Source of the DNA: Planctomycetota bacterium
Lineage (GTDB): Bacteria; Planctomycetota; Planctomycetia; Gemmatales; Gemmataceae
Length of the DNA: 64,000 nt
Direction of reading: 5' to 3'
NCBI GenBank assembly: GCA_016195405.1
Contig: JACPZP010000125.1
Span: 21,665-85,664 of the forward strand
The position numbers and the translations under genes were made by a program. The notes under the pieces are model-generated. The model saw nothing but the letters and a program-made list of their open reading frames with translations, ran no database searches and had not been told where the DNA came from. Positions 1-64,000 of the stretch are shown here, one piece after another (positions within the stretch are counted from its first letter, which is position 1; each line of letters starts with the position of its first letter).

Positions 1-832
1 TTTCGTTGCCCTTGCTCTTGGACATTTTCTCCGTGCCGGTTTTCATCAGCCCATTGTGCATCCAGTAGTGCACGAAGGGCTCGCCATTGAAGGACTCCGA
101 TTGGGCCAATTCGTTTTCGTGGTGCGGGAACTGCAAGTCGAGGCCGCCGCCATGGATGTCGAGTGTGGTTCCCAGAAGCTTCATGCTCATGGCCGAGCAT
201 TCGATGTGCCAGCCCGGCCGGCCCTTACCCCAGGGACTTTCCCAGAACGGCTCGCCCGGCTTAGCGCCTTTCCAGAGCGCGAAGTCGCCGGGGTTGCGCT
301 TGCGGTCGCTGACTTCGATTCTCGCGCCGGCTTCCATTTGCTCTGGGTCGCGGTGGCAGAGTTTGCCGTAATCCTCGTCCTTGGTGACGTCGAAATACAC
401 ATCGCCGGCCGCGGGGTAGGCGAAACCCTTGTCAACAAGAACTTTGATCATCTGGATAATGGCGTCGACATGGTGGGTCGCGCGCGGCAAATGGTCGACG
501 CCGGTGACGTTGAGGATTTCCAGGTTCTTGACGTAATCCTTGGTGATTCGCTCAGCCAATTCCGGGACAGTCGTATTCTGCTTGGCCGCCTCGACGATGA
601 GTTTATCGTCGATGTCCGTGATGTTGACGACGAAGGTAACCTCGTAGCCGAGGTACGACAGGTAGCGCTTGACGGTATCGAAAATCACCGGCCCAACCAT
701 GTGTCCCAGATGGCTTGGCTTGTAAACCGTCGGCCCGCATAGGTAGATGCCGACCTTGCCGGGCACGACCGTGACGAAGGGTTCCTTTTGCCGGGTCAGC
801 GTGTTGTAGACATGAAGATCGTTCGCTTCCAT
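1..832 (-). CDS. cysS: Cysteinyl-tRNA synthetase, N-terminal ~277 codons (gene runs off the window start)
   Basis: Reverse-strand translation from the ATG at 832 gives [19 protein letters not shown]...KMSKS, with the HIGH-like and KMSKS class I aaRS motifs and the CysS-specific Zn-binding region. The listed + strand ORF 56..742 is its antisense shadow. Confidence 0.85.
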
Positions 833-847
833 CTTTCCCCTCTTCTG

Positions 848-915
848 TAGGACGGTTTTGCAAACCGTCCTTTGCATATGCGGTCCAAGAGGGACGGATT
901 GAAAATCCGTCCTAC
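848..915. repeat. Pair of palindromic REP-like elements (GTAGGACGGTTTTGCAAACCGTCCT and GGGACGGATTGAAAATCCGTCCTAC) between cysS and ispF
   Basis: Two hairpin-forming units with GGACGG...CCGTCC arms. The same family recurs at 48272..48327. The second unit overlaps the ispF TAG stop. Confidence 0.7.
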
Positions 916-1385
916 GTGTTCTCAATCAACGCTATGACTTGGCAGGCGATGGCTTCGGACCGGCCGATGGCGCCGACCTGCTCGCCGGTCTTCGCTTTGA
1001 CGTTGACGGCATCGGCCGGCAAGCCCAAGAGGCCGGCGAGGCGGTCGCGCATCCTCGCCTTGAGCGGCCCCAATTTCGGTTCCTGGGCGAAAATGATGAC
1101 ATCCACGTTGACGGGTCGAAACCCCTTCTGGTTCAGACGCTCTAAGGTTTCCCTCACGAAGAAGGAAGAATCGCGGTCTTTATGGACGGGATCGCTATCA
1201 GGATAGAAGTCGCCGATGTCGCCGAGCCCCGCAGCGCCGAGCAGAGCATCGGTCAAGGCATGGAGGACGACATCCGCATCGCTATGTCCGACCAGACCGC
1301 GGGGATGCTCGATATGCAGCCCGCCCAAGATCAAGGGCCGGCCGGGCGCCAAGCGATGGGTGTCGTGTCCGATGCCGACGCGCAT
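912..1385 (-). CDS. ispF: 2-C-methyl-D-erythritol 2,4-cyclodiphosphate synthase
   Basis: 157 aa. [12 protein letters not shown]...[18 protein letters not shown]...GDIG is the canonical IspF signature. Confidence 0.9.
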
Positions 1386-1462
1386 GAGGAATCCGTCCCG
1401 TTCGAAAGATGCACTGGATACGTGATTCTAGCGAAGGAGCAGGAATGAAGGCAACGCGAGAA

Positions 1463-1885
1463 TCAATCGGCCCAGTTTTCGATTCTCAATTGAGGAATAC
1501 CCTGAAAATCACTGCGGTTTCGCGTTACCAAGACCGCATTCTTTCGAGCCAGCGCGATGCTGGCGATGAGCAGATCGGCACGGCCGCGTTTCTTCATGCC
1601 CCTGATCTTACTGAGCCGTTGCCAAATCTCGACCGCATGGTTGTCAAAAGCTAGTACTTTCCAAGGTGCCAAGGAATCTTCGAGTTCCAGAAGGAATCGC
1701 TGGGCTCGCAGGAGGTCTGGTCCAGTGCTGGCCTTCAACAAATGGTCAAATCGGCCACGAAGGAGTTCGATCCTGGTAATAATGGAGATTGTGATTTCGT
1801 CTTGAGTAGTCTCAACTTTTCGTTGGACAGTCGTGTCTCCCGCAAAAAAAAGCGAGAGCATGTCCGTATCAAGGATGAACATCAA
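1463..1885 (-). CDS. vapC: PIN-domain toxin (VapC family)
   Basis: 140 aa. N-terminal ILDTDMLS with downstream acidic residues is typical of PIN/VapC. 4-bp overlap with the upstream small DNA-binding gene. Confidence 0.75.
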   Translation of the reverse strand: MMFILDTDMLSLFFAGDTTVQRKVETTQDEITISIITRIELLRGRFDHLLKASTGPDLLRAQRFLLELEDSLAPWKVLAFDNHAVEIWQRLSKIRGMKKRGRADLLIASIALARKNAVLVTRNRSDFQGIPQLRIENWAD

Positions 1886-2280
1886 TCGTTTCCATCACCG
1901 ATCGGGTGTCGTCGACGCTCCTTGTAGATCTCTTCAACGAGCTTGGAGAATGAGGGGTCGTCCTTGAATATTCCTGCAGATTTCAGAATCTGCTTCTTGC
2001 GATGGTTCCGACACAACCATTCTTCTAGCGCGGATTTCAAGAATCGCCATTTTCGCCCGATCAGTCTACCGGGAATATCCGTTTTCTTCGCTAGTTCTCG
2101 GGTTTCCCGACTTGTTAGGCGCAGGAAGCCTGCGGCCTCTTCCAGAGTAAGGACTTCATGCTTTGGTGCGAAGTCGTTCATTATTCCGCTCGATACAAAG
2201 GTGTCGTCTGTTCTTTCCCTCATTTTCTCCGTTGCAAGTGAATCTCGCAACCGCAATTGGGCAGGCGCCGAATCGCTCAA
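1882..2280 (-). CDS. HTH (excisionase/MerR-like) DNA-binding protein, probable VapB-type antitoxin
   Basis: 132 aa. LTLEEAAGFLRLTSRETRELAKKTDIPGRLIGRKWRF helix-turn-helix. Translationally coupled upstream of vapC. Confidence 0.55.
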   Translation of the reverse strand: MSDSAPAQLRLRDSLATEKMRERTDDTFVSSGIMNDFAPKHEVLTLEEAAGFLRLTSRETRELAKKTDIPGRLIGRKWRFLKSALEEWLCRNHRKKQILKSAGIFKDDPSFSKLVEEIYKERRRHPIGDGND

Positions 2281-3635
2281 ATGAAACTGGTGGAATGATC
2301 CACCGCGAAATTCTCGAATCGCATGAATTGCTTGATGTACATGAGGCTGACCTCGCCCGTCGGGCCGTTGCGCTGCTTGCCGACGATGACTTCGACCACG
2401 CCCTCTTGCTGGCCTGGCTCGTGCAGCTCGGGACGGTGCAAAAGCATCACCGTGTCGGCATCCTGCTCGATGGCGCCCGACTCGCGCAGGTCGCTCAGCC
2501 GGGGCCGGTGGTCCTGGCGGTCTTCCGAGCTGCGGTTCACTTGGGCCAGCGCCAGTACGGGAATCTTCAACTCGCGGGCCAGGAACTTCAGCCGGCGCGA
2601 GATGGCGGCGACTTGCTCCTGCCTGCTGTCCTTGCGGTTGTCCGGGTCAATGAGCTGGAGGTAATCGATGACCACGATGCGAATCTGATGGCGCACCTTC
2701 AGCCGGCGGGCGTTGGCGGCGATGCGGAGCATGTTTTGACCGGGGATGTCGTCGATGAACAAGGGCGCCTGCGTTAGGGTCTGGCCCCCTTCCATGAGCT
2801 GGGCCATCTCATCTGAAGACAGCGTGCCCTTGCGCAAGCGATGGCTGTCGACGCGGGCCTGGCTGCACAGGAGCCGCTCGGCGATCTCGATGCGCGATTG
2901 CTCCAGGCTGACGAAAAACGCCGGCATCTTCTCCTCGACGACGACGTGCCGAAGGATGTTGAGCGCGAAGCTGGTTTTGCCGACGCTGGGACGCGCAGCG
3001 ATGATGACCAGCTCCGAATCCTGCATGCCGGCGGTGAGACTGTCGAGATCGATGAATCCGCTCGGCACTCCGCTGTAATCCTGATGATCGCCTTTGCGCG
3101 TGTTGATGCGATCGTAGGCTTCGAAGATGGCGTCCTGTAGCGTGGTCGTGGTGCCGGTCACGCCCAATTCGGCGATCTCGAGCACGCGGCGCTCCGCGGA
3201 ATCGAGCAGCTCGTTGGCCGGCATCACTTGATCGTAGGCGTCGCGCTGCAGCTCGTTGCAAGCATGGATGAGATTGCGGACGATGGCCTTCTGGCGCACG
3301 ATCTCGGCGTAGTGGACGGCGTTGGCCGCGCTGGGGGCGGCTTCCCACAACTCCACGAGGTAGCCGTAACCGCCGATGTCCTGTATCAACTGCTTTTCGT
3401 TGAGATCGTTGGCCAGCGTGACCGGATCGGCCGCCTTGTGCTTGTCGAACAGGCCGGTGATGGACTCGTAGATCTTTTGATGGGCGAAGACGTAGAAGTC
3501 TTCATAGCGGCCGCCCAAGACGTTAATGACGTCGGGGATTATTTTGTTGTCGCGCAGCATCGCCCCGAGGACGCTGCGTTCGGCGTCCCGGTTGTGGGGG
3601 GGAAGCCGATCGGCTCCTTCCTGCGACTGGGCCAT
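2277..3635 (-). CDS. dnaB: Replicative DNA helicase
   Basis: 452 aa. N-terminal DnaB domain (ERSVLGAML), Walker A (ARPSVGKTSFAL), and RecA-like helicase motifs (VIDYLQL, QVNRSSE). Confidence 0.95.
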   Translation of the reverse strand: MAQSQEGADRLPPHNRDAERSVLGAMLRDNKIIPDVINVLGGRYEDFYVFAHQKIYESITGLFDKHKAADPVTLANDLNEKQLIQDIGGYGYLVELWEAAPSAANAVHYAEIVRQKAIVRNLIHACNELQRDAYDQVMPANELLDSAERRVLEIAELGVTGTTTTLQDAIFEAYDRINTRKGDHQDYSGVPSGFIDLDSLTAGMQDSELVIIAARPSVGKTSFALNILRHVVVEEKMPAFFVSLEQSRIEIAERLLCSQARVDSHRLRKGTLSSDEMAQLMEGGQTLTQAPLFIDDIPGQNMLRIAANARRLKVRHQIRIVVIDYLQLIDPDNRKDSRQEQVAAISRRLKFLARELKIPVLALAQVNRSSEDRQDHRPRLSDLRESGAIEQDADTVMLLHRPELHEPGQQEGVVEVIVGKQRNGPTGEVSLMYIKQFMRFENFAVDHSTSFI

Positions 3636-4147
3636 TATTTCTTCTCAGGAGTATTCGAGCGCACCACGAGGACTTGCACCTTGGCCTCGGTGTCATAACC
3701 CAGGTTGAGGTTCACCTCGTAGAGGGCGCATTCCTTGATGGCGCCTTCGAGACGCACCATTTCCGGCTCGACTTTCAGGTTTTTGCCCTTGAGCGCCTTG
3801 GATATCTCCGGCGCCCCGACCGAGCCGTAGAGATGGCCTTCTTCGTTGGCGTTGGCCTCGATCGTCAAATGTTGCACGCGCGCGATCTGCTCGGCCAGCG
3901 CCTTAAGGTCGGCGATCTTGGCCTCGCGGGCCTGGTTGACGCGCTGCTTGTAAAGCTCCAGAAGCTTCAGGTTGTGCGGCGTCGGTATCGTGGCCAAGCC
4001 GTTGGGCACGAGATAATTTCGGCCATAGCCCGCCTTGACCTCGACGAGGTCGCCCTGCTTGCCGAGGTGGGCGACGTCCTCGGTCAAAACGAGCTGCATG
4101 CCGCCGTGCTTGCCCTTCAAGATTTGATTGCGTTTTCTGGTTTGCAT
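3635..4147 (-). CDS. rplI: 50S ribosomal protein L9 (true start probably the internal Met, MQLVLTEDV)
   Basis: MQLVLTEDVAHLGKQGDLVEVKAGYGRNYLVP matches the L9 N-domain consensus. Confidence 0.9.
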   Translation of the reverse strand: MQTRKRNQILKGKHGGMQLVLTEDVAHLGKQGDLVEVKAGYGRNYLVPNGLATIPTPHNLKLLELYKQRVNQAREAKIADLKALAEQIARVQHLTIEANANEEGHLYGSVGAPEISKALKGKNLKVEPEMVRLEGAIKECALYEVNLNLGYDTEAKVQVLVVRSNTPEKK

Positions 4148-4175
4148 ATTTCAGTCGCTCATTACGGGACAAGTT

Positions 4176-4658
4176 CTAAAACGGGATGTCTTCTTCGGGT
4201 CGACCCGGCGGGGGCGGCTCCATGCCGGGATCATGCGGCTCGAAGCCATCGCCGCTCGACGGCTGGGGAGCGCGCGCCGGTGCTGCGGGACGCGATCCGC
4301 CGTCATAATTGCGCGGCTCAAGATATTGGAAGTTGTCCACGGTGACCTTCAGCTTCGACCGCTTCTGACCATCTTGGGCCGTCCACTGATCGAGCTTCAA
4401 GTGACCTTCAATGAACAGTTGCTGGCCCTTGCGAAGGTTCTGTTCCACCATATCGGCCTGCTTGCCGGTTTCCCCACGGTTAAATGCTTCCACGTCAATG
4501 AAAACCGGATCGTCTTCCCACTGTCCTGTCTGCTGGTTTTTCTTGCGATTGTTCACTGCAAACCCGAACATGGCCACCTTGCCGCCGTTTGCGAATGCGC
4601 GCGTTTCGGGGTCGCGCGTAAGCCGGCCGATCAGCATCACCTTGTTGAGATTTGCCAT
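4176..4658 (-). CDS. ssb: Single-stranded DNA-binding protein
   Basis: 160 aa. OB fold (MLIGRLTRDPE), Gly/Pro-rich linker and the canonical acidic C-terminus EEDIPF. Ends with a TAG stop. Confidence 0.95.
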   Translation of the reverse strand: MANLNKVMLIGRLTRDPETRAFANGGKVAMFGFAVNNRKKNQQTGQWEDDPVFIDVEAFNRGETGKQADMVEQNLRKGQQLFIEGHLKLDQWTAQDGQKRSKLKVTVDNFQYLEPRNYDGGSRPAAPARAPQPSSGDGFEPHDPGMEPPPPGRPEEDIPF

Positions 4659-4737
4659 TGTGGGCCTCGCTGGTTTCTAGGAATGGATTCGTGACCAGCC
4701 GATACTATACATTAGTCGATCATCGTCCGCCAACATT

Positions 4738-5181
4738 TTATTCGCGCGCTTCAGCTTTTTTTCTCCTCGGCCCTTCATCCATCCCGTTGATACTAGGCGC
4801 CATTCCGCCTTCGCCGGGTTCTTCCTGGATATTGTGCAGCGCGACCGCATGCTCCCCCTTGGCGATCGACAACATCGTGTCCACTAGCTTCGGATCGATG
4901 CGAAGGACCATCATCCGCAGGATCATTTCATTGAGCGCACAGTCATGCTCGATCTCTGCAAGATTCTTGCCTTCCGACGAGAAGTAAGTGAGGTAGTACA
5001 GGCCCTTCTTCTGGTTCCGGATGGGATAGGTCAAACGCCTTTCATCCCATGGCCGCGACACCAGCACTTCGGCATTGTGCTTTTCCAAGATGCCGCGAAG
5101 CGCTTTGTCCGCGGCGGGAACATCGCCGGCAACCTTGGACGTGTCGAGCACGAACATGCACTCATATACTTTCGCTGCCAT
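4738..5181 (-). CDS. rpsF: 30S ribosomal protein S6
   Basis: YECMFVLD...WDERRLTYPI is the S6 signature. Confidence 0.9.
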   Translation of the reverse strand: MAAKVYECMFVLDTSKVAGDVPAADKALRGILEKHNAEVLVSRPWDERRLTYPIRNQKKGLYYLTYFSSEGKNLAEIEHDCALNEMILRMMVLRIDPKLVDTMLSIAKGEHAVALHNIQEEPGEGGMAPSINGMDEGPRRKKAEARE

Positions 5182-5271
5182 TCATCCCTCAGTTTTTTGA
5201 ACGTAGCCGCAGGTTTTAACCTGCGGAAGTCGCAGCCTGAAGGCCGCGGCTACAAATTCGGTTTTCGAGTT

Positions 5272-5829
5272 TTACGCATTGTATTGATTCATGCACTTTT
5301 CGATGCCTTCGCGAATCCACTGCGACACGCCTTGGACCGCGCACTCAATTCCCTCCGCTATCGCCGGCTTCTCGCTGGGCCGAAACTTTCCAAGCACATG
5401 ATCGATGGCGCCGTCTTCGCTCGGTGCATCCACACCAATGCGCAGGCGGGGATAATCGCTCGTGCCTAGATGATTCTGAATGTCCCTCAGCCCGTTATGG
5501 CCGCCGTGCGTTCCTCGGGGGCGAAAACGCAGCTTTCCCAACGGCAAGTTGATGTCATCGCAAACCACTAACAGGTCCGGCGGCATCACCTGATAGAAGT
5601 CGATGATTTGCCGCACCGCCCGCCCGCTCAAGTTCATGAAGGTCTCGGGCTTCACCAGCAAGACCTTCTCGCCGTTTTCGTAAAGCTCGGCGACTAACGA
5701 ATCGAACCGCTCTTGAAACGCTGACGCCTCGGGCGCCTTGGCCAATCCATCAACCACCGCGTAGCCGACGTTATGCCGGGTGCCGTCGTAGCGCTTGCCC
5801 GGATTGCCCAAACCGACGACAACTTTCAT
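5272..5829 (-). CDS. pth: Peptidyl-tRNA hydrolase
   Basis: 185 aa. VGLGNPG...RHNVG...GHNGLRDI are the Pth motifs. Confidence 0.95.
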   Translation of the reverse strand: MKVVVGLGNPGKRYDGTRHNVGYAVVDGLAKAPEASAFQERFDSLVAELYENGEKVLLVKPETFMNLSGRAVRQIIDFYQVMPPDLLVVCDDINLPLGKLRFRPRGTHGGHNGLRDIQNHLGTSDYPRLRIGVDAPSEDGAIDHVLGKFRPSEKPAIAEGIECAVQGVSQWIREGIEKCMNQYNA

Positions 5830-5871
5830 GAGGCCACCCTTGAGAGCCTGCCCTTGCAGCGATTTCTCGGG

Positions 5872-6525
5872 CTATTTCTCGGGCTCCTCCTCGGGCACTT
5901 CCTTCTTCTTGGTGATGACTTCCGGCTCGGCCAGTTCGGTCGCGGCCGGAACGGCGGCAACCGTGGGCTCCGCCTCGACCTGCTTCTGAACCATCTGAAC
6001 CACGATGGCGTCGGGATCGTTCTTCACCACCACGCCCGGCGGCAATGTCAATTCGCGCACGTGGATCGCCACGCCGATCTGCAGCTCGGCGATGTTCACG
6101 CGGATCGACTCGGGGACGCTGATGACCGGGCATTCCACCACGAGATTGTGCAAGGGCTGATCGATGACGCCGCCCGCCGCCGCCCCAGCTGCCGTGCCGC
6201 GCAATTCCACGCGAACGTCCAGGGTAATGCGTTCATCCGCGGACACCCGGGCGAAATCGACGTGCAGGATGTCCTTGCCGAGATAGTCCCACTGCAGATC
6301 GCGAATCAGCGCCTTTTGCAGCTTCTCCCCCTGCTTTAGGTCGATGACGCGGGCGCCCGCTTTGACTGCCTTGAATAACTCGTCATGCGGCAGCGCCACC
6401 GATACCGTGGCCTCCTTGTGCCCATAGACGACGCCGGGGATTAATCCCTGCTGGCGCAGCTTCTTGGCGCCGTGACTGCCTCGGCCACTGCGGTCCTTGG
6501 CGACCAACACAACCGTTTCCGCCAT
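5872..6525 (-). CDS. rplY: 50S ribosomal protein L25 / general stress protein Ctc
   Basis: 217 aa. L25/Ctc beta-barrel N-domain with an acidic tail. GGAG RBS before the ATG at 6525. Confidence 0.9.
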   Translation of the reverse strand: MAETVVLVAKDRSGRGSHGAKKLRQQGLIPGVVYGHKEATVSVALPHDELFKAVKAGARVIDLKQGEKLQKALIRDLQWDYLGKDILHVDFARVSADERITLDVRVELRGTAAGAAAGGVIDQPLHNLVVECPVISVPESIRVNIAELQIGVAIHVRELTLPPGVVVKNDPDAIVVQMVQKQVEAEPTVAAVPAATELAEPEVITKKKEVPEEEPEK

Positions 6526-6537
6526 GACTGGCTCCTA

Positions 6538-6570
6538 CAAAAACAAAACAGAACACCGCGCGGGGTGTTC
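6538..6570 (-). terminator. Intrinsic-terminator-like hairpin (GAACACC/GGTGTTC stem plus U-rich tract), ending ~12 nt upstream of the rplY start codon
   Basis: Reading the minus strand: GAACACCccgcgcGGTGTTC followed by TGTTTTGTTTTTG. Sits between the WD40 gene stop and the rplY RBS. Confidence 0.55.
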
Positions 6571-6635
6571 CAGTTGCGGTCCGAAAATTGGAAAGAGGCA
6601 TTATAAAAAGGGAGCGTGTGAGTGACAAGTGAGTC

Positions 6636-6663
6636 GTTAGTGGTTAGTGGTTAGTGGTTAGTG
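6636..6663. repeat. Tandem heptamer (GTTAGTG) x4
   Basis: Perfect 4-copy tandem repeat, visible directly in the sequence. Confidence 0.9.
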
Positions 6664-6673
6664 TTTCATTCTG

Positions 6674-6762
6674 CGGAGGTGTGGCCGGGGCTGAGGCTTT
6701 GCGAAGCCCCGGCATCCCCGCCGCGACCAATTCCGGGGCTCTGAAGACTCAGCCCCGGCCAC
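6674..6762. repeat. 89-bp imperfect palindrome with perfect 15-bp terminal inverted repeats (GTGGCCGGGGCTGAG / CTCAGCCCCGGCCAC)
   Basis: Nested inverted repeats (GCCCCGG...CCGGGGC) between the WD40 gene stop and the rplY leader. Confidence 0.8.
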
Positions 6763-6775
6763 GTCTTCGCAAGCA

Positions 6776-9442
6776 TCATTGCACCTTGGCCCGTAAACGG
6801 GCCAAGGCTTGACGTGCCTCGATGGTAAGACGGGCGGTAGGATCGCCGGCGGCCCAGGCTTCCAAGAGCGTGCGTGCTTGAGAATTGCCCAGACGTTCCA
6901 ATACTTCCACTGCACGGAAATGCCGAAGCGCTTCGGGAGAATGGAATGGCTGCTCGAGTTCGACCAAGAGCTTTTCAATGCGCCGCGCGGCCTCCAAGGA
7001 CGAAGGTTTCACGAGAGCCTGACGCAACGGTCCTTCCGCGCGCGGCCCCAACTTGCGGAGGTCTTCCGTTGCTTTGGCGCGAACTTTGAATTCCCCATGA
7101 TCGAGGCCGGCCAAGAGCTTCTTAATCGTCTCCACAGGAGTTGGCTCTGCCGGGGGCAGCTGCTCCTTCAGAATTGCTACGCCGTCATCACGAGAAGCAA
7201 CGAATGTCCAGATTGCTTCATAGGCTTTAACGCCTTCCGATGCTGCTAGATCGGCCCACGCCGACATCAGCGCCTTCCGGTTCCGCTTTTCCTTGGGAAT
7301 TCCCTGCCGCCAAGAATCCGGCTCCAGGCCCCAGATATACGCCGACGTGAGCCCGCCCCCGGTAATCAACGTGTTGCAATCCGCCGAGAAGTTCATGGAA
7401 CTGTGCCAATGAAACTCGCTCTTGAATTCGAGGACCGGTTTTTGCGATGCCAGTTCCACCAGCCGCATCGTGATGCCGTCATTTTGGCGCCCGTCATAAC
7501 TCACGACGACATAGCGACCATCCGGCGAGAATGCAAATTCTCGGATTTGGATTTGGTCGCCAAGGGGATGAATGGCTCGCAGATATTTCCGGGTCTTTGT
7601 CTGAAACAGATGGATTGTCGCGGGATCGCTTACTCCCAAGACCTCTCCGTCCTCGGTAAACGCAAGATGCCGCAACCACGTGATGCGCGGATCGGCTATT
7701 GTCTGCTGACGCCCCGTTGCAGTTTCGATCAATTCAAACGGTCGCGGGCGAGGATTGTCAAGAATGCCGGCGCCTCGCGGGCCGATGGCGATCCAGCGCC
7801 CGTCGCGTGAAACCGCAGCCGCGGCATGAAAGGCGAGAACTGGCACCGTTGTGTTGAGTCTTTCCCTTCCGGAATCCATCTCCCACAAGCGCAGTACGCC
7901 TTGTGCACGCGTAAACCGTAGCGGATCGTCCTTGAGATCCTCGGACAAGATCGCGCCAACAATTTTGCCGTCAGCCGTGAACGTGATTACGGTCGTGGCG
8001 CCCCAGCCCTGAGAGCGACGCAAGTCCTGGTGTTCCTCACCCGTGGCGACATTCCATATTCGAGCAGTGCCGTCGTTTGAGACTGAAGCTATGAATTTGC
8101 CGTCGGGATCGAACCGCAAGCCGTGAATGCTGCTGATATGTCCATTTAGGGTGCGCAGGCAAATGCCGCTGACCCGATCCCACAGCTTGATGGTGTAGTC
8201 ATTACCCGCGGTCGCGATCATCTTGCCGTCGCGGGACAGATCTATCGCATAGACATCGCCGCAATGGCTGGTGCGCCCTGCCTTCTCTTTGGCAGTCGCG
8301 ACGTCCCAAAAACGAACAGAATGGCCATGCCCCCCGGCTACGGCCAATGTTTCACCATCAGGAGAGAACGCCAAACCGAGATCCTCGGGCCCCCGTCTCT
8401 CCAATAGGTCTCGCGCCTTACCGCTTCGCACATCAACCAAGGTGTCGAAGTCTAACCCTTCGGACCATGCGAGAGTCTTGCCGTCTAACGACAAAGCAAG
8501 GCCCCTTAAGTACCCTTCGGTTTCTTGACCCTTGTCTTGTTCGCCTCTAACTGGCCTCATCACGCCAGGAAACTGAGCCAGCTTTTCGCCTGTGAGCGGA
8601 TCCCAAATGCGTAAGGTGTTTTTTCCCCCAACCGATTTCTTGGACTTGAGGTAAAAGTGCTTGTACCCCGCATCCACGTAAAACTTGCCGTTCGCGGTGA
8701 TGAGCGAGGCTGCATCGGAGCGCTGCTCGTCCGGGCTTCCCAGCGCCTTTTCGCGCAGCTTGGCGCCGGTGACCGCATCGAACGTTCGCAGGTTGTAGAA
8801 TCGGTCGACCGAAAGCACCTGCTTGCCGTCAGGAGAGAAGCCGAGGACCTCCATCGGCGCCGCTTCGATCGAGATATTGAGTGCTTCCTTGAATTGAACG
8901 GCGTCCCAGACGACGATTCCTTCCTTTCCCTGTGAGACCAACTTGCCGTCAACAGAGAAAGCGAAAGGATGGCGCGCTTCGTCCGGCAAGCGAGCCAAGA
9001 TTTGCCCGCTTTTGACTTCAATCACACGAATCGGGTGCCCCTTGGCGCTCACCGCTACGCGCTGGCTGTCGGCCGAAAAGGCCAGATCCTCCACATCGGT
9101 CAACTGGTGAAGTTTCTTGCCGCTTCGCACATCCCACAAGATCGCGATTTGCGGCGCCTCGCCATGCGTCAGCCGCGGAATCGTAATCGAGGCAAGCAGA
9201 TTCCCGTCAGGCGAGTAGACCACCCTCCCAACGTAGCGATGCCGAAACCGTTCCGTGCCCAGGCGAAATAGCGCCCCCGCCGGCAAGGGGTCGCCAAAGC
9301 GATCAACCGTCGGAAAAATGCGGCCGTTCTCGGATTTTGCCGGCGGGGAATCCTGACTCCACGCGATGCTCGCATGCAGCAAGGACAGAGCCGCCATGTT
9401 CGCGATGAGTATCCACGATCGGCAAGAAGTGATTCGAAACAT
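6776..9442 (-). CDS. Secreted WD40 beta-propeller repeat protein with a C-terminal helical (HEAT-like) domain
   Basis: Signal peptide (MFRITSCRSWILIANMAALSLLHA) after a GGAGGA RBS at 9442. Many WD40-type repeats (LxGH...IWD, SxDG). Long alpha-helical C-terminal tail. Confidence 0.85.
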   Translation of the reverse strand: MFRITSCRSWILIANMAALSLLHASIAWSQDSPPAKSENGRIFPTVDRFGDPLPAGALFRLGTERFRHRYVGRVVYSPDGNLLASITIPRLTHGEAPQIAILWDVRSGKKLHQLTDVEDLAFSADSQRVAVSAKGHPIRVIEVKSGQILARLPDEARHPFAFSVDGKLVSQGKEGIVVWDAVQFKEALNISIEAAPMEVLGFSPDGKQVLSVDRFYNLRTFDAVTGAKLREKALGSPDEQRSDAASLITANGKFYVDAGYKHFYLKSKKSVGGKNTLRIWDPLTGEKLAQFPGVMRPVRGEQDKGQETEGYLRGLALSLDGKTLAWSEGLDFDTLVDVRSGKARDLLERRGPEDLGLAFSPDGETLAVAGGHGHSVRFWDVATAKEKAGRTSHCGDVYAIDLSRDGKMIATAGNDYTIKLWDRVSGICLRTLNGHISSIHGLRFDPDGKFIASVSNDGTARIWNVATGEEHQDLRRSQGWGATTVITFTADGKIVGAILSEDLKDDPLRFTRAQGVLRLWEMDSGRERLNTTVPVLAFHAAAAVSRDGRWIAIGPRGAGILDNPRPRPFELIETATGRQQTIADPRITWLRHLAFTEDGEVLGVSDPATIHLFQTKTRKYLRAIHPLGDQIQIREFAFSPDGRYVVVSYDGRQNDGITMRLVELASQKPVLEFKSEFHWHSSMNFSADCNTLITGGGLTSAYIWGLEPDSWRQGIPKEKRNRKALMSAWADLAASEGVKAYEAIWTFVASRDDGVAILKEQLPPAEPTPVETIKKLLAGLDHGEFKVRAKATEDLRKLGPRAEGPLRQALVKPSSLEAARRIEKLLVELEQPFHSPEALRHFRAVEVLERLGNSQARTLLEAWAAGDPTARLTIEARQALARLRAKVQ

Positions 9443-9497
9443 GGGATCCTCCAATGCGGAGCGGTCGCGTCACTCGATACTCATTACTCCATACGTA

Positions 9498-10280
9498 TTA
9501 CTTTACACTCATCGCCCCGCGCACGATCGCGAAAAACTGCTCCGCCTGCAAGCTCGCCCCGCCGACCAGCGCTCCGTCCACGTCAGGCTCGGCCATCAGG
9601 ATTGCGGCGTTGTCCGGCCTGACGCTGCCGCCATACTGAATGACTAAGTTTTCCGCAGCTTCCTTGCCGTACAGTTGAGCCACGCGGCGGCGAACAAACG
9701 CATGCGACTCTTGTGCCTGATCCGGCGTGGCGTTCCTGCCGGTGCCGATGGCCCAGACCGGTTCGTACGCCAACGTGATCTTCTGCAAATCGGAGGCTTT
9801 GACGCCCGCTATTCCTGCCGTTACGTGCGTGTCGAGCACCTTTTCGGTCGCGTTGGCTTCGCGTTCTTGCAGGGTCTCGCCGATGCAGAGAATGATTCGC
9901 AAGCCGGCGGCTAAACCAGAATGGATTTTCTTATTGATGAAGGCATCGGTCTCACCGAGCTTGTGACGGCGCTCGCTGTGGCCCACGATCGCGTACCGGC
10001 AGCCGACGTCGACGAGCATGGCCGGGCTGACTTCGCCGGTAAAAGCGCCCTCCTTCTCGGGATAGAAGTTTTGAGCGCCCAGCGCGATAACGCTGCCTTT
10101 CAGCGTTATCGCGACTCGACTTAAGTACGGAAACGGCGGACATAGCGCGACATCAACACCCATCTCCTGGCCCAATCCCTTGACGATGGCGGCGGCGAGC
10201 TGCTCCGCGCCGGCAGCGTTCGTGAACATCTTCCAGTTGCCGGCAATGAATTTTCTGCGCATGACGACAGCTCCATTCAA
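9498..10280 (-). CDS. tpiA: Triosephosphate isomerase (probable start at MRRKFIAGNWKM, 10262)
   Basis: GNWKM, GHSERR, AYEPVWAIGTG are the TIM signatures. Confidence 0.95.
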   Translation of the reverse strand: MNGAVVMRRKFIAGNWKMFTNAAGAEQLAAAIVKGLGQEMGVDVALCPPFPYLSRVAITLKGSVIALGAQNFYPEKEGAFTGEVSPAMLVDVGCRYAIVGHSERRHKLGETDAFINKKIHSGLAAGLRIILCIGETLQEREANATEKVLDTHVTAGIAGVKASDLQKITLAYEPVWAIGTGRNATPDQAQESHAFVRRRVAQLYGKEAAENLVIQYGGSVRPDNAAILMAEPDVDGALVGGASLQAEQFFAIVRGAMSVK

Positions 10281-10301
10281 CTCACCCCTCTCCCCCGGCG
10301 A

Positions 10302-11468
10302 TTACTGCTTTGCACGCGCGAGGTCGCCCGGGCCGGGGGAGAGGGGAACCACATGTTCAAGGGCAAATTCGTGCTTCACGCCGTCGAGGTCACGGCCGGC
10401 TTTTAGGTTGCGGACGCGCGTCTTGAGAGTCTTCAACGCGCCTCGGTCCTTTTCGATGACGGCGGCGGACCGGCCCATCTTGACGGCCACCGCCAGTGTC
10501 GTGCCGCTGCCCGCGTAGGGATCGAGCACGGAATCGCCGGGACGGGTGCATATCTCCATCAGAAAGCGTAAAATCGCCTCCGGCTTCTTCGAATCCTTGA
10601 AGTCGCAACCCGGGCCGCCCTCTCTATATATGGTGGGAACGACTTCGGTGAAGTCGAGATCATTCGTGGGCAGCAACGGACGCCCGGCGGCAAGCTGCGA
10701 CTGAAAATAGACGCCGCTACGGCGTTTGCCGTTGCCGGTTTGGAACCAGCGATAGCCGAGGCCGTCGCGCTCCAATCCGGGCACCTGAATCAACAAGTTC
10801 TCGCCCAGATGCTTGAGATGCGTCTCGTACCACTCTCCCGACCAGTTCGCCGTCGCCAGCTTGCCCGCAATGACGTACCGGCGCAGAGCATCCGGGGAGT
10901 ATCCGGTTTCGGCGATCTCGTACTGATGAGGCAGATAGACTTGGACGTTCTTGCCGCGGACCACCATCGTCTGGTCTGGACCGCCCAGCAGATGGATCGA
11001 ATGAATGAACTTATCGGGCCGCGAAGGCGTTTGCGTTGTGATGAAGCGCGCCTGCGGGTTCTTCCTGTAGATAAGCAGGTATTCATAGAGATCGTGAAAC
11101 GTGGCATTGATCATCAGTTGCCGTTGCCGATGGCGAATCTTGACGGGAAAGAGGCCGACGAAACATTTCTCGCCCAGCGCGTCGTCCAGAACTTGCTTGA
11201 GAGTGAATAGCTCGGTTTGATTGATCGACGCGGCGAGAAAGCCGGCCGGGCCAAGCAAATCGGCCGATCCTTGCACGACTTCGCGAACTTCCTTGCGCCA
11301 ATCCTTGTTGCAGGCGTCGCGAAAGAGCTTCCGCGCGCCGCGCAGCCGGCCCGTGTTGTAGGGAGGATCGAGGTAGACCAGTTGGCAACGCCATTCGGCG
11401 GTTCTGAGAAAGGCGAGGGCCCGCGTGTTCTCCTGAGGCATGAGGAGATAGCGCGGGCCCTTATGCAT
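10302..11468 (-). CDS. DNA amino-methyltransferase (N6-adenine or N4-cytosine), beta-class motif order, orphan
   Basis: 388 aa. Catalytic motif IV LDPPYN near the N-terminus and SAM-binding motif I VLDPYAGSGTT near the C-terminus. No adjacent endonuclease. Confidence 0.85.
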   Translation of the reverse strand: MHKGPRYLLMPQENTRALAFLRTAEWRCQLVYLDPPYNTGRLRGARKLFRDACNKDWRKEVREVVQGSADLLGPAGFLAASINQTELFTLKQVLDDALGEKCFVGLFPVKIRHRQRQLMINATFHDLYEYLLIYRKNPQARFITTQTPSRPDKFIHSIHLLGGPDQTMVVRGKNVQVYLPHQYEIAETGYSPDALRRYVIAGKLATANWSGEWYETHLKHLGENLLIQVPGLERDGLGYRWFQTGNGKRRSGVYFQSQLAAGRPLLPTNDLDFTEVVPTIYREGGPGCDFKDSKKPEAILRFLMEICTRPGDSVLDPYAGSGTTLAVAVKMGRSAAVIEKDRGALKTLKTRVRNLKAGRDLDGVKHEFALEHVVPLSPGPGDLARAKQ

Positions 11469-11495
11469 GTGCCGTTCCTCCTGCAGGCTGCGACG

Positions 11496-11876
11496 CTACT
11501 TCGAGCGCTTGTATTCCTCTACTTTTACCTTTTCATCCATAAGGATCAGCTCTTTGTCCGTGAGCTTCTTGATCGTGTGCGCTTCGGTCTTGCTCTTGTC
11601 GCCGAAAGTGACCTTCGTGACGATTTGGTCTTTTTTCACCTCGTAAGTGCCATCAACCTTGATCTCCATGTCCTTTACCTTGGCGCGAAGCTTGATCTTG
11701 CCGTCCTTCGTAAACTCCACGGTGGCCCCGGGCGGCGCTTCGTCGCTCTTGGTGACCTCCCAGACTCCTACGAGTCTCTTGGCGGTGTCCGTCCCTGCGG
11801 CGCCCACGAGAACGAGCCCGAAAAACAATGTCCCAGCGCCCAGAATCCTTGTCCAGCTCATCGTCCGCTCCTTCAT
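11496..11876 (-). CDS. Small secreted Lys-rich protein (Gemmata-type paralogous family, lipocalin-like)
   Basis: 126 aa. Signal peptide, then LVGVWEVTKSDEAPPGATVEFTKDGKIKL; an alternating beta pattern. Confidence 0.6.
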   Translation of the reverse strand: MKERTMSWTRILGAGTLFFGLVLVGAAGTDTAKRLVGVWEVTKSDEAPPGATVEFTKDGKIKLRAKVKDMEIKVDGTYEVKKDQIVTKVTFGDKSKTEAHTIKKLTDKELILMDEKVKVEEYKRSK

Positions 11877-12130
11877 TAAGATACCGAGTGGTTAACGTCG
11901 CTTTGATTGCCCATTGGCAGGGGCATCTTACGTGCGTTCGCTCCGCGAGCAAGAGATGGCAACGATGTAACGCATCACACTGCCGCTCCTCCGCGTGAGG
12001 ATGGCTTCATAGCTTAACCCAAGAAGGATGTTGCAGAGCCGCGCCCGTCAGGAAGCGTCGGATGTGTCGCTGCTAATGGGCCACACTTTGATTCCGGACT
12101 CGGCTCCGACAAGCCATCAGGGACCGCGCC

Positions 12131-13573
12131 ATGCTTCACATCACCAGCTTCATCGATGGCAAATTCGTGCCACCGATCTCCGGCCAATTCCTCGACAACG
12201 TCGATCCAGCTGCCGGCACGGTCTACTCCAAAGTTCCCGACAGCGACGCTCGCGACGTCGATGCGGCCGTCAAGGCTGCCCAAGCGGCGTTTCCGGGCTG
12301 GGCAGCGACTCCCGCGGCCGAGCGTTCGCGCATCCTGCTCGCCATCGCCCAGGGAATCGAGGACAATCTCGACGATTTGGCACGCGCGGAGTGCATCGAT
12401 ACCGGCAAGCCTCTCCGCCTTGCTCGCACCGTGGACATTCCCCGTGCCGCCAGCAATTTCCGCTTTTTCGCGACGGCCATCCTACACTTCCATTCCGAGG
12501 CGTATCGCACCGACCAGCTCGCCCTCAACTACACGCTCCGGCAGCCGCGCGGAGTGGCGGGGCTGATCTCGCCGTGGAACCTGCCGCTCTATCTGTTCAC
12601 CTGGAAAGTGGCGCCTGCCCTCGCCACCGGCAACACCGCGGTCGCCAAGCCGAGCGAGCTGACGCCGATGACGGCCCATCTGCTCGCCGACATCTGCAAC
12701 AAAGCAGGCTTGCCGCCGGGAGTTCTGAACATCGTTCACGGCCTGGGAAGCAAAGTCGGCGCCGCCATCGTCGCCCATCCAGCCATACGCACGATCTCGT
12801 TCACCGGCGGCACCGCGACCGGCGCCGAAATCGCCCGCACCGCCGCGCCGCTCTTCAAGAAAGTCACCCTCGAGCTGGGCGGCAAGAATCCGAACGTGAT
12901 CTTCGCCGACGCCGATATGGAAACCGCGCTTGCGACGGGTCTGCGATCATCCTTCGAAAACCAAGGCCAGATCTGCTTGTGCGGCTCACGTATTCTTGTC
13001 GAGAAACCGGCATATAGCGCATTTGTTGAGCGCCTTGTCGAGCGCACGACGAAGCTGAAGGTTGGCGACCCGTTAGAAGAGGACACCGACCAAGGCGCTG
13101 TTGTTTCAAAGAACCACTTCGACAAGGTGATGTCCTACCTTCGATTGGCACGAGAGGAGGGCGGCAAAATCTTGTGCGGCGGTGAAGCCGCGAAGATGTC
13201 CGGACGCTGCGCGGCCGGCTATTTCATTCGCCCGACAGTCATTGTCGATTTGCCGATGCAATGCCGCACCAATCAGGAGGAAATCTTCGGCCCGGTGGTG
13301 ACGATCACGCCGTTCGAAGGCGAAGAGCAAGCCATCGAAATGGCGAACGGCGTCCCGTACGGTTTATCCGCAACGCTCTGGACGCGCGACTTGAATCGAG
13401 CGCATCGCGTGGCCGAGCGGCTCGAAAGCGGCACGGTCTGGGTCAATTGCTGGCTATTGCGCGACCTGCGCACGCCCTTCGGCGGCATGAAACAAAGCGG
13501 CGTCGGCCGCGAAGGCGGTGAAGAGGCGCTGCGATTTTTCACGGAGCCGAAGACGGTGTGCGTGAAGTATTAG
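12131..13573 (+). CDS. NAD+-dependent aldehyde dehydrogenase, probably 2-aminomuconate/2-hydroxymuconate semialdehyde dehydrogenase
   Basis: 480 aa. ALDH glutamate motif (ELGGKNP), catalytic Cys region (ENQGQICLCGSRILV), Rossmann GxGxxG. Function inferred from the linked kynurenine-pathway genes. Confidence 0.85.
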   Translation: MLHITSFIDGKFVPPISGQFLDNVDPAAGTVYSKVPDSDARDVDAAVKAAQAAFPGWAATPAAERSRILLAIAQGIEDNLDDLARAECIDTGKPLRLARTVDIPRAASNFRFFATAILHFHSEAYRTDQLALNYTLRQPRGVAGLISPWNLPLYLFTWKVAPALATGNTAVAKPSELTPMTAHLLADICNKAGLPPGVLNIVHGLGSKVGAAIVAHPAIRTISFTGGTATGAEIARTAAPLFKKVTLELGGKNPNVIFADADMETALATGLRSSFENQGQICLCGSRILVEKPAYSAFVERLVERTTKLKVGDPLEEDTDQGAVVSKNHFDKVMSYLRLAREEGGKILCGGEAAKMSGRCAAGYFIRPTVIVDLPMQCRTNQEEIFGPVVTITPFEGEEQAIEMANGVPYGLSATLWTRDLNRAHRVAERLESGTVWVNCWLLRDLRTPFGGMKQSGVGREGGEEALRFFTEPKTVCVKY

Positions 13574-13661
13574 GAGTTAAAGTAGGTCCGGCGAGCCGAG
13601 CCGGACCAGAAAGACGCGGTATAATCAAAGGCAGATTCCCATTTCGAGAGGAGGATGTGCC

Positions 13662-14402
13662 ATGCCAGTACATGACTGGACTCGTGTCGGAGCAGGCATT
13701 TTTCACGATTTTCATCACACATGGATTACGGAAATCAAGCGGTCGCTTAATGCCGGCCTTCTTCCCGAAGGAGTCTACGCTCTCGCTGAGCAAATAACGA
13801 GCGGCTGGGGCCCCGACGTCTTGACGTTGGAAGCGCCCGCGAACGCTCCCAAAGTACCCAAAACAGCAATTCGCGGCGTGGCTGTCATGGATGCTCCCCC
13901 TCGCGTCCGCTTCCACGCGAAAGGTGAGATCGACCAATATGCCGCGAAGGCAAAGGCAGTCACGATCCGTCATTCCAGCAACCACAAGGTGCTTGCGATT
14001 CTCGAAATCGTCTCGCCGGGCAACAAAGATAGCCGTCACGGGATTCGAAGCTTCGTAGATAAGGCGTATGAAATCATGCGGGCCGGAGTGCATTTGCTGG
14101 TGGTTGACTTGTTTCCGCCGGGGCTGCGCGATCCGGAGGGTATTCACAAGCTGATATGGACAGAATGGCAGGATAACGATTTTGCGTTGCCTGCAGACAA
14201 ATGCTTGACATTGGCGTCCTACATCGGCGGTCCAATCCCGGAGGCATTTGTCGAGCCCGTTGCCGTTGGCGGCGAACTACTCGACATGCCGCTGTTCTTA
14301 ACGCCTGATGAATACGTCTCCACGCCGCTGGAAGCGACATATCGCGCTGCATGGGAAGCGGTGCCGGCGTACTGGCGAGAAGTACTGGCGACGCCTCACT
14401 GA
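13662..14402 (+). CDS. Hypothetical protein, DUF4058-like
   Basis: 246 aa. Coherent non-repetitive ORF. N-terminal MPVHDWTRV...FHDFHHTWITEI pattern resembles the DUF4058 family of cyanobacteria/planctomycetes (my recollection, unverified). The overlapping reverse ORFs are low complexity. Confidence 0.5.
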   Translation: MPVHDWTRVGAGIFHDFHHTWITEIKRSLNAGLLPEGVYALAEQITSGWGPDVLTLEAPANAPKVPKTAIRGVAVMDAPPRVRFHAKGEIDQYAAKAKAVTIRHSSNHKVLAILEIVSPGNKDSRHGIRSFVDKAYEIMRAGVHLLVVDLFPPGLRDPEGIHKLIWTEWQDNDFALPADKCLTLASYIGGPIPEAFVEPVAVGGELLDMPLFLTPDEYVSTPLEATYRAAWEAVPAYWREVLATPH

Positions 14403-14819
14403 GCGGTTCTCCTGAATGGCAAGGTCGCCCAAGCTCGCAATTGCACCTGGAGGAGGAAGCAACACCACCGGTGCACTCAATATTGGCGCGCCCATTGTGT
14501 TCCATCCGCCACGTTGGCATGATACGCGCGATCCAGCGCTCCAAAGTCAACGTCAACGAGGAGCTGGCGGAGTTTGGCAAGAGTGCTTGGAGGAAGTTTG
14601 AATTCCTTCCTCCACCACTCATCGTGCCCTGTCGAAAAGACATAAGTCGCGTTCCCCTCTGAATCCACGCGGAACACATCGAGCCCGTACATGCCGCTGC
14701 CGACGCCCATGGTGAAGAAAAAATCGCCGGCGTGCAACATGTCCTCGTTCCGCACACGCGTCGGAGCGGGGACAAATTGAAAGCGGTCTGATTTCGGTCG
14801 GAGGTCTTAATGCGCGACT

Positions 14820-15098
14820 CTAATCGGGGGCAGCCATGGATGTTTCCGTGTGCGAGGGAGACGCGACTGCTTGCGGTGGCAGACTCGGCGTGCCTTCCAA
14901 TCGAGCCAAAAGCTCAGCCCGGTGCCGGCATAATATGCTCATCAATTCGTCATCTTCGATGTATCCGAGGCCGCGACCAATGTGGACCTCACCCAAGAAA
15001 CCGAGATGGGCGAAAAGCTGGCCCAAGCGGATGTCAGGTGAAAGGTCCCAAACCTCGGCGAGTATAGAAAGGGCTTCTCGTTTTACATCAGAGTTCAT
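14820..15098 (-). CDS. Hypothetical small protein
   Basis: 92 aa. Non-repetitive helical sequence with no recognisable domain. Confidence 0.3.
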   Translation of the reverse strand: MNSDVKREALSILAEVWDLSPDIRLGQLFAHLGFLGEVHIGRGLGYIEDDELMSILCRHRAELLARLEGTPSLPPQAVASPSHTETSMAAPD

Positions 15099-15180
15099 GG
15101 GAGCAAGTCTCCTATCTTGGGCTCAGAATTAAGTGCTTGCTAGTCAAGATCTTAAGAAAATGCTTTCAGCGCTAGGCCGG

Positions 15181-15232
15181 ATGGTTTCAGCGAAGTGCCG
15201 GATTGTATCTGTCCCAGCGCCGCGCTGAAACC
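15181..15232. repeat. Inverted repeat ATGGTTTCAGCG ... CGCTGAAACCAT (12-bp arms, 28-bp spacer) followed by TTTCGC
   Basis: Visible directly in the sequence. The arms are 1-nt variants of the arms of the 15271..15305 palindrome. Confidence 0.7.
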
Positions 15233-15270
15233 ATTTTCGCATCTCTTGTTCTGATATGCCTTTGCAGCCG

Positions 15271-15305
15271 AAAAATGGCTTCAGCGTCGGCTGAAGCCAT
15301 TTTTC
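15271..15305 (-). terminator. Bidirectional intrinsic-terminator-like perfect palindrome AAAAATGGCTTCAGC-gtcg-GCTGAAGCCATTTTT just 3' of kynB
   Basis: 15-bp arms with A-run and T-run flanks, ~48 nt downstream of the kynB stop on the minus strand. Confidence 0.6.
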
Positions 15306-15352
15306 GTTCCAGATTCCTGCCATGAGAGCCTCAATGCTCTAGGAAAGTGCTG

Positions 15353-15994
15353 CTATTGCACTTTCATGATCGAATCTCGTCCGCCCTTCAGCACCGCCCG
15401 CACTGGACTCGCATCGAATCCAGCCAACTTCAACGGCAGCGCGATCAACTCGTAGGTTCCCTCCGGTACGCCATCAAGCACCAATCCTTCGAGAATCGCC
15501 ATGTCGTGCCGCAGGAACATTTGGTGCGCCGGCAGATCTTTTGAATCGAACAAGTCCACGCTCGGCGTGTCGATGCCAATCAATACTACCGCTTGTTGAT
15601 GGAGCATGTCCACCAGGACGGGGCTGAGCGCGGCGAAGTCCGTGTTGAAATGATCGGGATTCGGAAACGTCCCCGTCCAGAGCAGCACTCGCGACGCGGT
15701 GATCGGCGAGGTAAGCATCTCGGCCGTGATGCACGCCCCGCGCGGAACCTTGACGCGCATCACCTGACATGGGCCAATGTAATAGTCGAGGCGGCGCTGA
15801 TCAATCGACTGGCCGTCGGCGGCATAATGGCTCGGGGCGTCGGCGTGAGCGCCCAGGTGTACCGTGGCGCGGAGGGCCGACAGGGTGATGCTGTCGCCGC
15901 GCTTCATGTCGAGCAGCACTTCGCGCCGCGGCGGCACGTCGCCGGGCCAGACTGCGAGCCGTTCCGTTATGGCTGGTGAAATATCGTAGATCAT
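15353..15994 (-). CDS. kynB: Kynurenine formamidase (arylformamidase, cyclase family). Start taken at the internal Met MIYDISPAI, preceded by GGAGGAA
   Basis: HxGxHxD-like metal site (VHLGAHADAPSH) and the cyclase-family fold pattern. ORF track gives 15353..16117. Confidence 0.8.
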   Translation of the reverse strand: MIYDISPAITERLAVWPGDVPPRREVLLDMKRGDSITLSALRATVHLGAHADAPSHYAADGQSIDQRRLDYYIGPCQVMRVKVPRGACITAEMLTSPITASRVLLWTGTFPNPDHFNTDFAALSPVLVDMLHQQAVVLIGIDTPSVDLFDSKDLPAHQMFLRHDMAILEGLVLDGVPEGTYELIALPLKLAGFDASPVRAVLKGGRDSIMKVQ

Positions 15995-16188
15995 CCGGTT
16001 CCTCCAGGCCAAAAATGGCTTGCAGGGCTGTCCGCGGGGGGTCGCAATGCACGCAATAATGCCATTAGTTCCCCATTCCCCTGAACGTGATTTTAGTGGT
16101 CGTCCGCCCGGTAACAAACGGCTTGTTGCCAGAACCCTTTTTCTGGCTTATGGTGACGAAGGACCTCTCTAACTCACGAGGTGACGCC

Positions 16189-16692
16189 ATGACGCTCCAA
16201 GCCCCGTTCAACCTCCAAACGTGGATCAACGAGAATCGGAACCTCTTGAAGCCGCCGGTGGGCAACCACATGCTCTTCAATCAGAACTTCATGGTTATGG
16301 TCGTGGGCGGGCCCAACCAGCGCACCGATTTTCACGTCAATCCGACCGAAGAGTTGTTTTACCAGCTCGAGGGCGACATCGTCTTGCGGGTCATGGAAAA
16401 GGGGCAGCCACGCGACATTCCCATCAAGCAGGGCGACATGTTCCTATTGCCGCCGGGCATCCCGCACTCACCGCAGCGGCCCGCCAACACCGTCGGCCTG
16501 GTCATCGAGCGCAAGCGTCCCGACAACGCCGACGACCACATGCGCTGGTTTTGCAAGAAATGCGGCGCCGTCATCCACGACGCCGAGTTTCACCTTGTGG
16601 ACCTGGGCAAGCAACTCAAACCGATCATCGAAGAATACAAGAGCAAGAAAGAGTTGCAAACGTGCAACGCGTGCGGGACCGTCAATGAATGA
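16189..16692 (+). CDS. nbaC: 3-hydroxyanthranilate 3,4-dioxygenase (cupin)
   Basis: MTLQAPFNLQTWINENRNLLKPPVGN, the FHVNPTEE...GDMFLLPPGIPHSPQR cupin metal site, and the C-terminal CxxC...CxxC rubredoxin-like site. Confidence 0.9.
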   Translation: MTLQAPFNLQTWINENRNLLKPPVGNHMLFNQNFMVMVVGGPNQRTDFHVNPTEELFYQLEGDIVLRVMEKGQPRDIPIKQGDMFLLPPGIPHSPQRPANTVGLVIERKRPDNADDHMRWFCKKCGAVIHDAEFHLVDLGKQLKPIIEEYKSKKELQTCNACGTVNE

Positions 16693-16695
16693 AAC

Positions 16696-17706
16696 ATGAA
16701 GATCGACCTCCACACCCACATCCTGCCCAAGACTTGGCCCGACCTGCGCCAGCGTTACGGCTACGGCGGCTTCGTGCAGCTTGAGCATCACGGCCCCGGG
16801 TGTGCCCGGATGACAATCGACGGCAAGTCGTTCCGCGAAATTGAGGACAACTGCTGGGACCCCAAGCGCCGCATTGCGGATTGTGAAAGCCACGGCGTGG
16901 ATGTGCAGGTGTTGTCCACCGTGCCCGTCATGTTCAGTTATTGGGCCAAGCCGCAAGACACGCTCGATCTCGCCCGGCTCCTCAATGATCATTTGGCTGA
17001 ACTGGTGGCCTCGCACCCACGCCGATTCATCGGGCTCGGTACGCTGCCGATGCAAGACGCCGCCTTGGCAATCCGCGAGCTGGAGCGGTGTGTCAACGAT
17101 CTCGGTTTCCCCGGCGTGCAGATCGGCAGCCACGTCAACGGCTGGAACCTCAATCATCCAATCCTGTTCCCGATTTTTCAGCGAGCCGAGAAGCTTGGCG
17201 CTTGCATCTTCGTGCACCCGTGGGACATGCTGGCGAAAGAGCGGATGGAGCAATACTGGCTGCGCTGGCTGGTCGGCATGCCCGCGGAAACGTGTCTGGC
17301 GATCTGCTCGGTCATTTTCGGAGGCGTCTTGGAACGGCTGCCGAAGCTCCGCATCTGCTTCGCGCACGGCGGCGGCAGCTTCCCCGGCACCGTCGGCCGC
17401 ATCGCCCACGGCTTCGAAAGCCGACCCGATCTTTGCGCCGTCGACAACGCCGTCGATCCGCGCGCCTATCTGGGCAAGTTCTATGTCGATTCATTGGTGC
17501 ACGACGCCGCGGCCCTACGGTATTTGCTGGAATTGATGGGCGTCGATCGCGTGGCGCTAGGGAGCGACTATCCGTTTCCACTGGGAGAAGCCGTGCCGGG
17601 GCGGTTGATTGATTCTATGGCGGAACTTTCCGCGGACGTTCGCAAGAAACTAATGGCGGAAAACGCACTAGATTTCTTAGGATTGAAGCAGGAAGGGTTT
17701 TGTTGA
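16696..17706 (+). CDS. 2-amino-3-carboxymuconate-6-semialdehyde decarboxylase (amidohydrolase_2)
   Basis: [11 protein letters not shown]...[11 protein letters not shown]...[14 protein letters not shown] family. 3 bp downstream of the HAAO gene. Confidence 0.9.
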
Positions 17707-17722
17707 GGCAGAGCATCTTGCC

Positions 17723-19000
17723 ATGACAGATGTCTTTCAGCCCGGAGAAGATTTCGCCCGGCAGCTCGATGCCGAAGATCTGCTTCGCCATTTCCGCGAC
17801 CGGTTCCACTTCCCGCGCCGGCCGAATGGCTCACCTTATCATTACTTTTGCGGCCATTCGCTCGGGCTACAACCCAAGGCGGTGCGCCACCTGATCGAAC
17901 AGGAGCTGGACGACTGGGCAAGGCTCGGCGTCGAAGGGCACTTCGAAGGAACGACTCCGTGGTACAGCTACCACGAGATCTTTCGCGATAATGGAGCGAG
18001 GCTAGTCGGCGCCCAGCCCGGCGAGGTTGTGATGATGAACAGCCTCACCGTGAATTTGCACCTGATGTTGGCTACGTTCTACCGACCGACTGGCAAGCGC
18101 CGCAAGATTCTAGTCGACAGCCCGACCTTCCCGTCTGATCTTTTCGCCGTGCAGACACATTTACGCCATCGAGGGGCCGATCCGGCGAACGATCTCCTCG
18201 TCGCCCGGCCGCGGTCCGGCGAGCACCTATTGCGCATGGAAGACGTCGAAACGCTGCTTAATACGCATGGCCATGAGATTGCCGTCGTACTTTGGAACGG
18301 CGTCAACTTTTACACGGGCCAACTTTTCGACTTGCAGCTGCTGAGCGAGATCGGCCATGCGCACGGCTGCGTGGTTGGGCTCGAATTGGCGCATGGAGCA
18401 GGCAACGTCGTTCTGCAACTCCATGATTGGCAGGTCGATTTCGCCGTTTGGTGCAACTACAAGTATCTGAATTCAGGACCTGGCGCGGTCGCCGCTTGCT
18501 TCGTGCATGAAAAACATGGCCGAAACCTCGATTTGCCGCGCCTCGCCGGCTGGTGGGGGACCGATCCGCATACGCGCTTTCAAATGGAAGACGGCGACTT
18601 CAAGGCGCAACCCGGCGCCGAAGGCTGGCAAGTGAGCAACCCGCCGATCTTCTCCTTGGCGCCTGTGCGGGCATCGCTGGCGCTTTTTGACGCAGCGGGA
18701 ATGCCCGACCTCCGCGCCAAATCCGAAAAACTGACCGGTTACCTCCACTACCTGCTCGAAGGGCAGGCAGCCAAGGCGTTCGAGATTATCTCGCCGGCCC
18801 GTCTCGAAGAACGCGGCTGTCAGCTATCACTTTTGGTGCATCGCGAGCCGCGCAAGCTCTTTGACGCCTTGCACGGTGCGGGAATGCTGTGCGATTTCCG
18901 GGCGCCCAACGTGATTCGCGTCGCGCCCGTGCCGCTCTACAATTCCTTTGAGGATGTGTGGATGTTTGCCAACACCGTTAAGACGCTGTCGATGAGTTGA
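17723..19000 (+). CDS. kynU: Kynureninase (PLP-dependent)
   Basis: 425 aa. YHYFCGHSLGLQPK...NSLTVNLH...KYLNSGPGAV (PLP lysine region). Confidence 0.9.
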   Translation: MTDVFQPGEDFARQLDAEDLLRHFRDRFHFPRRPNGSPYHYFCGHSLGLQPKAVRHLIEQELDDWARLGVEGHFEGTTPWYSYHEIFRDNGARLVGAQPGEVVMMNSLTVNLHLMLATFYRPTGKRRKILVDSPTFPSDLFAVQTHLRHRGADPANDLLVARPRSGEHLLRMEDVETLLNTHGHEIAVVLWNGVNFYTGQLFDLQLLSEIGHAHGCVVGLELAHGAGNVVLQLHDWQVDFAVWCNYKYLNSGPGAVAACFVHEKHGRNLDLPRLAGWWGTDPHTRFQMEDGDFKAQPGAEGWQVSNPPIFSLAPVRASLALFDAAGMPDLRAKSEKLTGYLHYLLEGQAAKAFEIISPARLEERGCQLSLLVHREPRKLFDALHGAGMLCDFRAPNVIRVAPVPLYNSFEDVWMFANTVKTLSMS

Positions 19001-20364
19001 TTGTGTCCATTTCAGACGCCCCTCAATTCACGATCGTCGGCTCGGGCCTCGCCGGCGCGCTCTTGGCGTGCTACCTCGGCAAGGCGGGTAAACGCGTCGA
19101 CCTCTATGAGAAGCGTTCCGATCCACGCCGTCATGGGGCGGAGAGCGGTCGTTCGATCAACTTGGCCCTTTCCGTTCGCGGCATCAAGGCGCTAGAGGAA
19201 GTTGGGCTGGCGGACCGCGTGCTTCAGAACGCCATTCCGATGCGCGGGCGAATAATTCATTCGCCGACCGGACAACAGACCTTTCAGCGGTACGGCAAAG
19301 ACGAAAGCCAGGCGATCAACTCGGTCTCACGGGCGGGGCTCAATCTCATCTTGATCGAAGCGGCGGCGCGATATCCCAACGTGCGGATGTACTTCGAATC
19401 TCGCTGCACGGGGGTCGATCTCAAAGACATGGCGGTCGAGGTGGTGGAGGAAGTTGGAGTCTGCAATCAGGAGGCTGACACCCCCCGTTCGCCGCGACAT
19501 ATACAATTCGAGACCCTTGTCGGGGCGGATGGGGCGTATTCAGCGGTGCGGGCGGCATTGGAGAAGCAGGAACGCTTCAACTTTCAGCAGGATTATCTCT
19601 CGCACGGTTACAAGGAATTGACGATTCTGCCGGGACAGGGCGGGACGTTTTGTATGGAGAAGAACGCCCTGCACATTTGGCCGCGACATTCATTCATGAT
19701 GATCGCGCTGCCCAACATCGACGGCTCTTTCACGTGTACCCTTTTCTGGGCGTGCGAAGGGCCCAACAGCTTCGCGGCCATTCAGAGCGAAGCGGACCTG
19801 CTTCGATTCTTCAAGGAACAATTTGCCGATGCGATGCCGTTGTTGCCCAACCTCGCAGAAGAATATTTCCACAATCCAGTCGGGCCGCTGGTAACGATGC
19901 GCTGCTCGCCGTGGCACTTCGAGGATCGGATAGTGCTACTGGGAGACGCGGCTCACGCGGTCGTGCCGTTCTTGGGTCAAGGGATGAACGCCGCCTTCGA
20001 GGATTGCACGGTGCTGGCGCGGTGTTTGGAAAAACAACAGACTGAGGCGGCATTCCAAGACTACGAGCGACTGCGCAAGGAACATGCCGACGCGCTCGCA
20101 GACATGGCGATCGATAACTTTCTCGAGATGCGTGACCGCGTGGCTTCGCGGTGGTTTCTCATTCGCAAGAAGGCGTCGCTCCTGCTCTATAAGCTGTTTC
20201 CCGTCTGGTACGTGCCGCTCTACAACTTGATTCAGTTCACGACCACACCGTATGCCGACGCGCGTGGCCGTGCACGGAAGCAAGATCGCATGGTTTGGCG
20301 CGTCGGAATTGGTGTTCTGCTCGTCCTCACCGGCCTCTTCGTTTGGCTATCTGCATTTCGATAG
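18997..20364 (+). CDS. kmo: Kynurenine 3-monooxygenase (FAD-dependent), C-terminal membrane anchor
   Basis: 455 aa. FAD GxGxxG (IVGSGLAGALLA), the DG/GD motifs of class A flavin monooxygenases, hydrophobic C-terminus. Start overlaps the kynU stop. Confidence 0.85.
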   Translation: MIVSISDAPQFTIVGSGLAGALLACYLGKAGKRVDLYEKRSDPRRHGAESGRSINLALSVRGIKALEEVGLADRVLQNAIPMRGRIIHSPTGQQTFQRYGKDESQAINSVSRAGLNLILIEAAARYPNVRMYFESRCTGVDLKDMAVEVVEEVGVCNQEADTPRSPRHIQFETLVGADGAYSAVRAALEKQERFNFQQDYLSHGYKELTILPGQGGTFCMEKNALHIWPRHSFMMIALPNIDGSFTCTLFWACEGPNSFAAIQSEADLLRFFKEQFADAMPLLPNLAEEYFHNPVGPLVTMRCSPWHFEDRIVLLGDAAHAVVPFLGQGMNAAFEDCTVLARCLEKQQTEAAFQDYERLRKEHADALADMAIDNFLEMRDRVASRWFLIRKKASLLLYKLFPVWYVPLYNLIQFTTTPYADARGRARKQDRMVWRVGIGVLLVLTGLFVWLSAFR

Positions 20365-20381
20365 CAGGAACGCGCCGCGCG

Positions 20382-21668
20382 CTACCATTTCCAGGTGGCC
20401 TTGCGAACTTTCGCAGGAACGTAGTTGTCGAGGAACGACCAGCGACCAACGGTTTCACCCCAAATGGCCACAAGGCGAATGACCAGCAGCAACATTTGGT
20501 AGAGCGGCACCAGGAAGAACACCATGCAGATGGGCACGTCGCGGCGGAGATTGTTGCTGAAATATAGAAGGGAGGCCACCTGAATGATTTCGAACACCAG
20601 GTAGAGGAGATACAGGGTGAGGAGAATCCACCCGCCGTTGTCGGGTCCTGCGATGAAGAACCAAATGAACCAACCTAATATGGCGAGCGGACAGAAAAGG
20701 GAAAAGAAGCAAGCATCGACCATGAGAAACAGGTTGCTCCAGGAGAAGTTGGCGTTTCGGAAATCCGCAAGGTCGGAGTGTTTGCGGCAATGGTTGCGCA
20801 CGACTCCGCTTTGCTCCCAGCGCATGCGCTGGCGGATGAGTTGTTTCCAAGTGGTGGGGACCTCCGTCAAGCAGTGCGAATAAGGCGCGAACGCGACCCG
20901 GTAGCCGATCTTCCTAAGCGTCAAAGTCAGGTCGAGATCCTCCGGTGGACCCACGTCCCAGCCCTGTACTTTGTCCAAAGCGTCACGGCGGAAGGCGCCA
21001 AAAGCGCCGGAGACGATTCCCAGAATGCCGAACATCGCGGAGACCATCCGGCCCACAAAGATGGTGCTGAGATATTCATAGGCTTGCAACCAAGTGGCCA
21101 AGCTGGTGAACGAGTTGCGAGCCACGACGCAGCCTGCCACGGCGCCCACGCGAGGGTCCCGAAGTGGCTGCACCACCTCCCAAATCGCCTGCGGACCGAG
21201 TTCCGAGTCGGCGTCGATGACCACCACCACTTCCGCTTGGGTGTAGCGCAAGGCGAAGTTCATGGCTGAAGATTTGCCGCCGCGTTCGGGACGGCTTAGC
21301 ACCAAAACCCCGGAATGGGTGCGGGCGAATTGCTGGGCGACCCCTGACATGTCGTCGATCGAGCCGTCGCTGACGACTATGATCTCCAGCCGTGGATACG
21401 ATCCCCACAGGCCGGCGAGAGTGTGACTTATCATCTCCTCTTCGTTGAAACCTGCGACGACGGCGCACACACTCGGACAATAGGTGAAGCGGGGGTTTCG
21501 AGGCCGGCCGCGAAGCCAGCGCCAGAAGCCGCGCGCGCAATCCATCAAGCAAAGAAAGATCTTCGCCACCGCGTAACGCGGCACGTCAGTTAGCAGCAGA
21601 CCCAGGCCGAACAGGAGCAGCTCGTCCGCATGAAGCGAGGAAAGCCAGTGGATCCAATCGGTGAGCAT
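20382..21668 (-). CDS. Family 2 glycosyltransferase, processive membrane-embedded synthase (Alg8/PgaC/cellulose-synthase-like). Start uncertain
   Basis: 428 aa. GT-A motifs (VVSDGSID, DAD, QRMRW = QxxRW), N- and C-terminal TM helices. The 83-bp overlap with the upstream ORF suggests a later start. Confidence 0.85.
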   Translation of the reverse strand: MLTDWIHWLSSLHADELLLFGLGLLLTDVPRYAVAKIFLCLMDCARGFWRWLRGRPRNPRFTYCPSVCAVVAGFNEEEMISHTLAGLWGSYPRLEIIVVSDGSIDDMSGVAQQFARTHSGVLVLSRPERGGKSSAMNFALRYTQAEVVVVIDADSELGPQAIWEVVQPLRDPRVGAVAGCVVARNSFTSLATWLQAYEYLSTIFVGRMVSAMFGILGIVSGAFGAFRRDALDKVQGWDVGPPEDLDLTLTLRKIGYRVAFAPYSHCLTEVPTTWKQLIRQRMRWEQSGVVRNHCRKHSDLADFRNANFSWSNLFLMVDACFFSLFCPLAILGWFIWFFIAGPDNGGWILLTLYLLYLVFEIIQVASLLYFSNNLRRDVPICMVFFLVPLYQMLLLVIRLVAIWGETVGRWSFLDNYVPAKVRKATWKW

Positions 21669-22584
21669 GATAACCTACCAGTTCCAGCTCGAGGGCCTGG
21701 TGGCAGGGAAAACGCAGTTGGCAGCGCAGGCACTGGGCCACGAGGTCCAGCTCGGGGGCGCTCCAATGACAGTCGAAGCAGGTTTGGCGGCCGCGCAGAT
21801 GCTCGAAATCGGCGCCGACGACCAGGCGGCGCGTGCGGCATTTGGGGCAGACCAACTCGCCGCCGGATTCGAAATCGGCCGCGAAGCCGACATGAGCGCA
21901 GGCATAATGGTGGATGAGGCGGTCCTGGGTGACCCGCGCCGAGCCGCACGCCTGGCAACCGCGACGAAAACTCGGCATTCCCTCGCATCGGGGACAGACG
22001 TGCACGCGGTCCCAGGTGAAGCGTTCGAGCACTCCCAGTTCCGCCCACCGCTCGAGCAAGGCCGCCGGTTGGGGCAGGACATATGCCAATTGGCTCGCTA
22101 CGAAACTCGGGGTCAGGTTTTTTGGGTCCAGTAGGTCGTGGGCGGCACCCCCGAAACGGCCACCTAAGTGCAGATCGGGCGTTTCACCGGGCTCATCGCA
22201 AACGGCCAAGCCGGTGCAGACGAAGCCCCCGCCGGGTTTGTCAAGAACGACGACGACGTCCTGGGTCAGGAGATCGACGGGCGATTCCAACTTCAGTCCC
22301 ATGCCCTCGACGCTCAGATCGACTGCGATGGCGTGGCGGCGCCGCACCAGGTCCGGCGAACAATCGGGAAGCAGGGGGATGACTACGGCCGGCGCTTGAA
22401 TGCCGCGGCGTGGGTTCGCACGCACGGCATGCGGCGCAGGCATATCGTGGATCGTTTCGCCGTCGCCGATGACGATCAAGTCCACGAACGTATCACGCGA
22501 ATTAGGCGGACTTTCCTCGAGCGTAAGCACTTGCTCTTCAGTTGCCGGCGACATTGCGTCTCCCAGAATATTGACTCGCGGCAT
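21586..22584 (-). CDS. PilZ-like domain protein with a C-terminal Cys-rich (multi CxxC zinc-ribbon) domain
   Basis: 332 aa. RANPR (RxxxR), then ~32 aa later DLSVEG (DxSxxG). C-terminal half has CPRC...CQAC...CPKC...CFDC...CLRC pairs. Confidence 0.5.
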   Translation of the reverse strand: MPRVNILGDAMSPATEEQVLTLEESPPNSRDTFVDLIVIGDGETIHDMPAPHAVRANPRRGIQAPAVVIPLLPDCSPDLVRRRHAIAVDLSVEGMGLKLESPVDLLTQDVVVVLDKPGGGFVCTGLAVCDEPGETPDLHLGGRFGGAAHDLLDPKNLTPSFVASQLAYVLPQPAALLERWAELGVLERFTWDRVHVCPRCEGMPSFRRGCQACGSARVTQDRLIHHYACAHVGFAADFESGGELVCPKCRTRRLVVGADFEHLRGRQTCFDCHWSAPELDLVAQCLRCQLRFPCHQALELELVGYHAHRLDPLAFLASCGRAAPVRPGSAAN

Positions 22585-22587
22585 GCG

Positions 22588-23757
22588 TCAGGGAAGCTTG
22601 ACTACGCCCCCGATACGCAAGGCCATCCATTGTGCCGATTCGGCTTGGGGAGACAGGTAAAGCGGTAGGAACTTTTGCCCGGCCGCGGAATAGCGTTTAA
22701 GGTGTTCCGGCGCAGCCTCAAATTGTTGGCCCCATCCGTCCACGGTGGCAGTCATGCGATTGGGGTAGGGTTCCACGCACAAAGCCACCGCGTCGCCGAC
22801 GTTGAAATTCTCCGTCATGGATTGCGGCACGAACACCACCGCCCGCAGCGAGCCCTCCTCGAGGAGAGAAATCACCGGCTCGCCTTCCGGGCAGTGTTCC
22901 CCGGCAAAGTGATGGATCTTGAGCACACGACCGGGGCCGCTGGCCAACACGCGGCCTCGATCCAACTGCTCCTTCACGCGTGCCCGCTCCGCGCTCAAGT
23001 ACGCGATCTTGGCAAGGTGCGGCTTGAGTTGATCGTCGCCGTCCTTTGCCAAGCTCTCGCCCAGGTCGACGTCGCCGGCAAGCAGGATCGTGGCCAGCTC
23101 CTTGTGTTTTTTCATTGCCCGCAGCGATTCCTGAAGCTTCTCGACCTTTTTTTGCTGACCAAGGGTTTCGATGCAAATGCGGTCGAGTTCGGCTTCGGCT
23201 AAGGCTTTCTTGACGTACAAGTTCTCGGCCCGGGCGCGTTCCGCCAAGAGCTTTTGCAGGTTAGCTTGTTCGGCGCGAAAGTTACCCACGCTTTCCAGGT
23301 AGCGCGCGCTGGCGGCGTGGCTTTGGTCGAGGTGGAAGGCCGCCTGCCATTTGAGACGCGCAGTCTCCGCGTCCAGAGACGCCTGTGCTTGCTTGATTTC
23401 GTCATCGAGTTGTTGATAGCGGTGCCTTAACGCCGCGTTCTCGACCATCACGAGCAACTGTCCTTGGCGGACAACCTCTCCTTCGTGAACATGGAATTCG
23501 ACCAGCACTCCGGCGTGCGGGGCCGGCACACGCACCACGCGGCCTTCGACGGTTCCGTAGGCACGGTAACGGAAAAATGAGTCCCAAACCTGGTAGCCGC
23601 CCCAACCGCACGCTGCCACCAACAAGATGCCGATAAACCAGCGACCCTTGGGACGATGATGCACCGGAGTCGGCTCCGCAGGCGCTCGGGCTGGCGCCGG
23701 CGTGGCGCCGCGGTAGTTGGGGTAACCGAATTGGGTTGCGGTTTCTGCCGGATTCAT
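22588..23757 (-). CDS. HlyD-family periplasmic adaptor / membrane fusion protein
   Basis: 389 aa. N-terminal TM anchor, biotin-lipoyl-like beta hairpins flanking a long coiled coil. 4 bp upstream of the PilZ-like gene. Confidence 0.8.
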   Translation of the reverse strand: MNPAETATQFGYPNYRGATPAPARAPAEPTPVHHRPKGRWFIGILLVAACGWGGYQVWDSFFRYRAYGTVEGRVVRVPAPHAGVLVEFHVHEGEVVRQGQLLVMVENAALRHRYQQLDDEIKQAQASLDAETARLKWQAAFHLDQSHAASARYLESVGNFRAEQANLQKLLAERARAENLYVKKALAEAELDRICIETLGQQKKVEKLQESLRAMKKHKELATILLAGDVDLGESLAKDGDDQLKPHLAKIAYLSAERARVKEQLDRGRVLASGPGRVLKIHHFAGEHCPEGEPVISLLEEGSLRAVVFVPQSMTENFNVGDAVALCVEPYPNRMTATVDGWGQQFEAAPEHLKRYSAAGQKFLPLYLSPQAESAQWMALRIGGVVKLP

Positions 23758-24288
23758 GGTAAGGCGGGCTCAATCGGCATGGGCTTCTGGCGGACCGTAC
23801 ACTCAGACATGAAAACTTAGGTCATGGTTGGTTCTTGTCAAAAAATGCGCCGGAAAAATCATTAAAAAGAGCCTTCAAGCGCCATCGACGGCGCGCATTG
23901 TGCTTTCGGCTCATTGAATCTCAGAGCAGCCAATTCTCATGCTACGCAGAGTGACACGTCCCGCGATTTCGAGACCCCCAGCAGAAAATCGTACCGCTCG
24001 AGGGTGAATTCACAAGTGCTTGGCAATAAATGGGATCGGGATTTCGTTTCACTCGAGCGGGACGTTTTGCATGAGGGCGTACTCCCGGAATTGTCCGTAT
24101 TCCCAAACCTGATGACAAAGTGCCAAAGCAATGCCTCCACAAGCAATATCTCCACCTGTTAGCAGAGGATTAAGCGCGGGCTCACGTTGTGGAACATTCG
24201 ACGGGCCGTTAGAAACTCATGTACGAAATCGCTTCGTCTCGGGAAGCATTTAATAGAAGAGTACAAGCCAATAACTGGGAAGGAACGA

Positions 24289-25752
24289 ATGGCGACAAGC
24301 CAGATAAACGGGGTAATGAGACATCTGCGGCGAGTGCTCCGGCCTCGCGAGATAGAACGCACGACCGATGGCAAACTGTTGACGGACTTCCTGCGTCATC
24401 GCGACGAGGGTGCTTTTGAGACCATCGTGCGGCGGCACGGCGGCCTGGTCATGGGCGTTTGTCGCCGCGTGCTTGCGAACACGCACGATGCCGAGGATGC
24501 TTTTCAGGCCACCTTCCTGGTGCTCATCCGCAAGGCCAGCTCCCTGGCGTCGCCGGATCTGCTTGCGAATTGGCTCTACGGCGTCGCCTATAACACGGCT
24601 CTCAAAGCTCGGGCATGGACGGCGAAGCGCCGCCGGAGGGAACAACACTTGACGCATCTGCCTGATACGGAAGCGGCCGAACGAAATGCGGACGAGCGGG
24701 ATTTATGGAACGATCTGCAGCCCTTGCTCGATCAGGAACTCAGCCGCTTGCCCGACAAGTATCGTGTCCCGATCGTGCTCTGCGATCTGGAGGGCAAGAG
24801 CCGGAGGCAAGCCGCGCAGCGAATCGGCTGTCCCGAAGGGACGGTTTCGGGCCGGCTCGCTCGAGCGCGCGCCATGCTCGCCAAGCGGCTCACGCGGCGC
24901 GGCCTAGCGTTGGCTGGAGGATCGTTGGCATTCGTGTTGGCCGAGAACGCTTCCGCGGCCAGCGTGCCAAGCTCGGTGGTGATTACGATTGTCAAGGCCG
25001 CAGGCTTGCATGCGGCAGGGCAGGCGGCGACCGCAAGCATGGTCTCGACCAAGGTTGCTGCTCTCGCAGAAGGAGTGCTCAAGTCCATGATGCTAACCAA
25101 ATGCAAAATCGCGACAGCGGTACTTTTCATCGCGGCTGCGCTGGGATTCAGCGGCCACGGGTTCTTGCAGGCGCTGGCGGATGAACCTACGCAACCAATC
25201 GCCAAGCAAGAACCGCAAGAGCCCAATGGCAAGCCCGCGCAGGACGACGACGTCGGCAAACTCACTTTGCCTCAAGGCCCGATGCCGACTCAGGCATTGG
25301 TGAGTCTTGATGATGCGGGTCAATTGGTCGTGCGAACGCGCGAGGCAGCCTATAAGCAATTCGCTCAGGGGCAACAATTAATGGTGGTCGACGAAATCAA
25401 GACTCGTCAATACAAGCTGGGAGAAGTGCAAGTGTTCGACGTGCGCGTCGAGCCGATTGACCCCAAACAACTTCCGAAGATGCTCGCGAAGGAAGTCGCG
25501 GCCCTGATCATTCGAGGCCGGCAACCGCTCGATCCGCTTCACTTCCGCCTTCATAAGGAAGGGACGCTGGTCTTCGTGATTCCGCTTCCACCTGGGCCTG
25601 CTCCGCCTGCGGCTGCGGGCGGCTTCGGCGGCGGAGGATTCGCAGTGCCTCTTCCACCTGCAGGCGCCGTGCCCGTGCGCAATGGAGTCCCTGTACTCCC
25701 GCCCCCCGTGGCACCCCAGCAGGCTCTGCCAAGCGCGCCGCAGAGACGATAA
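24289..25752 (+). CDS. ECF sigma factor fused to a C-terminal transmembrane / Pro-Gly-rich extension (start at MATSQ; ORF opens at 24187)
   Basis: Sigma-2 region ([20 protein letters not shown]) and sigma-4 HTH ([32 protein letters not shown]), then a TM helix ([14 protein letters not shown]) and a Pro-rich tail. Confidence 0.8.
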
Positions 25753-25831
25753 CATTTGCCTTAACGCGGGGTCAGGATCTTCAAGCTTACAGATCCTGAC
25801 CCTCCTTTTTCGGTCCCTTTCGGATTACACT

Positions 25832-26683
25832 TCAAGCTACACTAGCGCAATAATGAGCACCCCACGCGGCGGGAAGAGCTTCAGGATCGAGGCCGCGAAG
25901 CAACCCCTGCTGCCGATCGATTTCGTCCGCCTTTAACAGATTCAATGCCTGAAGTTGGTCGCGGACTTCGTCGTAGAACATCAACATGTTCTCAATCATC
26001 AGCTCGTTCGACCGGCATTCCGACCAGCCGGCGCGCACACAGCTGTAACCCGCCGCTTCAAGCGATCTGGCTAAGCTCGCGCCCACGTCGGGCGAGAGCC
26101 GCTTAACGAGGTAAAGCTGGTTGATGACTTCCCCCCAAACACGCAGAGGCGCAAGCTCGGTTCGGCCGCTCGCTTCGAGAAACGCGAGGCGGGCCAGCGG
26201 CGCCCGAAAGTCCGGCTCAATGAAACCAACACGCGTTCCCGGTCGAAGGCGAGTGCGAAGGCGGCCAATCATGATTTCAACCATCGGCACATGATGAAGC
26301 ACCGCCCGGCCGACAACCACATCCGCCCCGTCGAGCCATTCTCCGAGCATCGAAATATCGGAAGCGACGGTCTCGAAGCGCGCGGGACCGAGCTTGCCTA
26401 AGCTGTTTCGCGCCTGGGCAAGTAAGCATTCGCTCGCATCGACGCCGATCAGTACGCCGCCCGCGCCAAGACGCCGGAGAATTCGGCGGCTCAGGCCGCC
26501 CGGGCCGCAGCCGAGTTCGATGACTCTGTCGTGTGGTCGCAGCGCCAGCTCGTCAAGAAGTTTCTCGGAAACGTCCGCGAAATGACTGTCTTGGATTTCG
26601 AGTCGCCGTGCGGCGCCTACCGATTGCCCCAGCACATAGTCGTGCGCTGCACTCTTATTTGCACTCACCCTTGCATTCCCCAT
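25832..26683 (-). CDS. Class I SAM-dependent methyltransferase
   Basis: 283 aa. Motif I VIELGCGPGG, motif II GVDASE, motif post-I. Start overlaps the upstream cyclase gene by 19 bp. Confidence 0.8.
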   Translation of the reverse strand: MGNARVSANKSAAHDYVLGQSVGAARRLEIQDSHFADVSEKLLDELALRPHDRVIELGCGPGGLSRRILRRLGAGGVLIGVDASECLLAQARNSLGKLGPARFETVASDISMLGEWLDGADVVVGRAVLHHVPMVEIMIGRLRTRLRPGTRVGFIEPDFRAPLARLAFLEASGRTELAPLRVWGEVINQLYLVKRLSPDVGASLARSLEAAGYSCVRAGWSECRSNELMIENMLMFYDEVRDQLQALNLLKADEIDRQQGLLRGLDPEALPAAWGAHYCASVA

Positions 26684-27894
26684 TTCCAGGCCTTCACCTT
26701 GCCGACATTGCGGGCTTCCAGCGCGTCCATCTCTTGAAAGCCGCTTTTGACCGTGTCGGGTAATTCGTTGAATGTGGTGTTGCCGACGACCATTTCACCG
26801 GGACCGGCGGCCGCCATCAATCGGGCGGCGATATTGATCGGGTCGCCGATGGCCCCCATGTGGGTGCGGCTGTAGGGACGCAGCGAAAGGAACTGAAGGT
26901 TGCCCTGAGCCATGCCGATGTGTACGCCCGAAAACTCCTGAACGCGGTCCAGTTGCCTCTGCCAGTCTTGGGCAACTGAATTGCCGATGCTCAAAAGCCC
27001 CCGAGCCGCTTGAAAGGCGTTGGCTGCGTCCTCGGAGCTTTGCTTGGGAACGCCGAAGAGCCCGATGGCTTCATCGCCGACGAATTGATAGAACATGCCG
27101 CCCCGGTTGATGATCTCGTAGCGGGATTTGGAATAGAACGACGTGAGGCTGTTGCGGACTACCGCGTCGTCGTGGGTGTCGCGGACAAAACTGGAAAACG
27201 AACACAGATCGGCCAGTACCACGACCACCTTGTCGTATTTACCCGGCGGCAATAGCTGTCGCGTCGTGAATTGGTGCTTTTCGCGCAGTTGCCGAATTTT
27301 CCAAAAGCCCAGATGCCAAGTCAGCACCGAACGCAAGTGAGTGTGGTCGTACTTTTCCAGCGAAGCGCCGCCGAATGCATAGAAACCTTTGGCGCGATCC
27401 ACGGCCTGGCGAATCTGGAGAAGACTCTCTTCGGAAATGGCAGTGATGTCGACGCCGAAATTCTGCCGCAACAGGGCCATCAGGCGTTCTTCGTCCCAGA
27501 CCTCCAGCGTCAAACCCGCGCCGGCCAAAACCTGACGAAGCTTCTCGATCGTGTCATCCCAATCAGGCCGTCCCTGCCGGTCCACGAATAGGGTCACTTG
27601 TTGGGCATTCTCCATTGCGGGCGTGCGCGCGCCGTACTTGCGGCCCATATGTTGCAACAGCACCGGCTGCGGATATCCGAACTTGATTTCGACAAAAACA
27701 GGGGGCTGGCCGGGCTGCGAAACGCGAATGTCGGCAAACGCGCCCGAGCTGCCCAAATCAACTTCGCGCTCAATCGCCAGGCATTCGGGTTGAACTTCCT
27801 TGTTTCGCAGGCCCTGGAATCGAAGCAGATCGCAGCACAACTCTTCGAGGAGAAGCCGCAATGGATTCAAGGAACCATCAGAGTGCTCGGCCAT
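26665..27894 (-). CDS. Class III adenylate/guanylate cyclase with an N-terminal ~200-aa restriction-endonuclease-like (PD-(D/E)xK-like) domain
   Basis: C-terminal CHD: VVVVLADLCSFSS...FVGDEAIGLFG...GDPINIAARL. N-terminal half has E...FADIRV...VFVEIKF, i.e. the E/D-(D/E)xK arrangement. Confidence 0.8.
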   Translation of the reverse strand: MAEHSDGSLNPLRLLLEELCCDLLRFQGLRNKEVQPECLAIEREVDLGSSGAFADIRVSQPGQPPVFVEIKFGYPQPVLLQHMGRKYGARTPAMENAQQVTLFVDRQGRPDWDDTIEKLRQVLAGAGLTLEVWDEERLMALLRQNFGVDITAISEESLLQIRQAVDRAKGFYAFGGASLEKYDHTHLRSVLTWHLGFWKIRQLREKHQFTTRQLLPPGKYDKVVVVLADLCSFSSFVRDTHDDAVVRNSLTSFYSKSRYEIINRGGMFYQFVGDEAIGLFGVPKQSSEDAANAFQAARGLLSIGNSVAQDWQRQLDRVQEFSGVHIGMAQGNLQFLSLRPYSRTHMGAIGDPINIAARLMAAAGPGEMVVGNTTFNELPDTVKSGFQEMDALEARNVGKVKAWKWGMQG

Positions 27895-27898
27895 TGAG

Positions 27899-29293
27899 TT
27901 AGCTCAGAATCTCTTGAATTGGTCCATTTCCCTCTTCGACCAAGCGCATGGTTCGCCCCAGCACCTGGATTTCCATCCGCTGGTGATCCAGTCCCAACTG
28001 CTGAAGAATCGTGGCATGCAAATCACTGAAATAATGCCGATTCTCGACGGCTCGATAGCCGACTTCATCCGTGGCGCCGTGGACGATGCCGCCTTTGACG
28101 CCGCCGCCCGCGAGCCAGGACGTGAAGCCCCGCGGATTGTGATCGCGGCCGGTCGTGTTCTGCGACCACGGACTTCTGCCGAACTCGCTGGTCCACACCA
28201 CGAGCGTTTCGTCGAGCATGCCGCGCTGCTTCAAGTCGCGGATCAGGCCGGCAATAGGCTTGTCGGTCGCCCGGCAGAGCGGTCCCTGAGTCCGGATGTC
28301 GCCGTGCGCGTCCCAGGCGCCGTTGCCGCCGCCGGCATGGCAAACTTGGATGAAGCGAACTCCTCGCTCCGCCAAACGGCGGGCGAGCAGAAGCTGCCGG
28401 CCGAAGTCTTCGGTTTCGCTCTCGCCGATGCCGTAGAGGTCTCGCACGTGCCTTGGTTCGCCGGCAAAATCAACCGCCTCCGGGGCGGCCAGTTGCATTC
28501 GGGCGGCTAGCTCGTAGGACCTCGCACGGGCCGCAATCTCTGAATTGGTGGCGTATCGTTCGCGGAACTCACGGTTAAGATCGTGAAGAGCCTGCATCTG
28601 CCGTTCACGCTCGGCGGGGTTGGTTCCCACGGGCGCGTTCAAGTTGGGGACTGGGGACGGTCCCGGCTGGAACGGCGTGGCGGCCACACTCGCACCTAGG
28701 TAGCCGCCGGTTAGCTGCACCGGCGAGGAAGGCCGGCCAATGTTCACGAACGTCGGTAAGTTCTCATTGGCGCTGCCGAGCGCGTGCGCGACCCAACTGC
28801 CAAGCGTCGGATGATCGAATTGCCGGCCCTGGTGTCCCGTGCAGCACTCGATCGCTGCCGGAAAGTGATTCGCTTCATTGCACCAAATCGAGCGAACGAC
28901 GGCAATGTCGTCGATAACGCCGCCAACGTGCGGGAACCAATCGGAAACCGGGATGCCAGACTGCCCATAGCGTCGAAAGGTCCTGAGGCATGGGATCACC
29001 GGGCGCCGCATCTCGGCTTGGTTGTCGCCAAAACCGATGACATCGATAAGCGTGCCGGCCCAACGATTGTCTTTGGGGTCAAAAGTGTCAATATGGCTGA
29101 CGCCGCCGCACATGAAGAGGAAGATGACGGACTTCGCCTTGGGCTGCGGGCGCTGCTCAGACAAAGTGTCCCGTGTCTGGCCTGCTTTCGCCCAGAGAGC
29201 GCCGAGCGCGAGTCCGAGGAAGCCGCCGCCGGCCTGAAAGAAAAAGCCGCGGCGGGAGATGCGGTCGCAAAGGTAGAGATACGAGTTGGGCAT
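27899..29293 (-). CDS. DUF1501 family protein (sulfatase-like, Tat-signal)
   Basis: 464 aa. Twin-arginine-like signal (SRRGFFFQAGGG). Planctomycete DUF1501 architecture. Sits 5 bp upstream of the cyclase and 6 bp downstream of the DUF1553 ORF. Confidence 0.85.
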   Translation of the reverse strand: MPNSYLYLCDRISRRGFFFQAGGGFLGLALGALWAKAGQTRDTLSEQRPQPKAKSVIFLFMCGGVSHIDTFDPKDNRWAGTLIDVIGFGDNQAEMRRPVIPCLRTFRRYGQSGIPVSDWFPHVGGVIDDIAVVRSIWCNEANHFPAAIECCTGHQGRQFDHPTLGSWVAHALGSANENLPTFVNIGRPSSPVQLTGGYLGASVAATPFQPGPSPVPNLNAPVGTNPAERERQMQALHDLNREFRERYATNSEIAARARSYELAARMQLAAPEAVDFAGEPRHVRDLYGIGESETEDFGRQLLLARRLAERGVRFIQVCHAGGGNGAWDAHGDIRTQGPLCRATDKPIAGLIRDLKQRGMLDETLVVWTSEFGRSPWSQNTTGRDHNPRGFTSWLAGGGVKGGIVHGATDEVGYRAVENRHYFSDLHATILQQLGLDHQRMEIQVLGRTMRLVEEGNGPIQEILS

Positions 29294-29298
29294 TGGAA

Positions 29299-31466
29299 TT
29301 ACCGCACAAAAACAAACTCATCCAAATTAAACAGCAGCCACGCGAAGCCAGTTAGCCGCGCCGCGTCATTGCCAAGATACGCCAGTGCTCGGTTCATCTC
29401 CGACTCCGAAGACGGGCGTGCGATCGCCGTTCGATAGCCCAGGTCCACGGCGGCTTTCAAATCCTCGCCAACGGCTTTCTTGAGCCTTTCGGCGAACTTC
29501 GTGGTGGCCTTTTCGATCACGTCGCTATTCATCAGGAACAGGGCCTGCGGCGCGGTGACGGTGTGCGTCCTTATCGGACAGGGAGCGCGGCCGTCGTCGG
29601 CATCGAACGCTTGCAGGAAGCTCGGCATGACATCGCGGTTGTTCGCGTAGCCGCGGATGATGTAGGCGCCGCGACGTACGAGAGGCGAAGAAGAGGGGCG
29701 AGGGGCGAGCACTGATAATCCATCCTTCGGATCAAAGGACGGGCCGCCGATCGTCAGGTCGAGGCTTCCGGCCGAGCCGAAAATCGAATCCCAAACCGTC
29801 TCGGCGTCGAGACGCCGCAGCGGGAAACGCCAAAGATGCGTATTTCCAGGATCGATTTTCAGATTGGCCTCTCGCTCCTCAGACGTTCGCCGGTACGCTC
29901 CTGAAGTAACGATGAGCCGGTGCATCGCCTTCATGCTGAAGTTCTGCTTCACGAATTCGGACGCCAACCAATCGAGCAATTCCGGATTGGACGGCGATCC
30001 ACCCAGCTTGCCGAAATCGTTGGGCGTCTTTTGCAAACCCTCGCCGAAGTGCCACTGCCAGAGGCGATTCACCGCTACTCGGGCGAAAAGCGGGTTTTCG
30101 GGCGCGGTGAGCCATTGGGTGAATGCCTCGATCCTGCCGTTGCGGAAGTCGATCTTGGGCGTGGTAAACGGCCAGCCGGGGCCAACCTCGTTCCTTTTTT
30201 GCGGCCTGGCGGGATCGCCGCTCGTCAGGATGTAGCTCTTTTCCAGTTCCTTTTTCCGATCGACTTCCACGGTCCAGAAGACAGGCAGCGTCAAATCTGC
30301 TTTGGTTTTCTCCAATTGCTTGAAGCCATTGACCAGCGCTTGGTACTTTTGACGATCCGTTTCCGGCATGATCCCCATGATCTTGCCCACGTCGATGCGC
30401 AGGATCGGGAAGTAATCGTCGGCGATCTTCTCCTCAAGGGCGGGCGCTGTTTCTCGGGCTTGAGAATGACGGCCCGCACGTCAGCGGGAAGCTGGGCCAC
30501 GCGCTCATCGAACAGTTTCTTCTTGTAAGGAGCGATCAACTCGAGAATGGGCGTCTGCACTGCCGCCAACTTTTTGTCCAGCGCATCGAGCGCGTGGCCA
30601 TGCGCCGTCACCTCGGCCGGATTGGCGAGCGTGACCTTTCTCAAAACGAGCGGATCGAAGAGCGCTTTCATGGCGTAGAAGTCACGCTGCTTGATGGGGT
30701 CGTACTCGTGGTCGTGGCATTTGGCACAGCCGACGGTCAAGCCCATGAAAGCCGTGGACACGGTCTCGACGGCCGCGATGGGCAATTCCTGGATTTCCTT
30801 GTCGCCGTGAACGACCGCGCCGCGGGCGAGAAACCCCAGAGCGAATAGGTCATCCGGCCGAGGCGCCACGCGCTCTTGAAAGCCGAGAACCGAGACCTCG
30901 GTGCGCGCAGTGGTTCGGCAGCCGGTCAACTGTGCGCACACGAATTGGTTGTAGGGCATATCGCTGTTGAGGGCGTTGATGACCCATTGACGCCACAGAT
31001 GGATGCCGGGCGCGGCGATCATGCCCTCGTCTACGTCGGCGTAACGGAGCACGTCGAGCCAATGCCGCGCATAGCGGACGCCGTGCTGCTCGCTGGCCAA
31101 AAGCCGATCGACCACTTTTTCATAGGCATCCGAAGACTGGTCCTGGAGAAACGCCTCCTGTTCGGCGGGACTCGGCGGGATGCCGACCAAATCGAGGTGG
31201 ACGCGCCGCAGCAGAGTGCGCCGATCGGCGGCTTCTGCTGCTTTCAGGCCTTTCGTCTGATGTTGGGCTGCGATAAAGGCGTCGATGGGATTGGCCGACT
31301 TGGCGGCTCCAACCGGAAGCGGCGGGCGGATTACGGGCTTGAGATACCAGGGCTTCGGAGTCTTGTCGTCGGTGTCGTCCGGCTTTGACGATCCGGCACC
31401 TGTTCCTGCAAGCCCGAGCGCGGACACAAGCATGCAAACACACACAGGCCAGCGAAGCGTTGCCAT
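29299..31466 (-). pseudogene. DUF1549/DUF1553 (PSCyt/PSD) family gene, interrupted by a -1/+1 frameshift near 30440-30455
   Basis: ORFs 30291..31466 (signal peptide, DUF1549-like N part) and 29299..30390 (DUF1553-like C part) overlap by 100 bp. A continuous sensible protein (...ILKPEKQRPALEEKIADDYFPILRIDVGKIMGIMPE...) is recovered by a 1-nt shift in the CGCCCGCCC run. Confidence 0.7.
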
Positions 31467-31657
31467 CTCTCTTGGCCCCCCAGGAAATCGTCGGCGCAGA
31501 ATTGATGCTATCCTTTGGGAAGCACAGAGTCAAACCGACACGCCGGCGGCATTCTTCAGCCGCAAGGACTTTTGCTGGCCCGCCATACCTTACATGGCCC
31601 AATCCGTGAGCTATGCTTGATTTGCAACAACTGTTCCCCCATCGGTGAGGCTCAGTC

Positions 31658-32974
31658 ATGCGGAGAAAATCGTCCAGGGTCAGATTGGCGAAGATCGGGA
31701 AATACCAGATCCTCGAAAAGATCGGCACCGGCGGCCAGGGGAAGGTCTACAAAGGGCTTGACCGGAACACGGGTCAATTCGTCGCGATCAAGATGATACC
31801 CGTGGAAGCGGCCGAAGACAGGGAGCAGGGCTTGCGGTTCGCCCAGGAATGTCAGGTCACCAAAAAGCTCGATCACCCTCACATCTTGCGCGTCCTGGAT
31901 TTCGGCATGGAGGGTCAGAAGCCGTTTCTCGTTATGGAATTCGTCGACGGCGAAAACCTGATGCAACGGCTCACCCGCGACGGCAAGATCCCGCCGGCGG
32001 AAGCGGTTCGCTTGCTGTCCCAAGTCGGCCACGCCCTGAATTGGACGCACCAGCGACAACTCATTCATCGCGACATCAAGCCGGCCAACATTCTCATCAC
32101 GAAGAACGGCGATGCCAAGCTCACCGATTTCGGCATCGCCAAGAACCTCGAGGGCGAATTCCAGCTTACGCAGCCCTGCAGTTGGCTCGGCACGCCAAGC
32201 TTCATGTCTCCCGAGCAATTTGAGGACGCCAAACGGGCCGATGCTTTGTGCGATCTCTATTCGCTGGCTGCCACCTTGTACATGACGATTACGGGCGTCA
32301 TCCCCTTTCGGGGCCGCTCGGCGAGCGCCCTGGCCGCGATTTACAAGAAAAAGCTGGCCAACGATATTGTGCCTCCGCGACAACTCGTGCCCGAGACGAG
32401 CGAGCGCGTGAACGCCGCCATCCTCCAAGGAATGCGGGCCGATCGGCGCGAACGCCACGCTTCCATGGCGGCATTTCTGGAAGCGCTTCTCGGAGAGGAG
32501 TCGGCTGCGGCCGCGGCGAATGCCATTAATGCGCGAGCGGATTCCTCCGCGCCGCAGGCGCCCGCTTCCGGGAAAGAACGCAGAATTCTGAAACGCTATC
32601 CCTGCGGCCAAAGCGCCGCCTGCCAGCCCATGGAGAGAGTTGTCCCGTGGGTCGGCAAAGTCGTGAACATCTCCCAGACCGGCCTTTGCGTGGAGTTGCC
32701 GCGCCGCTTCGAGCCCGGCGCCATTCTCCAAATCGCGCTGCCCGCCAAAGACACCGAACGGAACGTCATCGTGCGCGTCATGTGGGTCAAGAGACAAGCC
32801 GAGAAGCTCTGGCAAATGGGATGTCAATACGATTACCCACTGTACGATTTCGAAGTGGACGGCTTTCGCGTCACGAAACGCCGCGGGGACAAAAGTGGGG
32901 AACGGCCGCGCCCACGAAAATCGTCGGCATCCATACCCCGGCCACGGCAGCAGGTCGCAGGCAACGCGCGTTGA
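31658..32974 (+). CDS. Ser/Thr protein kinase fused to a C-terminal PilZ domain
   Basis: Hanks kinase motifs (GxGxxG, VAIK, HRDIKPAN, DFG, SPEQ). C-terminal RRILKR (RxxxR) then NISQTG (NxSxxG) 22 aa later. Confidence 0.85.
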   Translation: MRRKSSRVRLAKIGKYQILEKIGTGGQGKVYKGLDRNTGQFVAIKMIPVEAAEDREQGLRFAQECQVTKKLDHPHILRVLDFGMEGQKPFLVMEFVDGENLMQRLTRDGKIPPAEAVRLLSQVGHALNWTHQRQLIHRDIKPANILITKNGDAKLTDFGIAKNLEGEFQLTQPCSWLGTPSFMSPEQFEDAKRADALCDLYSLAATLYMTITGVIPFRGRSASALAAIYKKKLANDIVPPRQLVPETSERVNAAILQGMRADRRERHASMAAFLEALLGEESAAAAANAINARADSSAPQAPASGKERRILKRYPCGQSAACQPMERVVPWVGKVVNISQTGLCVELPRRFEPGAILQIALPAKDTERNVIVRVMWVKRQAEKLWQMGCQYDYPLYDFEVDGFRVTKRRGDKSGERPRPRKSSASIPRPRQQVAGNAR

Positions 32975-33608
32975 CCGGTTGAGTCATCGGCACATTTGAC
33001 TTGCATTGCAAGGGGGGGTGGACAGCCCTGCAAGTCATTTTTGGCCGATTTCAGCGCAACTCGTTCCAGGATCGACCCCTAATTCTTTGCAACACAGCCC
33101 TGCAAACCAAGCAGCCTCGGGTCCAACGCAGGCTTCACTCGCTCATGGTGCCGGTAACCCTTTGCTCCCAAGAATTCGTTGTGTCGCCACCCCCCCACAC
33201 ACCCCTGGCGACGCAATCCAATGGAATGCCTTGCACCTTAACTCACCAGGCAGCAATGAGTTACGGAATGAAGCGAACAGATTCGTCGGGGGGGATGGCT
33301 CGAAAAGGTCTCCTGGCAAAACGATGGTTCTTTGCTACCCTAAAGAATCAGTTTCTGAACCGTGCCAAATTCCGCAGTCAACGTGGCGGCAAGTTTCCAA
33401 CTTGTCGACCAAACACGAAGTCTGAAGTGTCTGAAAGGCGCCGTAAGTGCGCGCGAAGTCGCATTATTGCGCGCCAAAATGACATCTCGTTGACGTTTTT
33501 CGACGCTTCGCGCTTGCAATGGGACGCTTCAGGCACACGAATTTCGTCCACGCATCCACACTGTTTTGGAGCGGGATCGGCGTCACGATGAAAAATGGTT
33601 TCGGGAAT

Positions 33609-33845
33609 CTATTTCTCTTTGGAATACGGGGGCAAGCTCAACGGCGCTGCGCCCGCCTGCGTGCCTGCGATTTCCTGCGGAAACAAGCCCTGCTCCCTGC
33701 TCGCCGGAATCCACTGAGCGATCCCGCTTTGCCAGATCAGGTCGGTCGGTTTGAGAAGTCCCGCACGCGCCAATTGCCTGAGTTCGGCCGCCGTGACCGG
33801 ATCCATCCGCTGGCCTTCCATCATGTAATACCACTGCGAAGCCAT
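33609..33845 (-). CDS. Small GYF-like / DUF4339-like protein
   Basis: 78 aa. W...G...GP...L.L...G.I...WQSGI..W pattern. Confidence 0.45.
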   Translation of the reverse strand: MASQWYYMMEGQRMDPVTAAELRQLARAGLLKPTDLIWQSGIAQWIPASREQGLFPQEIAGTQAGAAPLSLPPYSKEK

Positions 33846-33865
33846 GGCATACCTCTCGTCGGGGG

Positions 33866-35056
33866 TTAAAGAATACCCGGCGCCGACACCTTGATGCCTT
33901 TGAGGGCCATCTTGAGCTGGTCGGGATTGCTCGACACCTCCAAGGCGACCGAGCGCTCGATGTCGCCGCGCTCCACGAGCTGGCGCAGGTTCTCGTTGAA
34001 ATCGACCATTCCTTCCAAGTAGCCGATGCGAATCGCGTCGGGGAGCTTCTTGTCCTCAGCCCGCGAAATCAGCTCGCGAATCATGGGATTGACGATCATG
34101 ATCTCATTGGTCGGCACGCGGCTCTTGCCCGGCTTGATGCTCTTGACGAGCTTCTGCGCGACCACGGCGCGCAGATTGTTCGCCAGTCCTTGGCGAATCG
34201 CCGAGTGCTTGAGGGCTGGAAACAGGTCGAGGATACGGTTGATGGAGCTTCCCGCCGTGGAGGCGTGGATGGTGCCGAAAACGAGGTGACCGGTCTCCGC
34301 CGCATAGATGGCGGCTTCGAAGGTCTCGATGTCGCGCAATTCGCCAATCAGGATGACGTCGGGGTCTTGGCGGACGGCGTCCTTGAGGGCCTTGGACCAG
34401 TCGCGCGTGTCGAGGCCGATCTCGCGCTGGTTGATGTAGGCTTTCTTGTCGGTGAAGACGAACTCGATCGGGTCTTCGATCGTGAGGATGTGGAGGTATT
34501 CGCGCTCGGCGATGTAGTCGAGCATGGAAGCGATGGTAGTGCTTTTGCCGCTGCCCGTGACGCCGGCCAGAATGATCATGCCGTCGGGGTAATTGCAAAG
34601 CTTCTCGATGCTGGGGGGCAACCCGAGGTCGGCGAAGTTGGGAATCTCGTTATTGACGCGCCGCGCAACGAGCGACAAGGACCCACGTTGTTTGAACAGG
34701 CTGACGCGGAAACGCTGTTCGTCATTGCCGACGACGTAGGAGAAGTCGACGCCGCCCTCTTCATCCAGAATCTTGCGGTGCTTCGAATCCAGAAGCGGCA
34801 AGAGCAGCCTTTCCATGTCCGCCTGCGTCAAGGCGCGCATCTCCATGCGGCGTATGTCGCCTTTGAGCCGCATCATCGGCGCCTGCCCGACCTTGAGGTG
34901 CAGGTCCGAAGCCTGGTGCTTCATGGTCATTCGAAAAAGCTTGTTGACTTCGGGCTCTTTCTTGACGTCAGCTGGAATCCTGGCGTCGAGGGCAATGATC
35001 GGTACATCGGCGCCATTGCCGCCGTTGACGCCGTTGACGGTTTCGATAAAGGACAT
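33866..35056 (-). CDS. pilT: Type IV pilus retraction ATPase PilT/PilU family
   Basis: 396 aa. Walker A GVTGSGKST, Asp box, Walker B ILIGELRD, His box. N-terminal PilT N-domain. Confidence 0.9.
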   Translation of the reverse strand: MSFIETVNGVNGGNGADVPIIALDARIPADVKKEPEVNKLFRMTMKHQASDLHLKVGQAPMMRLKGDIRRMEMRALTQADMERLLLPLLDSKHRKILDEEGGVDFSYVVGNDEQRFRVSLFKQRGSLSLVARRVNNEIPNFADLGLPPSIEKLCNYPDGMIILAGVTGSGKSTTIASMLDYIAEREYLHILTIEDPIEFVFTDKKAYINQREIGLDTRDWSKALKDAVRQDPDVILIGELRDIETFEAAIYAAETGHLVFGTIHASTAGSSINRILDLFPALKHSAIRQGLANNLRAVVAQKLVKSIKPGKSRVPTNEIMIVNPMIRELISRAEDKKLPDAIRIGYLEGMVDFNENLRQLVERGDIERSVALEVSSNPDQLKMALKGIKVSAPGIL

Positions 35057-35126
35057 GGAATAGACTCCTTGGTGTTTGCTATTTCAAGGGCGCAGCGTTG
35101 TTTGGCGCGGCAGCCACGATGAGGCT

Positions 35127-35648
35127 CTAATCGCGGCGCTGGCTCGTGAGACGATCGCGGACAATCGTGGGGGGACTGTCGCTGCCCGAAGTCCTCTGGT
35201 TCACCCTGTGGACAAGATGCTTGACCATCTCGCGGCATTCGCGTGCGCACTGCCGGCATGCCTTGGCGCAAGCGGCCATGTGCATGTCCGAGTCGAATTT
35301 CTCGCATGACGCCGCGCAGAGATCGGCGCCATTGGCACAAGCTTCGCATGCCAAGGCGCTCAAGGGACTGTGGCGGGCGACCAGCTTCGCTGCCGTGGAG
35401 CACAACTCCGCGCAGTCCACGCACAGCTGCATGGACTTGGCGTGCTCCTTCTTGCCGTCCGCCAACAGTTTTGCGCAATGATGAAAGCAGGCATCGCACT
35501 GTAGCTGGCAATCGGCGCACGTCTTGGCGCACTTGGCAAAGTTCTCGTGGTGTTTGGGATCGTCGTCGCCTCCCGCCCCCCTTACCGGGAACGACGCCAG
35601 GACCACGGCGACCGAAACGGCAAACAAACTGATACGATTCATGCTCAA
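35127..35648 (-). CDS. Secreted Cys-rich four-helix-bundle protein (copper storage protein/DUF326-like)
   Basis: 173 aa. Signal peptide. ~18 Cys in repeated CxxxC / CxxC spacing along predicted helices. Confidence 0.65.
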   Translation of the reverse strand: MSMNRISLFAVSVAVVLASFPVRGAGGDDDPKHHENFAKCAKTCADCQLQCDACFHHCAKLLADGKKEHAKSMQLCVDCAELCSTAAKLVARHSPLSALACEACANGADLCAASCEKFDSDMHMAACAKACRQCARECREMVKHLVHRVNQRTSGSDSPPTIVRDRLTSQRRD

Positions 35649-35822
35649 CCTCCATAAACAAGCAAAAAAAAACCGACGTGGTCGAATACCAAGAGTATTC
35701 GACCACGTCGGCTTACTCGCTAACGGGCCGCCCGGGCGCTTTCCGGGCTGCCATTCATCTAGTCGTCCGACGACCTAAAAGACTGCAACTGTATTGTACG
35801 AACTTCTCAAGCTTGGCGGTGT

Positions 35823-36707
35823 TCATCCGCCCTTGACGGTGATCTTCTTCGGCTTGACAGCCTCAGCCCTCGGCAGGTGGATCGTTAGGACGCCGTTGAT
35901 GAGCTCGGCGGCAATCTTCTGCCAGTCGATGCGCTCGCTGATCGAAAAGGTCCGATAGAAATCGCCGACGCCGTATTCGGACAAGAGGTAATTCGCCCCT
36001 GCGTGGCGGGGAGCGCAGCGGCCATCGATGATGAGTTCGCCGTTTTCGAAACGCAGGTCCACGTCTTCCGGTTTCACCCCGGGAAGGTCGGCCAGCAACA
36101 GCGATTCCTCGTCGGTCTCCATGATGTCAACACGGGGAGTGAAAGAGAGGCCGAGCGCAACCACGGGTTTATCGAGCTCGGTACGCACTTCTATCTTGTT
36201 TGCGGGGATGTTCACGATATCGTTGACGCTGATGCGTCGGGGCTTGGCGGCTTCGTTCTTGGGCAAAGTCACCAAGAGGACGCCGTGTTCGAAACGGGCC
36301 TCGACCTTCTCGGCATCCACGTTCACGGGCAGCATGATCGTCCGGCTAAACTGGCCGAACCCGCGTTCTTGCCCGTACCAGGCGCCTTTCTCCGGGACGC
36401 CATTGTCCAGCGCGCCTTGGTCCAGCGCGTACCGCCGGCGCTCACCCTGGATAGTCAGCTGGTTGCCATCCGTTACGTAGATTTCGAGATGGTCGAGCTG
36501 CATGCCGGGTAATTCCGCCTCGGCGTAAACTTTGTCGTTGTCGCCCCATATGTTCACCGGCGGATAGGATTCCGCAAGGGCTGGGCCCGTTTCCGCGCCG
36601 AAGCGCCTGCAAACCCGGTTCACTTCTTCCTGAAACTCCCGCAATGGGCGCCACGAAAAGTTCTGCCAACGGGGTACCAGCATTTGTTGCTTGTTGGTCT
36701 TCATCAT
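35823..36707 (-). CDS. Small heat-shock protein with two tandem alpha-crystallin (Hsp20) domains
   Basis: 294 aa. Two ACD units, each ending in the GVLTV/I..PK motif (GVLLVTLPK; GVLTIHLPRAE). Confidence 0.85.
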   Translation of the reverse strand: MMKTNKQQMLVPRWQNFSWRPLREFQEEVNRVCRRFGAETGPALAESYPPVNIWGDNDKVYAEAELPGMQLDHLEIYVTDGNQLTIQGERRRYALDQGALDNGVPEKGAWYGQERGFGQFSRTIMLPVNVDAEKVEARFEHGVLLVTLPKNEAAKPRRISVNDIVNIPANKIEVRTELDKPVVALGLSFTPRVDIMETDEESLLLADLPGVKPEDVDLRFENGELIIDGRCAPRHAGANYLLSEYGVGDFYRTFSISERIDWQKIAAELINGVLTIHLPRAEAVKPKKITVKGG

Positions 36708-37082
36708 GATGAATTCCTCAGTTAAAGGTCGGGCAATTTCTGCCGGACCACGCGGTCCAGATCATTAGTCGAATGAACTCAGTCGAAACACGGGCTTTTT
36801 AGAAGACTGTCGCCGTAACAGGGCCTTGGTCCAAAACAGGATAGGCGGCTTGATTGAGATGGATCAGGCGGCAAGTGGTGAGAGGGACCCTGAAAGAGAA
36901 CTTTCAGTCCTCACTTCGTATTCTCTGCTTGCACTCTAGAACTGTCAAGCCAAAAATATACTTTTTCTGTCTGTAGTCTCTAAAATAACCTTCTGACTCC
37001 TCCGGAATGCAAGGAATCTCGCTGTTCATCTTCCGGTCAAGCGGCATCACAGACAAGGCGATGTGTCGCTCTTACCGTTTGC

Positions 37083-37676
37083 ATGTCCGACTGCCGGCCC
37101 GTAGACTCAAAGTTTATGACCGACGTCACCCAGATTCTAAATGCCATCGAGCAAGGCGACCCGCACGGCGCCGAGCAACTTCTGCAGGTCGTCTACGATG
37201 AACTGCGCAAATTGGCGGCGGAAAAGATGGCACAGGAAAAACCGGGGCAGACCCTAGAAGGCACGGCCCTGGTCCACGAGGCCTACCTTCGCTTGGTGGA
37301 CGTCAAGCGAGCGCAGCACTGGAACAGCCGCGGCCACTTCTTTGCCGCTGCCGCCGAAGCCATGCGGCGGATACTGATCGAAAGCGCGCGCAGCAAGGCG
37401 CGCGAGAAACGCGGCGGCAACTGGCAGCGTGTTGATTTTGAGGATCTCAACGTAGCGACTTCCGTCTCCCCCGATCAACTGCTCGCCTTGGACGATGCAC
37501 TCGTGCGGCTAGTGGCCGTTGACCGCGTGGCCGGTGAACTCGTCAAGCTTCGTTATTTTGCCGGTCTGGCTCTGGACCAGGCCGCCGCGGCCCTTGGCGT
37601 CTCGACGGCAACAGCTTATCGGCACTGGGCTTACGCGCGCGCGTGGCTGCACAGCGAACTGTTGAAAGAAACGTAG
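37083..37676 (+). CDS. ECF sigma factor (Planctomycete STK-associated type, ECF43-like)
   Basis: 197 aa. Sigma-2 (ALVHEAYLRL) and sigma-4 HTH (AAALGVSTATAYRHWAYAR). Immediately upstream of a Ser/Thr kinase gene. Confidence 0.85.
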   Translation: MSDCRPVDSKFMTDVTQILNAIEQGDPHGAEQLLQVVYDELRKLAAEKMAQEKPGQTLEGTALVHEAYLRLVDVKRAQHWNSRGHFFAAAAEAMRRILIESARSKAREKRGGNWQRVDFEDLNVATSVSPDQLLALDDALVRLVAVDRVAGELVKLRYFAGLALDQAAAALGVSTATAYRHWAYARAWLHSELLKET

Positions 37677-37759
37677 CCTGGGATTATTCTGCCGTCGTGA
37701 GAAAACCTCCCAGGCTACGTCGCACTGGTTAATAGAGGCGAAGCCCCTGTGAGGATGCC

Positions 37760-40546
37760 ATGAACGCTTTCGAAGACAATGCCAGGTCGATTTTCCTCGC
37801 CGCCCTGGAACGTGCGCCCGACCAATGGCCCGCTTTCCTGGACGAGGCCTGCGGCGACAATGCTGAGCTGCGGGCACGGGTCGATCAACTCCTGCACTCC
37901 CACCAGGCGATAGGCAGCATTCATGCGATAGGCAACATTCATGGGGGCGGCGCAGAGAAGCAAGATGGCACGCGCGACCAGTCCATGGCCGAGCGCCCCG
38001 GCGCCGTCATCGGCCCGTACAAGCTCCTGCAGCAGATTGGTGAAGGCGGCTTCGGGACGGTCTTCATGGCTGAGCAGACCCAGCCGGTGCAGCGCAAAGT
38101 CGCCCTCAAGGTCATCAAGCCCGGCATGGGCGGCCGCCAGGTGATCGCCCGCTTCGAGGCGGAACGACAAGCCCTGGCCATGATGGACCATGTCAACATC
38201 GCCCGCGTCCTCGACGCCGGGACAACGGAATCCGGCCTGCCGTATTTTGTCATGGAGCTGGTCCACGGAGTGCCCATTACCAAGTATTGCGACGACAACC
38301 AACTGACGCCGCGCGAGCGCCTGGAGCTGTTCGTGCCGGTGTGCCAGGCGATCCAGCACGCCCACCAGAAGGGCATCATTCACCGCGACATCAAGCCGTC
38401 CAACGTCATGGTCACGCTCTACGACGGCAAGCCGGTCCCCAAGGTGATCGACTTCGGCGTGGCCAAGGCGACCGAGCAAAAGCTGACCGAGCGGACCCTG
38501 TTCACGCAGTACGGCACCATGGTCGGCACGCTGGAATACATGAGCCCGGAGCAGGCGGAGATGAGCGGGCTGGGCGCCGACACCCGCAGCGACATCTACT
38601 CGCTGGGCGTGCTCCTGTACGAGCTCTTGACGGGCAGCACGCCGCTCTCCCACAAGCGGCTCAAGGAAGCGGCCTATGCCGAGATTCTCCGCATGATCAA
38701 GGAGGAGGAGCCGCCCAAGCCGAGCACGCGGCTCTCCGACTCGGGGGAAGCGCTGGCGTCGATCTCGGCGCATCGCCACATGGAACCGGCCAAGCTGACG
38801 AAGCTGGTCAAGGGCGAGCTGGACTGGATCGTGATGAAATGCCTCGAGAAAGACCGCAACCGCCGCTACGAGACCGCCAACGGCTTCGCCGCCGACGTGC
38901 AGCGCTACTTGGACGACGAGCCGGTGCTGGCTTGCCCACCGTCGGCAGTCTACCGGCTCGGTAAGTTTGTCCGCCGCAACCGCGGCCAGGTCATCGTCGT
39001 TGCCGTCGTGCTGCTCTGCTTGATCGGAGGCATGGTAGGCACGACCTGGGGCCTCATTCGTGCAATAAACGCAGAGGAACAGGCTAAGGACGATGCCAAG
39101 AAAGCGAAGCGCTCCGATGAGGAGGCGCGGGCGGTGCTCGGCTTCTTCCAGGAACGGGTTCTGTCAGCCCTGCGGCCGAAGGGCCTGGAGGGGGGGCTCG
39201 GCAAGGACGCCACGATTCGCGACGCCCTGGACGCGGCCGAGCCGGAGATCGAGAAGGCCTTCGCCGGACAGCCCCTCGCAGAGGCCACCATCCGCGACAC
39301 GCTGGCCACCAGCTACTGGCACCTCGGCGAAAACGAGGTAGCCATCCGGCAATATGAGCGCGCTCTGGCCCTTCGTCGCCAAGCTCTCGGTCCCAACCAC
39401 CGCGATACGCTCATGAGCATGAACAACCTCGCCAATGCCTACGGAGACGCCGGCCGCATCGCGGACTCGCTGGCGTTGCACGAACAAACACTCCGGGAGC
39501 GCCGTGCCCAGTTGGGGCCCGAGGACATCGATACGCTGGAAAGCCTGAACAACCTCGGCATGTTTTATATTGATGCCGGACGGCCTGCGGAGGCTGTGCC
39601 GCTGCTTGAGGAATCGTTCCGGAAAGCCAAAGCAAAGCTCGGCCCCGACCACGTGGATTCCCTGTCAGGCATGGGTAATCTGGTCCGGGGATACGTCGAG
39701 GCCGGCCGACCGACCGAGGCTTTGCCGCTTGCCCTGGAGGTGGTCGAACGCTGCACGCTCAAACTTGGGCTCGACCACCCGGGCACGCTCATCGCGCGGC
39801 AGAACTTGGCGCTGACTTACCGCGACATGGGTCGGCTAAGCGAAGCCTTGCCGCTGTTTGAGGATGTCCGCAATCGCGCCGAGGCTGTGGTCGGCGGTGA
39901 TCATCCCGGTGCGCTGAGCGGCATGTATTTCCTCGGCGTGGCCTATCAATGCATGGGCCGATTGGACGACGCCGGTCCCCTTCTGGCGGAGACACTCAAA
40001 CGGTGCAGAGCCAAGATAGGCTCGGACCACCGGAAGACGCTCATGGTCATCGCCGCCTTGGCCGCGACCTACGAGGAGGCCGGCGAATTGGGCAAAGCGG
40101 AACCCCTCGGCCAGGAGTTGGTGTCCGGCACTCGCCGGCGGCTCGGTCTGGATCACCCCGACACCAACGCAGCCCTGACCCAGCTCAGCCTGATCTTGGT
40201 GAAGCAGCACAAGCTCGACGACGCCGAGCCCCTCGCGCGCTAGGGCCTGGCCCTAGTGGAGAAGAAGCAGCCGGACAGCTGGCAGCGTTTCCAAGCTATG
40301 AGTGTGCTTGGCGCTGGCCTGCTCGCCCGGAAGAAATACGCGGAAGCCGAACCACTTCTACTCCAGGGTTACGCCGGGCTGCAGGAACGGGCCGCCAAGA
40401 TGCCGGCGCCCGCCAAGAAGCACCTCGGCGAGGCCCTTGAGCGGCTCGTGCGGCTCTACGACGCGGCCGGCCAGCCGGAGAACGCGGCCGAGTGGCGGCG
40501 GAAGTTCGAGGCGGAAAAGAGGGAAGAAAAAAAGCCGGGACCGTGA
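37760..40546 (+). CDS. Ser/Thr protein kinase with TM segment and C-terminal TPR array. Reading frame interrupted by a single in-frame TAG at 40241..40243
   Basis: Kinase motifs ([27 protein letters not shown]), TM ([14 protein letters not shown]), >8 TPR units. The TPR sequence continues in the same frame after the TAG (...[22 protein letters not shown]...). Confidence 0.85.
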
Positions 40547-40574
40547 CCCCGGCTGACGACCGCCCAAAAGAAAC

Positions 40575-40616
40575 GGCCGGTGAGGTCCTTACCGCCAAGC
40601 AAGCCCCTCACCGGCC
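40575..40616. repeat. Palindromic element GGCCGGTGAGG-(loop)-CCTCACCGGCC, copy 1
   Basis: 11-bp perfect inverted arms around a TCCTTACCGCCAAGCAAGCC loop. Related copies at 42253..42343. Confidence 0.8.
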
Positions 40617-40702
40617 CGGCACCGCCCCGGCGCTCGGTCTGCGCGCCGGGAACGATGTCTCTCCAATTTATCGCAGACCAATCTTCCCAAGGAGTCTTTG
40701 CT

Positions 40703-42229
40703 ATGCGTATTTCATTCTGGCTGCGATCCGCACGTTCCCTCTTCGTGCCGTCCGGCACCGAGAAAGGACATCGTCCCACACGGCTTCGTAAGCGGGCCTT
40801 GGCCGCCCCGTTGAGCGTCGAACGGCTGGAGGACCGGACCGTCCCCAGCACCTTTATGGTCGGCAACCTCAGCGACAGCGGCCCCGATTCGCTGCGGCAG
40901 GCAATCCTCGACGCCAACGCCAACCCTGGCGCCGACCTGATCCGCTTCGCCCCCGCGGCCCGTGACGGCACCATCGCGCTGGCCGGCGGTCAGCTGAGCA
41001 TCACGGACGATCTCATCATCGACGGCCCGGGCGCCGGCCGGCTGGCCGTCAGCGGCAACGACGCCAGCCGAGTCTTCCAGGTCGGCCGCGGCGTGGCCGC
41101 GAGCATCGACGACCTGACCATCACCCACGGGCGAGCCATCGGGCAGGGCGGCGGCATCTTGAATGCCGGCACCTTGACCCTGTCCCATGTCATCCTGTCT
41201 GACAACCTGGTCGTTGGCCTCCCGAGCGCGAGCGTCGTCGTGGACGCCTTCGGCGGCGGCATCTTTAACTCGGGAACCCTCACCGTCGGCCACAGCAGCT
41301 TCGTCCACAACCAGGCGACTGGCGGGGACGGCGCCATTGGCACCACGGGCAGCTCCGCACTCGGCGGGGCCATCATGTCCAATGGGACCGCGATCGCGCC
41401 GGCCACCGCCACCGTCAGTTACAGCAAGTTCCTCGACAACCACGCCATCGGCGGTGCGGCCGGCGCCGGCGCCAGCCGCGCCGGCGTGGGCGGCGCCATC
41501 AACAATGCTACTGGCACCTTCACCGTCAGCCACAGTGTGTTCCGCGACAATCAGGCCGTCGGCGGGCTCGACAATGGCGTCCCGGGCGGCTTCGGCGCGG
41601 GTGCGGGCGGCGCCATCTCGAACGTCGCGCGCTTTGGCAGCGCGTTCCTCTCCGTCAGCCATAGCACGTTCCTCGACAACCGGGCCGTTGGCGGGGCCGC
41701 CGGCAACGGCGGCAACGCGCAACCCGGCAGGGGCGGTGCGATCGCGAACTACATTTTCGGGGGGGTCCCGCAACCCGTGACGGTCACCGCGACCGCCCAC
41801 ATCGACCACAGCATGCTACTCGGCAACCAGGCCATCGGCGGTGCCGGCACCACGGGCGGAACCGGCCAAGGCGGCGGCATCGCGAATTTGAACGGCGGCG
41901 TCCTCTCTGTGTCGAACTCGTTGATCGCCTTGAACCAGGCCATCGGCGGCGCGGGCAACGGCGGCAACGGCGGCAATGGCCTGGGCGGCGGCATCTTCAA
42001 CGGTGGTCCCAACCAAACCGGCACGCCGAGCCTCACGCTCAACCACAGTATCGTCGCGCTCAACCGGGCCGACGGCGGCGTGGCAGTAGGCGGCGGCAGC
42101 GCCGGCCTGGGAGTCGGCGGAGGCCTCTACCTTTCGCCGGGCGGCGTCGCGTCCGCCGACCCGTGGACACTGATCTTCGCCAACGACGCTTCCACAAGCG
42201 ACGATGACGTGTTTGGAATTCTGGCCTAA
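40703..42229 (+). CDS. Secreted Pmp-like (GGAI / FxxN repeat) parallel beta-helix protein with Planctomycete ERLEDRTVPS N-terminal motif (start at MRISFW; ORF opens at 40580)
   Basis: Repeated GGAI (GGAIMSNG, GGAINNATG, GGAISNV, GGAIANY) and FxxN (FVHN, FLDN, FRDN) motifs, Gly-rich beta-helix rungs, N-terminal SVERLEDRTVPS. Confidence 0.75.
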   Translation: MRISFWLRSARSLFVPSGTEKGHRPTRLRKRALAAPLSVERLEDRTVPSTFMVGNLSDSGPDSLRQAILDANANPGADLIRFAPAARDGTIALAGGQLSITDDLIIDGPGAGRLAVSGNDASRVFQVGRGVAASIDDLTITHGRAIGQGGGILNAGTLTLSHVILSDNLVVGLPSASVVVDAFGGGIFNSGTLTVGHSSFVHNQATGGDGAIGTTGSSALGGAIMSNGTAIAPATATVSYSKFLDNHAIGGAAGAGASRAGVGGAINNATGTFTVSHSVFRDNQAVGGLDNGVPGGFGAGAGGAISNVARFGSAFLSVSHSTFLDNRAVGGAAGNGGNAQPGRGGAIANYIFGGVPQPVTVTATAHIDHSMLLGNQAIGGAGTTGGTGQGGGIANLNGGVLSVSNSLIALNQAIGGAGNGGNGGNGLGGGIFNGGPNQTGTPSLTLNHSIVALNRADGGVAVGGGSAGLGVGGGLYLSPGGVASADPWTLIFANDASTSDDDVFGILA

Positions 42230-42252
42230 AGCGAAAGCCAACCAAGAAATGC

Positions 42253-42343
42253 GGCCGGTGAGGTCCTTACCGCCAAGCAATCGTCGATGGCAAGGAAAGA
42301 CGACTGTTGAGGTCTTAAACGCCAAGAAACCTCCTCACCGGCC
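42253..42343. repeat. Palindromic element GGCCGGTGAGG...CCTCACCGGCC, expanded copy with duplicated inner unit
   Basis: Same 11-bp arms as 40575..40616. Inner GTGAGGTCCTTACCGCCAAGCAA unit plus a diverged second unit TTGAGGTCTTAAACGCCAAGAAACC. Confidence 0.8.
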
Positions 42344-42532
42344 ATCGTAGACCTCTGGGTGGCCGTTTCGTCCTTTCCCGTCGCAGAGGGACGGCCGACT
42401 TCTCGCTCACTGTCCAGCAGAATAACGGTTTCCACCGCTGTGATCTGGGAAAGCTGTGGGCGACGGTGGAACGACCGCATCGAGGACGCAACTTCGGATA
42501 AAGTCTATCCGTCGCGGCCTTGGTCGCGCTCG

Positions 42533-43912
42533 TCATTTCAACCGTTTGACGTCGATCAGATGGACCCCGCCGGAGCCGCCAACGGCCAGCGTTTTTCCGT
42601 CGGGATGGAACGCCAGCCCGCCAACCGCGCCGCTGGGCAACATCAGCATTTGCGGGGTGCGGTTCGGGTTGGCCAGACTGATGATCAGCATGCGCGGCTG
42701 CGGCAGGTCCTCCGGATCCGGGTTGCGCCTTATCGCTTTCAGATCAAGCTTCGGAAAGCCCGCCACCACGACATGCCGGCCGTCCGGGCTGAGCGCTGCC
42801 TGGCCGAACTGAATTTCGTCGAGCGGGACCGTGCGGGCAACCTTCTTACCGACTAAATCCCACACGATCAGCGGTCCGCCGGCACGCCCAATCATCGTTC
42901 GGCCATCCGCGGCAAAAAGCGGCGGTGCGAAATACGCGAGCGGGTCGGCGTTCTTCGGTCCGGGGACGCGAGCGACCTCCTCCAGCGTGTCGGGCGCGAC
43001 AATCACCAAGGTCTTGGAGTCCGGTTGCAGTCGCCGTAGTGAGGAAACCAGCCACTTGCCGTCCGGCGACAGGTACACGCCGTCGAAGAAGGTCTTGTCA
43101 TCGGGCGCGTCCAAGGTCTTCAGGGCTTTTTCCGCGGCGAGATCGTACTTCACGAGCGCGGCGTTCACTTTTCCGTCCGGCTGAAACTGGTATGTCGTCA
43201 GATAGGCCGTTTTCCCATCTTGGGTAAACACGGGATAGGCATGAGTGTTCAACAGCGTCTTCGACTTCTTGCTCGCCAGGTCCACCAGCTCCGCGGCCTG
43301 CGGTTGATTCCTCGAGGTCGCGGCCGTGTAGGAGCCGATCGTGTTGACGTAGGCAGACTTGCCGTCGGGGAGGAGGAACACATTCGACGGCCCGCGATCA
43401 CGGAAGACGATCGAATCTTTCAGCTTGCCCGAGACAGCGTCGTACAGGTCGATGCGGCCATTGATCTCTAACCGGTCGCTCACCTTGCCGTCCTTTTCCT
43501 CGCGGACGACCTTGCGCGTCTTCACGTCCACCAGGATCGTCTTCCAGTCGGGCGTCGGGTTGGCGTAGTTCCAGTTGTTGCGCAGCCCGCTTGGGGTATC
43601 GAAGCGAGCCGTCTCCTTCCAGTTTGCCGTGTCCCAGAGCTGGACAACGCCGGAGGGGTATCCCGCCATCATCATGCGCTTGCCGTCGGGCGAGAAGCGG
43701 ACGTCGCTGATGGAGGCCTTGCGGTCGGGATGAGGCAGGGTCTTGACCAGACGCTCCGTGACCGGGTCGCGTTTTGGCCCCTTCTTGGGCGCCAGGACGG
43801 TGATGTCGTGACGGGTCGGGGCCACCTTCGCTTCGGGCCAGGCATCGAACGAGATGACGACTTCGGCGGCGCCCTCGAACTCGGCGGCCCGAACCGGGCC
43901 GTGCAAGTTCAC
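42533..43912 (-). CDS. Beta-propeller (PD40/WD40-like) repeat protein, GTG start overlapping the upstream ORF stop (GTGA)
   Basis: 459 aa. Repeated SPDGK / LPDGK / HPDGK blades. Confidence 0.75.
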   Translation of the reverse strand: MNLHGPVRAAEFEGAAEVVISFDAWPEAKVAPTRHDITVLAPKKGPKRDPVTERLVKTLPHPDRKASISDVRFSPDGKRMMMAGYPSGVVQLWDTANWKETARFDTPSGLRNNWNYANPTPDWKTILVDVKTRKVVREEKDGKVSDRLEINGRIDLYDAVSGKLKDSIVFRDRGPSNVFLLPDGKSAYVNTIGSYTAATSRNQPQAAELVDLASKKSKTLLNTHAYPVFTQDGKTAYLTTYQFQPDGKVNAALVKYDLAAEKALKTLDAPDDKTFFDGVYLSPDGKWLVSSLRRLQPDSKTLVIVAPDTLEEVARVPGPKNADPLAYFAPPLFAADGRTMIGRAGGPLIVWDLVGKKVARTVPLDEIQFGQAALSPDGRHVVVAGFPKLDLKAIRRNPDPEDLPQPRMLIISLANPNRTPQMLMLPSGAVGGLAFHPDGKTLAVGGSGGVHLIDVKRLK

Positions 43913-44511
43913 GTATCAGCACGAGCGTCGGCCGGCTTGGCGCCGAACTCCAACACGCCGTTGGTGTCAAAGATGGTCAGCATGTAGGAGACGCGCCCGC
44001 CGACGCCGCCCCCTTTCAGCGAGGCGCACTCCACGTCGATGGCGAGCTGCCCGGTCAGCGCGTCGGGTCTTTTCTTGATGGCTGCGCCCACTTGCGGCAG
44101 TGCAAGCACGTTCGGATTATCGGCAACCAATTTGAGAGGGAAGACGCTCACTTCCAGCCCCTTGTGCGTCTTGCCGCCGACGTGCAGCTCGCCGACGTCG
44201 AATTGGAACGCACCTTCGGCAACGCCGGGGAGGGACTTGGTCGCGGCAACTTTTTCGCCGACTTCGGTGAGGTCGCCGTTGCCGTTGCGGTCCACATAGA
44301 GCGTATCACCGTCCTGGACGAGCCAAACGCGGTGCTTCGCCTCGGCCCCAAAGACGAGCAGACAGTACTTCGGTTTGCCGGTGTATTTCGGTTCCTTCAG
44401 AATGGTGCGATCGACCTTGGAGAGATCGCCCGCCGTAGCGACGCCACACGCCGCCAACAGCAAAACACAAACGACGGATCGCATAAGGCACCTCGGTCGG
44501 TAGTAAGCCAC
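43909..44511 (-). CDS. Secreted hypothetical protein, possibly the N-terminal part of the downstream beta-propeller gene
   Basis: 200 aa. Signal peptide (MRSVVCVLLLAACGVATA). 4-bp GTGA overlap with the next ORF. Confidence 0.45.
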   Translation of the reverse strand: MAYYRPRCLMRSVVCVLLLAACGVATAGDLSKVDRTILKEPKYTGKPKYCLLVFGAEAKHRVWLVQDGDTLYVDRNGNGDLTEVGEKVAATKSLPGVAEGAFQFDVGELHVGGKTHKGLEVSVFPLKLVADNPNVLALPQVGAAIKKRPDALTGQLAIDVECASLKGGGVGGRVSYMLTIFDTNGVLEFGAKPADARADT

Positions 44512-44517
44512 ACCTGC

Positions 44518-46947
44518 TCAATCCAAATCCAAGCTCTGAAACTCGCCCTTCGCATCCAGCACCGTTGCCCAGACCTTGTGCGATCCTTGATGCTCACTGG
44601 GGCCGAAGGTGAGCGGCGCGCCCAGGCCGAAATCGAGACCGCGAATGGATTCGATGGCTTCGACGAGCGCTTCGGTCGTCAAATCGGGGCCGGCTTTATC
44701 GAGTGCGGTGCAGAGGAGCTTGGCGGCGATGTAGCCTTCGAGCGAAACGAAGCCGGGGCGCTCTTCGGGGGAGAACTGGGCGAGGTGTTCGCGATATTGC
44801 AGGACGCCGGTGGCGCTGGAGCCGTGGAAGGGGACCACCTGCGTGACGATTACGCCTTGTGCGTACATGGGCGACATTTCCATGAGCGTCTCGGCCAAGG
44901 CGTCGCTGCCCACGAAAGAGACATTGCTGAAGATCGGATTCATGCCGGCGTCGCGGACGCGCTTGATGAAGGCGGCCGCCGGCCGATATGTGGGGACCAT
45001 GACCACCGCCTTGATCCGGTCCTTGTGCTTGAGCAACTCGGCGACGGCGGCGTCCACGTTGCTCGAGTTGCGCTCGTAGCCCACGCGGAGAATCTTGTCC
45101 GTGTCGAAGCCGACTTTGCGCAATGCCTTGGCGACGCCGTTGAAGCCGGCGTCGCCGTAGCCGTCCTGCTGGGCGAAGACGGCGATCTCGTCGGGCTTAA
45201 GCTTGCGCACGCCGAGCAAGTAGTGCACGATGGCGGCGGTTTCCTCGGCGTAGCTGGCGCGGTAGTTGAAGACGTAGCGGTCGGGCGGATCGCGCCGGAG
45301 CAGGCCAGCGCCCGTAAAGGCGCCGAAGAACACGCGCTTGTGCTTGAGGATCAAAGGCACGGCCACCTCGGCGGTCGGCGTCCCCACGTTGCCGACGAAG
45401 GCGAAAACAGGCCGTTTGTCGAGCATATCCTGCATTGTTTCGGCGCAGCGCTTGGGTTCGTAGCCGTCGTCCAAGGAAAGGAGCTTGAGCTTACGTCCAT
45501 GAATGCCGCCGGCCGATTCATTGACATGGCGAAGATAAGTTTCGATGCCGGTCTGCATGCCGCGGCCGAGTTCCTTGGCCGGACCGGAGAAGGGCGCGCT
45601 GATGCCGAGCGTGATCTCGCCAGGGGTGACGCCCGGAGCGCTGGCCGTCAGCGTGGACTTGTCGGCGCCGGAACCGTCGCCGGCGCCACTGGCGTGGCGG
45701 TCGTCTTGCCTGCCTCCGAAAGCCAGCCACAGCGCCAGCGCGCCGCCGATAAGAATCAGCGCCGCGAAAGCCGCCAGCGTGATGTGCCGTGACTTGGATG
45801 GCGGCGCGGGCACGCCCGTTACGGTCGGGGGGTGACGGTGAAATTGCGTGGCCGACTTTGGAGCGACGGCGGTGGTTGTAGCGCCTGTTGAGCCGCCCAC
45901 GCGAACCCGGGGATTGCTCAAGATGCCCGTCAAGATGGCCTCCAACGCTCCCTTGAACTCGCCGACACTCTGGTAGCGGTCTTCGGGCGCGATGCTCATG
46001 GCCTTGTGCAGCACCGGCTCCAGCGCCTCGGCGCCGGCCAGTCCCTGGGCCGGGAAATCGATCGGCTCCGGCGCCTGGGTCATCTGTTTCGCCAGAACGG
46101 AATTGAGCGTCTTTCCCGTGTAGGGCGGCCGGGCCGTAAGGAGGAAATAGAGGATGGCGCCCAAGCCGTAGACGTCGGCCCTGGCATCGGGTTCGCCGGT
46201 GCCTTCGAGCTGCTCGGGAGCGGTGAAGCCGCAGGTGCCGACGCCGACGCCGGCCTGAGTGACGGCCAGGCCCGACTCGGGCGTTGGGGTCGCCGGTTTC
46301 GCCAGGCCGAAGTCGAGGAGCTTGACGACGGGTTCGGACGACCCGGGCACACTGACGACAAAGACATTGGAGGGTTTGAGATCGCGGTGAACGATGTTGG
46401 CCTGATGTGCCGCGGCGATGCCCGCGATGATCTGCCCCATCAAGTGCAGCACCTGGCGCAAGGGCGGCCGGTTCTGCGCGGTGACGAAGGCGTCCAGCGG
46501 TTTGCCGGACAAGAGTTCCATGACGATGAACGGCGTCGCGGCCGGCTCGGCGCCTCCTAGCGCGGTAGTCCCGAAATCGATGATGCTGACGATATTGGGG
46601 TGATTGAGCTGGCTGAGTATTTTGGCTTCGCGAAAGAACCGTTGGACCGTGTCCTCGGAGAGCTTGTTCGTCGCCGACAGGGTCTTGATGGCGACCGCGC
46701 GGCCCAAGGAAAGTTGTACGCCGCGATAAACGGTCCCCATGCCCCCCTCGCCGAGCTTGGATTCGACGCGAAACGCGCCCTTGAGAACCTCGCCCGCCAG
46801 CGACGCCGCCGGCCCGCCTCCCGCTTCGCTCTCCGGCACGTGCGTCGACTCGAAGACGCTTGTTGGATGATTGGTGTTTTCGGAGGCGGACATCAAGAAG
46901 TCTCCAGGGTGCAAGCACGGGGTTGGTGGCACGCCCACGTCTCGCAT
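44518..46947 (-). CDS. Ser/Thr protein kinase fused via a TM helix to an extracytoplasmic LivK-like (type I periplasmic binding protein) ligand-binding domain
   Basis: Kinase motifs (GEGGMGTVY, AIK, HRDLKPSN, DFG, APEQ), TM (ITLAAFAALILIGGALALWLAF), then a branched-chain-amino-acid-binding-protein-like domain (ITLGISAPFSGPAKELG...VFAFVGNVGTPTA...). Confidence 0.85.
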   Translation of the reverse strand: MRDVGVPPTPCLHPGDFLMSASENTNHPTSVFESTHVPESEAGGGPAASLAGEVLKGAFRVESKLGEGGMGTVYRGVQLSLGRAVAIKTLSATNKLSEDTVQRFFREAKILSQLNHPNIVSIIDFGTTALGGAEPAATPFIVMELLSGKPLDAFVTAQNRPPLRQVLHLMGQIIAGIAAAHQANIVHRDLKPSNVFVVSVPGSSEPVVKLLDFGLAKPATPTPESGLAVTQAGVGVGTCGFTAPEQLEGTGEPDARADVYGLGAILYFLLTARPPYTGKTLNSVLAKQMTQAPEPIDFPAQGLAGAEALEPVLHKAMSIAPEDRYQSVGEFKGALEAILTGILSNPRVRVGGSTGATTTAVAPKSATQFHRHPPTVTGVPAPPSKSRHITLAAFAALILIGGALALWLAFGGRQDDRHASGAGDGSGADKSTLTASAPGVTPGEITLGISAPFSGPAKELGRGMQTGIETYLRHVNESAGGIHGRKLKLLSLDDGYEPKRCAETMQDMLDKRPVFAFVGNVGTPTAEVAVPLILKHKRVFFGAFTGAGLLRRDPPDRYVFNYRASYAEETAAIVHYLLGVRKLKPDEIAVFAQQDGYGDAGFNGVAKALRKVGFDTDKILRVGYERNSSNVDAAVAELLKHKDRIKAVVMVPTYRPAAAFIKRVRDAGMNPIFSNVSFVGSDALAETLMEMSPMYAQGVIVTQVVPFHGSSATGVLQYREHLAQFSPEERPGFVSLEGYIAAKLLCTALDKAGPDLTTEALVEAIESIRGLDFGLGAPLTFGPSEHQGSHKVWATVLDAKGEFQSLDLD

Positions 46948-47103
46948 TGCACAGTTTCGGGTGCCGCATACGATGACGTGGACGTGCCACCGTGCCGCCC
47001 GGCGCCGCAGACGATCAAGCTCGTATTATATTTCGATTGCTGCGTAATGGAATTGGACTGAGGGACTGGGTGGCGCGCGGGATGAAGCGGTCGTCATCCA
47101 ACG

Positions 47104-47424
47104 TTACTCACCGTCGAATGAAGACAAGCCGTCCTCATCGTCGCGGCTTGTGAACCGCGCGGCATGAATTTCAAGGACGCGGGCTGAAATATCGCGGCGG
47201 ACAAAGAAAAGAAAGGCGAAATCCCCATATACGGGATCCGAAAGCGTCAACGGACACGTGAACATGTTGGCGAAGGGCACCACCGGCTCTTTGAGGAATG
47301 AGCTTGGGTCAGCAGCCACGTCAATGTTTAGCAGGTTAAGAAGGTCGATAAGGATTTTTCGATCCAATCCCCAGGATTGAATCTCAGATCGGACGTTCGG
47401 CGGGATTCTTACCCTGTAGCTCAC
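47104..47424 (-). CDS. RelE/ParE-family toxin-like protein
   Basis: 106 aa. N-terminal MSYRVRI...VRSEIQSW and C-terminal FAFLFFVRRDISARVLEIHAARFTSRDD resemble the ParE/RelE YRIIY...ILRILHGRRD pattern. Confidence 0.45.
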   Translation of the reverse strand: MSYRVRIPPNVRSEIQSWGLDRKILIDLLNLLNIDVAADPSSFLKEPVVPFANMFTCPLTLSDPVYGDFAFLFFVRRDISARVLEIHAARFTSRDDEDGLSSFDGE

Positions 47425-47893
47425 TGATCCACTCCCCTAGGTCAATTCCTTCACCTCGACCGAAAGAAGCTACCGACGCTTCGAGTTCATTCTTTTTCGG
47501 AAACGGCCATTTCTCCTCAAATCGCGCTTGGAGTTGTTGGAGCCGATCAGCGCGCTTGCGGAATTCCGACGCTTCGCTAAGAGCGTAGCCGCATTCCTCC
47601 GCGGAGGCAAGCATTTCACCGACCGCAACGGCCGCTTTCGAAGCCGCGTCAAAGGTACGCTTAAGGTCCCGTCCGCGCTCAAGCACGCGAACGATCTTGC
47701 CTGCGCGCAGGTCCTTCCAGGCGGCGTCTTGGACGCGTTCCATCCACTCCAACATGGAAAGCGTTTCGTTTACGATATCGCGCGCTCCCCGTTGCAATTT
47801 GTGCGGCTCCGAATTGTCATGGCGCGCTTCCCAAGCGCCAACGGCGTCTTCAACAGTTCGCACGCGCCCGCGAAGAATTGCTTCCTCAATCAT
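47384..47893 (-). CDS. Helical hypothetical protein, candidate atypical antitoxin for the downstream ParE-like gene
   Basis: 169 aa. Overlaps the downstream ORF by 41 bp. No recognised domain. Confidence 0.35.
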   Translation of the reverse strand: MIEEAILRGRVRTVEDAVGAWEARHDNSEPHKLQRGARDIVNETLSMLEWMERVQDAAWKDLRAGKIVRVLERGRDLKRTFDAASKAAVAVGEMLASAEECGYALSEASEFRKRADRLQQLQARFEEKWPFPKKNELEASVASFGRGEGIDLGEWISELQGKNPAERPI

Positions 47894-48271
47894 GGTAAGC
47901 TCCGCAATTCGTTGTCGCTTTCGCCGGTGCCGCCACTCGACACCCTAATTATAGTCTATAGACCATACGCCTTGGCCTAGCGTATGCCGCATTTGCTTTC
48001 AAGCAATCCGTTTGGGTCAACGGGTCAAGCGTGCATTCTCAGTATCGCGGCGTTTCGGAATTCTCGCGAATTCCGCTACGAGTAGCTCTTCCGGCGTAAT
48101 TGCCTGTGCGTCCTGATGTCATTATGTTCAGATCTTCCTTTTTTTCGCAAAGCTCCGCTTTCCAGAATAGAATAACCCACCAGTAGCCTAATCGCGCGCC
48201 TCACGGCGTGAGAGCGGGGGAACCAACTGGGGCGGCTTTGGCCGCCTCTGGGGCGTAGGTCCGCAGAAGTT

Positions 48272-48327
48272 GTAGGACGGATTTGCAATCCGTCACTTCG
48301 ACTGGACGGTTTGCAAAACCGTTCTAC
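48272..48327. repeat. Second pair of GGACGG...CCGTCC REP-like palindromes (GTAGGACGGATTTGCAATCCGTCAC and TGGACGGTTTGCAAAACCGTTCTAC)
   Basis: Same family as 848..915. Confidence 0.7.
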
Positions 48328-48456
48328 ATTGCGGATCGGGGTACTTTCAAGCCCTAGCCCGTCAGCTAACCCCGTCGGCAGGTCCGGGCGCGTTGCCTGG
48401 GCCGTAATTGAAAGGGCACCCCCGTCTTTCTCCGTCCCGACGAAGAGCCCCATCTC

Positions 48457-50760
48457 TTGCCAAGGTGCGACATGTTTGCGCTGCCGTCTCTCTTCGCCGA
48501 TGGCTTTCCGACCTGGACCGAATTAGCGCCCGTATTGTCCCAAGTCGTCGTTGGTCTGGCCCTGCTTACGGCGGTCGGCGTGATTGCCGCCTGGTTGACA
48601 CTGCGCCGCATACCGAACCAGCAAGTGGGCGTTGTCGAAAAACTTTGGTCGCGCGGCGGCTCCGTTCCTGAGGGGAGCATCATCGCCCTGAACGGCGAGG
48701 CCGGTTACCAGGCCGACCTTTTGCGCGGCGGCATCCACTTTGGACTTTGGCGCTGGCAGTACCGCGTTCACAAGGTCCCGCTGGTGACCATTCCGCAAGG
48801 CAAGATCGGCTACGTCTATGCCCGTGACGGCGAGCCGCTCTCGCCCAGTCAAACGCTGGGCCGCGTCGTCGATTGCAACAATTTTCAGGACGCCCGCAGA
48901 TTTTTGAGTGAAGCCGAAGCCGTGGTCGGCGGCGAAGCCGCGAGCGGTTCGGTGCGAGGACAGCGTGGCCGGCAGCGGGTGATTCTGCGCGAAGGCGTTT
49001 ACGCCATCAACCCTGCCCTGTTCGTGGTCATTACCGACGACGCCGTCTATTACCTCCCGCAACTTTTGGGGGCGCGCGAGGGCGAGGTCGTCGCCGGCTG
49101 GCAACAACAGCTCCGCGAAATCGAAGGCTTTAGGCCCCTCATCGTCGGCGCGGCGGTGGCGACCGTCGATCCACTGCGCCCGGAGACCGCCGGCAACGTC
49201 GACAGCATCGCCATCATCACCGTCCACGACGGGCCATCGTTGGCGCCCGGCGAGATCATCGCGCCGCCGGTCGGCACCACGCCCGGCGAGTCGAATTACC
49301 ATAGTAACTATCAAGATCCCGAAGCGTTCCTGCGCGCGGGCGGCCGCCGCGGCCGGCAGTACCTGCCGCTCACCGACGGCACCTATTTCCTCAACCGCTG
49401 GTTCGTCACCACCGAAATCATTCCCAAGACCGTCGTGCCGATCGGCTACGTCGGCGTCGTCGTCAGCTATTACGGCAGGCCGGGCCGCGACCTCTCCGGA
49501 GAGGCATTCCGCCACGGCGAGCGTGTCGCCGAGGGAGAACGCGGCGTCTGGGAGAGGCCGCTCGGTCCCGGCAAGTATCCGTTCAACACCTACGCCGGCA
49601 AGGTCATCCTCGTGCCCACGACTAACTTCGTGTTGCACTGGATCACGGGCAAGTTCGAAGCGCACCGCTATGATGAAAGCCTTCGCTCCATCGATCTCGT
49701 GACCAAGGACGCGTATGAGCCGATGCTGCCGCTTTCGGTGGTGGTGCACATCGACTACCAAAAGGCGCCCAGCGTCATTCAGCGGTTTGGCGACGTCAAG
49801 AAGCTGATCACGCAGACGCTCGATCCGCTCTTGAGCGCGTTCTTCCGCGACGTGGCCCACAAGAAGACCATGCTGGAGCTGCTCCACCAGCGCGACGCCA
49901 TCCAGCAAGAGGCGCGTGAGGAGTTGCGCCGCAAGTTTCTCAGTTTTGACATCGAGTGCGTCGACGTGCTCATCGGCAAGCCCGACACGGCCGAGGCCGG
50001 CGGCAAGATTGAAGTGCTGCTGGAACAGCTTCGATTACGGCAGCTTTCCATCGAGCAGTTGGAGACGTACGACCGGCAGCGGGCCGCGGCGGACAAGCTG
50101 AAGACATTGAACGACGCCCAGGCGCAAGCGGCCATGCAGACGCAGTTGACCAACACGCAAGTGCAAGTGCGGATCGCCGAAAGCCAAGCGGAAGCCGACC
50201 TGGCCCGCTCCCGCAAACAAGCCGACCAGACCATCGTCGTCGCAGAGGCGGAGCTGGCCCGGTCGCGCCGTCAGGCCCAACAATTCGTCGTCCTGGCTGA
50301 CGGCGAATTGGAAAAAGCGCGGCGTCAAGCCGAGCAGACCGTGGTCACGGCGCAGGCGCAAAGCCAAGAGCGCGTGCTGGCCGGCCGCGGCGAGGCGCAG
50401 CGCGTCCTGCAAGTCGGTTTGTCGGAGGCGTTGGTGCTCTTGCGCAAGATCGCCTCGTTCGGCGATCCACGGCTCTACGCGCTTTCCGGTGTCGTCGAGC
50501 ACCTGTCCCACAGCAGCCAACCGCTGGTTCCCGAACGCGTCTTCATGGCCGGCGGCGGCAACGACGGCGCCAGCGCGGCCGGCGGGGCCAGCGGCATGCT
50601 CGGAATGCTCATCAACCTGCTCGTCGCCGAGAAAGCTGGCTTTCACCCCGCTGACGGCAACGGCGAGACCGACGAACCGGCAGCTCTAAAGGAAATCGGC
50701 GAACGGTTGACGCGCGAGGCGATGGCGTCTCTGCAGAAAGAGCCGGCCGCAAACAAGTAG
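48457..50760 (+). CDS. Flotillin-like SPFH/Band-7 domain protein with long coiled-coil C-terminus
   Basis: 767 aa. N-terminal TM helix, SPFH core, then ~250 aa of ARRQAEQ / ELARSRRQAQQ heptad-like repeats. Confidence 0.8.
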   Translation: MPRCDMFALPSLFADGFPTWTELAPVLSQVVVGLALLTAVGVIAAWLTLRRIPNQQVGVVEKLWSRGGSVPEGSIIALNGEAGYQADLLRGGIHFGLWRWQYRVHKVPLVTIPQGKIGYVYARDGEPLSPSQTLGRVVDCNNFQDARRFLSEAEAVVGGEAASGSVRGQRGRQRVILREGVYAINPALFVVITDDAVYYLPQLLGAREGEVVAGWQQQLREIEGFRPLIVGAAVATVDPLRPETAGNVDSIAIITVHDGPSLAPGEIIAPPVGTTPGESNYHSNYQDPEAFLRAGGRRGRQYLPLTDGTYFLNRWFVTTEIIPKTVVPIGYVGVVVSYYGRPGRDLSGEAFRHGERVAEGERGVWERPLGPGKYPFNTYAGKVILVPTTNFVLHWITGKFEAHRYDESLRSIDLVTKDAYEPMLPLSVVVHIDYQKAPSVIQRFGDVKKLITQTLDPLLSAFFRDVAHKKTMLELLHQRDAIQQEAREELRRKFLSFDIECVDVLIGKPDTAEAGGKIEVLLEQLRLRQLSIEQLETYDRQRAAADKLKTLNDAQAQAAMQTQLTNTQVQVRIAESQAEADLARSRKQADQTIVVAEAELARSRRQAQQFVVLADGELEKARRQAEQTVVTAQAQSQERVLAGRGEAQRVLQVGLSEALVLLRKIASFGDPRLYALSGVVEHLSHSSQPLVPERVFMAGGGNDGASAAGGASGMLGMLINLLVAEKAGFHPADGNGETDEPAALKEIGERLTREAMASLQKEPAANK

Positions 50761-50809
50761 ATGCCGCGAGCCGAGCGGCATCGGTCCGGCTCGGCTCGCC
50801 GGACCTACT

Positions 50810-51658
50810 TTGGAGGTTGCAATGGTTACTACATTGGATGAAAGCCAAGACGTCATGCAGGTCTGTCGCAATGGCCACGTCATCACGGACCGTCTGCGCG
50901 GCGATCCCGACAGCGGGCGATCTCACTGCGACCGCTGCGGCGCTGTGACGTTCTACCACTGCCCGACATGCGGCGGCGAGTTCCCCGGCGCGCTGGATGT
51001 GACCGGCTTGGCTCCCATAGGCGGCAGACCGGCGCCGCACTACTGCTTAATGTGCGGCGCCGCGTTGCCTTGGGTGCGAAGGGCCCGACCTGCACCCGAG
51101 CCGGTCGCTGCACTCGAAGGCCTCCTGCGCCGGCTGCCGCTTGCTATCCGCCAACTTCGCTGGCGCCAGGGAGACCGGCCCCCCTACCGCGTGGAGGACG
51201 AGCGCGACCTCGAAGATCTGCTCCGAGCCTTGCTGACATTGCCCTTCGATGATGTACGCCTTGAAGGCCGCACACCCGCGTATAGTCCACGAAATCGAAC
51301 CGACTTGCTGTTGTCCAGAGGAAAGATCGCGCTCACCGTGAAGTTCGCGCGGCCCGACCTGCGCGAGCCGCAACTGGCGGAGCAACTAATGCAAGACGCC
51401 CTGTACTACCGCGAGCGCGGCGGCTGCCGGACGCTCGTGGGCTACGTCTACGATCCGGAAGGAACCCTTCGTGACATCCGCCGGGCCGAGAGCATCGGCG
51501 CCGGATGGGCGGAGGGACTGGAGGTGCGCTGCATCGTGAGCGGATTAGTGGATGCCGAAGGTGGGAATTTCACGACTCCGCTTGAGATCGGAACTTTCTT
51601 GCCTCAGGTTGAGCCGATTAGGCCGTTTGCTAACGGCGGTGCAGGCTCGCTTCGATGA
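50810..51658 (+). CDS. Hypothetical protein with an N-terminal 4x Cys-pair zinc ribbon and a C-terminal restriction-endonuclease-like region
   Basis: 282 aa. CRNGH...CDRC...CPTC...CLMC, then YRVEDERDLEDLL...RTDLLL...IALTVKF (E / D / xK-like spacing). Confidence 0.45.
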   Translation: MEVAMVTTLDESQDVMQVCRNGHVITDRLRGDPDSGRSHCDRCGAVTFYHCPTCGGEFPGALDVTGLAPIGGRPAPHYCLMCGAALPWVRRARPAPEPVAALEGLLRRLPLAIRQLRWRQGDRPPYRVEDERDLEDLLRALLTLPFDDVRLEGRTPAYSPRNRTDLLLSRGKIALTVKFARPDLREPQLAEQLMQDALYYRERGGCRTLVGYVYDPEGTLRDIRRAESIGAGWAEGLEVRCIVSGLVDAEGGNFTTPLEIGTFLPQVEPIRPFANGGAGSLR

Positions 51659-51892
51659 CTTCGACTGCCGATTTGGCAACAAAAACATCAAGCAGGCGGT
51701 TTATTGACGGCCAGCCTGCGAGCGGGCGAAGTCGCGGCCGGCGACGAGGTTTGTCGCGATCGAGTACGTATCGGGTTTGAAACGTTGGCGGCGCGGATTT
51801 CAATTGTTATTCGGCGCCGGCTACCGGGAACAGGGGAATGTGGATAAAATGACCATTTGTGCTTGTGTGTCAGGCGACATTTGGGGAAGGCG

Positions 51893-52147
51893 ACGATGAT
51901 TTCCAGCCATACGAGTTCTGTCGCTGAACGTGCGAAAGCGATCTACAGCCGACGGCTTCAAGCTGAATTGGAAGCGACGCATCCCGACGACTATGTGGCA
52001 ATTGAGCCGGAGTCGGACGAGCACTTTCTCGCCAATTCCTTCGCAGCAGCGGTTGCAGCCGCGCGTGCCGCTCATCCCGACTGCATCTCCTTCGTGATCC
52101 GCATCGGCCACCCAGCCGCGATCCATTTGGGAGGGTTGACCATTTGA
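51893..52147 (+). CDS. Hypothetical small protein (start taken at MISSHTS)
   Basis: ~84 aa. YVAIEPESDEHFLANSF...FVIRIG pattern, reminiscent of small TA-associated families (unverified). Confidence 0.3.
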   Translation, partial: TMISSHTSSVAERAKAIYSRRLQAELEATHPDDYVAIEPESDEHFLANSFAAAVAAARAAHPDCISFVIRIGHPAAIHLGGLTI

Positions 52148-52387
52148 ACGGTCGCGTCCGACATCGACTTTGCGCTAGGCGTTGCCGGTGGGGCGCACCT
52201 CGCGGAAGTCGTCGCTGACTGGACGGCTCGGATTTACCGCGAGTCGAGCGCCGTCCACCACGACACCCTGCAGGTCGACTCGAACGCCTGGCCGGGTCTC
52301 TGAAGGAACTGGCAGGATAGGGGTACAGCGGAATGACCAAAAACAAGCTGCTTCAGCTGCTGGGATGACCGTCCTCCTGCTCCTCCC

Positions 52388-52702
52388 ATGGGTAATTGGC
52401 CGGCATTGAGCGCATTTATCCTTGGAGAAGTTGGCCGATTTAACACGCCCAATGCGGCCAACGTTGCCAATATGATCAATCGTTGTCTTGGACTTGCTGA
52501 TGTAAGAATCTCATGGGGATGGAAGAACTGCACAGCGGCCCAAGCGGAGACTCTGCTTAACGAAGCGCTCGACCATCGTCATGAAATCGCCCACGGAGTC
52601 AATCCGCGTCCTGTCATCACAACGCGTACTCAAGATGGCTTCCTGGCTTCATACGGAGGCTTGCGATTTGCACCGATCAGTCCGTTCGTCAGCATTTGGT
52701 AG
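52388..52702 (+). CDS. Hypothetical small protein with an Rx4HG (HEPN-like) motif
   Basis: 104 aa. DHRHEIAHG fits Rx4-6H. Weak assignment. Confidence 0.25.
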   Translation: MGNWPALSAFILGEVGRFNTPNAANVANMINRCLGLADVRISWGWKNCTAAQAETLLNEALDHRHEIAHGVNPRPVITTRTQDGFLASYGGLRFAPISPFVSIW

Positions 52703-53052
52703 CGGTCAACGGGTTGCCAAATCCCTGGCCACCCTGACTGGCGGCGCTCGCCGAAGGGTCGGTGCGCTCGCTCGACGCCGGCGAACTCCAGCAAGCCTTC
52801 GGCGTGGTGATGCACGCGCTGATCGCAGAGTCGGTCGTGCCGACGTCGCTCAGGTAGAGGAGGCTGTAGCCGGAGAAGACTTTCGCCTGGTTGGTAACCT
52901 GGTAGCCCACAGGTTGACCGTGACCTCCGGGAGGACGGCAAAGCCCAAGTGGCCGGCAGTCGCTCGTTTGTGAGCATCCTTTTTGGGATAAAACACCTCT
53001 AAGTCCGGCAATCCACGGGTTCCGCCGGCGAAATACTCGGAAGGAGAAGACA

Positions 53053-53199
53053 ATGACGAACATGCGACCGACCTTGAATTTTCCCACGCCGAAGCCAACC
53101 TGGATGCCGCGGCGTGCCAGGCCCATCAGTACGCTCCTGGACTTGCTAATCGCCATTGGAGCGGTTGCGGTCATGGGGGCCGTGCTGTTCTTGCTCTGA
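53053..53199 (+). CDS. Candidate 48-aa tail-anchored membrane peptide (not in the supplied ORF track, below its length cutoff)
   Basis: Strong SD (AAGGAG) 6 nt before the ATG at 53053. MTNMRPTLNFPTPKPTWMPRRARPISTLLDLLIAIGAVAVMGAVLFLL, basic N-part plus one C-terminal TM helix. ~75 nt from the tRNA 3' end. Confidence 0.3.
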   Translation: MTNMRPTLNFPTPKPTWMPRRARPISTLLDLLIAIGAVAVMGAVLFLL

Positions 53200-53273
53200 T
53201 AATTCGGGCTTGACCGCGCCGCCTATTGGATGTGACGCCAGCCGAGTCCATTGCTGGTATGCAGGTGTTGAAA

Positions 53274-53345
53274 AGCCGCCTCAGGGATTTGAACCCTGGA
53301 CCCCCGCTTTACGAAAGCGGTGCTCTACCGCTGAGCTAAGGCGGC
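53274..53345 (-). tRNA. tRNA-Thr (anticodon CGU)
   Basis: Reverse complement reads GCCGCCTTAGCTCAGCGGTAGAGCACCGCTTTCGTAAAGCGGGGGTCCAGGGTTCAAATCCCTGAGGCGGCT: 7-bp acceptor stem, D-loop AGCTCAGCGGTAGAGC, anticodon loop TTCGTAA, T-arm GGTTCAAATCC. Confidence 0.85.
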
Positions 53346-53398
53346 GCATCGGCGCTGACCGAATTTTATTGCGGCCCGCCGTAGCTGTCAATTCGGGC
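53306..53398. repeat. Direct repeat copy 1 (tRNA-Thr 5' half plus ~55 bp of upstream flank), left boundary of islet
   Basis: 93 bp matching 55696..55788 with 4 mismatches. Confidence 0.85.
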
Positions 53399-53583
53399 TC
53401 GAACGAGATCAGAAACGGTTGGAACCTCGCGGGAGAAAGGGAGGACGGCGCACGTATAGTCCTTCGGCGCCGGTTCCTAAACGAACGGGAAGAGGGCAAA
53501 GACAAGAGGGATGCAAGGGAACATACCGGGATTGTGACCGAGCAAGGTGCCGCGGGCAACAATAAACGCCGCGGTCATTTATA

Positions 53584-54534
53584 ATGAAAGGATCGCGGGC
53601 AATTTCCCCATTCCGGGAGACTAACCCAATGATCACAACGCCCACCGTATTCATCTTGGGCGCCGGCGCGAGCATTCCCTATGAGTTTCCGTCCGGACAG
53701 GCACTTGCGGATTCCATCTGTGAACCCGGAGAGAATGTAGGTTGGTTGGTGGCTTATGGATTCGAAGAGAGCCACGCCAAGAGATTCGTCAAGGAGCTGA
53801 GACGCGCGCAAAGCGAATCAATTGATTCTTTTCTGGAAGACCGGCCAGAGTTCAAAGAAATTGGCAAAACTGCCATCGCCATAAGGCTAATTAAGTATGA
53901 AAACCAGGAACAGTTTTTCATCGTCAACAAGCGGAATTGGTACACCCTTTTGCTCAAACGGATGTATAGTTCCCTCGACGAGTTCCCCAACAACACAGTA
54001 AGTATCGTTACGTTCAACTACGATCGGTCACTTGAGCACTTCATCTTCGAGGCTCTGTGCGCTCGATCCGGGAAGCCACCTAGTGAAGTCGCCGCTGCAT
54101 TGCAGAAGATACCGTTCATTCATGTTCACGGACAGATGGGATTCTTGCCCTGGCAAACTTCAAGCGACAATGACAAAAGGCCATACGCAACTACCGAATC
54201 GGAAGTCGCAGTGCGAACGGCCGCAAAAGGCATCAAGATTGTTTCCGAAGGAAATGAAGAAAGCGAAGAGTTCGTCGCCGCGCGAAGGTCCATCAACGAC
54301 GCTCGACGCCTTCACTTTCTTGGCTTTGTGTATCATGAAACCAATATGCGCCGCTTGGGTGCTTCGTTCGAGCTGTTCGACAAAAAAGAAGTCTCAGGAA
54401 CTTGTTTCGGGATGACCGACGCCGAGCAAGATCTTGTGCTACGGCGCGTTAACTACAGTCTGAAACATTTCGGGCCAGCGAACCAAGGCAATCATGAGTT
54501 TCTGCGCAACTCAAAGCTGTTCCTCAGTGACTAA
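53584..54534 (+). CDS. SIR2-like (SIR2_2 / sirtuin-fold, putative NAD+-consuming) protein (alternative start MITTPTVF at 53629 after GGGAGA)
   Basis: 316 aa. FILGAGASIPYEFPSGQ (compare sirtuin GAGIStesGIPdFRS), TFNYDRSLEH (SIR2_2 TTNYD motif) and HVHGQ (catalytic His) in the correct order with ~36-aa N-to-H spacing. Visibly AT-richer than its surroundings. Confidence 0.65.
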   Translation: MKGSRAISPFRETNPMITTPTVFILGAGASIPYEFPSGQALADSICEPGENVGWLVAYGFEESHAKRFVKELRRAQSESIDSFLEDRPEFKEIGKTAIAIRLIKYENQEQFFIVNKRNWYTLLLKRMYSSLDEFPNNTVSIVTFNYDRSLEHFIFEALCARSGKPPSEVAAALQKIPFIHVHGQMGFLPWQTSSDNDKRPYATTESEVAVRTAAKGIKIVSEGNEESEEFVAARRSINDARRLHFLGFVYHETNMRRLGASFELFDKKEVSGTCFGMTDAEQDLVLRRVNYSLKHFGPANQGNHEFLRNSKLFLSD

Positions 54535-54708
54535 ACCTAAACTCACTTCACCGGCCGGCCACGCCACGCTTGGCCTTGTTTTTGAGCCGCGGCTTTTGTT
54601 GAAATGTGGTGCAGCCCACGCCGAGGGCATCGGCCAGCGCGATGGGCGACCGGAGGGTGATTCAAGGAATAATGGGCAGAATTTGCAAGCTTCCGACTGG
54701 CCACATGC

Positions 54709-55512
54709 TCATCGAGCTTCCGCCAGCCCGGCTCTTCTTGCAGCGGCCGGAAGGCCAGCGCGTGCGCTCGGTCCAATTCTGGGATCATTGGCAAGATCGA
54801 TCGCTAGGTTGTGAAGATCTGGAAAAAGAGACGCACGACGAATGCCCAATATCCGAAGCTCTTCTGAAAATGTTGCCCTCGCTTGCTCTGGAATCACAAG
54901 CTTCACCAAGTATTTGTCCGCGTTCCCACGATCCTCCAAGGGTGTGTTGTCTCCGTGAATTGTGTATGCACCTTGTTGCACCGTCATTCGAATATCCGAT
55001 TCCTCTCCCAAAGCTGCAAGTGCCGTGTCTGTCCTTGGGCCTCGATCAAACGCAGCTTTCACGAGTGGGTCCGCTTGCGGTCCACTCATGACAGCAATTC
55101 CGTCGAAGTGATCTTTATTTAGGTTAACAGGTGAGAGAACCCAAATAGCCGCAGGGCCTGGTTTGGGATCGAACGAAGCCGCAAAGTAAAGGGCGGCTTG
55201 AAGTGACGCAGTCCAATCCAACAAGCGAGTCGGCAGGCCGTAATGCTGCATGAGGCATAACCAGCCCCCAAGGTCGTCTTGAGCCGGCAATCGCCCATGC
55301 CTCATCGGAGCTTCCAGCTTAAAACGGTGGACAAGAAACGTTTCATCCATCGCATCAAACTTGCGATGCACGGACGGCACAAGTGTCCAACTATCACACG
55401 AATGGCCTCTGTACCACTCAGTCGTCAAGCCGACATTCGGGCAGACTTTTCGAATACCGCTTAAGAGCGATGCTGTATCGACAACTTCAATTTGGTTAAT
55501 TTGTCTGTTCAA
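54709..55512 (-). CDS. FRG-domain protein
   Basis: 267 aa. WYRGHSCDSWTLVPSVHRK matches the F/Y-R-G...W.L.PS..R signature that names the FRG domain. TTG start 7 nt after GAGGTGG. Convergent with the SIR2-like gene. Confidence 0.55.
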   Translation of the reverse strand: MNRQINQIEVVDTASLLSGIRKVCPNVGLTTEWYRGHSCDSWTLVPSVHRKFDAMDETFLVHRFKLEAPMRHGRLPAQDDLGGWLCLMQHYGLPTRLLDWTASLQAALYFAASFDPKPGPAAIWVLSPVNLNKDHFDGIAVMSGPQADPLVKAAFDRGPRTDTALAALGEESDIRMTVQQGAYTIHGDNTPLEDRGNADKYLVKLVIPEQARATFSEELRILGIRRASLFPDLHNLAIDLANDPRIGPSARAGLPAAARRAGLAEAR

Positions 55513-55695
55513 AGTGCCACCTCTACGGATAATTCGAAAACGGAGTGAAGAAATTTCGACCGGGTGTCATGACACCCGCAAGCAAGGTTTTTCACTGGTT
55601 TTTGCGGTCTTCGAAGGGCAATGCAAAAGTGGCGTTTTCCCAGCAAATAATCAGCTTTCCGCGTGTGTTACAGGACCGGCGTGATCGGCCTTATT

Positions 55696-55788
55696 GCTTT
55701 ACGAAAGCGGTGCTCTACCGCTGAGCTAAGGCGGCGCGTCCGCGCTGACCGAATTTTATTGCGACCCGCCGTAGCTGTCAATTCGGGG
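55696..55788. repeat. Direct repeat copy 2 (partial tRNA-Thr 5' half, nt 1-40 of the tRNA, plus upstream flank), right boundary of islet
   Basis: Identity with 53306..53398 starts exactly within the anticodon stem (GCTTTACGAAAGCGG...). 4 mismatches over 93 bp. Confidence 0.85.
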
Positions 55789-55878
55789 TCGTCTCCAGTG
55801 GATGGAGCGGATTGAAAAGAATGAGGCTGGCCGTTGAGGGGAAAACGGCCAGCCTCGTGGGTTCCTTGCGGAACGTCG

Positions 55879-57606
55879 TCATTTCACTTCGTCGAGCTTC
55901 TTGCCGCCGCCGAGTTGCAATTGGCTCGCGTCTTGCCCTGCATGCATCACGCTGGGACGGAAGCTGGAGGCGCCAAGATCGTTGGCGCTGCGCGAGCGGC
56001 GGTGGCCGATGACGCCGAGGAAGTTCTCGGCCGAGATGATGAACATGCCGCGCTCGATGGCGTCTTTGCGCATGGCCCGCATGGTCTCGTTAATGGCTTT
56101 GGCGCGGTCGGGCGTGTCGTCCCTCGCCTCTTTCGCCTCGGCTTCCTTCGCTTCGCCTTGCTTCGCTTCGCCGTCTTTGCCCTCGGCGTCCTTGTCCTTC
56201 TGCTTGGGCTTGAAGGCGTCGCCGTTCTTGGGCTCGGGAAGCAGGTCACCCAAGATCAGGTAGCGGGTGCGATAGTTGAGTTCGCCCTTAATCGTGTTGT
56301 CGGTCAGGTCGAGATAAGCGTCGACGCGGACGCCGTTGTTTTGCAGGATTTGCATGAACGCGTTCAGATTCCGCGTCTGCTCGGCCGGGGTGTCCGCGGG
56401 CTGGCCGTTCGGGTTGACGTTGCCGACCACGGCGACGTGCGAGCCCCAAAACATGTTGAAGAGGAGATCGCCTTCCTTGAGCGCGTTTTCCGATTCGCGC
56501 GCCAGCCGGCCCTTGGAAGCGTCGGCCAGCACGATTTCGCGGCCCTCGAGATCATAGAGGGAAGTAATGCGGCAGACCGAGGCGTTGTCGAGCACGCGAA
56601 TGACTTCACAGGTTCCCTTCATTTGGCCGGTCGCCTGGCGCTTGCCGTTGTCCGCGAAAATGTTGAAACTCAGCCCAGGCTTGGCGCCTTGCGCGGCGCC
56701 GATGTTGACGAAGAGCTGGCCGTTCTCGATGTCGACGCGCGTGACTTTGCCGAGCGGATTGTCCCACAACGTCTTGCCGGGGGACATGTCAAGCATGAGG
56801 GCGTGCACGTCGCCGGCCAACTTGACGGGAGCGTTGGGGTCTGCCTTTTGCACCTCAAATGCGACGATTTTCTTGTTCAGGTTGCGAATGACTGCCTCAT
56901 ACTTGGCCTTGTCGTTCTCAAGCTGGTCGCTCTGCTGTTTCTTCTCGTCATTGAGATCCTGGTTGCGTTTCATCTGTTTCTGCATTTCTTCGGTCTGCGC
57001 TTGAGCGGCCTTGAGCGTCTTGTTATTGCCGTCGGTGATAGCGACGTTAGCATCCTTCCACGACTTGTTAGTGGCGGCCTCCAGCTTTTCATAGCGCTCG
57101 TTGAGGGCCTTGTAGTCGGCTTGAGCGGTGTTGACTTGGGCACGGGCGTCTTCAAGGCTCTTGTTCAGCGTGGTAAAGGAGTCCTTGAATGTCTCCTTGT
57201 ACTTTTTTCCTTCCTTGTCGTAGTTCAGGCTCTTGCGCATCTCGGCGACCATCTTCTTGGCGGCCTCGCGCACTTTGGCGTCCTGCTTTCCGAATTCGCC
57301 GCCATCGCTGAGAAGATCGTCGATGGCAAGCTTGTAAAGATTCATTTCATCCGGATCCAACGCGTCGCCGTAGGCGAGCCGGGCTTCGCGGGCCAAGGTC
57401 AAGGCGTATTGCTCGCCGGTGTTGTTGGACTTGGCGAGTTGCGATTTTGCCTTGGCCTCTTCGCGCAGCTTCTCTTGTCCGGAGTAGCCGAAGTAGCCCC
57501 AAACGCCGAGGCCGATGCTCAAGAGGACGAAGAACGACAAGAAAATGACGAGGATCGTGCTCGGATTGGAGCCGTCGCGTTTGCCTGGTTTTCTCAGACC
57601 TGCCAT
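55879..57606 (-). CDS. Membrane-anchored coiled-coil protein with Lys/Glu-rich tail, hypothetical
   Basis: 575 aa. N-terminal TM (ILVIFLSFFVLLSIGLGVWGYF), long heptad coiled coil, C-terminal globular region. The overlapping + strand 664-aa ORF is a low-complexity antisense shadow. Confidence 0.55.
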   Translation of the reverse strand: MAGLRKPGKRDGSNPSTILVIFLSFFVLLSIGLGVWGYFGYSGQEKLREEAKAKSQLAKSNNTGEQYALTLAREARLAYGDALDPDEMNLYKLAIDDLLSDGGEFGKQDAKVREAAKKMVAEMRKSLNYDKEGKKYKETFKDSFTTLNKSLEDARAQVNTAQADYKALNERYEKLEAATNKSWKDANVAITDGNNKTLKAAQAQTEEMQKQMKRNQDLNDEKKQQSDQLENDKAKYEAVIRNLNKKIVAFEVQKADPNAPVKLAGDVHALMLDMSPGKTLWDNPLGKVTRVDIENGQLFVNIGAAQGAKPGLSFNIFADNGKRQATGQMKGTCEVIRVLDNASVCRITSLYDLEGREIVLADASKGRLARESENALKEGDLLFNMFWGSHVAVVGNVNPNGQPADTPAEQTRNLNAFMQILQNNGVRVDAYLDLTDNTIKGELNYRTRYLILGDLLPEPKNGDAFKPKQKDKDAEGKDGEAKQGEAKEAEAKEARDDTPDRAKAINETMRAMRKDAIERGMFIISAENFLGVIGHRRSRSANDLGASSFRPSVMHAGQDASQLQLGGGKKLDEVK

Positions 57607-58014
57607 GGGACCACCTCAGGGGGTGAAATGCAAAAGAAGATCGGGAACTCCGCCGCGCCAAAGCCCGGCAAAGCGTCTTCTATCAAGTCTAAAGGCATTG
57701 AGATTCTTGTCAAACCATTTGGCCTGGGAAAACTTTGCGGGCGCATTTTGCGAGCCGATCGCGACGGTTGTGCCAAGGAATGGCTCTGGATGGATTGTGG
57801 CGCTCGCCCGAACTTGACAGGTTGTTAAGTGCCTTTAGAATACGAGAAGCACCCAGATACCATTAGCGCGGCGTTTGTTCCTGGTCTTTCCGCTGGGACC
57901 CTGGCCTTTCACGGAGCGCGTCCCAGCCGTCCGCGCCCCTAACCTTCCGCGGTTGTTCCCGTCCTTCGTCCTCGGCGTTCGCAAGATTCGAGTTCCGCAG
58001 GTTCGACACGGTCC

Positions 58015-60894
58015 ATGTCGTCAGGCAGCGAGACGTTATACCTGATCGATGCGTATTCACTCATTTTCCAGGTGTTCCACGCCCTCCCGGAAATGAGCAG
58101 CCCTTCCGGTCTGCCGACCAACGCGGTCTTCGGCTTCACCAAAGACCTCCTGTATTTGCGCGACGAGCGGAAGCCGACGTATCTCCTGTGCGTCTTCGAC
58201 ATGCCGGGGCCGACTTTCCGCGACGAAATCTACACCGAGTACAAGGCAAACCGGGCGCCGATGCCCGACGACCTGCAATTGCAGATCCCCCTCATCCGCC
58301 AGGTGCTGGAGGGCGTGCGCATCCCCGTGCTCGGCATGGAAGGCTACGAGGCGGACGACCTCATCGCCACCCTAGCACGCCGCGGCGCCGAACGCGGCAT
58401 GGACGTCTACATCTGCTCCAGCGACAAGGATTGCCGGCAGCTGCTCTCCGACCACGTCAACATCTTCAACCTTCGCAAGCTGGAAGTCTACGACCGGGAA
58501 GCCTTGCTGAAGGACTGGGGCGTGACGCCCGAGCAAGTGATCGACTTTCAGACGCTGGTGGGCGATTCCGTCGATAACGTGCCCGGCGTGCCTGGCATCG
58601 GCCCAAAAACGGCGAGCAAGCTGCTGCAAGACTACAAGACGCTCGAAAACCTGCTCGCCCACGTCAGCGAGATTCCGGGAAAGAAGCAGGAAAGCCTGAA
58701 GGCCGCGACGCAGACGATCGCCACCAGTCGAAAACTCGTGAAATTGGCGACCGACGTGCCCGTCAAGGAAGACTGGGAGCATTGGCGCGTGCGGCCGTGG
58801 GATGGCCCGAAACTGCTGGAACTGTTCCGCGGCTTCGGCTTCGCTCGGTTCGCGGACATGATGCGGGCTTCACTCAACGCGGAGGCAAAAGCTGCCGGGG
58901 CTCAAGCGAAAAAGAGGACCGGAGCATTTCAAGGATCGCTGTTCGATGTTGTGGAGAACGGCGAACTCTCGACGGATGTCGCGAGTCCGGAGAATGCAAG
59001 GCCGCAAGCAGCATGGATTGCGAAGTACCACTTGGTGGACACGCCGGAGTTGTTTTCAACGTTTCTTGAAGAGCTCAAGAAACAGCCGCGCTTCGCCATC
59101 GACCTGGAAACGACGTCGCTGCAGCCGCGGAATGCTGACTTGGTGGGCCTGGCGTTCTCTTGGCGCGAGGGTGAGGCATGGTACGTGCCGGTGCGCGGGC
59201 CCAAGAATGATCGGGTGCTGGATGAGGACGTGGTTTTGGCGGCGCTTCGGCCGATTCTCGAAAGCGAACGCTGTGGGAAGATCAACCAAAACATCAAATA
59301 CGACTGGCAGGTTCTCAAGGCGCGTGGCATTCATGTCGCCGGGGTCGCCGGCGATTCGATGGTGGCCGATTACCTATTGCATGCGGGCGAGCGCAGCCAT
59401 AACATGGAGGTTCTCGCGGAAAAACATTTACAGCATCGTGTCATCCCCATCAGCGACCTGATTGGCACGGGCAGGACGCAGCGGCGCATGGATGAAGTGC
59501 CGACCGCCCGGGTCGCCCAGTATTCCGGCGAGGATGCCGACGTGGCCTGGCGTCTGTGCGCCCGGCTCGAACCCCTCTTGCAGGAGCTAAGCTTCAAGAA
59601 ACCGGGAAACGCTTCGTCGCACGACGCTTCATTGCAAAACGCGCCGTCGCGGCCTTCCCTGTTCCTTTACGACGACCTGGAGATTCCGCTCATCGAGGTG
59701 CTCGGCGACATGGAGTTTGCCGGCATTCGCCTCGACTTGCCGTTGCTCGCAAGGATGAGCGGCGACATGGCCGGCGCCCTCGTGGGCTTGGAGCGCGAGA
59801 TTCACGACCTGGCGGGCAGGGAATTTAACATTGCCTCGACCAAACAGCTCCGCGAGGTGCTCTTTGAAGAGAAAGGCTTCAAAAGGGGAAAGAAGACGGC
59901 GATCCTGGGGGAAGCGAGCACCGACCAGATGACGCTCGAAAAGCTGGCGCGTGAGGGCCATGAACTTCCGCGCAAATTGCTCGAGCAACGCAAAATCGCC
60001 AAGCTGAAAAGCACCTACGTCGACGCGCTGCCGGCGCTGGTGAACGAAAGAACGGGGCGCGTTCACGCTTCGTTCAACCAGACGGTGGCCTCGACGGGCC
60101 GGCTCAGCTCCAGCGACCCGAACTTGCAAAACATCCCCATTCGCTCGGAGCAGGGCGAGCAGATTCGGCAGGCGTTCTTGCCCGAGGAAGGGTGGACGCT
60201 CCTGACCGCGGACTACTCGCAGATCGAGTTGCGGCTTTTGGCTCATCTGTGCGGCGACGCGGAATTGCGGCGGGCGTTTGCCCTTGAGCAGGACATCCAT
60301 GCTCGTGTGGCGGCACAGGTCTTCAGCGTCGAGGAGAAAGACGTCACCAGCGCTATGCGGCGGACCGCCAAGACGATCAACTTCGGCGTCATCTACGGCA
60401 TTAGCGCTTTCGGCCTGGCGGCCCGGCTGGAAATCAGCAAGGATGAGGCGGCGGGATTTATCGAGGCCTACTTCAAGAAATATCCGCGCGTGCTGGCCTA
60501 CCAAGAACAACTCTTGGAATCGTGCCGCAACCAGGGATATGTGAGCACCATTCTGGGACGACGCCGGGCAATTACGGGAATCCGCTTCAAATCGAGCTAT
60601 CGAGGACGTAATCAGCCGGAGCGTGAAGCGATCAACATGCAAGTGCAAGGCTCGGCAGCAGACTTGATCAAAGTGGCGATGGTCCAGATCCATCGCCGCC
60701 TGAAAAAGGAACAGCGACGGGCCCGAATGCTCCTGCAGATCCACGATGAACTGGTGTTCGAGGTTCCGCCGGAGGAGCTTGGCGACGTTTCGACACTGGT
60801 TCGTGAGGAGATGACCGGCGCCCTGAGTTCGGAGCTGACCGTACCCTTGGGCGTGGACATGGGCGTCGGACCGAATTGGCTGGATGTCGCATGA
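58015..60894 (+). CDS. polA: DNA polymerase I (5'-3' exonuclease, 3'-5' exo-like and polymerase domains)
   Basis: 959 aa. FEN-like N-domain (LYLIDAYSLIFQ), Pol A motifs A (DYSQIELR), B (RRTAKTINFGVIYG), C (HDELVFE). Confidence 0.95.
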   Translation: MSSGSETLYLIDAYSLIFQVFHALPEMSSPSGLPTNAVFGFTKDLLYLRDERKPTYLLCVFDMPGPTFRDEIYTEYKANRAPMPDDLQLQIPLIRQVLEGVRIPVLGMEGYEADDLIATLARRGAERGMDVYICSSDKDCRQLLSDHVNIFNLRKLEVYDREALLKDWGVTPEQVIDFQTLVGDSVDNVPGVPGIGPKTASKLLQDYKTLENLLAHVSEIPGKKQESLKAATQTIATSRKLVKLATDVPVKEDWEHWRVRPWDGPKLLELFRGFGFARFADMMRASLNAEAKAAGAQAKKRTGAFQGSLFDVVENGELSTDVASPENARPQAAWIAKYHLVDTPELFSTFLEELKKQPRFAIDLETTSLQPRNADLVGLAFSWREGEAWYVPVRGPKNDRVLDEDVVLAALRPILESERCGKINQNIKYDWQVLKARGIHVAGVAGDSMVADYLLHAGERSHNMEVLAEKHLQHRVIPISDLIGTGRTQRRMDEVPTARVAQYSGEDADVAWRLCARLEPLLQELSFKKPGNASSHDASLQNAPSRPSLFLYDDLEIPLIEVLGDMEFAGIRLDLPLLARMSGDMAGALVGLEREIHDLAGREFNIASTKQLREVLFEEKGFKRGKKTAILGEASTDQMTLEKLAREGHELPRKLLEQRKIAKLKSTYVDALPALVNERTGRVHASFNQTVASTGRLSSSDPNLQNIPIRSEQGEQIRQAFLPEEGWTLLTADYSQIELRLLAHLCGDAELRRAFALEQDIHARVAAQVFSVEEKDVTSAMRRTAKTINFGVIYGISAFGLAARLEISKDEAAGFIEAYFKKYPRVLAYQEQLLESCRNQGYVSTILGRRRAITGIRFKSSYRGRNQPEREAINMQVQGSAADLIKVAMVQIHRRLKKEQRRARMLLQIHDELVFEVPPEELGDVSTLVREEMTGALSSELTVPLGVDMGVGPNWLDVA

Positions 60895-61487
60895 GCCGGA
60901 TTCCGATCCTCGGCCTCATCGGCGGCATCGGCAGCGGCAAGAGCCTGGTTGCGGAAGAGTTCGTCAAACAGGGCGGCTTCTTGATCGCGGGCGACGCGCT
61001 AGGGCATGAAGCCTTGCGGCAAGACGACATCAAGGCCCGTATCGTCGAGCGCTGGGGACCGGACGTTCTGGATGAAAATGGCCGCATTCAACGTCGAAAC
61101 CTGGGGACCATCGTCTTCGGAAATCCGGAGGAGTTGCGAGCGCTTGAGGCAATCGTCTTTCCATTCATCGGCAAGCGCATTCGGGAGGAGATCGCCAAGG
61201 CCGGCGCCGCGAAGTTCATTGTCTTGGACGCGGCCGTCATGATGGAGGCGGGCTGGGACCATAACTGTGACCGCATCATCCTCGTGGATGCACCCGCTGA
61301 CGTGCGGTTGCGACGGTTGCTCGAAAAACGAGGCTGGAACGAAGCGGAGATCCAGGCCCGCGAAAAGTCCCAGTTGCCGGTCGAGGACAAGCGCCGCCGT
61401 GCCGACTTCGTGATCGACAACGCGGGGCCGCCCGAAAGGTTGGCGTCGCAGGTGCAGAAGATACTCGAGGAACTTGGGGTACGCTAA
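60891..61487 (+). CDS. coaE: Dephospho-CoA kinase (start MSRIPILG overlapping the polA stop, ATGA)
   Basis: P-loop GLIGGIGSGKS, then the CoaE fold. Confidence 0.9.
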   Translation: MSRIPILGLIGGIGSGKSLVAEEFVKQGGFLIAGDALGHEALRQDDIKARIVERWGPDVLDENGRIQRRNLGTIVFGNPEELRALEAIVFPFIGKRIREEIAKAGAAKFIVLDAAVMMEAGWDHNCDRIILVDAPADVRLRRLLEKRGWNEAEIQAREKSQLPVEDKRRRADFVIDNAGPPERLASQVQKILEELGVR

Positions 61488-61505
61488 TTACCCTCGCCGG
61501 CGGAC

Positions 61506-63182
61506 TTGAAGGAGGAACGGACCATGCCTGAACCGAGAGGCCGTCGCGAGGGGCAACCCCTCAAGAGCCGAACCCGTCCCCGGCCCGATCCGGACAGGTA
61601 TGCAGACGACCGCAGAAGCGATGACCGCGGAACCGATGATCGCAGACCCGATGATCGTCGGCACGACGACCGGCGGCCTGAAGATCGCAGGAGCGACGAC
61701 CGTCGCTACGAACAGCGACGGGATGAGCGTGACGAACGGCCTCGCGACGAAAGGCCTCGCGAGGAACCTCGTGACGAGCGTGCTCACGGCGAGCCTCGCC
61801 GTGAGGACGAGCGCGACGAACGCGATCGCCCGGCGCCGCAGGGGTATGTAGAAGACGAGAATTTCACGGGCGGCTTCGACGCCGAGACCAATAGCCGCTA
61901 CGAGGAAATCAAGCGCGGCACCACCTTTATCTCGCAACTCCAGCAAATGACGATGCCGCAACTCCTCAAGACCGCCAAGGAGGAGTCGCTGTCGGAATAC
62001 ACCGGCCTCAAGAAGTAGGACCTGATCTTCAAGATTCTCAAGGAGCGCGTCAAACAGAACGGCCTCATGTTTGGCGAAGGCACGCTGGAAGTGCTTCCCG
62101 ACGGTTTCGGCTTCCTGCGCAGCCCCGATTACAATTACCTCCCCTGCCCTGACGACATCTACATTTCCCCAAGCCAGATTCGCCGCTTCGGTCTCAGAAC
62201 CGGCAGCGTGGTCGCCGGCCAAATTCGCCCACCGAAGGAAAACGAGCGCTACTTCGCGCTCCTGCGTGTCGAGGCCATCAATTACAACGACCCCGAGATT
62301 CTGACGCAGAAGGTTGTCTTCGACGACCTGACGCCCTTGCACCCCAACCAGCGCCTTGTGCTGGAGGCCGATCCGCAAGAAATCAACATGCGCGTCATGG
62401 ACCTGGTGACGCCGATCGGCAAGGGCCAGCGCGGCCTCTTAGTGGCGCCGCCGCGCACCGGCAAGACAATCCTTCTGCAAAAGATGGCCAACAGCATCCT
62501 CCGCAATCACGCCGAATGCTACGTCATCGTGCTGCTAATCGACGAGAGGCCCGAAGAAGTGACCGAGATGGAACGGACCGTGCGCAGCCCGCATGCCGAG
62601 GTCGTCAGCTCCACATTCGACGAGCCCACGAGCCGCCACGTCCAAGTCGCCGAGATGGTGATCGAAAAGGCGAAGCGCATGGTCGAATTCGGCACCGACG
62701 TTGTGATCCTGCTCGATTCGATCACCCGCCTCGCCCGCGCCTACAACACCGAAGTGCCGCACTCCGGCAAGATTCTGTCCGGCGGCGTCGACGCCAACGC
62801 GCTCCATAAGCCGAAACGCTTCTTCGGGGCGGCACGAAACATCGAAGAAGGCGGCAGCCTAACGATCTTGGCGACCGCCCTCATCGACACCGGCAGCCGC
62901 ATGGATGAAGTGATTTTCGAAGAATTCAAAGGCACCGGCAATATGGAGTTGCACCTCGACCGCCGCCTGGTCGACAAGCGCATTTGGCCGGCGATCGACG
63001 TCAACGCCTCCGGCACGCGTAAGGAAGAATTGCTCACCTCCGCCGAAGAGTTGCGCCGCGTCTACATCCTGCGCAAGGTGCTCAGTGACATGAACCCCGT
63101 TGAGGCAATGGAGTTGCTTATCAGCCGGATGGGCCGAACCAAGAGCAATAATGAGTTTCTCAATAGCATGAACTTGTCGTAG
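61506..63182 (+). CDS. rho: Transcription termination factor Rho with Arg/Asp-rich N-terminal insertion; frame interrupted by an in-frame TAG at 62016..62018
   Basis: ORF 61506..62018 (RD-rich region plus ...LSEYTGLKK) and ORF 62067..63182 (CSD RNA-binding, Walker A/B, Q and R loops) share one frame. The codons between them read [16 protein letters not shown], the conserved Rho N-terminal helix (E. coli RKQDIIFAILK). The TAG replaces the conserved Gln. Confidence 0.85.
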
Positions 63183-63187
63183 AGATT

Positions 63188-63454
63188 TTGAGCGCTGCTG
63201 GGCATAATGACGTGCAGGCTCGGTTGGAACGCTCTATGGATACAGCTACCTACACGGTTATCTACGAGTTGGCGGAAGAAGGCGGCTACTACGCGCACAT
63301 TCCAGCCTTGGAAGTAACTACGGAAGGCGAAACGCTTGAGGAGGCCAAGGAAATGGCCCGCGACGCCATCGAATCCACGCTGGCCTGCCTGAAAGAGCTT
63401 GATTTGCCCTTTCCACAGGAGGTCGCCAGCGAGCGCGTCGGAGCGGGGGCATGA
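63188..63454 (+). CDS. hicB: HicB-family antitoxin (UPF0150), probable start at MDTATYTV (63236)
   Basis: YTVIYELAEEGGYYAHIPALEVTTEGETLEEAKEMARDAIE is the HicB N-domain consensus. Confidence 0.7.
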   Translation: MSAAGHNDVQARLERSMDTATYTVIYELAEEGGYYAHIPALEVTTEGETLEEAKEMARDAIESTLACLKELDLPFPQEVASERVGAGA

Positions 63455-63678
63455 AAGCCCGCCTCCCGAGCCTTAAACCCGCCGAAGTCATCCGCATTCT
63501 GGAACGCAATGGGTTCCACGTACTTCGATCCACCAAACACCGGACATACGCTGATGACGCCAATCCGCCTCATCTTGTCCGAGTTCCTTACCATGGCCGG
63601 GACCTCAAAAGCAAGACGCTACGTTCCATCGTTCGCCAGGCTGGATGGACGGAAGAGGAGTTTCTAAAGAAACTGTAG
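63451..63678 (+). CDS. hicA: HicA-family mRNA interferase toxin
   Basis: 75 aa. LKPAEVIRILERNGFHVLRSTKHRTY...PYHGRDLKSKTLRSIVRQAG. ATGA overlap with hicB. Confidence 0.75.
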   Translation: MKARLPSLKPAEVIRILERNGFHVLRSTKHRTYADDANPPHLVRVPYHGRDLKSKTLRSIVRQAGWTEEEFLKKL

Positions 63679-63686
63679 CAACGCCA

Positions 63687-64000
63687 TGGGAACATTCACA
63701 GGAACTTTTGAGCCTTCTCCCAGCGCCCGCTTCGCTGTTGTAGCTGCTCGCTTCAATCAAATCGTCGTCGATGCCCTGGTCCGTGGCGCCCTCGACGGAC
63801 TTCGGCGCCACGGCGTCGCCGAGGACGCGGTCGACGTTGTCTGGGTGCCGGGCTCGCTTGAAATCCCACTAATCGCCAAGAAACTCGCCGAATCGACGAA
63901 TTACACAGGGGTGATTTGCTTGGGCGCGGTAATCCGCGGCGAAACCAGCCATTACGAGCATGTTGCCGGACAGGCCGCGTCAGGAATCATGCAGGCCGGG
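63687..64000 (+). CDS. ribH: 6,7-dimethyl-8-ribityllumazine synthase, N-terminal part (runs off the window end)
   Basis: FAVVAARFNQIVVDALVRGALDGLRRHG...VVWVPGSLEIPLIAKKLAES...VICLGAVIRGETSHYEHV is the lumazine synthase signature. Confidence 0.85.

Follow-up and report, generated by a model that had tools for sequence, protein, structure and literature searches.

Organization of the locus

Three genes transcribed leftwards occupy positions 20,382 to 23,757 of the 64,000-nucleotide window (the whole stretch of Planctomycetota DNA that was analysed); their neighbours are genes of the kynurenine pathway and a gene for an ECF sigma factor. They encode an HlyD-type membrane fusion protein (MFP), a regulator with PilZ and TackOD1 domains, and a membrane-embedded GT2 synthase. 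All three minus-strand open reading frames of the original prediction are present; they and their features are listed below in window coordinates.

22588..23757, minus strand: gene 1, HlyD-type MFP, 389 aa
23638..23757, minus strand: MFP cytoplasmic tail, aa 1-40, with aromatic motif TQFGYPNY
23578..23637, minus strand: predicted N-terminal membrane anchor of the MFP, about aa 41-60, a hydrophobic stretch in the sequence (FIGILLVAACGWGGYQVW)
21586..22584, minus strand: gene 2, PilZ-TackOD1 regulator, 332 aa from the ATG at 22584, probably 322 aa from the ATG at 22554
22147..22428, minus strand: PilZ domain, about aa 53-146, with RxxxR and DxSxxG motifs
21631..22116, minus strand: TackOD1 domain, about aa 157-318, predicted to bind zinc, with five CxxC and one HxxC
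20382..21668, minus strand: gene 3, membrane-embedded processive-type GT2, 428 aa
21207..21215, minus strand: GT2 DxD motif, D152-A-D154, invariant in 13 orthologues from several phyla
20817..20831, minus strand: GT2 QxxRW motif, Q280-R-M-R-W284, invariant in 13 orthologues
20478..20732, minus strand: GT2 C-terminal hydrophobic helices, aa 313-331, 348-366 and 379-397, from a Kyte-Doolittle scan
21586..21668, minus strand: 83-nt overlap of the gene 2 3' end and the gene 3 5' end
23758..24186, no strand: 429-bp intergenic region between the cassette and the divergent ECF sigma factor gene

The close spacing of the three genes is that of an operon, as had been proposed. The MFP gene ends with a TGA codon at 22588-22590, and 3 nt further on is the ATG at 22584. 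A second ATG in the middle gene, at 22554, lies about 5 nt downstream of an SD-like GGGAGA and agrees with the NCBI 322-aa model (P0001) and with the start of most homologues; these favour it as the start codon, so that the gap between MFP and regulator genes is probably 33 nt. The regulator and GT2 genes overlap by 83 nt, which suggests translational coupling; similar overlaps of about 30-130 nt occur in most orthologous loci, and the GT2 start at 21668 (MLTDWIHWLSSL) is kept in orthologues. From its position, the intergenic region is presumed to contain the cassette promoter. A scan of the operon for sigma-70 promoters and intrinsic terminators gave counts not above those of shuffled controls, and so neither supports nor opposes co-transcription.

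The membrane fusion protein and the GT2 synthase

The assignment of the first gene as an HlyD-type MFP is borne out by a match to Pfam HlyD_3 above its gathering score (36.6 bits versus a cutoff of 22.2, E 8.3e-9), and there are further NCBIfam matches to RND_mfp (2.2e-16), NHLM_micro_HlyD (3.1e-14) and type_I_hlyD (3.5e-12), all under their own cutoffs. The protein probably consists of a short cytoplasmic tail, one transmembrane anchor and a periplasmic adaptor region, with lipoyl-like matches at aa 74-107. The anchor is preceded by a basic stretch, HRPKGRW, and in at least 60 orthologues an anchor with a PKRPKGR[WLF]F motif aligns with this region. A G-[FY]-[PQR] or [FY]-R-F motif recurs across orthologues 25-40 residues ahead of the anchor, and the tail is, speculatively, a candidate docking peptide.

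The third gene was correctly predicted to encode a processive-type membrane GT2. It matches Pfam Glyco_tranf_2_3 (1.1e-33), Glycos_transf_2 (2.3e-26) and Chitin_synth_2 (8.3e-11), and the catalytic D, DxD, ED and QxxRW motifs (D100/D101, D152xD154, D244xD246 and Q280RxRW284) are invariant across 13 orthologues, as is a family-specific R295-K-H297 downstream of QxxRW. Its best curated match is PgaC_IcaA (TIGR03937; E 4.9e-42, profile positions 38-381 of 407), with a score of 144.3 bits against an equivalog cutoff of 422.3. Its identity is 29% to E. coli PgaC (over 333 aa, E 5e-35) and 23% to E. coli BcsA (E 6e-7). The closest solved relative by sequence is 6yv7, an archaeal mannosyltransferase-like minimal GT2 (E 7.6e-20; profile 7e-35), and NodC is among the NCBIfam matches (1e-21). 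The PDB relatives also include hyaluronan synthases (HAS), the similarity reaching into the HAS membrane region, and by these comparisons the GT2 is closer to PgaC and hyaluronan synthase than to BcsA. By analogy with BcsA and HAS, the cluster of C-terminal helices would form a translocation channel; the Kyte-Doolittle scan also identifies an amphipathic or interface segment at aa 203-226.

The PilZ-TackOD1 regulator

The middle protein carries the RxxxR, DxSxxG and five CxxC motifs attributed to it, together with an additional HxxC. In the 332-aa numbering, RxxxR is R55-A-N-P-R59 (nt 22408-22422), its arginine columns being kept in 74 and 82 of 96 homologues, and DxSxxG is D89-L-S-V-E-G94 (nt 22303-22320). 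The latter lies 29 residues past RxxxR, a spacing also found in 50 of 120 homologues. A scan of the window protein with Pfam PilZ (PF07238) gives no match at E<1 and does not reach the gathering score, and a profile of the regulator family has no significant match among PDB sequences. The absent Pfam match is resolved by a scan of the whole family, in which 20 of 85 aligned members match PilZ (best 1.6e-8), and by fold comparison: the AF2 model of the regulator has a mean pLDDT of 88.2, and the strong matches in a fold search with the two-domain model are all to the PilZ barrel. The middle protein thus has a beta-barrel PilZ fold with intact c-di-GMP motifs, as originally predicted, and from the motifs and the model we infer that it binds c-di-GMP.

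The second half of the protein matches TackOD1 (PF18551) with 96.5 bits against a cutoff of 32 (E 1.9e-27; profile positions 52-177 of 188). Its cysteine motifs are CPRC197-200, CQAC210-213, H226xxC229, CPKC246-249, CFDC269-272 and CLRC285-288, and the 11 cysteines of these five CxxC and one HxxC motifs are invariant or nearly so in two family alignments; zinc binding is predicted from this ligand pattern. TackOD1 was defined by five CXXC and one HXXC motifs, with a function that "remains obscure" (Galperin et al. 2018), and in the literature later than 2018 we found no paper that assigns it a role. The zinc ribbon had been regarded as a module added to a PilZ protein. That view needs revision, in that the ribbon is this named Pfam domain, the constant element of the cassette, and PilZ is the part that is swapped.

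Conservation of the cassette and exchange of input domains

Relatives are encoded in 144 of 150 pattern-matched stretches from species-representative genomes. Unsupervised clustering of the proteins of 83 non-duplicate loci found through TackOD1 recovers only three recurrent families, TackOD1 itself (83), GT2 (77) and MFP (72, with the MFP orthologue upstream in 72 of the 83), and the flanks differ between loci. About 70 species-level genomes have the three genes in the same order with unrelated flanks, an arrangement that is far beyond chance. The relationship also holds reciprocally. A search seeded with GT2 recovers TackOD1 in all 48 metagenomic loci having at least 1 kb upstream, with TackOD1 adjacent in 44 and MFP in 41, and the linkage still holds where GT2 identity has fallen to 31-40%. 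The three genes form a conserved module, in which this family of synthases keeps TackOD1 as its constant partner from one bacterial phylum to another.

There are several variations on this organization. In Draconibacterium the order is HlyD, a T9SS protein, TackOD1 and GT2, and in Fodinibius it is REC-TackOD1 followed by GT2. Locus L090 has TackOD1-GGDEF, GT2, OEP and MFP; L083 has REC-TackOD1-GGDEF-like, OEP and HlyD; and L023 is an exception, in which no GT2 lies within 7 kb of MFP and TackOD1. The best matches include no protein that fuses TackOD1 to GT2 or to MFP. A linked outer-membrane export gene had been suggested as a thing to look for; neither an outer-membrane component nor a sugar-precursor gene is present in the window flanks examined, and the OEP (TolC-like) genes are found in the relatives L083 and L090. 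No outer-membrane factor, precursor enzyme or modifying enzyme is conserved across the 83 loci, where the other neighbours are lineage-specific only, and there is no conserved ABC or RND pump gene near the cassette.

The domain attached to TackOD1 is variable. A PilZ motif is present in strict form in 31 of the 83 loci and in relaxed form in 14, and is degenerate or absent in the other 38. REC replaces PilZ in 17 loci and accompanies it in others, and roughly one locus in four lacks both REC and any recognisable PilZ motif. Genuine receivers are found in L007 and L064, and every cassette with an inserted CBS-GGDEF cyclase gene has an Arg57 pseudo-receiver. In a second clade of cassettes the TackOD1 protein has a C-terminal degenerate GGDEF- or PelD-like domain, for which the GGDEF, GGDEF_2 and PelD_GGDEF matches are weak (E 1e-4 to 0.05) except in L126 (2.7e-16). 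Where a cassette lacks PilZ, it has often acquired a GGDEF-like domain or a gene for a diguanylate cyclase, and these repeated gains tie the module to c-di-GMP. We infer that TackOD1 is the output or coupling module and that PilZ is one of several interchangeable inputs.

Proposed function and alternative explanations

The reading that we prefer, with a probability of roughly 0.55, is a self-contained, c-di-GMP-gated and MFP-coupled exopolysaccharide synthase and export module, in which TackOD1 would dock the sensor onto the synthase. Judging from its motifs and relatives, the GT2 would polymerise a nucleotide-sugar in the inner membrane and thread the chain through its own helices. The MFP, anchored by one helix, would carry the conduit on across the periplasm as far as an outer-membrane channel whose gene lies elsewhere, a role suggested by its family and by the BgsBA-TolC and XcsAB-TolC systems. 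The middle protein would be the cytoplasmic regulatory subunit. Its PilZ domain, with the fold and motifs described above, would bind c-di-GMP, and its zinc-stabilised TackOD1 would dock on the synthase, and possibly on the MFP cytoplasmic tail, to pass the signal on as activation; the strict two-way co-occurrence, the gene overlap and the swapping of input domains point to this docking and activation. Counted against the module are the TackOD1 domains reported for Thaumarchaeota in type IV pilus rather than GT2 loci, along with the lack of fusions among the best matches, of a Pfam PilZ match in the window protein and of linked outer-membrane or precursor genes in the window, locus L023, and the quarter or so of loci in which neither PilZ motif nor REC is recognised.

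A second proposal, which we hold tentatively and at slightly under even odds, is that TackOD1 is a dedicated coupling domain through which several kinds of sensor could each be connected to a single family of GT2 synthase-exporters. TackOD1 would be a zinc-stabilised fold without a solved relative. Among its sensors, PilZ and degenerate GGDEF would respond to c-di-GMP and a genuine receiver to phosphorylation; a further one would be an Arg-bearing pseudo-receiver with its own cyclase. It may clamp the cytosolic domain of the GT2 together with the aromatic peptide of the MFP tail, which would rebuild the effect of the Alg44 fusion without a covalent link. The cassettes of Planctomycetota, Bacteroidota and Balneolota would then represent a new, phylum-spanning class of exopolysaccharide machinery.

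Three other explanations place the control or the product elsewhere. The PilZ-TackOD1 protein could be a c-di-GMP-responsive transcription factor resembling the PilZ-type regulator MrkH, its zinc ribbons contacting DNA so that the cassette is regulated at transcription and not by post-translational gating of the enzyme. We consider this unlikely. Archaeal REC-wHTH-TackOD1 architectures, which speak for the preferred module, have a separate DNA-binding domain, and the separate wHTH argues that TackOD1 is not itself a DNA binder. Decidedly unlikely is a GT2 product that is not a secreted high-molecular-weight polysaccharide but an oligosaccharide, a periplasmic or cell-wall glycan, or a lipid-linked sugar, made by a NodC- or PcManGT-like enzyme with the MFP as its efflux route. 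The 6yv7 enzyme as closest solved relative, the NodC match and the lack of linked outer-membrane or polymer-modifying genes are consistent with such a product, but QxxRW, the C-terminal helix cluster and the full-length similarity to PgaC and HAS are features of processive synthase-translocases. Moreover, partnership with an MFP is documented for the polymer synthases BgsBA and XcsAB, and an MFP serving the efflux of small molecules would need an ABC or RND pump, for which no conserved gene lies nearby.

We regard it as very improbable that PilZ in this lineage is a structural relic which does not bind c-di-GMP, the cassette being controlled in another way, for instance by a Cys-rich TackOD1 that senses metal or redox state. 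The window protein does lack a Pfam PilZ match, the motifs are degenerate or absent in 38 of 83 orthologues, and TackOD1 with its 11 cysteines is the conserved part; however, both canonical motifs are present at canonical spacing in the window protein and are kept in relatives, and PilZ-less cassettes often acquire a cyclase gene or a GGDEF-like domain. A survey also argues against a relic, in its statement that fusion proteins keep the c-di-GMP binding of their PilZ domains.

The two-way, cross-phylum link to the GT2 and MFP cassette gives TackOD1 a concrete and testable function, that of a polysaccharide synthase coupling subunit. The cassettes also display a modular design, in which a mere exchange of the domain joined to TackOD1 would place one synthase under c-di-GMP, a two-component phosphorelay or a private cyclase. 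The surface polysaccharides and biofilm control of Planctomycetota are poorly known, and the cassette would provide a compact three-gene exopolysaccharide system. Because it is found in cultured strains, it is open to deletion, overexpression and transfer to other hosts.

Comparison with known systems

TackOD1 was described in archaeal REC-TackOD1 response regulators, C-terminal to the signal-input domain (Galperin et al. 2018). The archaeal proteins have REC inputs and are reported in type IV pilus loci, whereas the bacterial cassettes are bound to GT2 and MFP and have PilZ, REC, pseudo-REC or GGDEF-like inputs. PelD-type systems resemble the cassettes in that a separate receptor protein serves the synthase, and the second clade shares with them a degenerate GGDEF, but the window protein uses PilZ instead of GGDEF. 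TackOD1 is not known from Pel systems.

PgaCD/IcaAD is both the closest curated family and the closest characterised sequence, with a size and helix layout similar to those of the cassette GT2. PgaCD binds c-di-GMP directly; the cassette has a different regulator, and export would use the MFP rather than the PgaA porin. None of the partner genes pgaD/IcaD, pgaB (deacetylase) and pgaA (porin) is present in the window or related loci. Identification as a plain PgaC orthologue was rejected on the score, 144 versus 422 bits, and on these absent partners.

The label 'Alg8/Alg44-type' is reasonable as a working analogy only, the best curated match being PgaC_IcaA and no alginate genes being nearby. 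In Alg8-Alg44 of Pseudomonas aeruginosa PilZ and MFP are fused in Alg44; here they are separate, PilZ being fused to TackOD1, and the cytoplasmic tail of the MFP is only 40 aa. There is no alginate model among the 25 NCBIfam matches of the GT2 or the best 60 of its 71 PDB matches, and none of algD, K, E, G, X, L, I, J, F and A is linked in the flanks, with no such family recurrent in the 83 loci. The likeness would be one of mode of working, not of family membership.

The GT2-MFP-TolC systems BgsBA and XcsAB are closer architectural precedents than alginate. BgsBA-TolC of Sinorhizobium meliloti makes a mixed-linkage beta-glucan from a bicistronic operon with the MFP gene ahead of the GT2 gene. 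Activation is by c-di-GMP, which BgsA binds via its own C-terminal domain, and the system needs an unlinked TolC and is proposed to form a tripartite GT2-MFP-OMF complex. The cassette likewise has its MFP gene first in an operon with GT2, but its predicted receptor is a separate protein encoded between the two, which would be coupled through TackOD1, and its GT2 is shorter (428 aa) and PgaC/HAS-like. In the cyanobacterial cellulose system XcsAB-TolC, a GT2 and an HlyD-like MFP are often encoded in one operon with the TolC-like channel elsewhere, and control by c-di-GMP is through a PilZ domain that is part of the synthase itself, which is related to BcsA. The GT2 of the window lacks a fused PilZ; the protein, 428 aa long, stops after the C-terminal helices. 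XcsAB and the cassette have in common a GT2 synthase, an HlyD-like MFP and PilZ-type control, the last being predicted for the cassette.

Organization of the cassette

The three consecutive minus-strand genes of the original prediction are present as open reading frames, and the window carries a single copy of this cassette:

22588-23757, minus strand, gene 1, HlyD-type membrane fusion protein (MFP), 389 aa
21586-22584, minus strand, gene 2, middle protein, 332 aa from the first ATG
20382-21668, minus strand, gene 3, GT2 synthase, 428 aa

The stop codon of gene 1 is separated by 3 nt from the ATG of the middle gene, which has an alternative ATG at 22554 with a Shine-Dalgarno-like GGGAGA immediately 5' of it; this second start agrees with the 322-aa NCBI gene model (P0001, from a Planctomycetes MAG and listed as "hypothetical") and with the start in the majority of homologues. 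The first 83 nt of the GT2 gene overlap the 3' end of the middle gene, and the GT2 start at 21668 is kept in orthologues (MLTDW.HWLSSL).

The middle protein

In a Pfam scan the middle protein matches TackOD1 (PF18551, E 1.9e-27) in its C-terminal half and no other domain. Galperin et al. (2018) defined TackOD1, with its five CXXC motifs and one HXXC, as an output domain found in response regulators of Thaumarchaeota, present "also in some bacteria" and of "obscure" function; an earlier survey had noted this arCOG at type IV pilus loci of Thaumarchaeota. All of the motifs reported earlier for this protein are found, namely RANPR (55-59), DLSVEG (89-94) and five CxxC pairs, together with an HxxC. 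The CxxC and HxxC motifs supply 12 putative metal ligands, from which about three Zn per chain are predicted. The N-terminal half is a PilZ domain, because the two c-di-GMP motifs are canonically spaced and form conserved columns among 96 homologues, 20 of the 85 aligned family members have individual Pfam PilZ matches (best 1.6e-8), and a beta-barrel spans residues 50-134 of the AlphaFold model (mean pLDDT 88).

The synthase and the membrane fusion protein

The GT2 has the expected QxxRW motif (QRMRW, 280-284) and a DAD at 152-154. Its best curated match is PgaC_IcaA, nearly full length (E 4.9e-42) but far under the equivalog cutoff, and scores against NodC and cellulose synthase models are much lower. 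Its identity to E. coli PgaC is 29% (E 5e-35) and to BcsA 23% (E 6e-7), and its closest solved relatives are 6yv7, a minimal archaeal cellulose-synthase-like GT2, and hyaluronan synthases, with BcsA and chitin synthases ranking lower. These matches, the catalytic motifs, which do not vary in orthologues spanning several phyla, and three hydrophobic helices C-terminal to the catalytic domain together assign it, at the level of sequence, to the processive synthases embedded in the membrane; membership of the PgaC, BcsA or Alg8 families is not demonstrable. Its predicted cytosolic domain covers aa ~60-300.

Gene 1 exceeds the threshold of Pfam HlyD_3, in agreement with its predicted HlyD-type identity, and matches several NCBIfam MFP subfamilies, all under their thresholds. 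Its layout is a short cytoplasmic tail followed by a single hydrophobic anchor. Across MFP orthologues of the relatives' loci L002-L081 the tails are of low complexity apart from a common aromatic motif, G-[FY]-[PQR] or [FY]-R-F, placed 25-40 residues N-terminal of a conserved juxtamembrane PKRPKGR[WLF]F. This motif and an invariant triplet in the synthase are candidate contact points:

23638-23757, MFP cytoplasmic tail with the short aromatic motif
20775-20783, GT2 R-K-H triplet (aa 295-297), 11 residues past QxxRW, invariant in 13 of 13 cassette GT2s compared and with no counterpart in the alignment to E. coli PgaC

Conservation of the module

The cassette is a conserved module rather than a coincidence of this window. 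Nearly all homologues of the middle protein come from Planctomycetota, and in the first five contexts the order MFP, TackOD1 protein, GT2 is retained with different flanks. Scanning species-representative genomes added 80 loci; by tblastn, nearly every one has the GT2 downstream and the MFP upstream, both on the strand of the TackOD1 gene. When all ORFs of 83 non-duplicate loci were compared with one another and clustered without supervision, the only families to recur widely were TackOD1 (83 loci), GT2 (77) and MFP (72), the loci without GT2 or MFP lying mostly at contig ends. Behind these three come clusters of antisense shadow ORFs or of lineage-specific neighbors, and the conserved set includes no gene for an outer-membrane factor, a precursor enzyme or a modifying enzyme. 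The co-occurrence is strict in both directions: a reverse search of metagenomes seeded with the GT2 gave 80 loci (31-62% identity), and all 48 having at least 1 kb of upstream sequence include a TackOD1 ORF, directly adjacent to the GT2 in 44, with an MFP in 41. Among 1.84 billion proteins the family profile recovers 2,251 cluster representatives, of which 228 reach E <=1e-30. In all, about 130 loci (L001-L171) were gathered, and the cultured strains that carry the cassette include Novipirellula rosea JCM 17759 (L047), Novipirellula sp. SH528 (L048), Rhodopirellula maiorica SM1 (L054), Posidoniimonas polymericola (L006) and Fodinibius saliphilus (L088).

The pairing of TackOD1 with GT2 reaches beyond Planctomycetota. 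Fodinibius (Balneolota) has a REC-TackOD1 protein (REC, receiver domain) followed by a GT2, in one MAG TackOD1 abuts the GT2, and Draconibacterium (Bacteroidota; L085) has the order HlyD, type IX secretion protein, TackOD1, GT2:

L085:1088-3700, PKD-domain protein of 870 aa bearing a sorting domain for type IX secretion, between the MFP and TackOD1 genes

Linked outer-membrane export genes, for which a search had been suggested, are found in two relatives, though not in the conserved set of 83 loci: L090 encodes TackOD1-GGDEF, GT2, a TolC-like outer-membrane gene (OEP) and an MFP, and in a Brocadiaceae locus an OEP and an HlyD gene adjoin the TackOD1 protein.

In a Gemmataceae MAG (L023:5610-10437) the genes next in line after MFP and TackOD1 encode an epimerase/dehydratase and a member of the UDP-glucose/GDP-mannose dehydrogenase family, with no GT2 within 7 kb. 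A degraded copy (L091:7001-9380), made up of fragments of TackOD1 (167 aa) and of the GT2, adjoins transposase genes. Two non-planctomycete loci (L088:3026-6923 and L091:3401-7014) share a similar gene trio upstream of the TackOD1 gene (~725-809, 352-367 and 117-120 aa); the trio has no precomputed Pfam match, and its middle gene matches the cassette MFP profile weakly.

Interchangeable input domains

TackOD1 is constant, and the domain fused to it varies. The PilZ motifs are strict, as in the window, in 31 of 83 loci and relaxed in 14; in 17 a receiver stands in place of PilZ, and further loci encode REC-PilZ-TackOD1 proteins of ~600 aa. By alignment to a CheY sequence, the receivers in L007 and L064 are canonical, and those of the Fuerstiella-type cassettes are pseudo-receivers that have the phospho-acceptor Asp57 replaced by Arg and have lost Thr87 and Lys109. 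Exactly these cassettes carry an inserted gene, and six of its eight copies retain both GGDEF and the RxxD I-site:

L065, L067, L069, L071, L073, L076, L079 and L081, CBS-GGDEF diguanylate cyclase gene, placed after TackOD1 and before the GT2

An Arg57 pseudo-receiver without a detected cyclase gene also occurs in L074 (a short contig), L077 and L078. Within the 64-kb window there is no cassette-type GGDEF gene. A second clade, of Bacteroidota type, has a TackOD1 protein of ~470 aa with a C-terminal, mostly degenerate GGDEF-like domain. Each variant therefore couples TackOD1 with a c-di-GMP-related or phosphorelay module.

Surroundings in the window

The flanking genes include a compact kynurenine-pathway cluster, convergent with the GT2 and ending 18 nt from its stop codon, and a divergent sigma factor gene across a 429-bp intergenic region:

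15353-20364, downstream, kynurenine-pathway cluster: 3-hydroxyanthranilate dioxygenase, Amidohydro_2 enzyme, kynureninase and FAD monooxygenase (plus strand), and a Cyclase-family protein, possibly kynurenine formamidase (minus strand)
24187-25752, plus strand, upstream, ECF-type sigma factor with regions 2 and 4 and a ~290-aa C-terminal extension that is hydrophobic over one stretch and Pro-rich in its tail
26665-27894, minus strand, class III adenylate/guanylate cyclase domain protein (E 1.2e-5); its gene overlaps the beginning of 25832-26683, a methyltransferase gene
31658-32974, plus strand, Ser/Thr protein kinase (Pkinase E 1.4e-53) fused to a C-terminal PilZ (E 4.7e-9)

The kinase-PilZ fusion is a candidate second c-di-GMP receptor. 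We note that G+C content rises from ~0.59 to 0.62-0.68 at 38001-52000.

Proposed mechanism and comparison with known systems

We propose that the GT2 polymerizes and translocates a polysaccharide, and that the MFP would bridge to a TolC-like channel encoded elsewhere, an arrangement suggested for BgsBA-TolC and XcsAB-TolC and supported by the linked OEP genes of the two relatives. The bgsBA genes have been transferred to a heterologous host. A GlcNAc-rich product would accord with the affinity of the GT2 to PgaC and hyaluronan synthases. PilZ would bind c-di-GMP, and TackOD1 may dock this sensor onto the synthase and so activate it; the docking, suggested by comparative genomics, is the weakest step.

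That the middle protein is instead a c-di-GMP-dependent transcription factor like MrkH seems improbable, given the position of its gene in mid-operon, the overlap with the GT2 start, a co-occurrence resembling that of a subunit, and the archaeal REC-wHTH-TackOD1 architecture. A PilZ domain surviving as a relic is unlikely in the window protein, which retains both motifs. It is possible that the GT2 product is not a polymer, as its resemblance to 6yv7 and NodC would allow, but this is a poorer fit to the motif set and to the partnership with an MFP than a processive synthase is.

Synthase-dependent, MFP-coupled exopolysaccharide secretion gated by c-di-GMP is an already known kind of system; for a separate TackOD1-based regulatory subunit with interchangeable inputs we found no description in the searchable literature. 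The cassette differs from pga systems in having no pga partner genes, and from BgsBA-TolC and XcsAB-TolC in that its synthase has no receptor domain. The predicted Alg8/Alg44 type holds for the manner of working but not for membership, as there is neither a PilZ-MFP fusion nor any alginate partner gene; in operation the cassette would be like Alg8-Alg44, BgsBA-TolC and XcsAB-TolC.

Follow-up and report, generated by a model that had tools for sequence, protein, structure and literature searches.

The minus-strand string at 25832-31466 of the window (the whole 64,000-nt stretch of Gemmataceae contig JACPZP010000125.1, assembly GCA_016195405.1, that was analysed) holds one notable gene, which encodes a fusion of a predicted PD-(D/E)xK restriction endonuclease (REase) fold with a class III nucleotide cyclase. 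Its family is a stand-alone, widespread REase-fold/cyclic-nucleotide synthase fusion, and the four-gene string around it looks like ordinary tight packing, not a functional module. Overall, unrelated packed genes together with a stand-alone cyclase carrying a REase-fold input domain are probably the best explanation of this DNA. The architecture of the protein, its conservation, the missing conserved gene partner and the housekeeping context are direct observations.

Class III cyclases are the main bacterial makers of cAMP and cGMP, and what they sense is set by their N-terminal domain. The present family, with more than 700 members, has an input domain that lies outside Pfam and keeps a predicted nuclease active site; if this domain reads nucleic acids, one polypeptide would directly join DNA or RNA status to cyclic-nucleotide signalling. 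A false lead is also removed, as the link of DUF1501/PSCyt-PSD1 genes to cNMP signalling looks like an accident of gene packing.

Gene content and packing of the string

By Pfam, the genes of this minus-strand string encode PSCyt2 (DUF1549) plus PSD1 (DUF1553), DUF1501, a class III cyclase and a SAM methyltransferase (Table 1). A sequence-only reading had placed the minus-strand ORFs exactly there, and Pfam agrees with its calls of these genes (Methyltransf, Guanylate_cyc, DUF1501, PSD1, PSCyt2). Its spacing was right for the 19-nt overlap of cyclase and methyltransferase, which is obtained with an ATG at 26683 (with a GTG at 26668 the overlap is the 4-nt GTGA), but the intergenic gaps measure 5 and 4 nt, its 6 and 5 nt being plain differences of coordinates.

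Table 1. Features of the string and of its upstream flank, in window coordinates.
Feature	Position	Strand	Details or evidence
Weak sigma-70-like promoter match	31505..31533	-	9/12 match, upstream of first gene
5' part of PSCyt2(DUF1549)/PSD1(DUF1553) gene	30291..31466	-	391 aa; Pfam PSCyt2 228 bits, 1.5e-67
Frameshift site, run CGCCCGCCC	30436..30446	-	direct reading, three-frame translation, tblastn with intact homologue
3' part of same gene (PSD1/DUF1553), listed GTG ORF	29299..30390	-	363 aa; Pfam PSD1 262 bits, 8e-78
DUF1501 protein	27899..29293	-	464 aa; Pfam DUF1501 433 bits, 1.4e-129
REase-fold + class III cyclase fusion, NCBI MBI3410866.1	26665..27894	-	409 aa; Pfam, profile, structure comparison
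PD-(D/E)xK REase-fold core, residues 1-146	27457..27894	-	
Conserved helical linker, residues 147-215	27250..27456	-	AF2 secondary structure and conservation
Class III cyclase homology domain, residues 216-409	26665..27249	-	Pfam PF00211, CyaC profile, Foldseek
Class I SAM-dependent methyltransferase	25832..26683	-	283 aa; Pfam Methyltransf_31/12/25

Distances of 10 nt or less are found at 12 of the 34 same-strand junctions in the window, and the packing of the string is therefore not unusual. Promoter and terminator consensus matches in the string were at shuffle level, and the two sigma-70-like sites found, compared with 1.3 expected from shuffles, are not significant; the one ahead of the first gene may at most be where a common transcript begins. 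With PolA and kynurenine-pathway genes, the window belongs to the core chromosome, and the string is probably a compact series of genes that are co-transcribed but unrelated in function, in which two exported-type proteins (DUF1501 and PSCyt2/PSD1) stand beside two that have no export signal (cyclase and methyltransferase).

Architecture of the cyclase fusion

The N-domain is formed by the elements H9-30, E40-46, E53-59, E66-70, H76-87, E99-103, H112-124, E129-133 and H135-146 and has the alpha-beta-beta-beta-alpha-beta core of the PD-(D/E)xK superfamily; helix 1 carries E17, strand 2 carries D55 and strand 3 carries E69-x-K71. The E...FADIRV...VFVEIKF arrangement noticed from the sequence alone is present (E17/E18, D55, E69-x-K71), and both the nuclease-type fold and the acidic/Lys triad expected from it are kept across homologues. 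In the best 120 of the 710 homologues found, E17, E44, D55, E69 and K71 are invariant, while among representatives at 50% identity D55 is kept in 125 of 129, E69 in 131 of 134 and K71 in 109 of 130. Position 71 is Asp in 16 of these and T, M, C, N or A in a few, so that some 15-20% of the representatives lack the Lys; D55 is missing from one kinase-fused representative, and some members of the family may therefore have an N-domain that is no nuclease. The conservation of D55 and E69 with that of the basic residues R25, R85 and K86 is nonetheless the pattern predicted for a working metal/phosphodiester site.

No Pfam model exists for the N-domain, which occurs almost only in the cyclase-fused architecture, with no free-standing copy found at phmmer sensitivity. 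Its closest solved relatives in the superfamily are AF1548 (1y88), R.BspD6I, NgoMIV, NucS and SfsA, along with the Pfam family pPIWI_RE_REase. With the superfamily the domain shares the core and the distribution of the E, D and ExK residues over helix 1, strand 2 and strand 3, respectively; it is however very divergent, with 9-17% identity to solved structures, and its Foldseek similarity to nucleases is weak. The linker that follows is predicted by AF2 to form helices H155-174, H186-195 and H197-207, and carries the motifs DRAKGFxAFGG and WHxGFW, with A173 and W193 invariant and F174, G175 and H194 conserved in at least 90% of the 120 homologues; it would transmit a signal to the cyclase domain.

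The Guanylate_cyc model PF00211 matches residues 218-400 with 25.4 bits against a cut-off of 21.9, and all 120 homologues are matched by it. Compared with PDB, the family profile finds CyaC (1wc0) at 9e-15 and 57.8 bits, and Foldseek superposes the domain on CyaC with a TM of 0.84 (E 5e-13). D229, D274, N354 and R358 align to CyaC D1017, D1061, N1146 and R1150, and the metal-binding D229/D274 and transition-state N354/R358 are each found in at least 90% of the 120 sequences; judging from these residues, the domain is predicted to be catalytically competent.

Base-specifying pairs, Lys/Asp or Thr for ATP and Glu/Cys for GTP, sort adenylyl from guanylyl cyclases and do not decide class membership. 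In the CyaC profile alignment neither pair is found at these positions, which hold Q270 and G347, so that the cyclised NTP is not predictable from sequence, and the product may be neither cAMP nor cGMP. M. tuberculosis Rv0386 likewise has Gln at the first of these positions. The protein resembles class III cyclases that carry N-terminal regulatory domains (Spirulina CyaC, mycobacterial Rv1264/Rv1625c) in having the cyclase-homology fold preceded by an N-domain and a helical linker, and since both metal Asp and the Asn/Arg pair are carried by the same chain, a homodimer with two symmetric sites is implied. The protein differs from them in that its N-domain is a REase fold absent from Pfam and its base-specifying pair is Gln/Gly, not Lys/Asp or Glu/Cys.

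Family distribution and gene neighbourhood

The family proteins are about 410 aa long and 40-60% identical across phyla, the best 120 being mostly of this length and 50-60% identical. In one-genome-per-species GTDB contigs 94 relatives were found, retrieved via conserved peptide patterns that favour well-conserved members. The 80 loci kept come from Planctomycetota, Verrucomicrobiota, Acidobacteriota, Myxococcota, Alpha-, Beta- and Gammaproteobacteria, Chloroflexota, Methylomirabilota and others; the family spans more than 10 phyla, Limnoglobus roseus and Usitatibacter rugosus being cultured members, and in 59 of 81 cases the closest homologue belongs to the same phylum. Rare relatives carry a fused Ser/Thr kinase (Pkinase), FHA or TIR (TIR_2) domain, which suggests that the unit plugs into phospho-signalling networks of large-genome bacteria.

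The sequence-only reading had coupled the cyclase to the DUF1501/DUF1549-1553 pair and the methyltransferase, an order that is not kept in 84 cyclase loci. A methyltransferase homologue stands beside the cyclase in none of these 84 homologous loci and DUF1501/1549/1553 in 2, and no conserved neighbour cluster was found among them. The 80 loci, in which genes were called by a simple longest-ORF heuristic, gave 73 upstream and 77 downstream neighbours, and on either side a given Pfam family turns up in at most 2 of them; their orientation is split about 50/50, and the neighbours are housekeeping genes such as RecA, HisD, RtcB and DHODH. Conservation of the order is likewise absent around methyltransferase homologues at three loci. 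The only relative that keeps it (L085) is about 90% identical, and this synteny is therefore simply inherited.

Proposed mechanism and alternative explanations

The functional unit would be the single, cytoplasmic cyclase protein, by analogy with other class III cyclases a homodimer with two interfacial active sites. Its nuclease-fold N-domain would act as input module, binding and possibly cutting nucleic acid or another phosphodiester ligand in a metal-dependent manner, and this ligand event would set the cyclase output, the cNMP then being read by general cNMP receptors of the cell and not by a dedicated neighbouring effector. A more specific version, which we hold as tentative and rather doubtful, is a self-contained nucleic-acid-triggered second-messenger synthase, in which DNA/RNA binding or cleavage by the dimeric N-domain switches on cNMP synthesis. 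If true, a damage intermediate, a free end or foreign nucleic acid would be candidate triggers, and many soil and freshwater bacteria would share a conserved 'nucleic-acid alarm' with an outlet in general cNMP signalling, a functional analogue of DNA-activated cGAS that combines a REase fold with a class III cyclase; fusion to kinase, FHA or TIR domains would, in the variants that have it, connect the synthase to phospho-signalling or NADase outputs.

The N-domain could instead be a degenerate scaffold serving dimerisation or small-ligand/metal binding only, with no nucleic-acid role, on an ordinary regulated adenylyl/guanylyl cyclase. The replacements of K71, the loss of D55 in the kinase-fused representative and the weak Foldseek similarity to nucleases point that way, and diverse N-terminal regulatory domains are common on class III cyclases; we consider it unlikely, since D55 and E69 are near-universal and R25, R85 and K86 conserved, and ExD/ExE variants are found in active restriction enzymes such as BamHI. 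Very improbable, in our view, is one functional operon, with the periplasmic DUF1501/PSCyt-PSD1 proteins, the cyclase and the methyltransferase in one pathway, e.g. from envelope status to cNMP. The 5-nt and 4-nt junctions and the overlap, the same order in L085, and one weak promoter-like site upstream, with terminator signals inside the string not exceeding background, are consistent with it, and on the tight spacing, the methyltransferase start/stop overlap and the close-relative synteny a lineage-specific functional link may exist. Against a pathway stand the absence of the order from the 84 cyclase and three methyltransferase loci, the closeness of L085, whose synteny is simply inherited, export signals on only two of the proteins, a frameshift in the PSCyt/PSD1 gene, the frequency of tight junctions in the window, and the DUF1501 module partners of PMC3542564, among which there is no cyclase.

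A fused Pycsar-like defence system, in which the cyclase senses infection and the cNMP activates the nuclease in cis (or in trans), leading to DNA degradation and abortive infection, is improbable. The protein shares with Pycsar/Pucsar a class III-type cyclase as signal generator, and the PADLOC PycC models that match the cyclase domain (at most 36 bits, best E 7.7e-10) and the TIR-fused relatives both point weakly to defence. The family profile nevertheless scores higher with CyaC (57.8 bits) than with chain 7r65, a Pycsar cyclase structure (25 bits). The loose Pycsar likeness first drawn from the sequence finds no support: the cyclase protein has no cNMP-binding domain, the flanking genes (DUF1501 and SAM methyltransferase) include no Pycsar-type effector (cNMP-binding with TM/TIR, such as CNBD-TIR or 3TM), and cNMP_binding is found in only 2 of the 77 downstream neighbours and is missing from the families listed for the 73 upstream ones. 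The PADLOC families listed among the neighbours are all generic models of kinase or methyltransferase type, none in more than 2 neighbours, and neither a defence-island context nor fast evolution was found, the family being highly conserved and mostly grouped by phylum, whereas fast evolution is reported for immune cyclases (bioRxiv 10.64898/2026.08.12.744502). The Pycsar architectures in the section of that preprint considered here include none with an N-terminal nuclease-fold domain, and the words REase and restriction endonuclease are absent from the preprint. As the cyclase is stand-alone, in a housekeeping context and mostly phylum-grouped, a physiological signalling enzyme fits better than Pycsar-like defence.

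Combinations of NaeI-type REase and cNMP cyclase are known from vWA-MoxR ternary conflict systems (Kaur et al. 2020, PMC7159879), where the two domains likewise occur within one polypeptide. There, however, they are effector regions of large vWA-component proteins in multi-gene systems, whereas the present protein of about 410 aa stands alone, with no vWA/MoxR partners, and the likeness seen is one of domain type.

Flanking genes

The methyltransferase, read from its alternative GTG start, whose GTGA overlaps the cyclase stop codon, corresponds to the NCBI 278-aa call and matches that MAG protein at 100%; other homologues in this conserved family of about 274 aa are 70-75% identical and lie in unrelated housekeeping contexts (three loci). 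A relation to MADS (mad1-mad8 locus around Mad2) was considered and rejected, as mad2 matches only over the SAM-binding core (residues 38-158) and the gene is flanked here by the cyclase and an ECF sigma factor.

The PSCyt2/PSD1 gene had been taken as one intact gene, but a 1-nt frameshift near 30,440 puts its two halves out of frame with each other. With tblastn, residues 149-444 of an intact 831-aa homologue (L048) align in frame -3 down to 30444, and the alignment resumes in frame -2 at 30240-29305. Read directly, the sequence makes sense in frame -2 from as early as 30438, near which homology of the PSD1 part starts, the frame -3 reading '...KPEKQR' going on as 'LEEKIADDYFPILRID...' in frame -2. 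About one base is thus missing or extra in CGCCCGCCC, roughly at 30438-30444, and the frameshift reflects a pseudogene lesion or else an assembly error.

The translation of the PSCyt2 part begins with a Sec-type signal peptide, MATLRWPVCVCMLVSALGLAGTGAGS, and the DUF1501 protein has a twin-arginine export motif, SRRGFFFQAGGGFLGLALGALWA (SRRGFF), and is the predicted exported partner of the PSCyt/PSD1 protein. As in the DUF1501 plus PSCyt/PSD1 modules of the PVC superphylum described by Kamneva et al. 2012 (PMC3542564), a Tat-motif DUF1501 protein here adjoins a PSCyt2/PSD1 protein with signal peptide; unlike in those modules, the PSCyt2/PSD1 gene is frameshifted in the present sequence and a cyclase and a methyltransferase are associated. 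Compared with L085, the PSD1 part is 80% identical and the DUF1501 protein 93%.

Structure and conservation of the nuclease-fold and cyclase domains

Analysis of the 409-aa cyclase protein (NCBI MBI3410866.1, from a Planctomycetes MAG) shows that it stands alone and joins a nuclease-fold domain, its acidic/Lys site intact, to a class III cyclase that looks competent. AlphaFold2 modelled the full length confidently, with a pLDDT of 92.3 and a pTM of 0.91, and residues 1-215 alone with a pLDDT of 92. In agreement with the nuclease-like N-domain proposed by the sequence-only reading, residues 9-146 are predicted to form a helix, three strands, a helix, a strand, a helix, a strand and a helix. In the model, the first helix bears E17, the second strand D55 and the third strand E69-x-K71, a predicted placement that corresponds to the canonical PD-(D/E)xK layout. 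Foldseek searches with the N-domain gave weaker matches (best E-value 2.5e-3), of which those of high probability were nuclease-fold proteins (SfsA, NucS, Can2, Cdn1 and CdiA-CT). The N-domain alone returned only noise against Pfam, in which it has no model, and weak matches to PF18154 (pPIWI_RE_REase; best E 2.2e-5) surfaced in 16 of 120 homologues only on scanning all of them.

The E...D...ExK pattern pointed out from the sequence is invariant in an alignment of these 120 sequences (E17, D55, E69, K71), as are E44, R85, K86 and W133, and the N-terminal half is conserved as strongly as the cyclase half. Among representatives at 50% identity, D55 was found in 125 of 129, E69 in 131 of 134 and K71 in 109 of 130, the remainder having Asp (16) or, in a few, another residue at this last position; ExD variants have precedents among active enzymes, for example BamHI. 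The near-universal presence of D55 and E69, together with the conserved basic residues, argues for a site that probably works and is not a relic. That the N-domain is a degenerate scaffold without a nucleic-acid role, as the loss of K71 in a minority of the family could indicate, is unlikely considering the conserved acidic pair.

Residues 147-215 are a conserved helical stretch joining this domain to the cyclase domain, which superposes on Spirulina CyaC with a TM of 0.84. D229, D274, N354 and R358 align with the metal-binding and transition-state residues of CyaC, and judged by its residues the cyclase looks catalytically competent. The base-specifying positions are Q270 and G347, neither Lys/Thr(Asp) nor Glu/Cys, and the NTP is not predictable from them.

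Distribution and architecture of the family

With the 409-aa protein as query, 710 homologues were found, the best 120 of which are nearly all of 403-437 aa, covered over their full length and 50-60% identical; among them are proteins of Limnoglobus roseus and, within the Betaproteobacteria, Usitatibacter rugosus. Other architectures with the N-domain were sought by phmmer, with this domain alone as query, in 1.84 billion representative proteins. Since almost all of the 208 matches obtained are ~410-aa proteins of this architecture or partial copies of such proteins, the nuclease-fold domain seems to travel only with this cyclase. The closest homologue belongs to the same phylum in 59 of 81 cases; clear cases to the contrary include an Anaerolineales protein that shares 68% identity with one from Limnoglobus. 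This pattern points to mostly vertical inheritance and some transfer.

A few representatives carry an extra Ser/Thr kinase at the N-terminus (n=3) or C-terminus (n=1), an FHA domain (n=1) or a TIR_2 domain (n=3), and these kinase, FHA and TIR fusions suggest a cross-talk with phospho-signalling. Relatives with such domains are the homologous proteins P0148, P0166, P0191, P0121, P0126, P0136, P0135 and P0150, and the homologous locus L088 (552-2291). Both D55 and E44 are lost in the kinase-fused P0136, and at one locus a TIR-fused member adjoins bPH (bPH_5), PEGA and large TPR proteins. In Usitatibacter rugosus (CP053069.1, 3863-7239 of locus L002), the cyclase orthologue overlaps a full-length RelA/SpoT gene by 1 nt, starting on its final base; this one locus hints that (p)ppGpp and cNMP signalling are coupled in the lineage.

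Organization of the gene string

Five minus-strand ORFs occupy 25832-31466. The tight packing described earlier holds, with true intergenic gaps of 5 nt and 4 nt in place of the 6 and 5 bp then counted, and the 19-nt overlap of the cyclase and methyltransferase genes is obtained with the ATG at 26683. An alternative GTG start at 26668, which agrees with the NCBI 278-aa call for the identical protein, gives an overlap of 4 nt (GTGA). DUF1549/DUF1553, on the other hand, had been taken for one intact gene, and its halves lie in different frames: an 831-aa homologue that is intact (locus L048) matches the window in frame -3 as far as 30444, then resumes in frame -2 at 30240. On direct reading, a slip of one base in CGCCCGCCC carries '...KPEKQR' on into 'LEEKIADDYFPILRID...'. 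The slip reflects a pseudogene lesion or else an error of assembly, and the close relative L085 does not extend over the site. Exported and cytoplasmic proteins are mixed in the string, since the translations carry a twin-arginine motif (SRRGFF) in DUF1501 and a signal peptide in PSCyt2, and neither of these in the cyclase and the methyltransferase.

Same-strand junctions of at most 10 nt make up 12 of the 34 in the window, and equally tight strings are present at 16087-20364, 20382-23757 and 42533-46947; the packing of the cyclase string is therefore not special within the window. Promoter and terminator consensus scans gave matches at shuffle level, and hence neither support nor refute the single transcript proposed earlier, which is plausible.

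Features of the window
Feature	Positions	Strand	Basis or remark
PSCyt2/DUF1549 ORF	30291-31466	minus	Pfam
PSD1/DUF1553 ORF	29299-30390	minus	Pfam
One-base frameshift in CGCCCGCCC, splitting the PSCyt2/PSD1 gene into two ORFs	30436-30446	minus	direct reading and L048 alignment
DUF1501 ORF	27899-29293	minus	Pfam
Protein with C-terminal class III cyclase domain	26665-27894	minus	PF00211, 25.4 bits vs 21.9 cut-off, residues 218-400
Class I SAM methyltransferase	25832-26683	minus	Pfam
GT2 glycosyltransferase, TackOD1 ('thaumarchaeal output domain 1') protein, HlyD-like protein	20382-23757	minus	tight string
ECF-type sigma factor	24187-25752	plus	regions 2 and 4 within residues 80-231
Ser/Thr protein kinase with C-terminal PilZ (c-di-GMP-binding) domain	31658-32974	plus	divergent from string
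Kinase-TPR gene	37760-40243		
Kinase and periplasmic-binding domain gene	44518-46947		
c-di-AMP (ydaO-type) riboswitch	48175-48395	plus	49 bits vs gathering score 38
tRNA-Thr (CGT)	53274-53345	minus	

Genomic neighbourhood of the cyclase

The coupling of the cyclase to its neighbours was examined in 80 loci fetched from one-genome-per-species contigs, drawn from 94 relatives (185,579 species, more than 10 phyla), and in 4 further loci from exact-protein look-ups. By tblastn with the window neighbours, the methyltransferase was present in none of the 84 loci and DUF1501/DUF1549/DUF1553 in only 2, both verrucomicrobial. All-against-all clustering of the flanking ORFs revealed no conserved neighbour, the closest flanking genes lie on either strand with about equal frequency, and every Pfam family is limited to at most 2 of the 73 upstream or 77 downstream neighbours. 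Among these are RecA, histidinol dehydrogenase, RtcB, aldehyde dehydrogenase and dihydroorotate dehydrogenase. A cNMP-binding domain was found in 2 of the 77 downstream neighbours, and the PADLOC families listed for the neighbours comprised only generic models of kinase or methyltransferase type, none of them in more than 2 neighbours. A PADLOC match of the methyltransferase to mad2 (MADS) was put down to generic SAM-fold similarity. Ser/Thr kinases, the commonest neighbour cluster (9 loci, duplicate fetches counted), were rejected as a conserved partner: their positions and orientations vary, and they represent just 2/77 and about 1/73 of the immediate neighbours. With three kinase genes in the 64-kb window alone, chance adjacency is expected, and the kinase genes near the cyclase are likely there by chance.

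The methyltransferase family (~274 aa) is well conserved (70-75% identity), and at the three loci examined its homologues have unrelated neighbours (epimerase and tRNA synthetase; MazG; DUF7133), in no case a cyclase. The pairing of DUF1501 with PSCyt/PSD1 is already known from the PVC group as a repeatedly duplicated module whose function is unknown and whose described partners do not include a cyclase (PMC3542564); no second DUF1501/PSCyt copy was found in the window by tblastn. The order DUF1553, DUF1501, cyclase, methyltransferase is kept solely in L085, a metagenomic relative (90% identity) whose proteins are 80-93% identical to their window counterparts, so that its gene order is inherited synteny. 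The operon-level hypothesis is not supported, and the cyclase lacks a dedicated partner gene. That the four genes form a true functional operon, for which tight spacing and synteny in this near-identical relative are the sole arguments, is very improbable. The window, where PolA and kynurenine-pathway genes are also found, is core chromosome.

Proposed mechanism and relation to known systems

The cyclase protein would be homodimeric, like all class III cyclases, with the N-domain as an input module that may bind, and perhaps cut, nucleic acid or another phosphodiester ligand by means of a metal ion. From there the signal would pass through the helical linker, and the cNMP would feed the general receptors of the cell. 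The Pycsar-like logic put forward by the sequence-only reading, that is, a fused defence protein, draws on weak PADLOC PycC matches and on the TIR fusions; it is decidedly unlikely in view of the absence of a cNMP-binding effector, the housekeeping neighbourhoods and the greater similarity of the cyclase to CyaC, compared with the deposited chain 7r65. The family is also highly conserved, whereas immune cyclases are reported to evolve rapidly in the Pucsar preprint (bioRxiv 10.64898/2026.08.12.744502), where nuclease-fused cyclases are not mentioned.

The nearest idea on record is a remark on vWA-MoxR conflict systems, in which a NaeI-type REase domain and cNMP cyclases are found together within the large vWA-component proteins (PMC7159879), an architecture and context different from those of the window cyclase. 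Beyond this remark, the literature yielded nothing specific on REase-cyclase fusions or on PycC N-terminal domains. As a description of this stand-alone family was not found and its N-domain has no Pfam model, the window protein is classed among the class III cyclases, its nuclease-fold input domain being novel.

Other features of the window

The ECF sigma factor, converging on the methyltransferase, has a C-terminal extension of ~290 aa without Pfam match, and on another metagenome contig a long ECF sigma resembling it is found two genes upstream of a homologue of the methyltransferase. Junctions in the glycosyltransferase string are of at most 3 nt or overlapping. Besides the single tRNA and the riboswitch, the window yielded no RNA genes. 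The riboswitch closely precedes a 762-aa ORF (48472-50760) that encodes an SPFH/Band_7 domain, a downstream gene that seemed unusual. G+C is 0.63-0.68 over 38-46 kb (38001-46000) versus ~0.59 elsewhere, and AT skew falls to -0.24 at 56-58 kb (56001-58000), over a 628-aa ORF (55942-57828) without Pfam match.

Follow-up and report, generated by a model that had tools for sequence, protein, structure and literature searches.

A palindrome upstream of a predicted planctomycete surface-protein gene as a probable part of a conserved, structured leader

In the 64-kb window (the whole stretch of DNA that was analysed), an open reading frame for a repeat protein with an N-terminal sorting-like motif lies between two palindromes. 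This raises the question of what the palindromes are and whether they have anything to do with the protein. The initial annotation considered the protein Pmp-like and the palindromes REP-like terminators or a MITE-like cassette which could mobilise or phase-vary the gene. The observation itself, a repeat protein with a sorting-like motif and two palindromes, was confirmed from the sequence with small corrections: the ORF is real, although its length is 508 and not 509 aa, and the palindromes do flank it, at 86 nt and 23 nt where 90 bp upstream and 25 bp downstream had been given. Our best overall explanation, to which we assign a probability of roughly 0.6, is that a gene for a surface beta-helix protein stands behind a conserved structured leader acting in joint control. 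The features of the gene are:

40703-42229, plus strand: beta-helix protein gene, ATG at 40703, stop codon ending at 42229, 508 aa
40703-40849, plus strand: N-terminal signal-like region (aa 1-49), starting with MRISFWLR and ending with LSVERLEDRTVPS (nt 40811-40849)
40850-42202, plus strand: right-handed parallel beta-helix (aa ~50-500) of nine GG[AG]I/FxxN-type units

The proposal of a repeat-built beta-helix without a barrel was borne out by the AF2 model, in which three-stranded coils stack in a right-handed manner from aa ~50 to ~500 of the 508 residues. The nine repeat units are 35-46 aa long; GG[AG][IL] opens every one of them, and [ST]x[SG]HSxFxxNxAxGG is present in most. A C-terminal autotransporter barrel was found neither in the AF2 model nor with the Pfam autotransporter models. 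More than 120 full-length orthologues with 63-91% identity exist, all of them annotated as hypothetical, and the precomputed Pfam assignment is empty for the best 120 homologues. When solved structures were searched with the protein sequence, the sole match was VexL (E=0.3), and PF13229 (Beta_helix) matched weakly in 11 of 70 family members.

Planctomycetes export many giant and small surface proteins by means of an N-terminal signal without a hydrophobic core, whose export pathway is, to our knowledge, not known. Models of this signal class are Pfam PF07595 (Planc_extracel) and NCBIfam NF012209 (LEPR-XLL), and a signal RRLxxExLExRxLLA of Rhodopirellula was reportedly described by Studholme in 2004. 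The N-terminus of the window protein (aa 1-49) is basic and lacks a hydrophobic core, and its aa 1-41 are disordered in the AF2 model (pLDDT <50). Behind the basic segment, LSVERLEDRTVP at aa 37-48 fits the Tuwongella consensus LxLExLExRxxP (PMC8567305), and the planctomycete-type sorting-like motif noted initially thus stands, with LSVERLEDRTVPS at aa 37-49. In Tuwongella immobilis, 52 genes carry this consensus and their products are enriched in the envelope fraction (PMC8567305). The window protein shares with the class the residues L-S-V-E-R-L-E-D-R-T-V-P (aa 37-48) and the basic, non-hydrophobic N-terminus; the passenger domains of the class are diverse, as they likewise are behind the leader described below. 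The protein scores on neither the PF07595 nor the NF012209 HMM, since its motif ends in TVPS and not in xLL. Sister proteins behind the same leader do match NF012209 at the motif (18.5 bits, cut-off 17) and reach 13-23.1 bits on PF07595, which is under the cut-off of 25.5. Thus, the product of the gene is very probably a right-handed beta-helix protein, secreted or located on the cell surface, of the planctomycete N-terminal-signal class, its export being predicted from class membership.

There is little doubt that the upstream palindrome, GGCCGGTGAGG...CCTCACCGGCC with 11-bp arms and its 3' end 86 nt before the ATG, is the first hairpin (P1) of a conserved leader of ~130 nt, and not a REP or a MITE. 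This leader spans ~40566-40702 and consists, from 5' to 3', of an A-run, P1, a linker, a second hairpin (P2), a loop of 23-24 nt, the 3' arm of a third helix (P3) and, after a further 7-20 nt, the Shine-Dalgarno (SD) sequence and the ATG. The GCAGACC strand of P3 pairs with the loop of P2, which makes a pseudoknot. The elements in this region are:

40533-40554, minus strand: second terminator-like hairpin with T7, directly after P1 on this strand, overlapping the stop of the upstream kinase gene
40563-40574, plus strand: A-rich run CCCAAAAGAAAC, abutting the 5' side of P1; read on the minus strand, a U-rich run after P1
40575-40616, plus strand: P1 hairpin, the upstream palindrome; arms 40575-40585 and 40606-40616, conserved CCGCCAAG in the loop
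40617-40626, plus strand: P1-P2 linker CGGCACCGCC, moderately conserved in alignment A1
40627-40649, plus strand: P2 hairpin, the near-invariant core; arms CCGGCGC (40627-40633) and GCGCCGG (40643-40649), loop TCGGTCTGC
40636-40642, plus strand: P3 5' arm GGTCTGC inside the P2 loop, partner at 40673-40679
40650-40672, plus strand: loop L3 of 23 nt, with a variable 5' half and the 3' half CAATTTATC (consensus CATTGTATC)
40665-40670, minus strand: TAAATT hexamer, candidate -10 box of an antisense RNA; the family consensus there is TA(C/G/T)AAT
40673-40679, plus strand: P3 3' arm GCAGACC, forming an H-type pseudoknot with the P2 loop
40689-40694, plus strand: Shine-Dalgarno AAGGAG, 8 nt before the ATG; AAAGGAG is conserved in alignment A1

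A few copies of the family have an extra hairpin within the P1-P2 linker. Within the window, the palindrome core GAGGTCCTTACCGCCAAG occurs three times (0.03 expected) and the 11-mer arm nine times (1.99 expected), and the hairpins of both palindromes are more stable than shuffled sequences (z ~ -2.8). The element is present at just two sites, the exact 21-mer core (40629-40649) occurs once, and the full leader is found solely before the beta-helix gene, which is also the only LExLEDR-type ORF in the window. A weak third match to our covariance model R1 (37662-37757, 17.9 bits), between the ECF sigma and kinase genes, is a different hairpin and not a family member.

The leader is not peculiar to this locus. 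It is nearly identical before the orthologues at the loci L001, L002 and L003 (protein identity 91, 79 and 77%), and near-identical copies precede a paralogue as well as a Calx-beta gene that is unrelated. When 185,579 species genomes were scanned with the 21-nt core, at least 120 loci were found, and among the loci listed there are ~95 full leader copies, in Gemmataceae, Fimbriiglobus, Isosphaeraceae, Pirellulales and Planctomycetaceae MAGs. Model R1 gave 166 matches in 725 kb, ~40 of them without the exact core, and detected tandem arrays such as the four copies in L025. Overall there are at least ~150 copies, each just 5' of a start codon, always in the orientation of the gene and ending 10-25 nt before its SD and start codon. 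Of 72 downstream proteins, 50 have the motif [LIVMF][ED]x[LIVM]E.R starting at aa 20-40, and two to three more have variants of it (~73%), while the others carry classical hydrophobic Sec signal peptides. Conversely, an R1 match lies upstream of 77 of the 83 LExLEDR-type ORFs in the collected loci. The suggestion to look for the element beside other secreted-protein genes was therefore rewarding, as it flanks such genes almost exclusively. In these sequence comparisons, the leader accompanies essentially the whole surface-signal gene class across Planctomycetota.

At the gathering thresholds of Rfam 15, the window yielded just a tRNA and a c-di-AMP riboswitch, both elsewhere, and at E<=10 the region 40500-40760 gave a lone Scr3920 match with 21.7 bits (gathering score 88). 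Full-text literature searches with the core and arm sequences and for planctomycete RNA motifs returned nothing relevant, and in the searchable literature we found no report linking the signal class to a conserved nucleotide leader. Thus, one structured leader of ~130 nt common to nearly all such genes, in at least four families of the phylum and without an Rfam match, is a sharp nucleotide marker for the planctomycete surface secretome and a testable handle on its co-regulation or targeting. With covariation support and ~150 aligned copies, it is a candidate new RNA family, be it a cis leader, an antisense sRNA or both.

The evidence for folding comes from pairs counted on a preset structure, since gaps in the loop caused RNAalifold to draw P1 wrongly when it was given the raw MAFFT alignment. 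In alignment A1, whose core columns are fixed by the way the copies were collected, 95.9% of the cells are paired, compared to 32-47% with slid partners, and none of 500 shuffles was as high. In alignment A2, compensatory changes affect 12 of 18 pairs, and 100 cells are changed on both sides (22.5+-3.8 in shuffles). The copies of the family are phylogenetically non-independent. For P1, compensation is seen in 4 (A1) to 8 (A2) of the 11 pairs, exchanges of AU<->GC/CG in 23-40 cells being one example. For P3, 96.9-98.7% of the cells are paired, CG was replaced by UA 4-6 times and UA by CG four times, and divergent copies show double compensation such as GGTTCGC/GCGGACC. The wobbles of P3 also have a polarity: T77.G114 was seen 10 times and T77-A114 four times, C77.A114 never. 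P2 is invariant, hence without covariation signal, and its core is nearly invariant also in 42 copies found by R1 and not by the core pattern. This invariance fits recognition by a protein, DNA-level recognition or pairing with an RNA in trans as well as it fits folding, and the rare P2 changes favour the plus strand by 9 to 3. P1 mismatches, read on the plus strand, comprise ~20 A.C and ~12 G.U, which suggests that P1 may act on the minus strand.

Some other functions of the leader were considered and rejected. Loop L3 is 23-24 nt long in 84 of 105 copies, and an internal hairpin was ruled out as there is no consensus structure within L3 in these 105 copies. Sequestration of the SD by the pyrimidine stretch of L3 is not supported either, because the native duplex (-8.0 kcal/mol) does not stand out from permuted ones (-7.85+-0.25; 531 of 2000 permutations as good); the SD/L3 pairing shows no covariation, and no expression platform was found. 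An upstream ORF or leader peptide starting at a semi-conserved NTG is contradicted by the same in-frame codon being TAT, TAA, TAC or TAG between copies and by loop indels which break the frame, and the same evidence speaks against a protein-coding remnant. At the 5' side, A makes up 45-83% at each of the positions -9 to -3 before P1, within DNA of ~60% GC; in the 121 copies, no positional conservation exists 5' of the A-run beyond -12, which excludes a fixed promoter there. No conserved promoter was found upstream of P1 in these copies, and P1 and P2 are putative parts of the mRNA.

We lean, if not strongly, towards a leader which acts as sense-strand RNA. It would be transcribed together with the mRNA, and its folded form, a 5' hairpin and a pseudoknot beside the ribosome-binding site, could be recognised by one common factor in trans. 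Candidates for this factor are a protein, a small ligand, or a complementary small RNA from the other strand of the element. Recognition would then lead to joint post-transcriptional control, at the level of stability or translation, of dozens of surface-protein mRNAs per cell. A model restricted to the sense strand, however, leaves unexplained the -10-like TAnAAT and the terminator-like P1 with its U-run on the minus strand.

These two minus-strand features make an antisense sRNA possible. Taken as the main function of the element, which we regard as a possible but tentative reading, it would be the gene for a minus-strand sRNA of ~95 nt, cis-antisense to the leader. Its predicted path starts just past TAnAAT (40670->40665), passes through the complement of P2 and ends at P1 and the U-run; the hairpin loop GCAGACC of this RNA could compete with the 3' arm of P3. 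The hexamer is TACAAT in 45 copies, TAGAAT in 21 and TATAAT in five (TA.AAT in 71 of 105, TAnnnT in 83 of 105), its third position is free as in sigma-70 -10 boxes, it lies ~95 nt before the end of P1 and the U-run, and a G at -14 is present in 82% of the copies. Promoter-like sites are enriched (9, compared to 3.7+-1.8), and the organism uses such boxes, as TTCGCA-18-TAGAAT is located right before the c-di-AMP riboswitch. At the other end, GC and a U-rich run come after P1, the genome makes use of canonical terminators of the hairpin-plus-U type, and in the window a second terminator-like hairpin stands immediately behind P1 on this strand. The excess of A.C over G.U in P1 is in line with this strand, and a covarying P1 joined to an invariant core is what one expects for a terminator attached to a shared pairing region. 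On the other hand, a -35 element is absent, with the best scores and matches below those of shuffles, and of a full TGn extended -10 only the G at -14 is conserved. Further, such a promoter would have the 3' arm of P3 on its upstream side, although this arm shows covariation with the P2 loop, with plus-strand polarity, and the P2 changes point to the same strand.

An antisense sRNA and a sense leader can be compatible with each other. Since all loci have an identical core, the predicted sRNA could pair in trans with every other leader. It is tempting, albeit more speculative still, to imagine that the ~50 surface-signal genes per genome each carry a bipartite module, a pseudoknotted sense leader and an antisense sRNA of ~95 nt, connected in an all-against-all network. 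If true, such a network of antisense RNAs and leaders would determine how much of the entire surface proteome is produced, or link the mRNAs to an unusual export route, and it would amount to a regulon whose defining feature is an RNA leader co-evolving with a protein sorting signal.

It is unlikely that the conserved block acts as DNA, namely as promoter and operator region for a sigma factor or regulator devoted to the surface regulon, for which one of the many pairs of ECF sigma factor and Ser-Thr kinase could serve, such as the pair directly upstream in the window. The invariant core and the strict spacing of 23-24 nt would suit such an element, no other promoter is visible, and the order ECF sigma (37083-37676), kinase and leader is conserved with L003; the orientation of upstream genes as judged by open-frame analysis is unreliable due to shadow ORFs at high GC. 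However, the compensatory changes in P1 and P3 together with the asymmetric wobble are signatures of RNA, and a single sigma/kinase pair cannot account for dozens of copies at many loci. An ECF-type promoter GGAAC-N17-CG was rejected since GGAAC, although the window-type subfamily has it, lacks conservation in the family as a whole (only ~1/3 of the copies have it), and the sigma-54 pattern GG-N10-GC in the linker is lost in many copies.

It is highly improbable that the window protein genuinely belongs to the chlamydial polymorphic membrane proteins (Pmp) by shared PVC ancestry. What it shares with them are multiple GGA[ILV]-type and FxxN tetrapeptides (GG[AG]I in nine places alongside FxxN-type motifs; by count GG[AG][IL] 9, strict FxxN 4 and [FLIV]xxN 13). 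The initial annotation itself had made the label depend on a match to Pmp repeat models, and the Pfam/TIGRFAM search which it proposed returned zero families for the protein at E<=10, including Chlam_PMP (PF02415) and the POMP repeat (TIGR01376); none of 70 family members matched the Pmp models. In addition, the C-terminal barrel is absent from the AF2 model and the sorting signal is a different one. Compared to Pmp and autotransporter passengers such as Bordetella Vag8, the identity is at most 14%, and the other top structural neighbours in the fold comparison are lyases, epimerases and tailspikes with 9-20% identity. The window protein is very probably an ordinary beta-helix surface protein, whose likeness to Pmp and autotransporter passengers is confined to fold and repeat style, and in PVC bacteria the presence of GGAI/FxxN repeats should not be taken as evidence of Pmp homology.

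The second palindrome lies in a shortened copy of the element:

42242-42343, plus strand: decayed second element copy, with 5' flank and P1 (42253-42343), without P2, P3 and SD
42238-42343, minus strand: terminator-like hairpin followed by GCATTTCTTGGTTGGCTTTCGCTTT; fold of -46.2 kcal/mol, terminator-like site 42258->42238

The palindrome begins 23 nt after the stop codon and, including the 5' flank, forms with the upstream copy a 39-nt direct repeat of 90% identity, so that the two palindromes are indeed copies of one repeated element. The internal duplication noted in the downstream copy was found as well: its P1 is broken after 42280 by a 49-nt insertion consisting of a small hairpin and a degenerate arm/loop repeat, a third unit at 42291-42329 with 69% identity. 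Accordingly, R1 aligns to this copy with 29.6 bits, a 52-nt insert and 64 deleted model positions. Homology with L001 and L002 extends from 40571/40574 to 42279/42280, which is the insertion point, and in L001 and L002 an intact short P1 is followed by a partial leader and then by fragments of other family genes. As judged from this gene order, the downstream copy is presumably the remnant of a lost neighbour's leader, and the gene is bracketed by the element because family genes often sit in tandem, each with its own leader. Neither hairpin is followed by a U-run on the plus strand; both are followed by a U-rich run on the minus strand, with a loop of ~20 nt that is longer than in typical terminators. 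The downstream hairpin is likely, by prediction, the intrinsic terminator of the convergent gene at 42533-43912 (minus strand), and this role is probably the reason why P1 was retained. Of the proposed REP-like terminators, a terminator role on the minus strand is thus plausible downstream, but fixed position and orientation are not REP-like.

The reading of the palindromes as REP- or MITE-like repeats which mobilise or phase-vary the gene, or as generic terminators, is the one we consider hardly credible: the element is repeated, palindromic and multi-copy, its downstream copy is internally duplicated and terminator-like on the minus strand, and homology blocks between genomes begin and end at it, so that recombination between copies may shuffle cassettes, but the conserved unit of 130 nt goes beyond the palindrome, has a fixed orientation and distance to the start codon, is tightly associated with one protein class, lacks a plus-strand U-run after the hairpin, target-site duplications at its borders and a transposase or RAYT gene nearby, and is retained at orthologous loci across species (77-91% protein identity) with no presence/absence change, inversion or excision in L001-L003. 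Phase variation is further contradicted by the copies being direct repeats, between which inversion is impossible, and by a locus that is stable between species. An integron attC-like site was dismissed after comparison by eye, as the R'/R'' core sites do not fit and no integrase is nearby. The palindromes flanking this gene are best seen as leader hairpins of tandem cassettes, and not as mobile elements.

How does the conserved structured leader compare with known systems? REP and BIME elements are extragenic palindromes which for the most part lie at 3' ends or in the gap between convergent genes, may point either way and have no link to a gene class, and MITEs are recognised by terminal inverted repeats, target-site duplications and presence/absence polymorphism. 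With these the leader element shares a short GC-rich palindrome and many intergenic copies, and it differs from them in position, orientation, gene class and the extended conserved unit. Pseudoknotted RNAs in 5'-UTRs are known from the SAM-II, preQ1-II and fluoride riboswitches, and 5' stabiliser hairpins from ompA. Like the former, the leader has beside its ribosome-binding site an H-type pseudoknot which contains highly conserved nucleotides, and like the latter it has a hairpin at the 5' edge of the conserved region. In contrast to metabolite riboswitches, it is without evident ligand or expression platform, its P2 does not covary, its copy number is unusual, and so is its gene class, which comprises exported proteins whatever their function.

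Closer in phylogeny is the Rhodopirellula-1 motif, a multi-copy planctomycete hairpin located 5' to genes and not in Rfam (Weinberg et al. 2010, PMC2864571). It shares with the leader the covariation, the many A-C pairs and the ambiguous strand, but has another architecture (AACAA..GAUGAAC-stem-GUUAUC) without the P2/P3 core (PMC2864571); as a different hairpin, it was rejected as the identity of the leader. The antisense unit predicted for the leader would be encoded 30-130 nt upstream of the start codon, and control by it would be similar to that by CopA/CopT or Sok/hok. Control by leader-encoded antisense RNA is represented by CopA/CopT of plasmid R1, Sok/hok and RNA-OUT/IN of IS10. In these systems, as predicted here, an RNA of ~90 nt with two stem-loops and an intrinsic terminator lies within the complementary mRNA leader. 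However, CopA/CopT-type systems are confined to a single locus, whereas the leader element occurs dozens of times per genome, in nearly identical form and in front of genes that are unrelated.

The gene under study is flanked on both sides by the palindrome GGCCGGTGAGG...CCTCACCGGCC, as the initial annotation had stated. The number of copies is far above chance, and within the 64-kb window the palindrome is confined to these two sites. A 39-nt direct repeat extends over the 5' flank of the palindromes too, and the internal duplication reported for the downstream copy was found there as a third, degenerate unit. The locus is organized as follows.

37083-37676 (+): ECF sigma gene
37760-40546 (+): Ser/Thr kinase-TPR gene
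40562-40711: full copy of the leader (148.7 bits with R1, the covariance model of the leader)
40575-40616: upstream palindrome (P1)
40689-40694: AAGGAG
40703-42229: ORF from the ATG to the end of the stop codon, 508 aa
42253-42343: downstream palindrome, in a partial leader copy (29.6 bits with R1)
42533-43912: convergent gene

With a probability of about 90%, the palindromes are part of a leader family and neither REP nor MITE elements. The loci of the closest homologues were fetched, and the sequence from the A-run to the start codon was found to be nearly identical before the orthologues in L001, L002 and L003. In L003, nearly identical copies also precede a paralogue in tandem position and a Calx-beta gene that is unrelated. 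The coding regions of the orthologues are less alike (77-91% protein identity). The leader is a conserved, structured element that is specific to a gene class and holds a constant position ahead of the RBS. Its consensus is AAAnAAAGC-GGCCGGTGAGG-(loop with CCGCCAAG)-CCTCACCGGCC-CGGCAnCGCC-CCGGCGC-TCGGTCTGC-GCGCCGG, followed by 23-24 nt ending with CATTGTATC, then GCAGACC, 7-20 nt, AAGGAG, 5-8 nt and ATG. We propose a fold with three helices: the palindrome P1, P2 (CCGGCGC/GCGCCGG), and P3, in which GGTCTGC of the P2 loop pairs with GCAGACC located 30 nt downstream, forming a predicted H-type pseudoknot.

The exact 21-nt core (40629-40649) was used to scan 185,579 species, each represented by one genome, and was detected at at least 120 loci. 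Among the matches listed, approximately 95 are full leader copies, found in MAGs of Gemmataceae, Fimbriiglobus, Isosphaeraceae, Pirellulaceae/Pirellulales and Planctomycetaceae, and the remaining ones are chance matches within GC-rich coding sequences from other phyla. A few bins named Alcaligenaceae, Alphaproteobacteria or Acidocella hold typical copies, several per bin (L014, L022, L049, L059 and L061 in CAZQXG01; L016, L050 and L055 in CAZNSL01; L011 and L065). The downstream proteins in these bins are of the planctomycete type, and the bins are probably mis-binned or mislabelled. In 725 kb of scan-collected loci, R1 gave 166 matches, including about 40 copies without the exact core and tandem arrays with a spacing of about 2 kb. 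Its only other match in the window is weak (17.9 bits) and corresponds to an unrelated hairpin between the ECF sigma and kinase genes.

The pairing of P1 and P3 is backed by compensatory changes. In an alignment of 91 copies, 95.9% of the cells pair versus 32-47% with slid partners, and none of 500 shuffles matched the observed pairing; P3 is paired in 98.7%, and P1 shows compensatory changes at four pairs. A model-guided alignment of 150 copies, which is biased towards the model, revealed compensatory changes at 12 of 18 pairs and 100 doubly changed cells, compared to 22.5+-3.8 in shuffles. Double compensations of P3 were seen in divergent copies. At the C77/G114 pair of P3, T.G occurs ten times, T-A four times and C.A never, and the polarity of P3 is that of plus-strand RNA. 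P2 is almost invariant, even among copies found by other means than P2, and is thus neutral with respect to pairing, neither for nor against it; its rare changes favour the plus strand 9 to 3. For P1 the strand is ambiguous (about 20 A.C versus about 12 G.U). The window leader folds with -54.4 kcal/mol (z -3.8).

Nucleotide homology with L001 and L002 spans 40571/40574 to 42279/42280, beginning at the leader start and stopping exactly at the break in the window's downstream hairpin. The corresponding copy in L001 and L002 consists of an intact short P1 and the first part of a leader, beyond which fragments of other family genes are located, and in L003 family genes stand in tandem with one leader apiece. 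On this sequence comparison, the downstream copy in the window is what remains of a leader whose gene, a former neighbour, was lost. Its P1 harbours a 49-nt insertion, made up of a small hairpin and a degenerate duplicate of arm and loop, and P2, P3 and the SD are deleted. On the minus strand a U-rich run follows the hairpin, which is located 190 nt past the stop of the convergent gene 42533-43912; thus, the hairpin probably survives as the predicted terminator of that gene. The gene order ECF sigma, Ser/Thr kinase, leader gene is syntenic with L003; thus, this gene is no mobile cassette, and the MITE-like element suggested at first was not borne out.

The kinase-TPR gene contains an in-frame TAG at 40241-40243. 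The ORFs 37760-40243 and 40256-40546 are in one frame and TPR-like sequence runs past the TAG, which could indicate a pseudogene, a sequencing error or read-through. After the ECF sigma gene, a hairpin GTAGCCTGGGA...TCCCAGGCTAC (37674-37719) contains the stop codon in its stem, and the kinase start is next. The sequence GTCGCACTG.TT.ATAGAGGCG ahead of the kinase start is common to the window and L003 (2588-2610). In the sigma-kinase intergenic region of L003 (2330-2480), two TTGCGCCTGCGAGTTTTACACACACAC copies surround a long hairpin (GGTCAGGCTTTCCAGCCTGAC...) and make up a further repeat family of this related genome.

We slightly favour a function of the leader as sense RNA. It would be transcribed together with the mRNA and recognised by a shared trans factor (protein, ligand or antisense RNA), and the surface-protein mRNAs would thereby be co-regulated in stability or translation. 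An expression platform was looked for in the leader and none was found. SD sequestration is not supported, and a leader peptide and a helix inside L3, the loop between P2 and the 3' arm of P3, are both absent.

A serious, if rather unlikely, possibility, compatible with a functional sense leader, is that an antisense RNA of approximately 95 nt is made from the minus strand of the leader. On this strand a hexamer stands at a constant distance of 3 nt from the P3 arm (TACAAT in 45, TAGAAT in 21 and TATAAT in 5 copies). Of 105 copies, 71 have TA.AAT, situated some 95 nt upstream of the P1 end and with the conservation pattern of a sigma-70 -10 box. However, the hexamer has no -35, and of an extended -10 only G-14 is present. 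The A-run before P1 is conserved (45-83% A) and on the minus strand results in P1 followed by a U-run, a terminator-like layout. In the window, a second terminator-like minus-strand hairpin with T7 is located beyond P1 (40533-40554), overlapping the stop of the plus-strand kinase gene; read on the plus strand it is an A7 run and then a hairpin, as in P1. The hairpin loop of the antisense RNA would read GCAGACC like the 3' arm of P3, so that this RNA and the arm could compete for pairing with the mRNA's P2 loop. Positions more than 12 nt upstream of P1 are not conserved, and hence no fixed promoter precedes the leader element. This absence, like the conserved A-run and the minus-strand hexamer, is left unaccounted for by the sense-RNA model. 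That the leader functions purely at the DNA level seems improbable.

Elsewhere in the window, a sigma-70-like promoter (TTCGCA-18-TAGAAT, 48144-48173) adjoins upstream a c-di-AMP riboswitch (RF00379, 49 bits, 48175-48395, plus strand). An Hsp20-like gene on the minus strand (35823-36707) has a textbook intrinsic terminator downstream of it at 35670-35714 on that strand, consisting of a perfect 20-bp hairpin and T8. The organism uses such -10 boxes and canonical terminators. A tRNA gene (RF00005, 70.6 bits) is located at 53274-53345 (minus strand).

An LExLEDR-type motif, a planctomycete-specific N-terminal cell-surface signal, starts at residues 20-40 in 50 of 72 ORFs downstream of leader copies, and 2-3 others have variants. 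The start M-x-F-x-S-W-L-R is common among these proteins, which differ widely in their mature parts (beta-helices, Calx-beta, FG-GAP or delta-60 repeats, giant proteins). The other ORFs encode classical hydrophobic signal peptides. Since a recurrent family of about 160 aa with such a peptide (MKR.SS.AGLALAV...GEQVPFKG.L.GDV; L016 2578.., L056, L073, L093, L095 and L105) also carries the leader, the link between leader and LExLEDR signal is not absolute. Conversely, a leader match is present just upstream of 77 of 83 LExLEDR-type ORFs in the collected loci, a proportion biased upwards because the loci were gathered via the leader; in loci gathered via the protein it precedes 2/3 (L002) and 3/3 (L003) such ORFs. 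In the window, the sole full leader precedes the sole LExLEDR-type ORF, the 508-aa gene. Large LExLEDR-type proteins recurrently share a conserved module (...NAAGWGWFVD.TP.DDSEFTTPGNQGEQ.RMDLL.V..HE.GH) at their C-termini, for example in the L014 protein; in L001 (4740-5247) it persists as a fragment fused to a truncated leader.

The N-terminus of the 508-aa protein, MRISFWLRSARSLFVPSGTEKGHRPTRLRKRALAAPLSVERLEDRTVPS, is basic and without a hydrophobic core. Its LSVERLEDRTVP agrees with the consensus LxLExLExRxxP, which Seeger et al. described for the Gemmataceae species Tuwongella immobilis and which is derived from the Rhodopirellula 'planctomycete-specific cell surface signal peptide', PF07595 (PMC8567305). 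In T. immobilis, 52 genes per genome have the signal, 20 of the products were found in the proteome, and 8 signal-bearing proteins were in the SDS (envelope) fraction only (PMC8567305). The window protein scores on neither PF07595 nor NF012209 ('LEPR-XLL'). Proteins sharing its leader and ending with ...LEDRxLL score on NF012209 (18.5 bits, cut-off 17) and PF07595 (up to 23.1 bits, cut-off 25.5).

The GGAI/FxxN repeats of this protein, annotated at first as 509 aa long, were confirmed as nine units of 35-46 aa, and its length was corrected to 508 aa. Every unit opens with GG[AG][IL], most contain [ST]x[SG]HSxFxxNxAxGG, and glycine makes up 20% of the residues. The family is large: a homologue search gave 2409 matches, from MAGs of Gemmataceae and Planctomycetia and from metagenomes; more than 120 are orthologues of about 508 aa, conserved over the full length (63-91% identity) and all annotated as hypothetical. 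An AlphaFold model built from a 70-member family alignment is confident (pLDDT 87.7, pTM 0.86), with residues 1-41 disordered, a regular beta-helix at about 50-500 and no barrel. By the refuting condition set in the initial annotation, membership in the Pmp family had to be given up: the protein has no match at E<=10 in Pfam and NCBIfam (including the TIGRFAM models), and none of the 70 aligned members matches the Pmp repeat model, while 11 weakly match PF13229 (Beta_helix). Thus, the Pmp resemblance is limited to fold and repeat style.

Neither the protein class nor its signal is new, and the beta-helix family adds an unremarkable member to that class. The leader has no match in Rfam 15 and was not found in searchable papers. 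We regard it as a candidate new RNA family of a familiar type, a structured 5' leader or else an antisense RNA encoded in a leader, whose near one-to-one link with a sorting signal across the phylum is unusual and directly testable. The sole planctomycete hairpin motif found in the literature, Rhodopirellula-1, differs from this leader.
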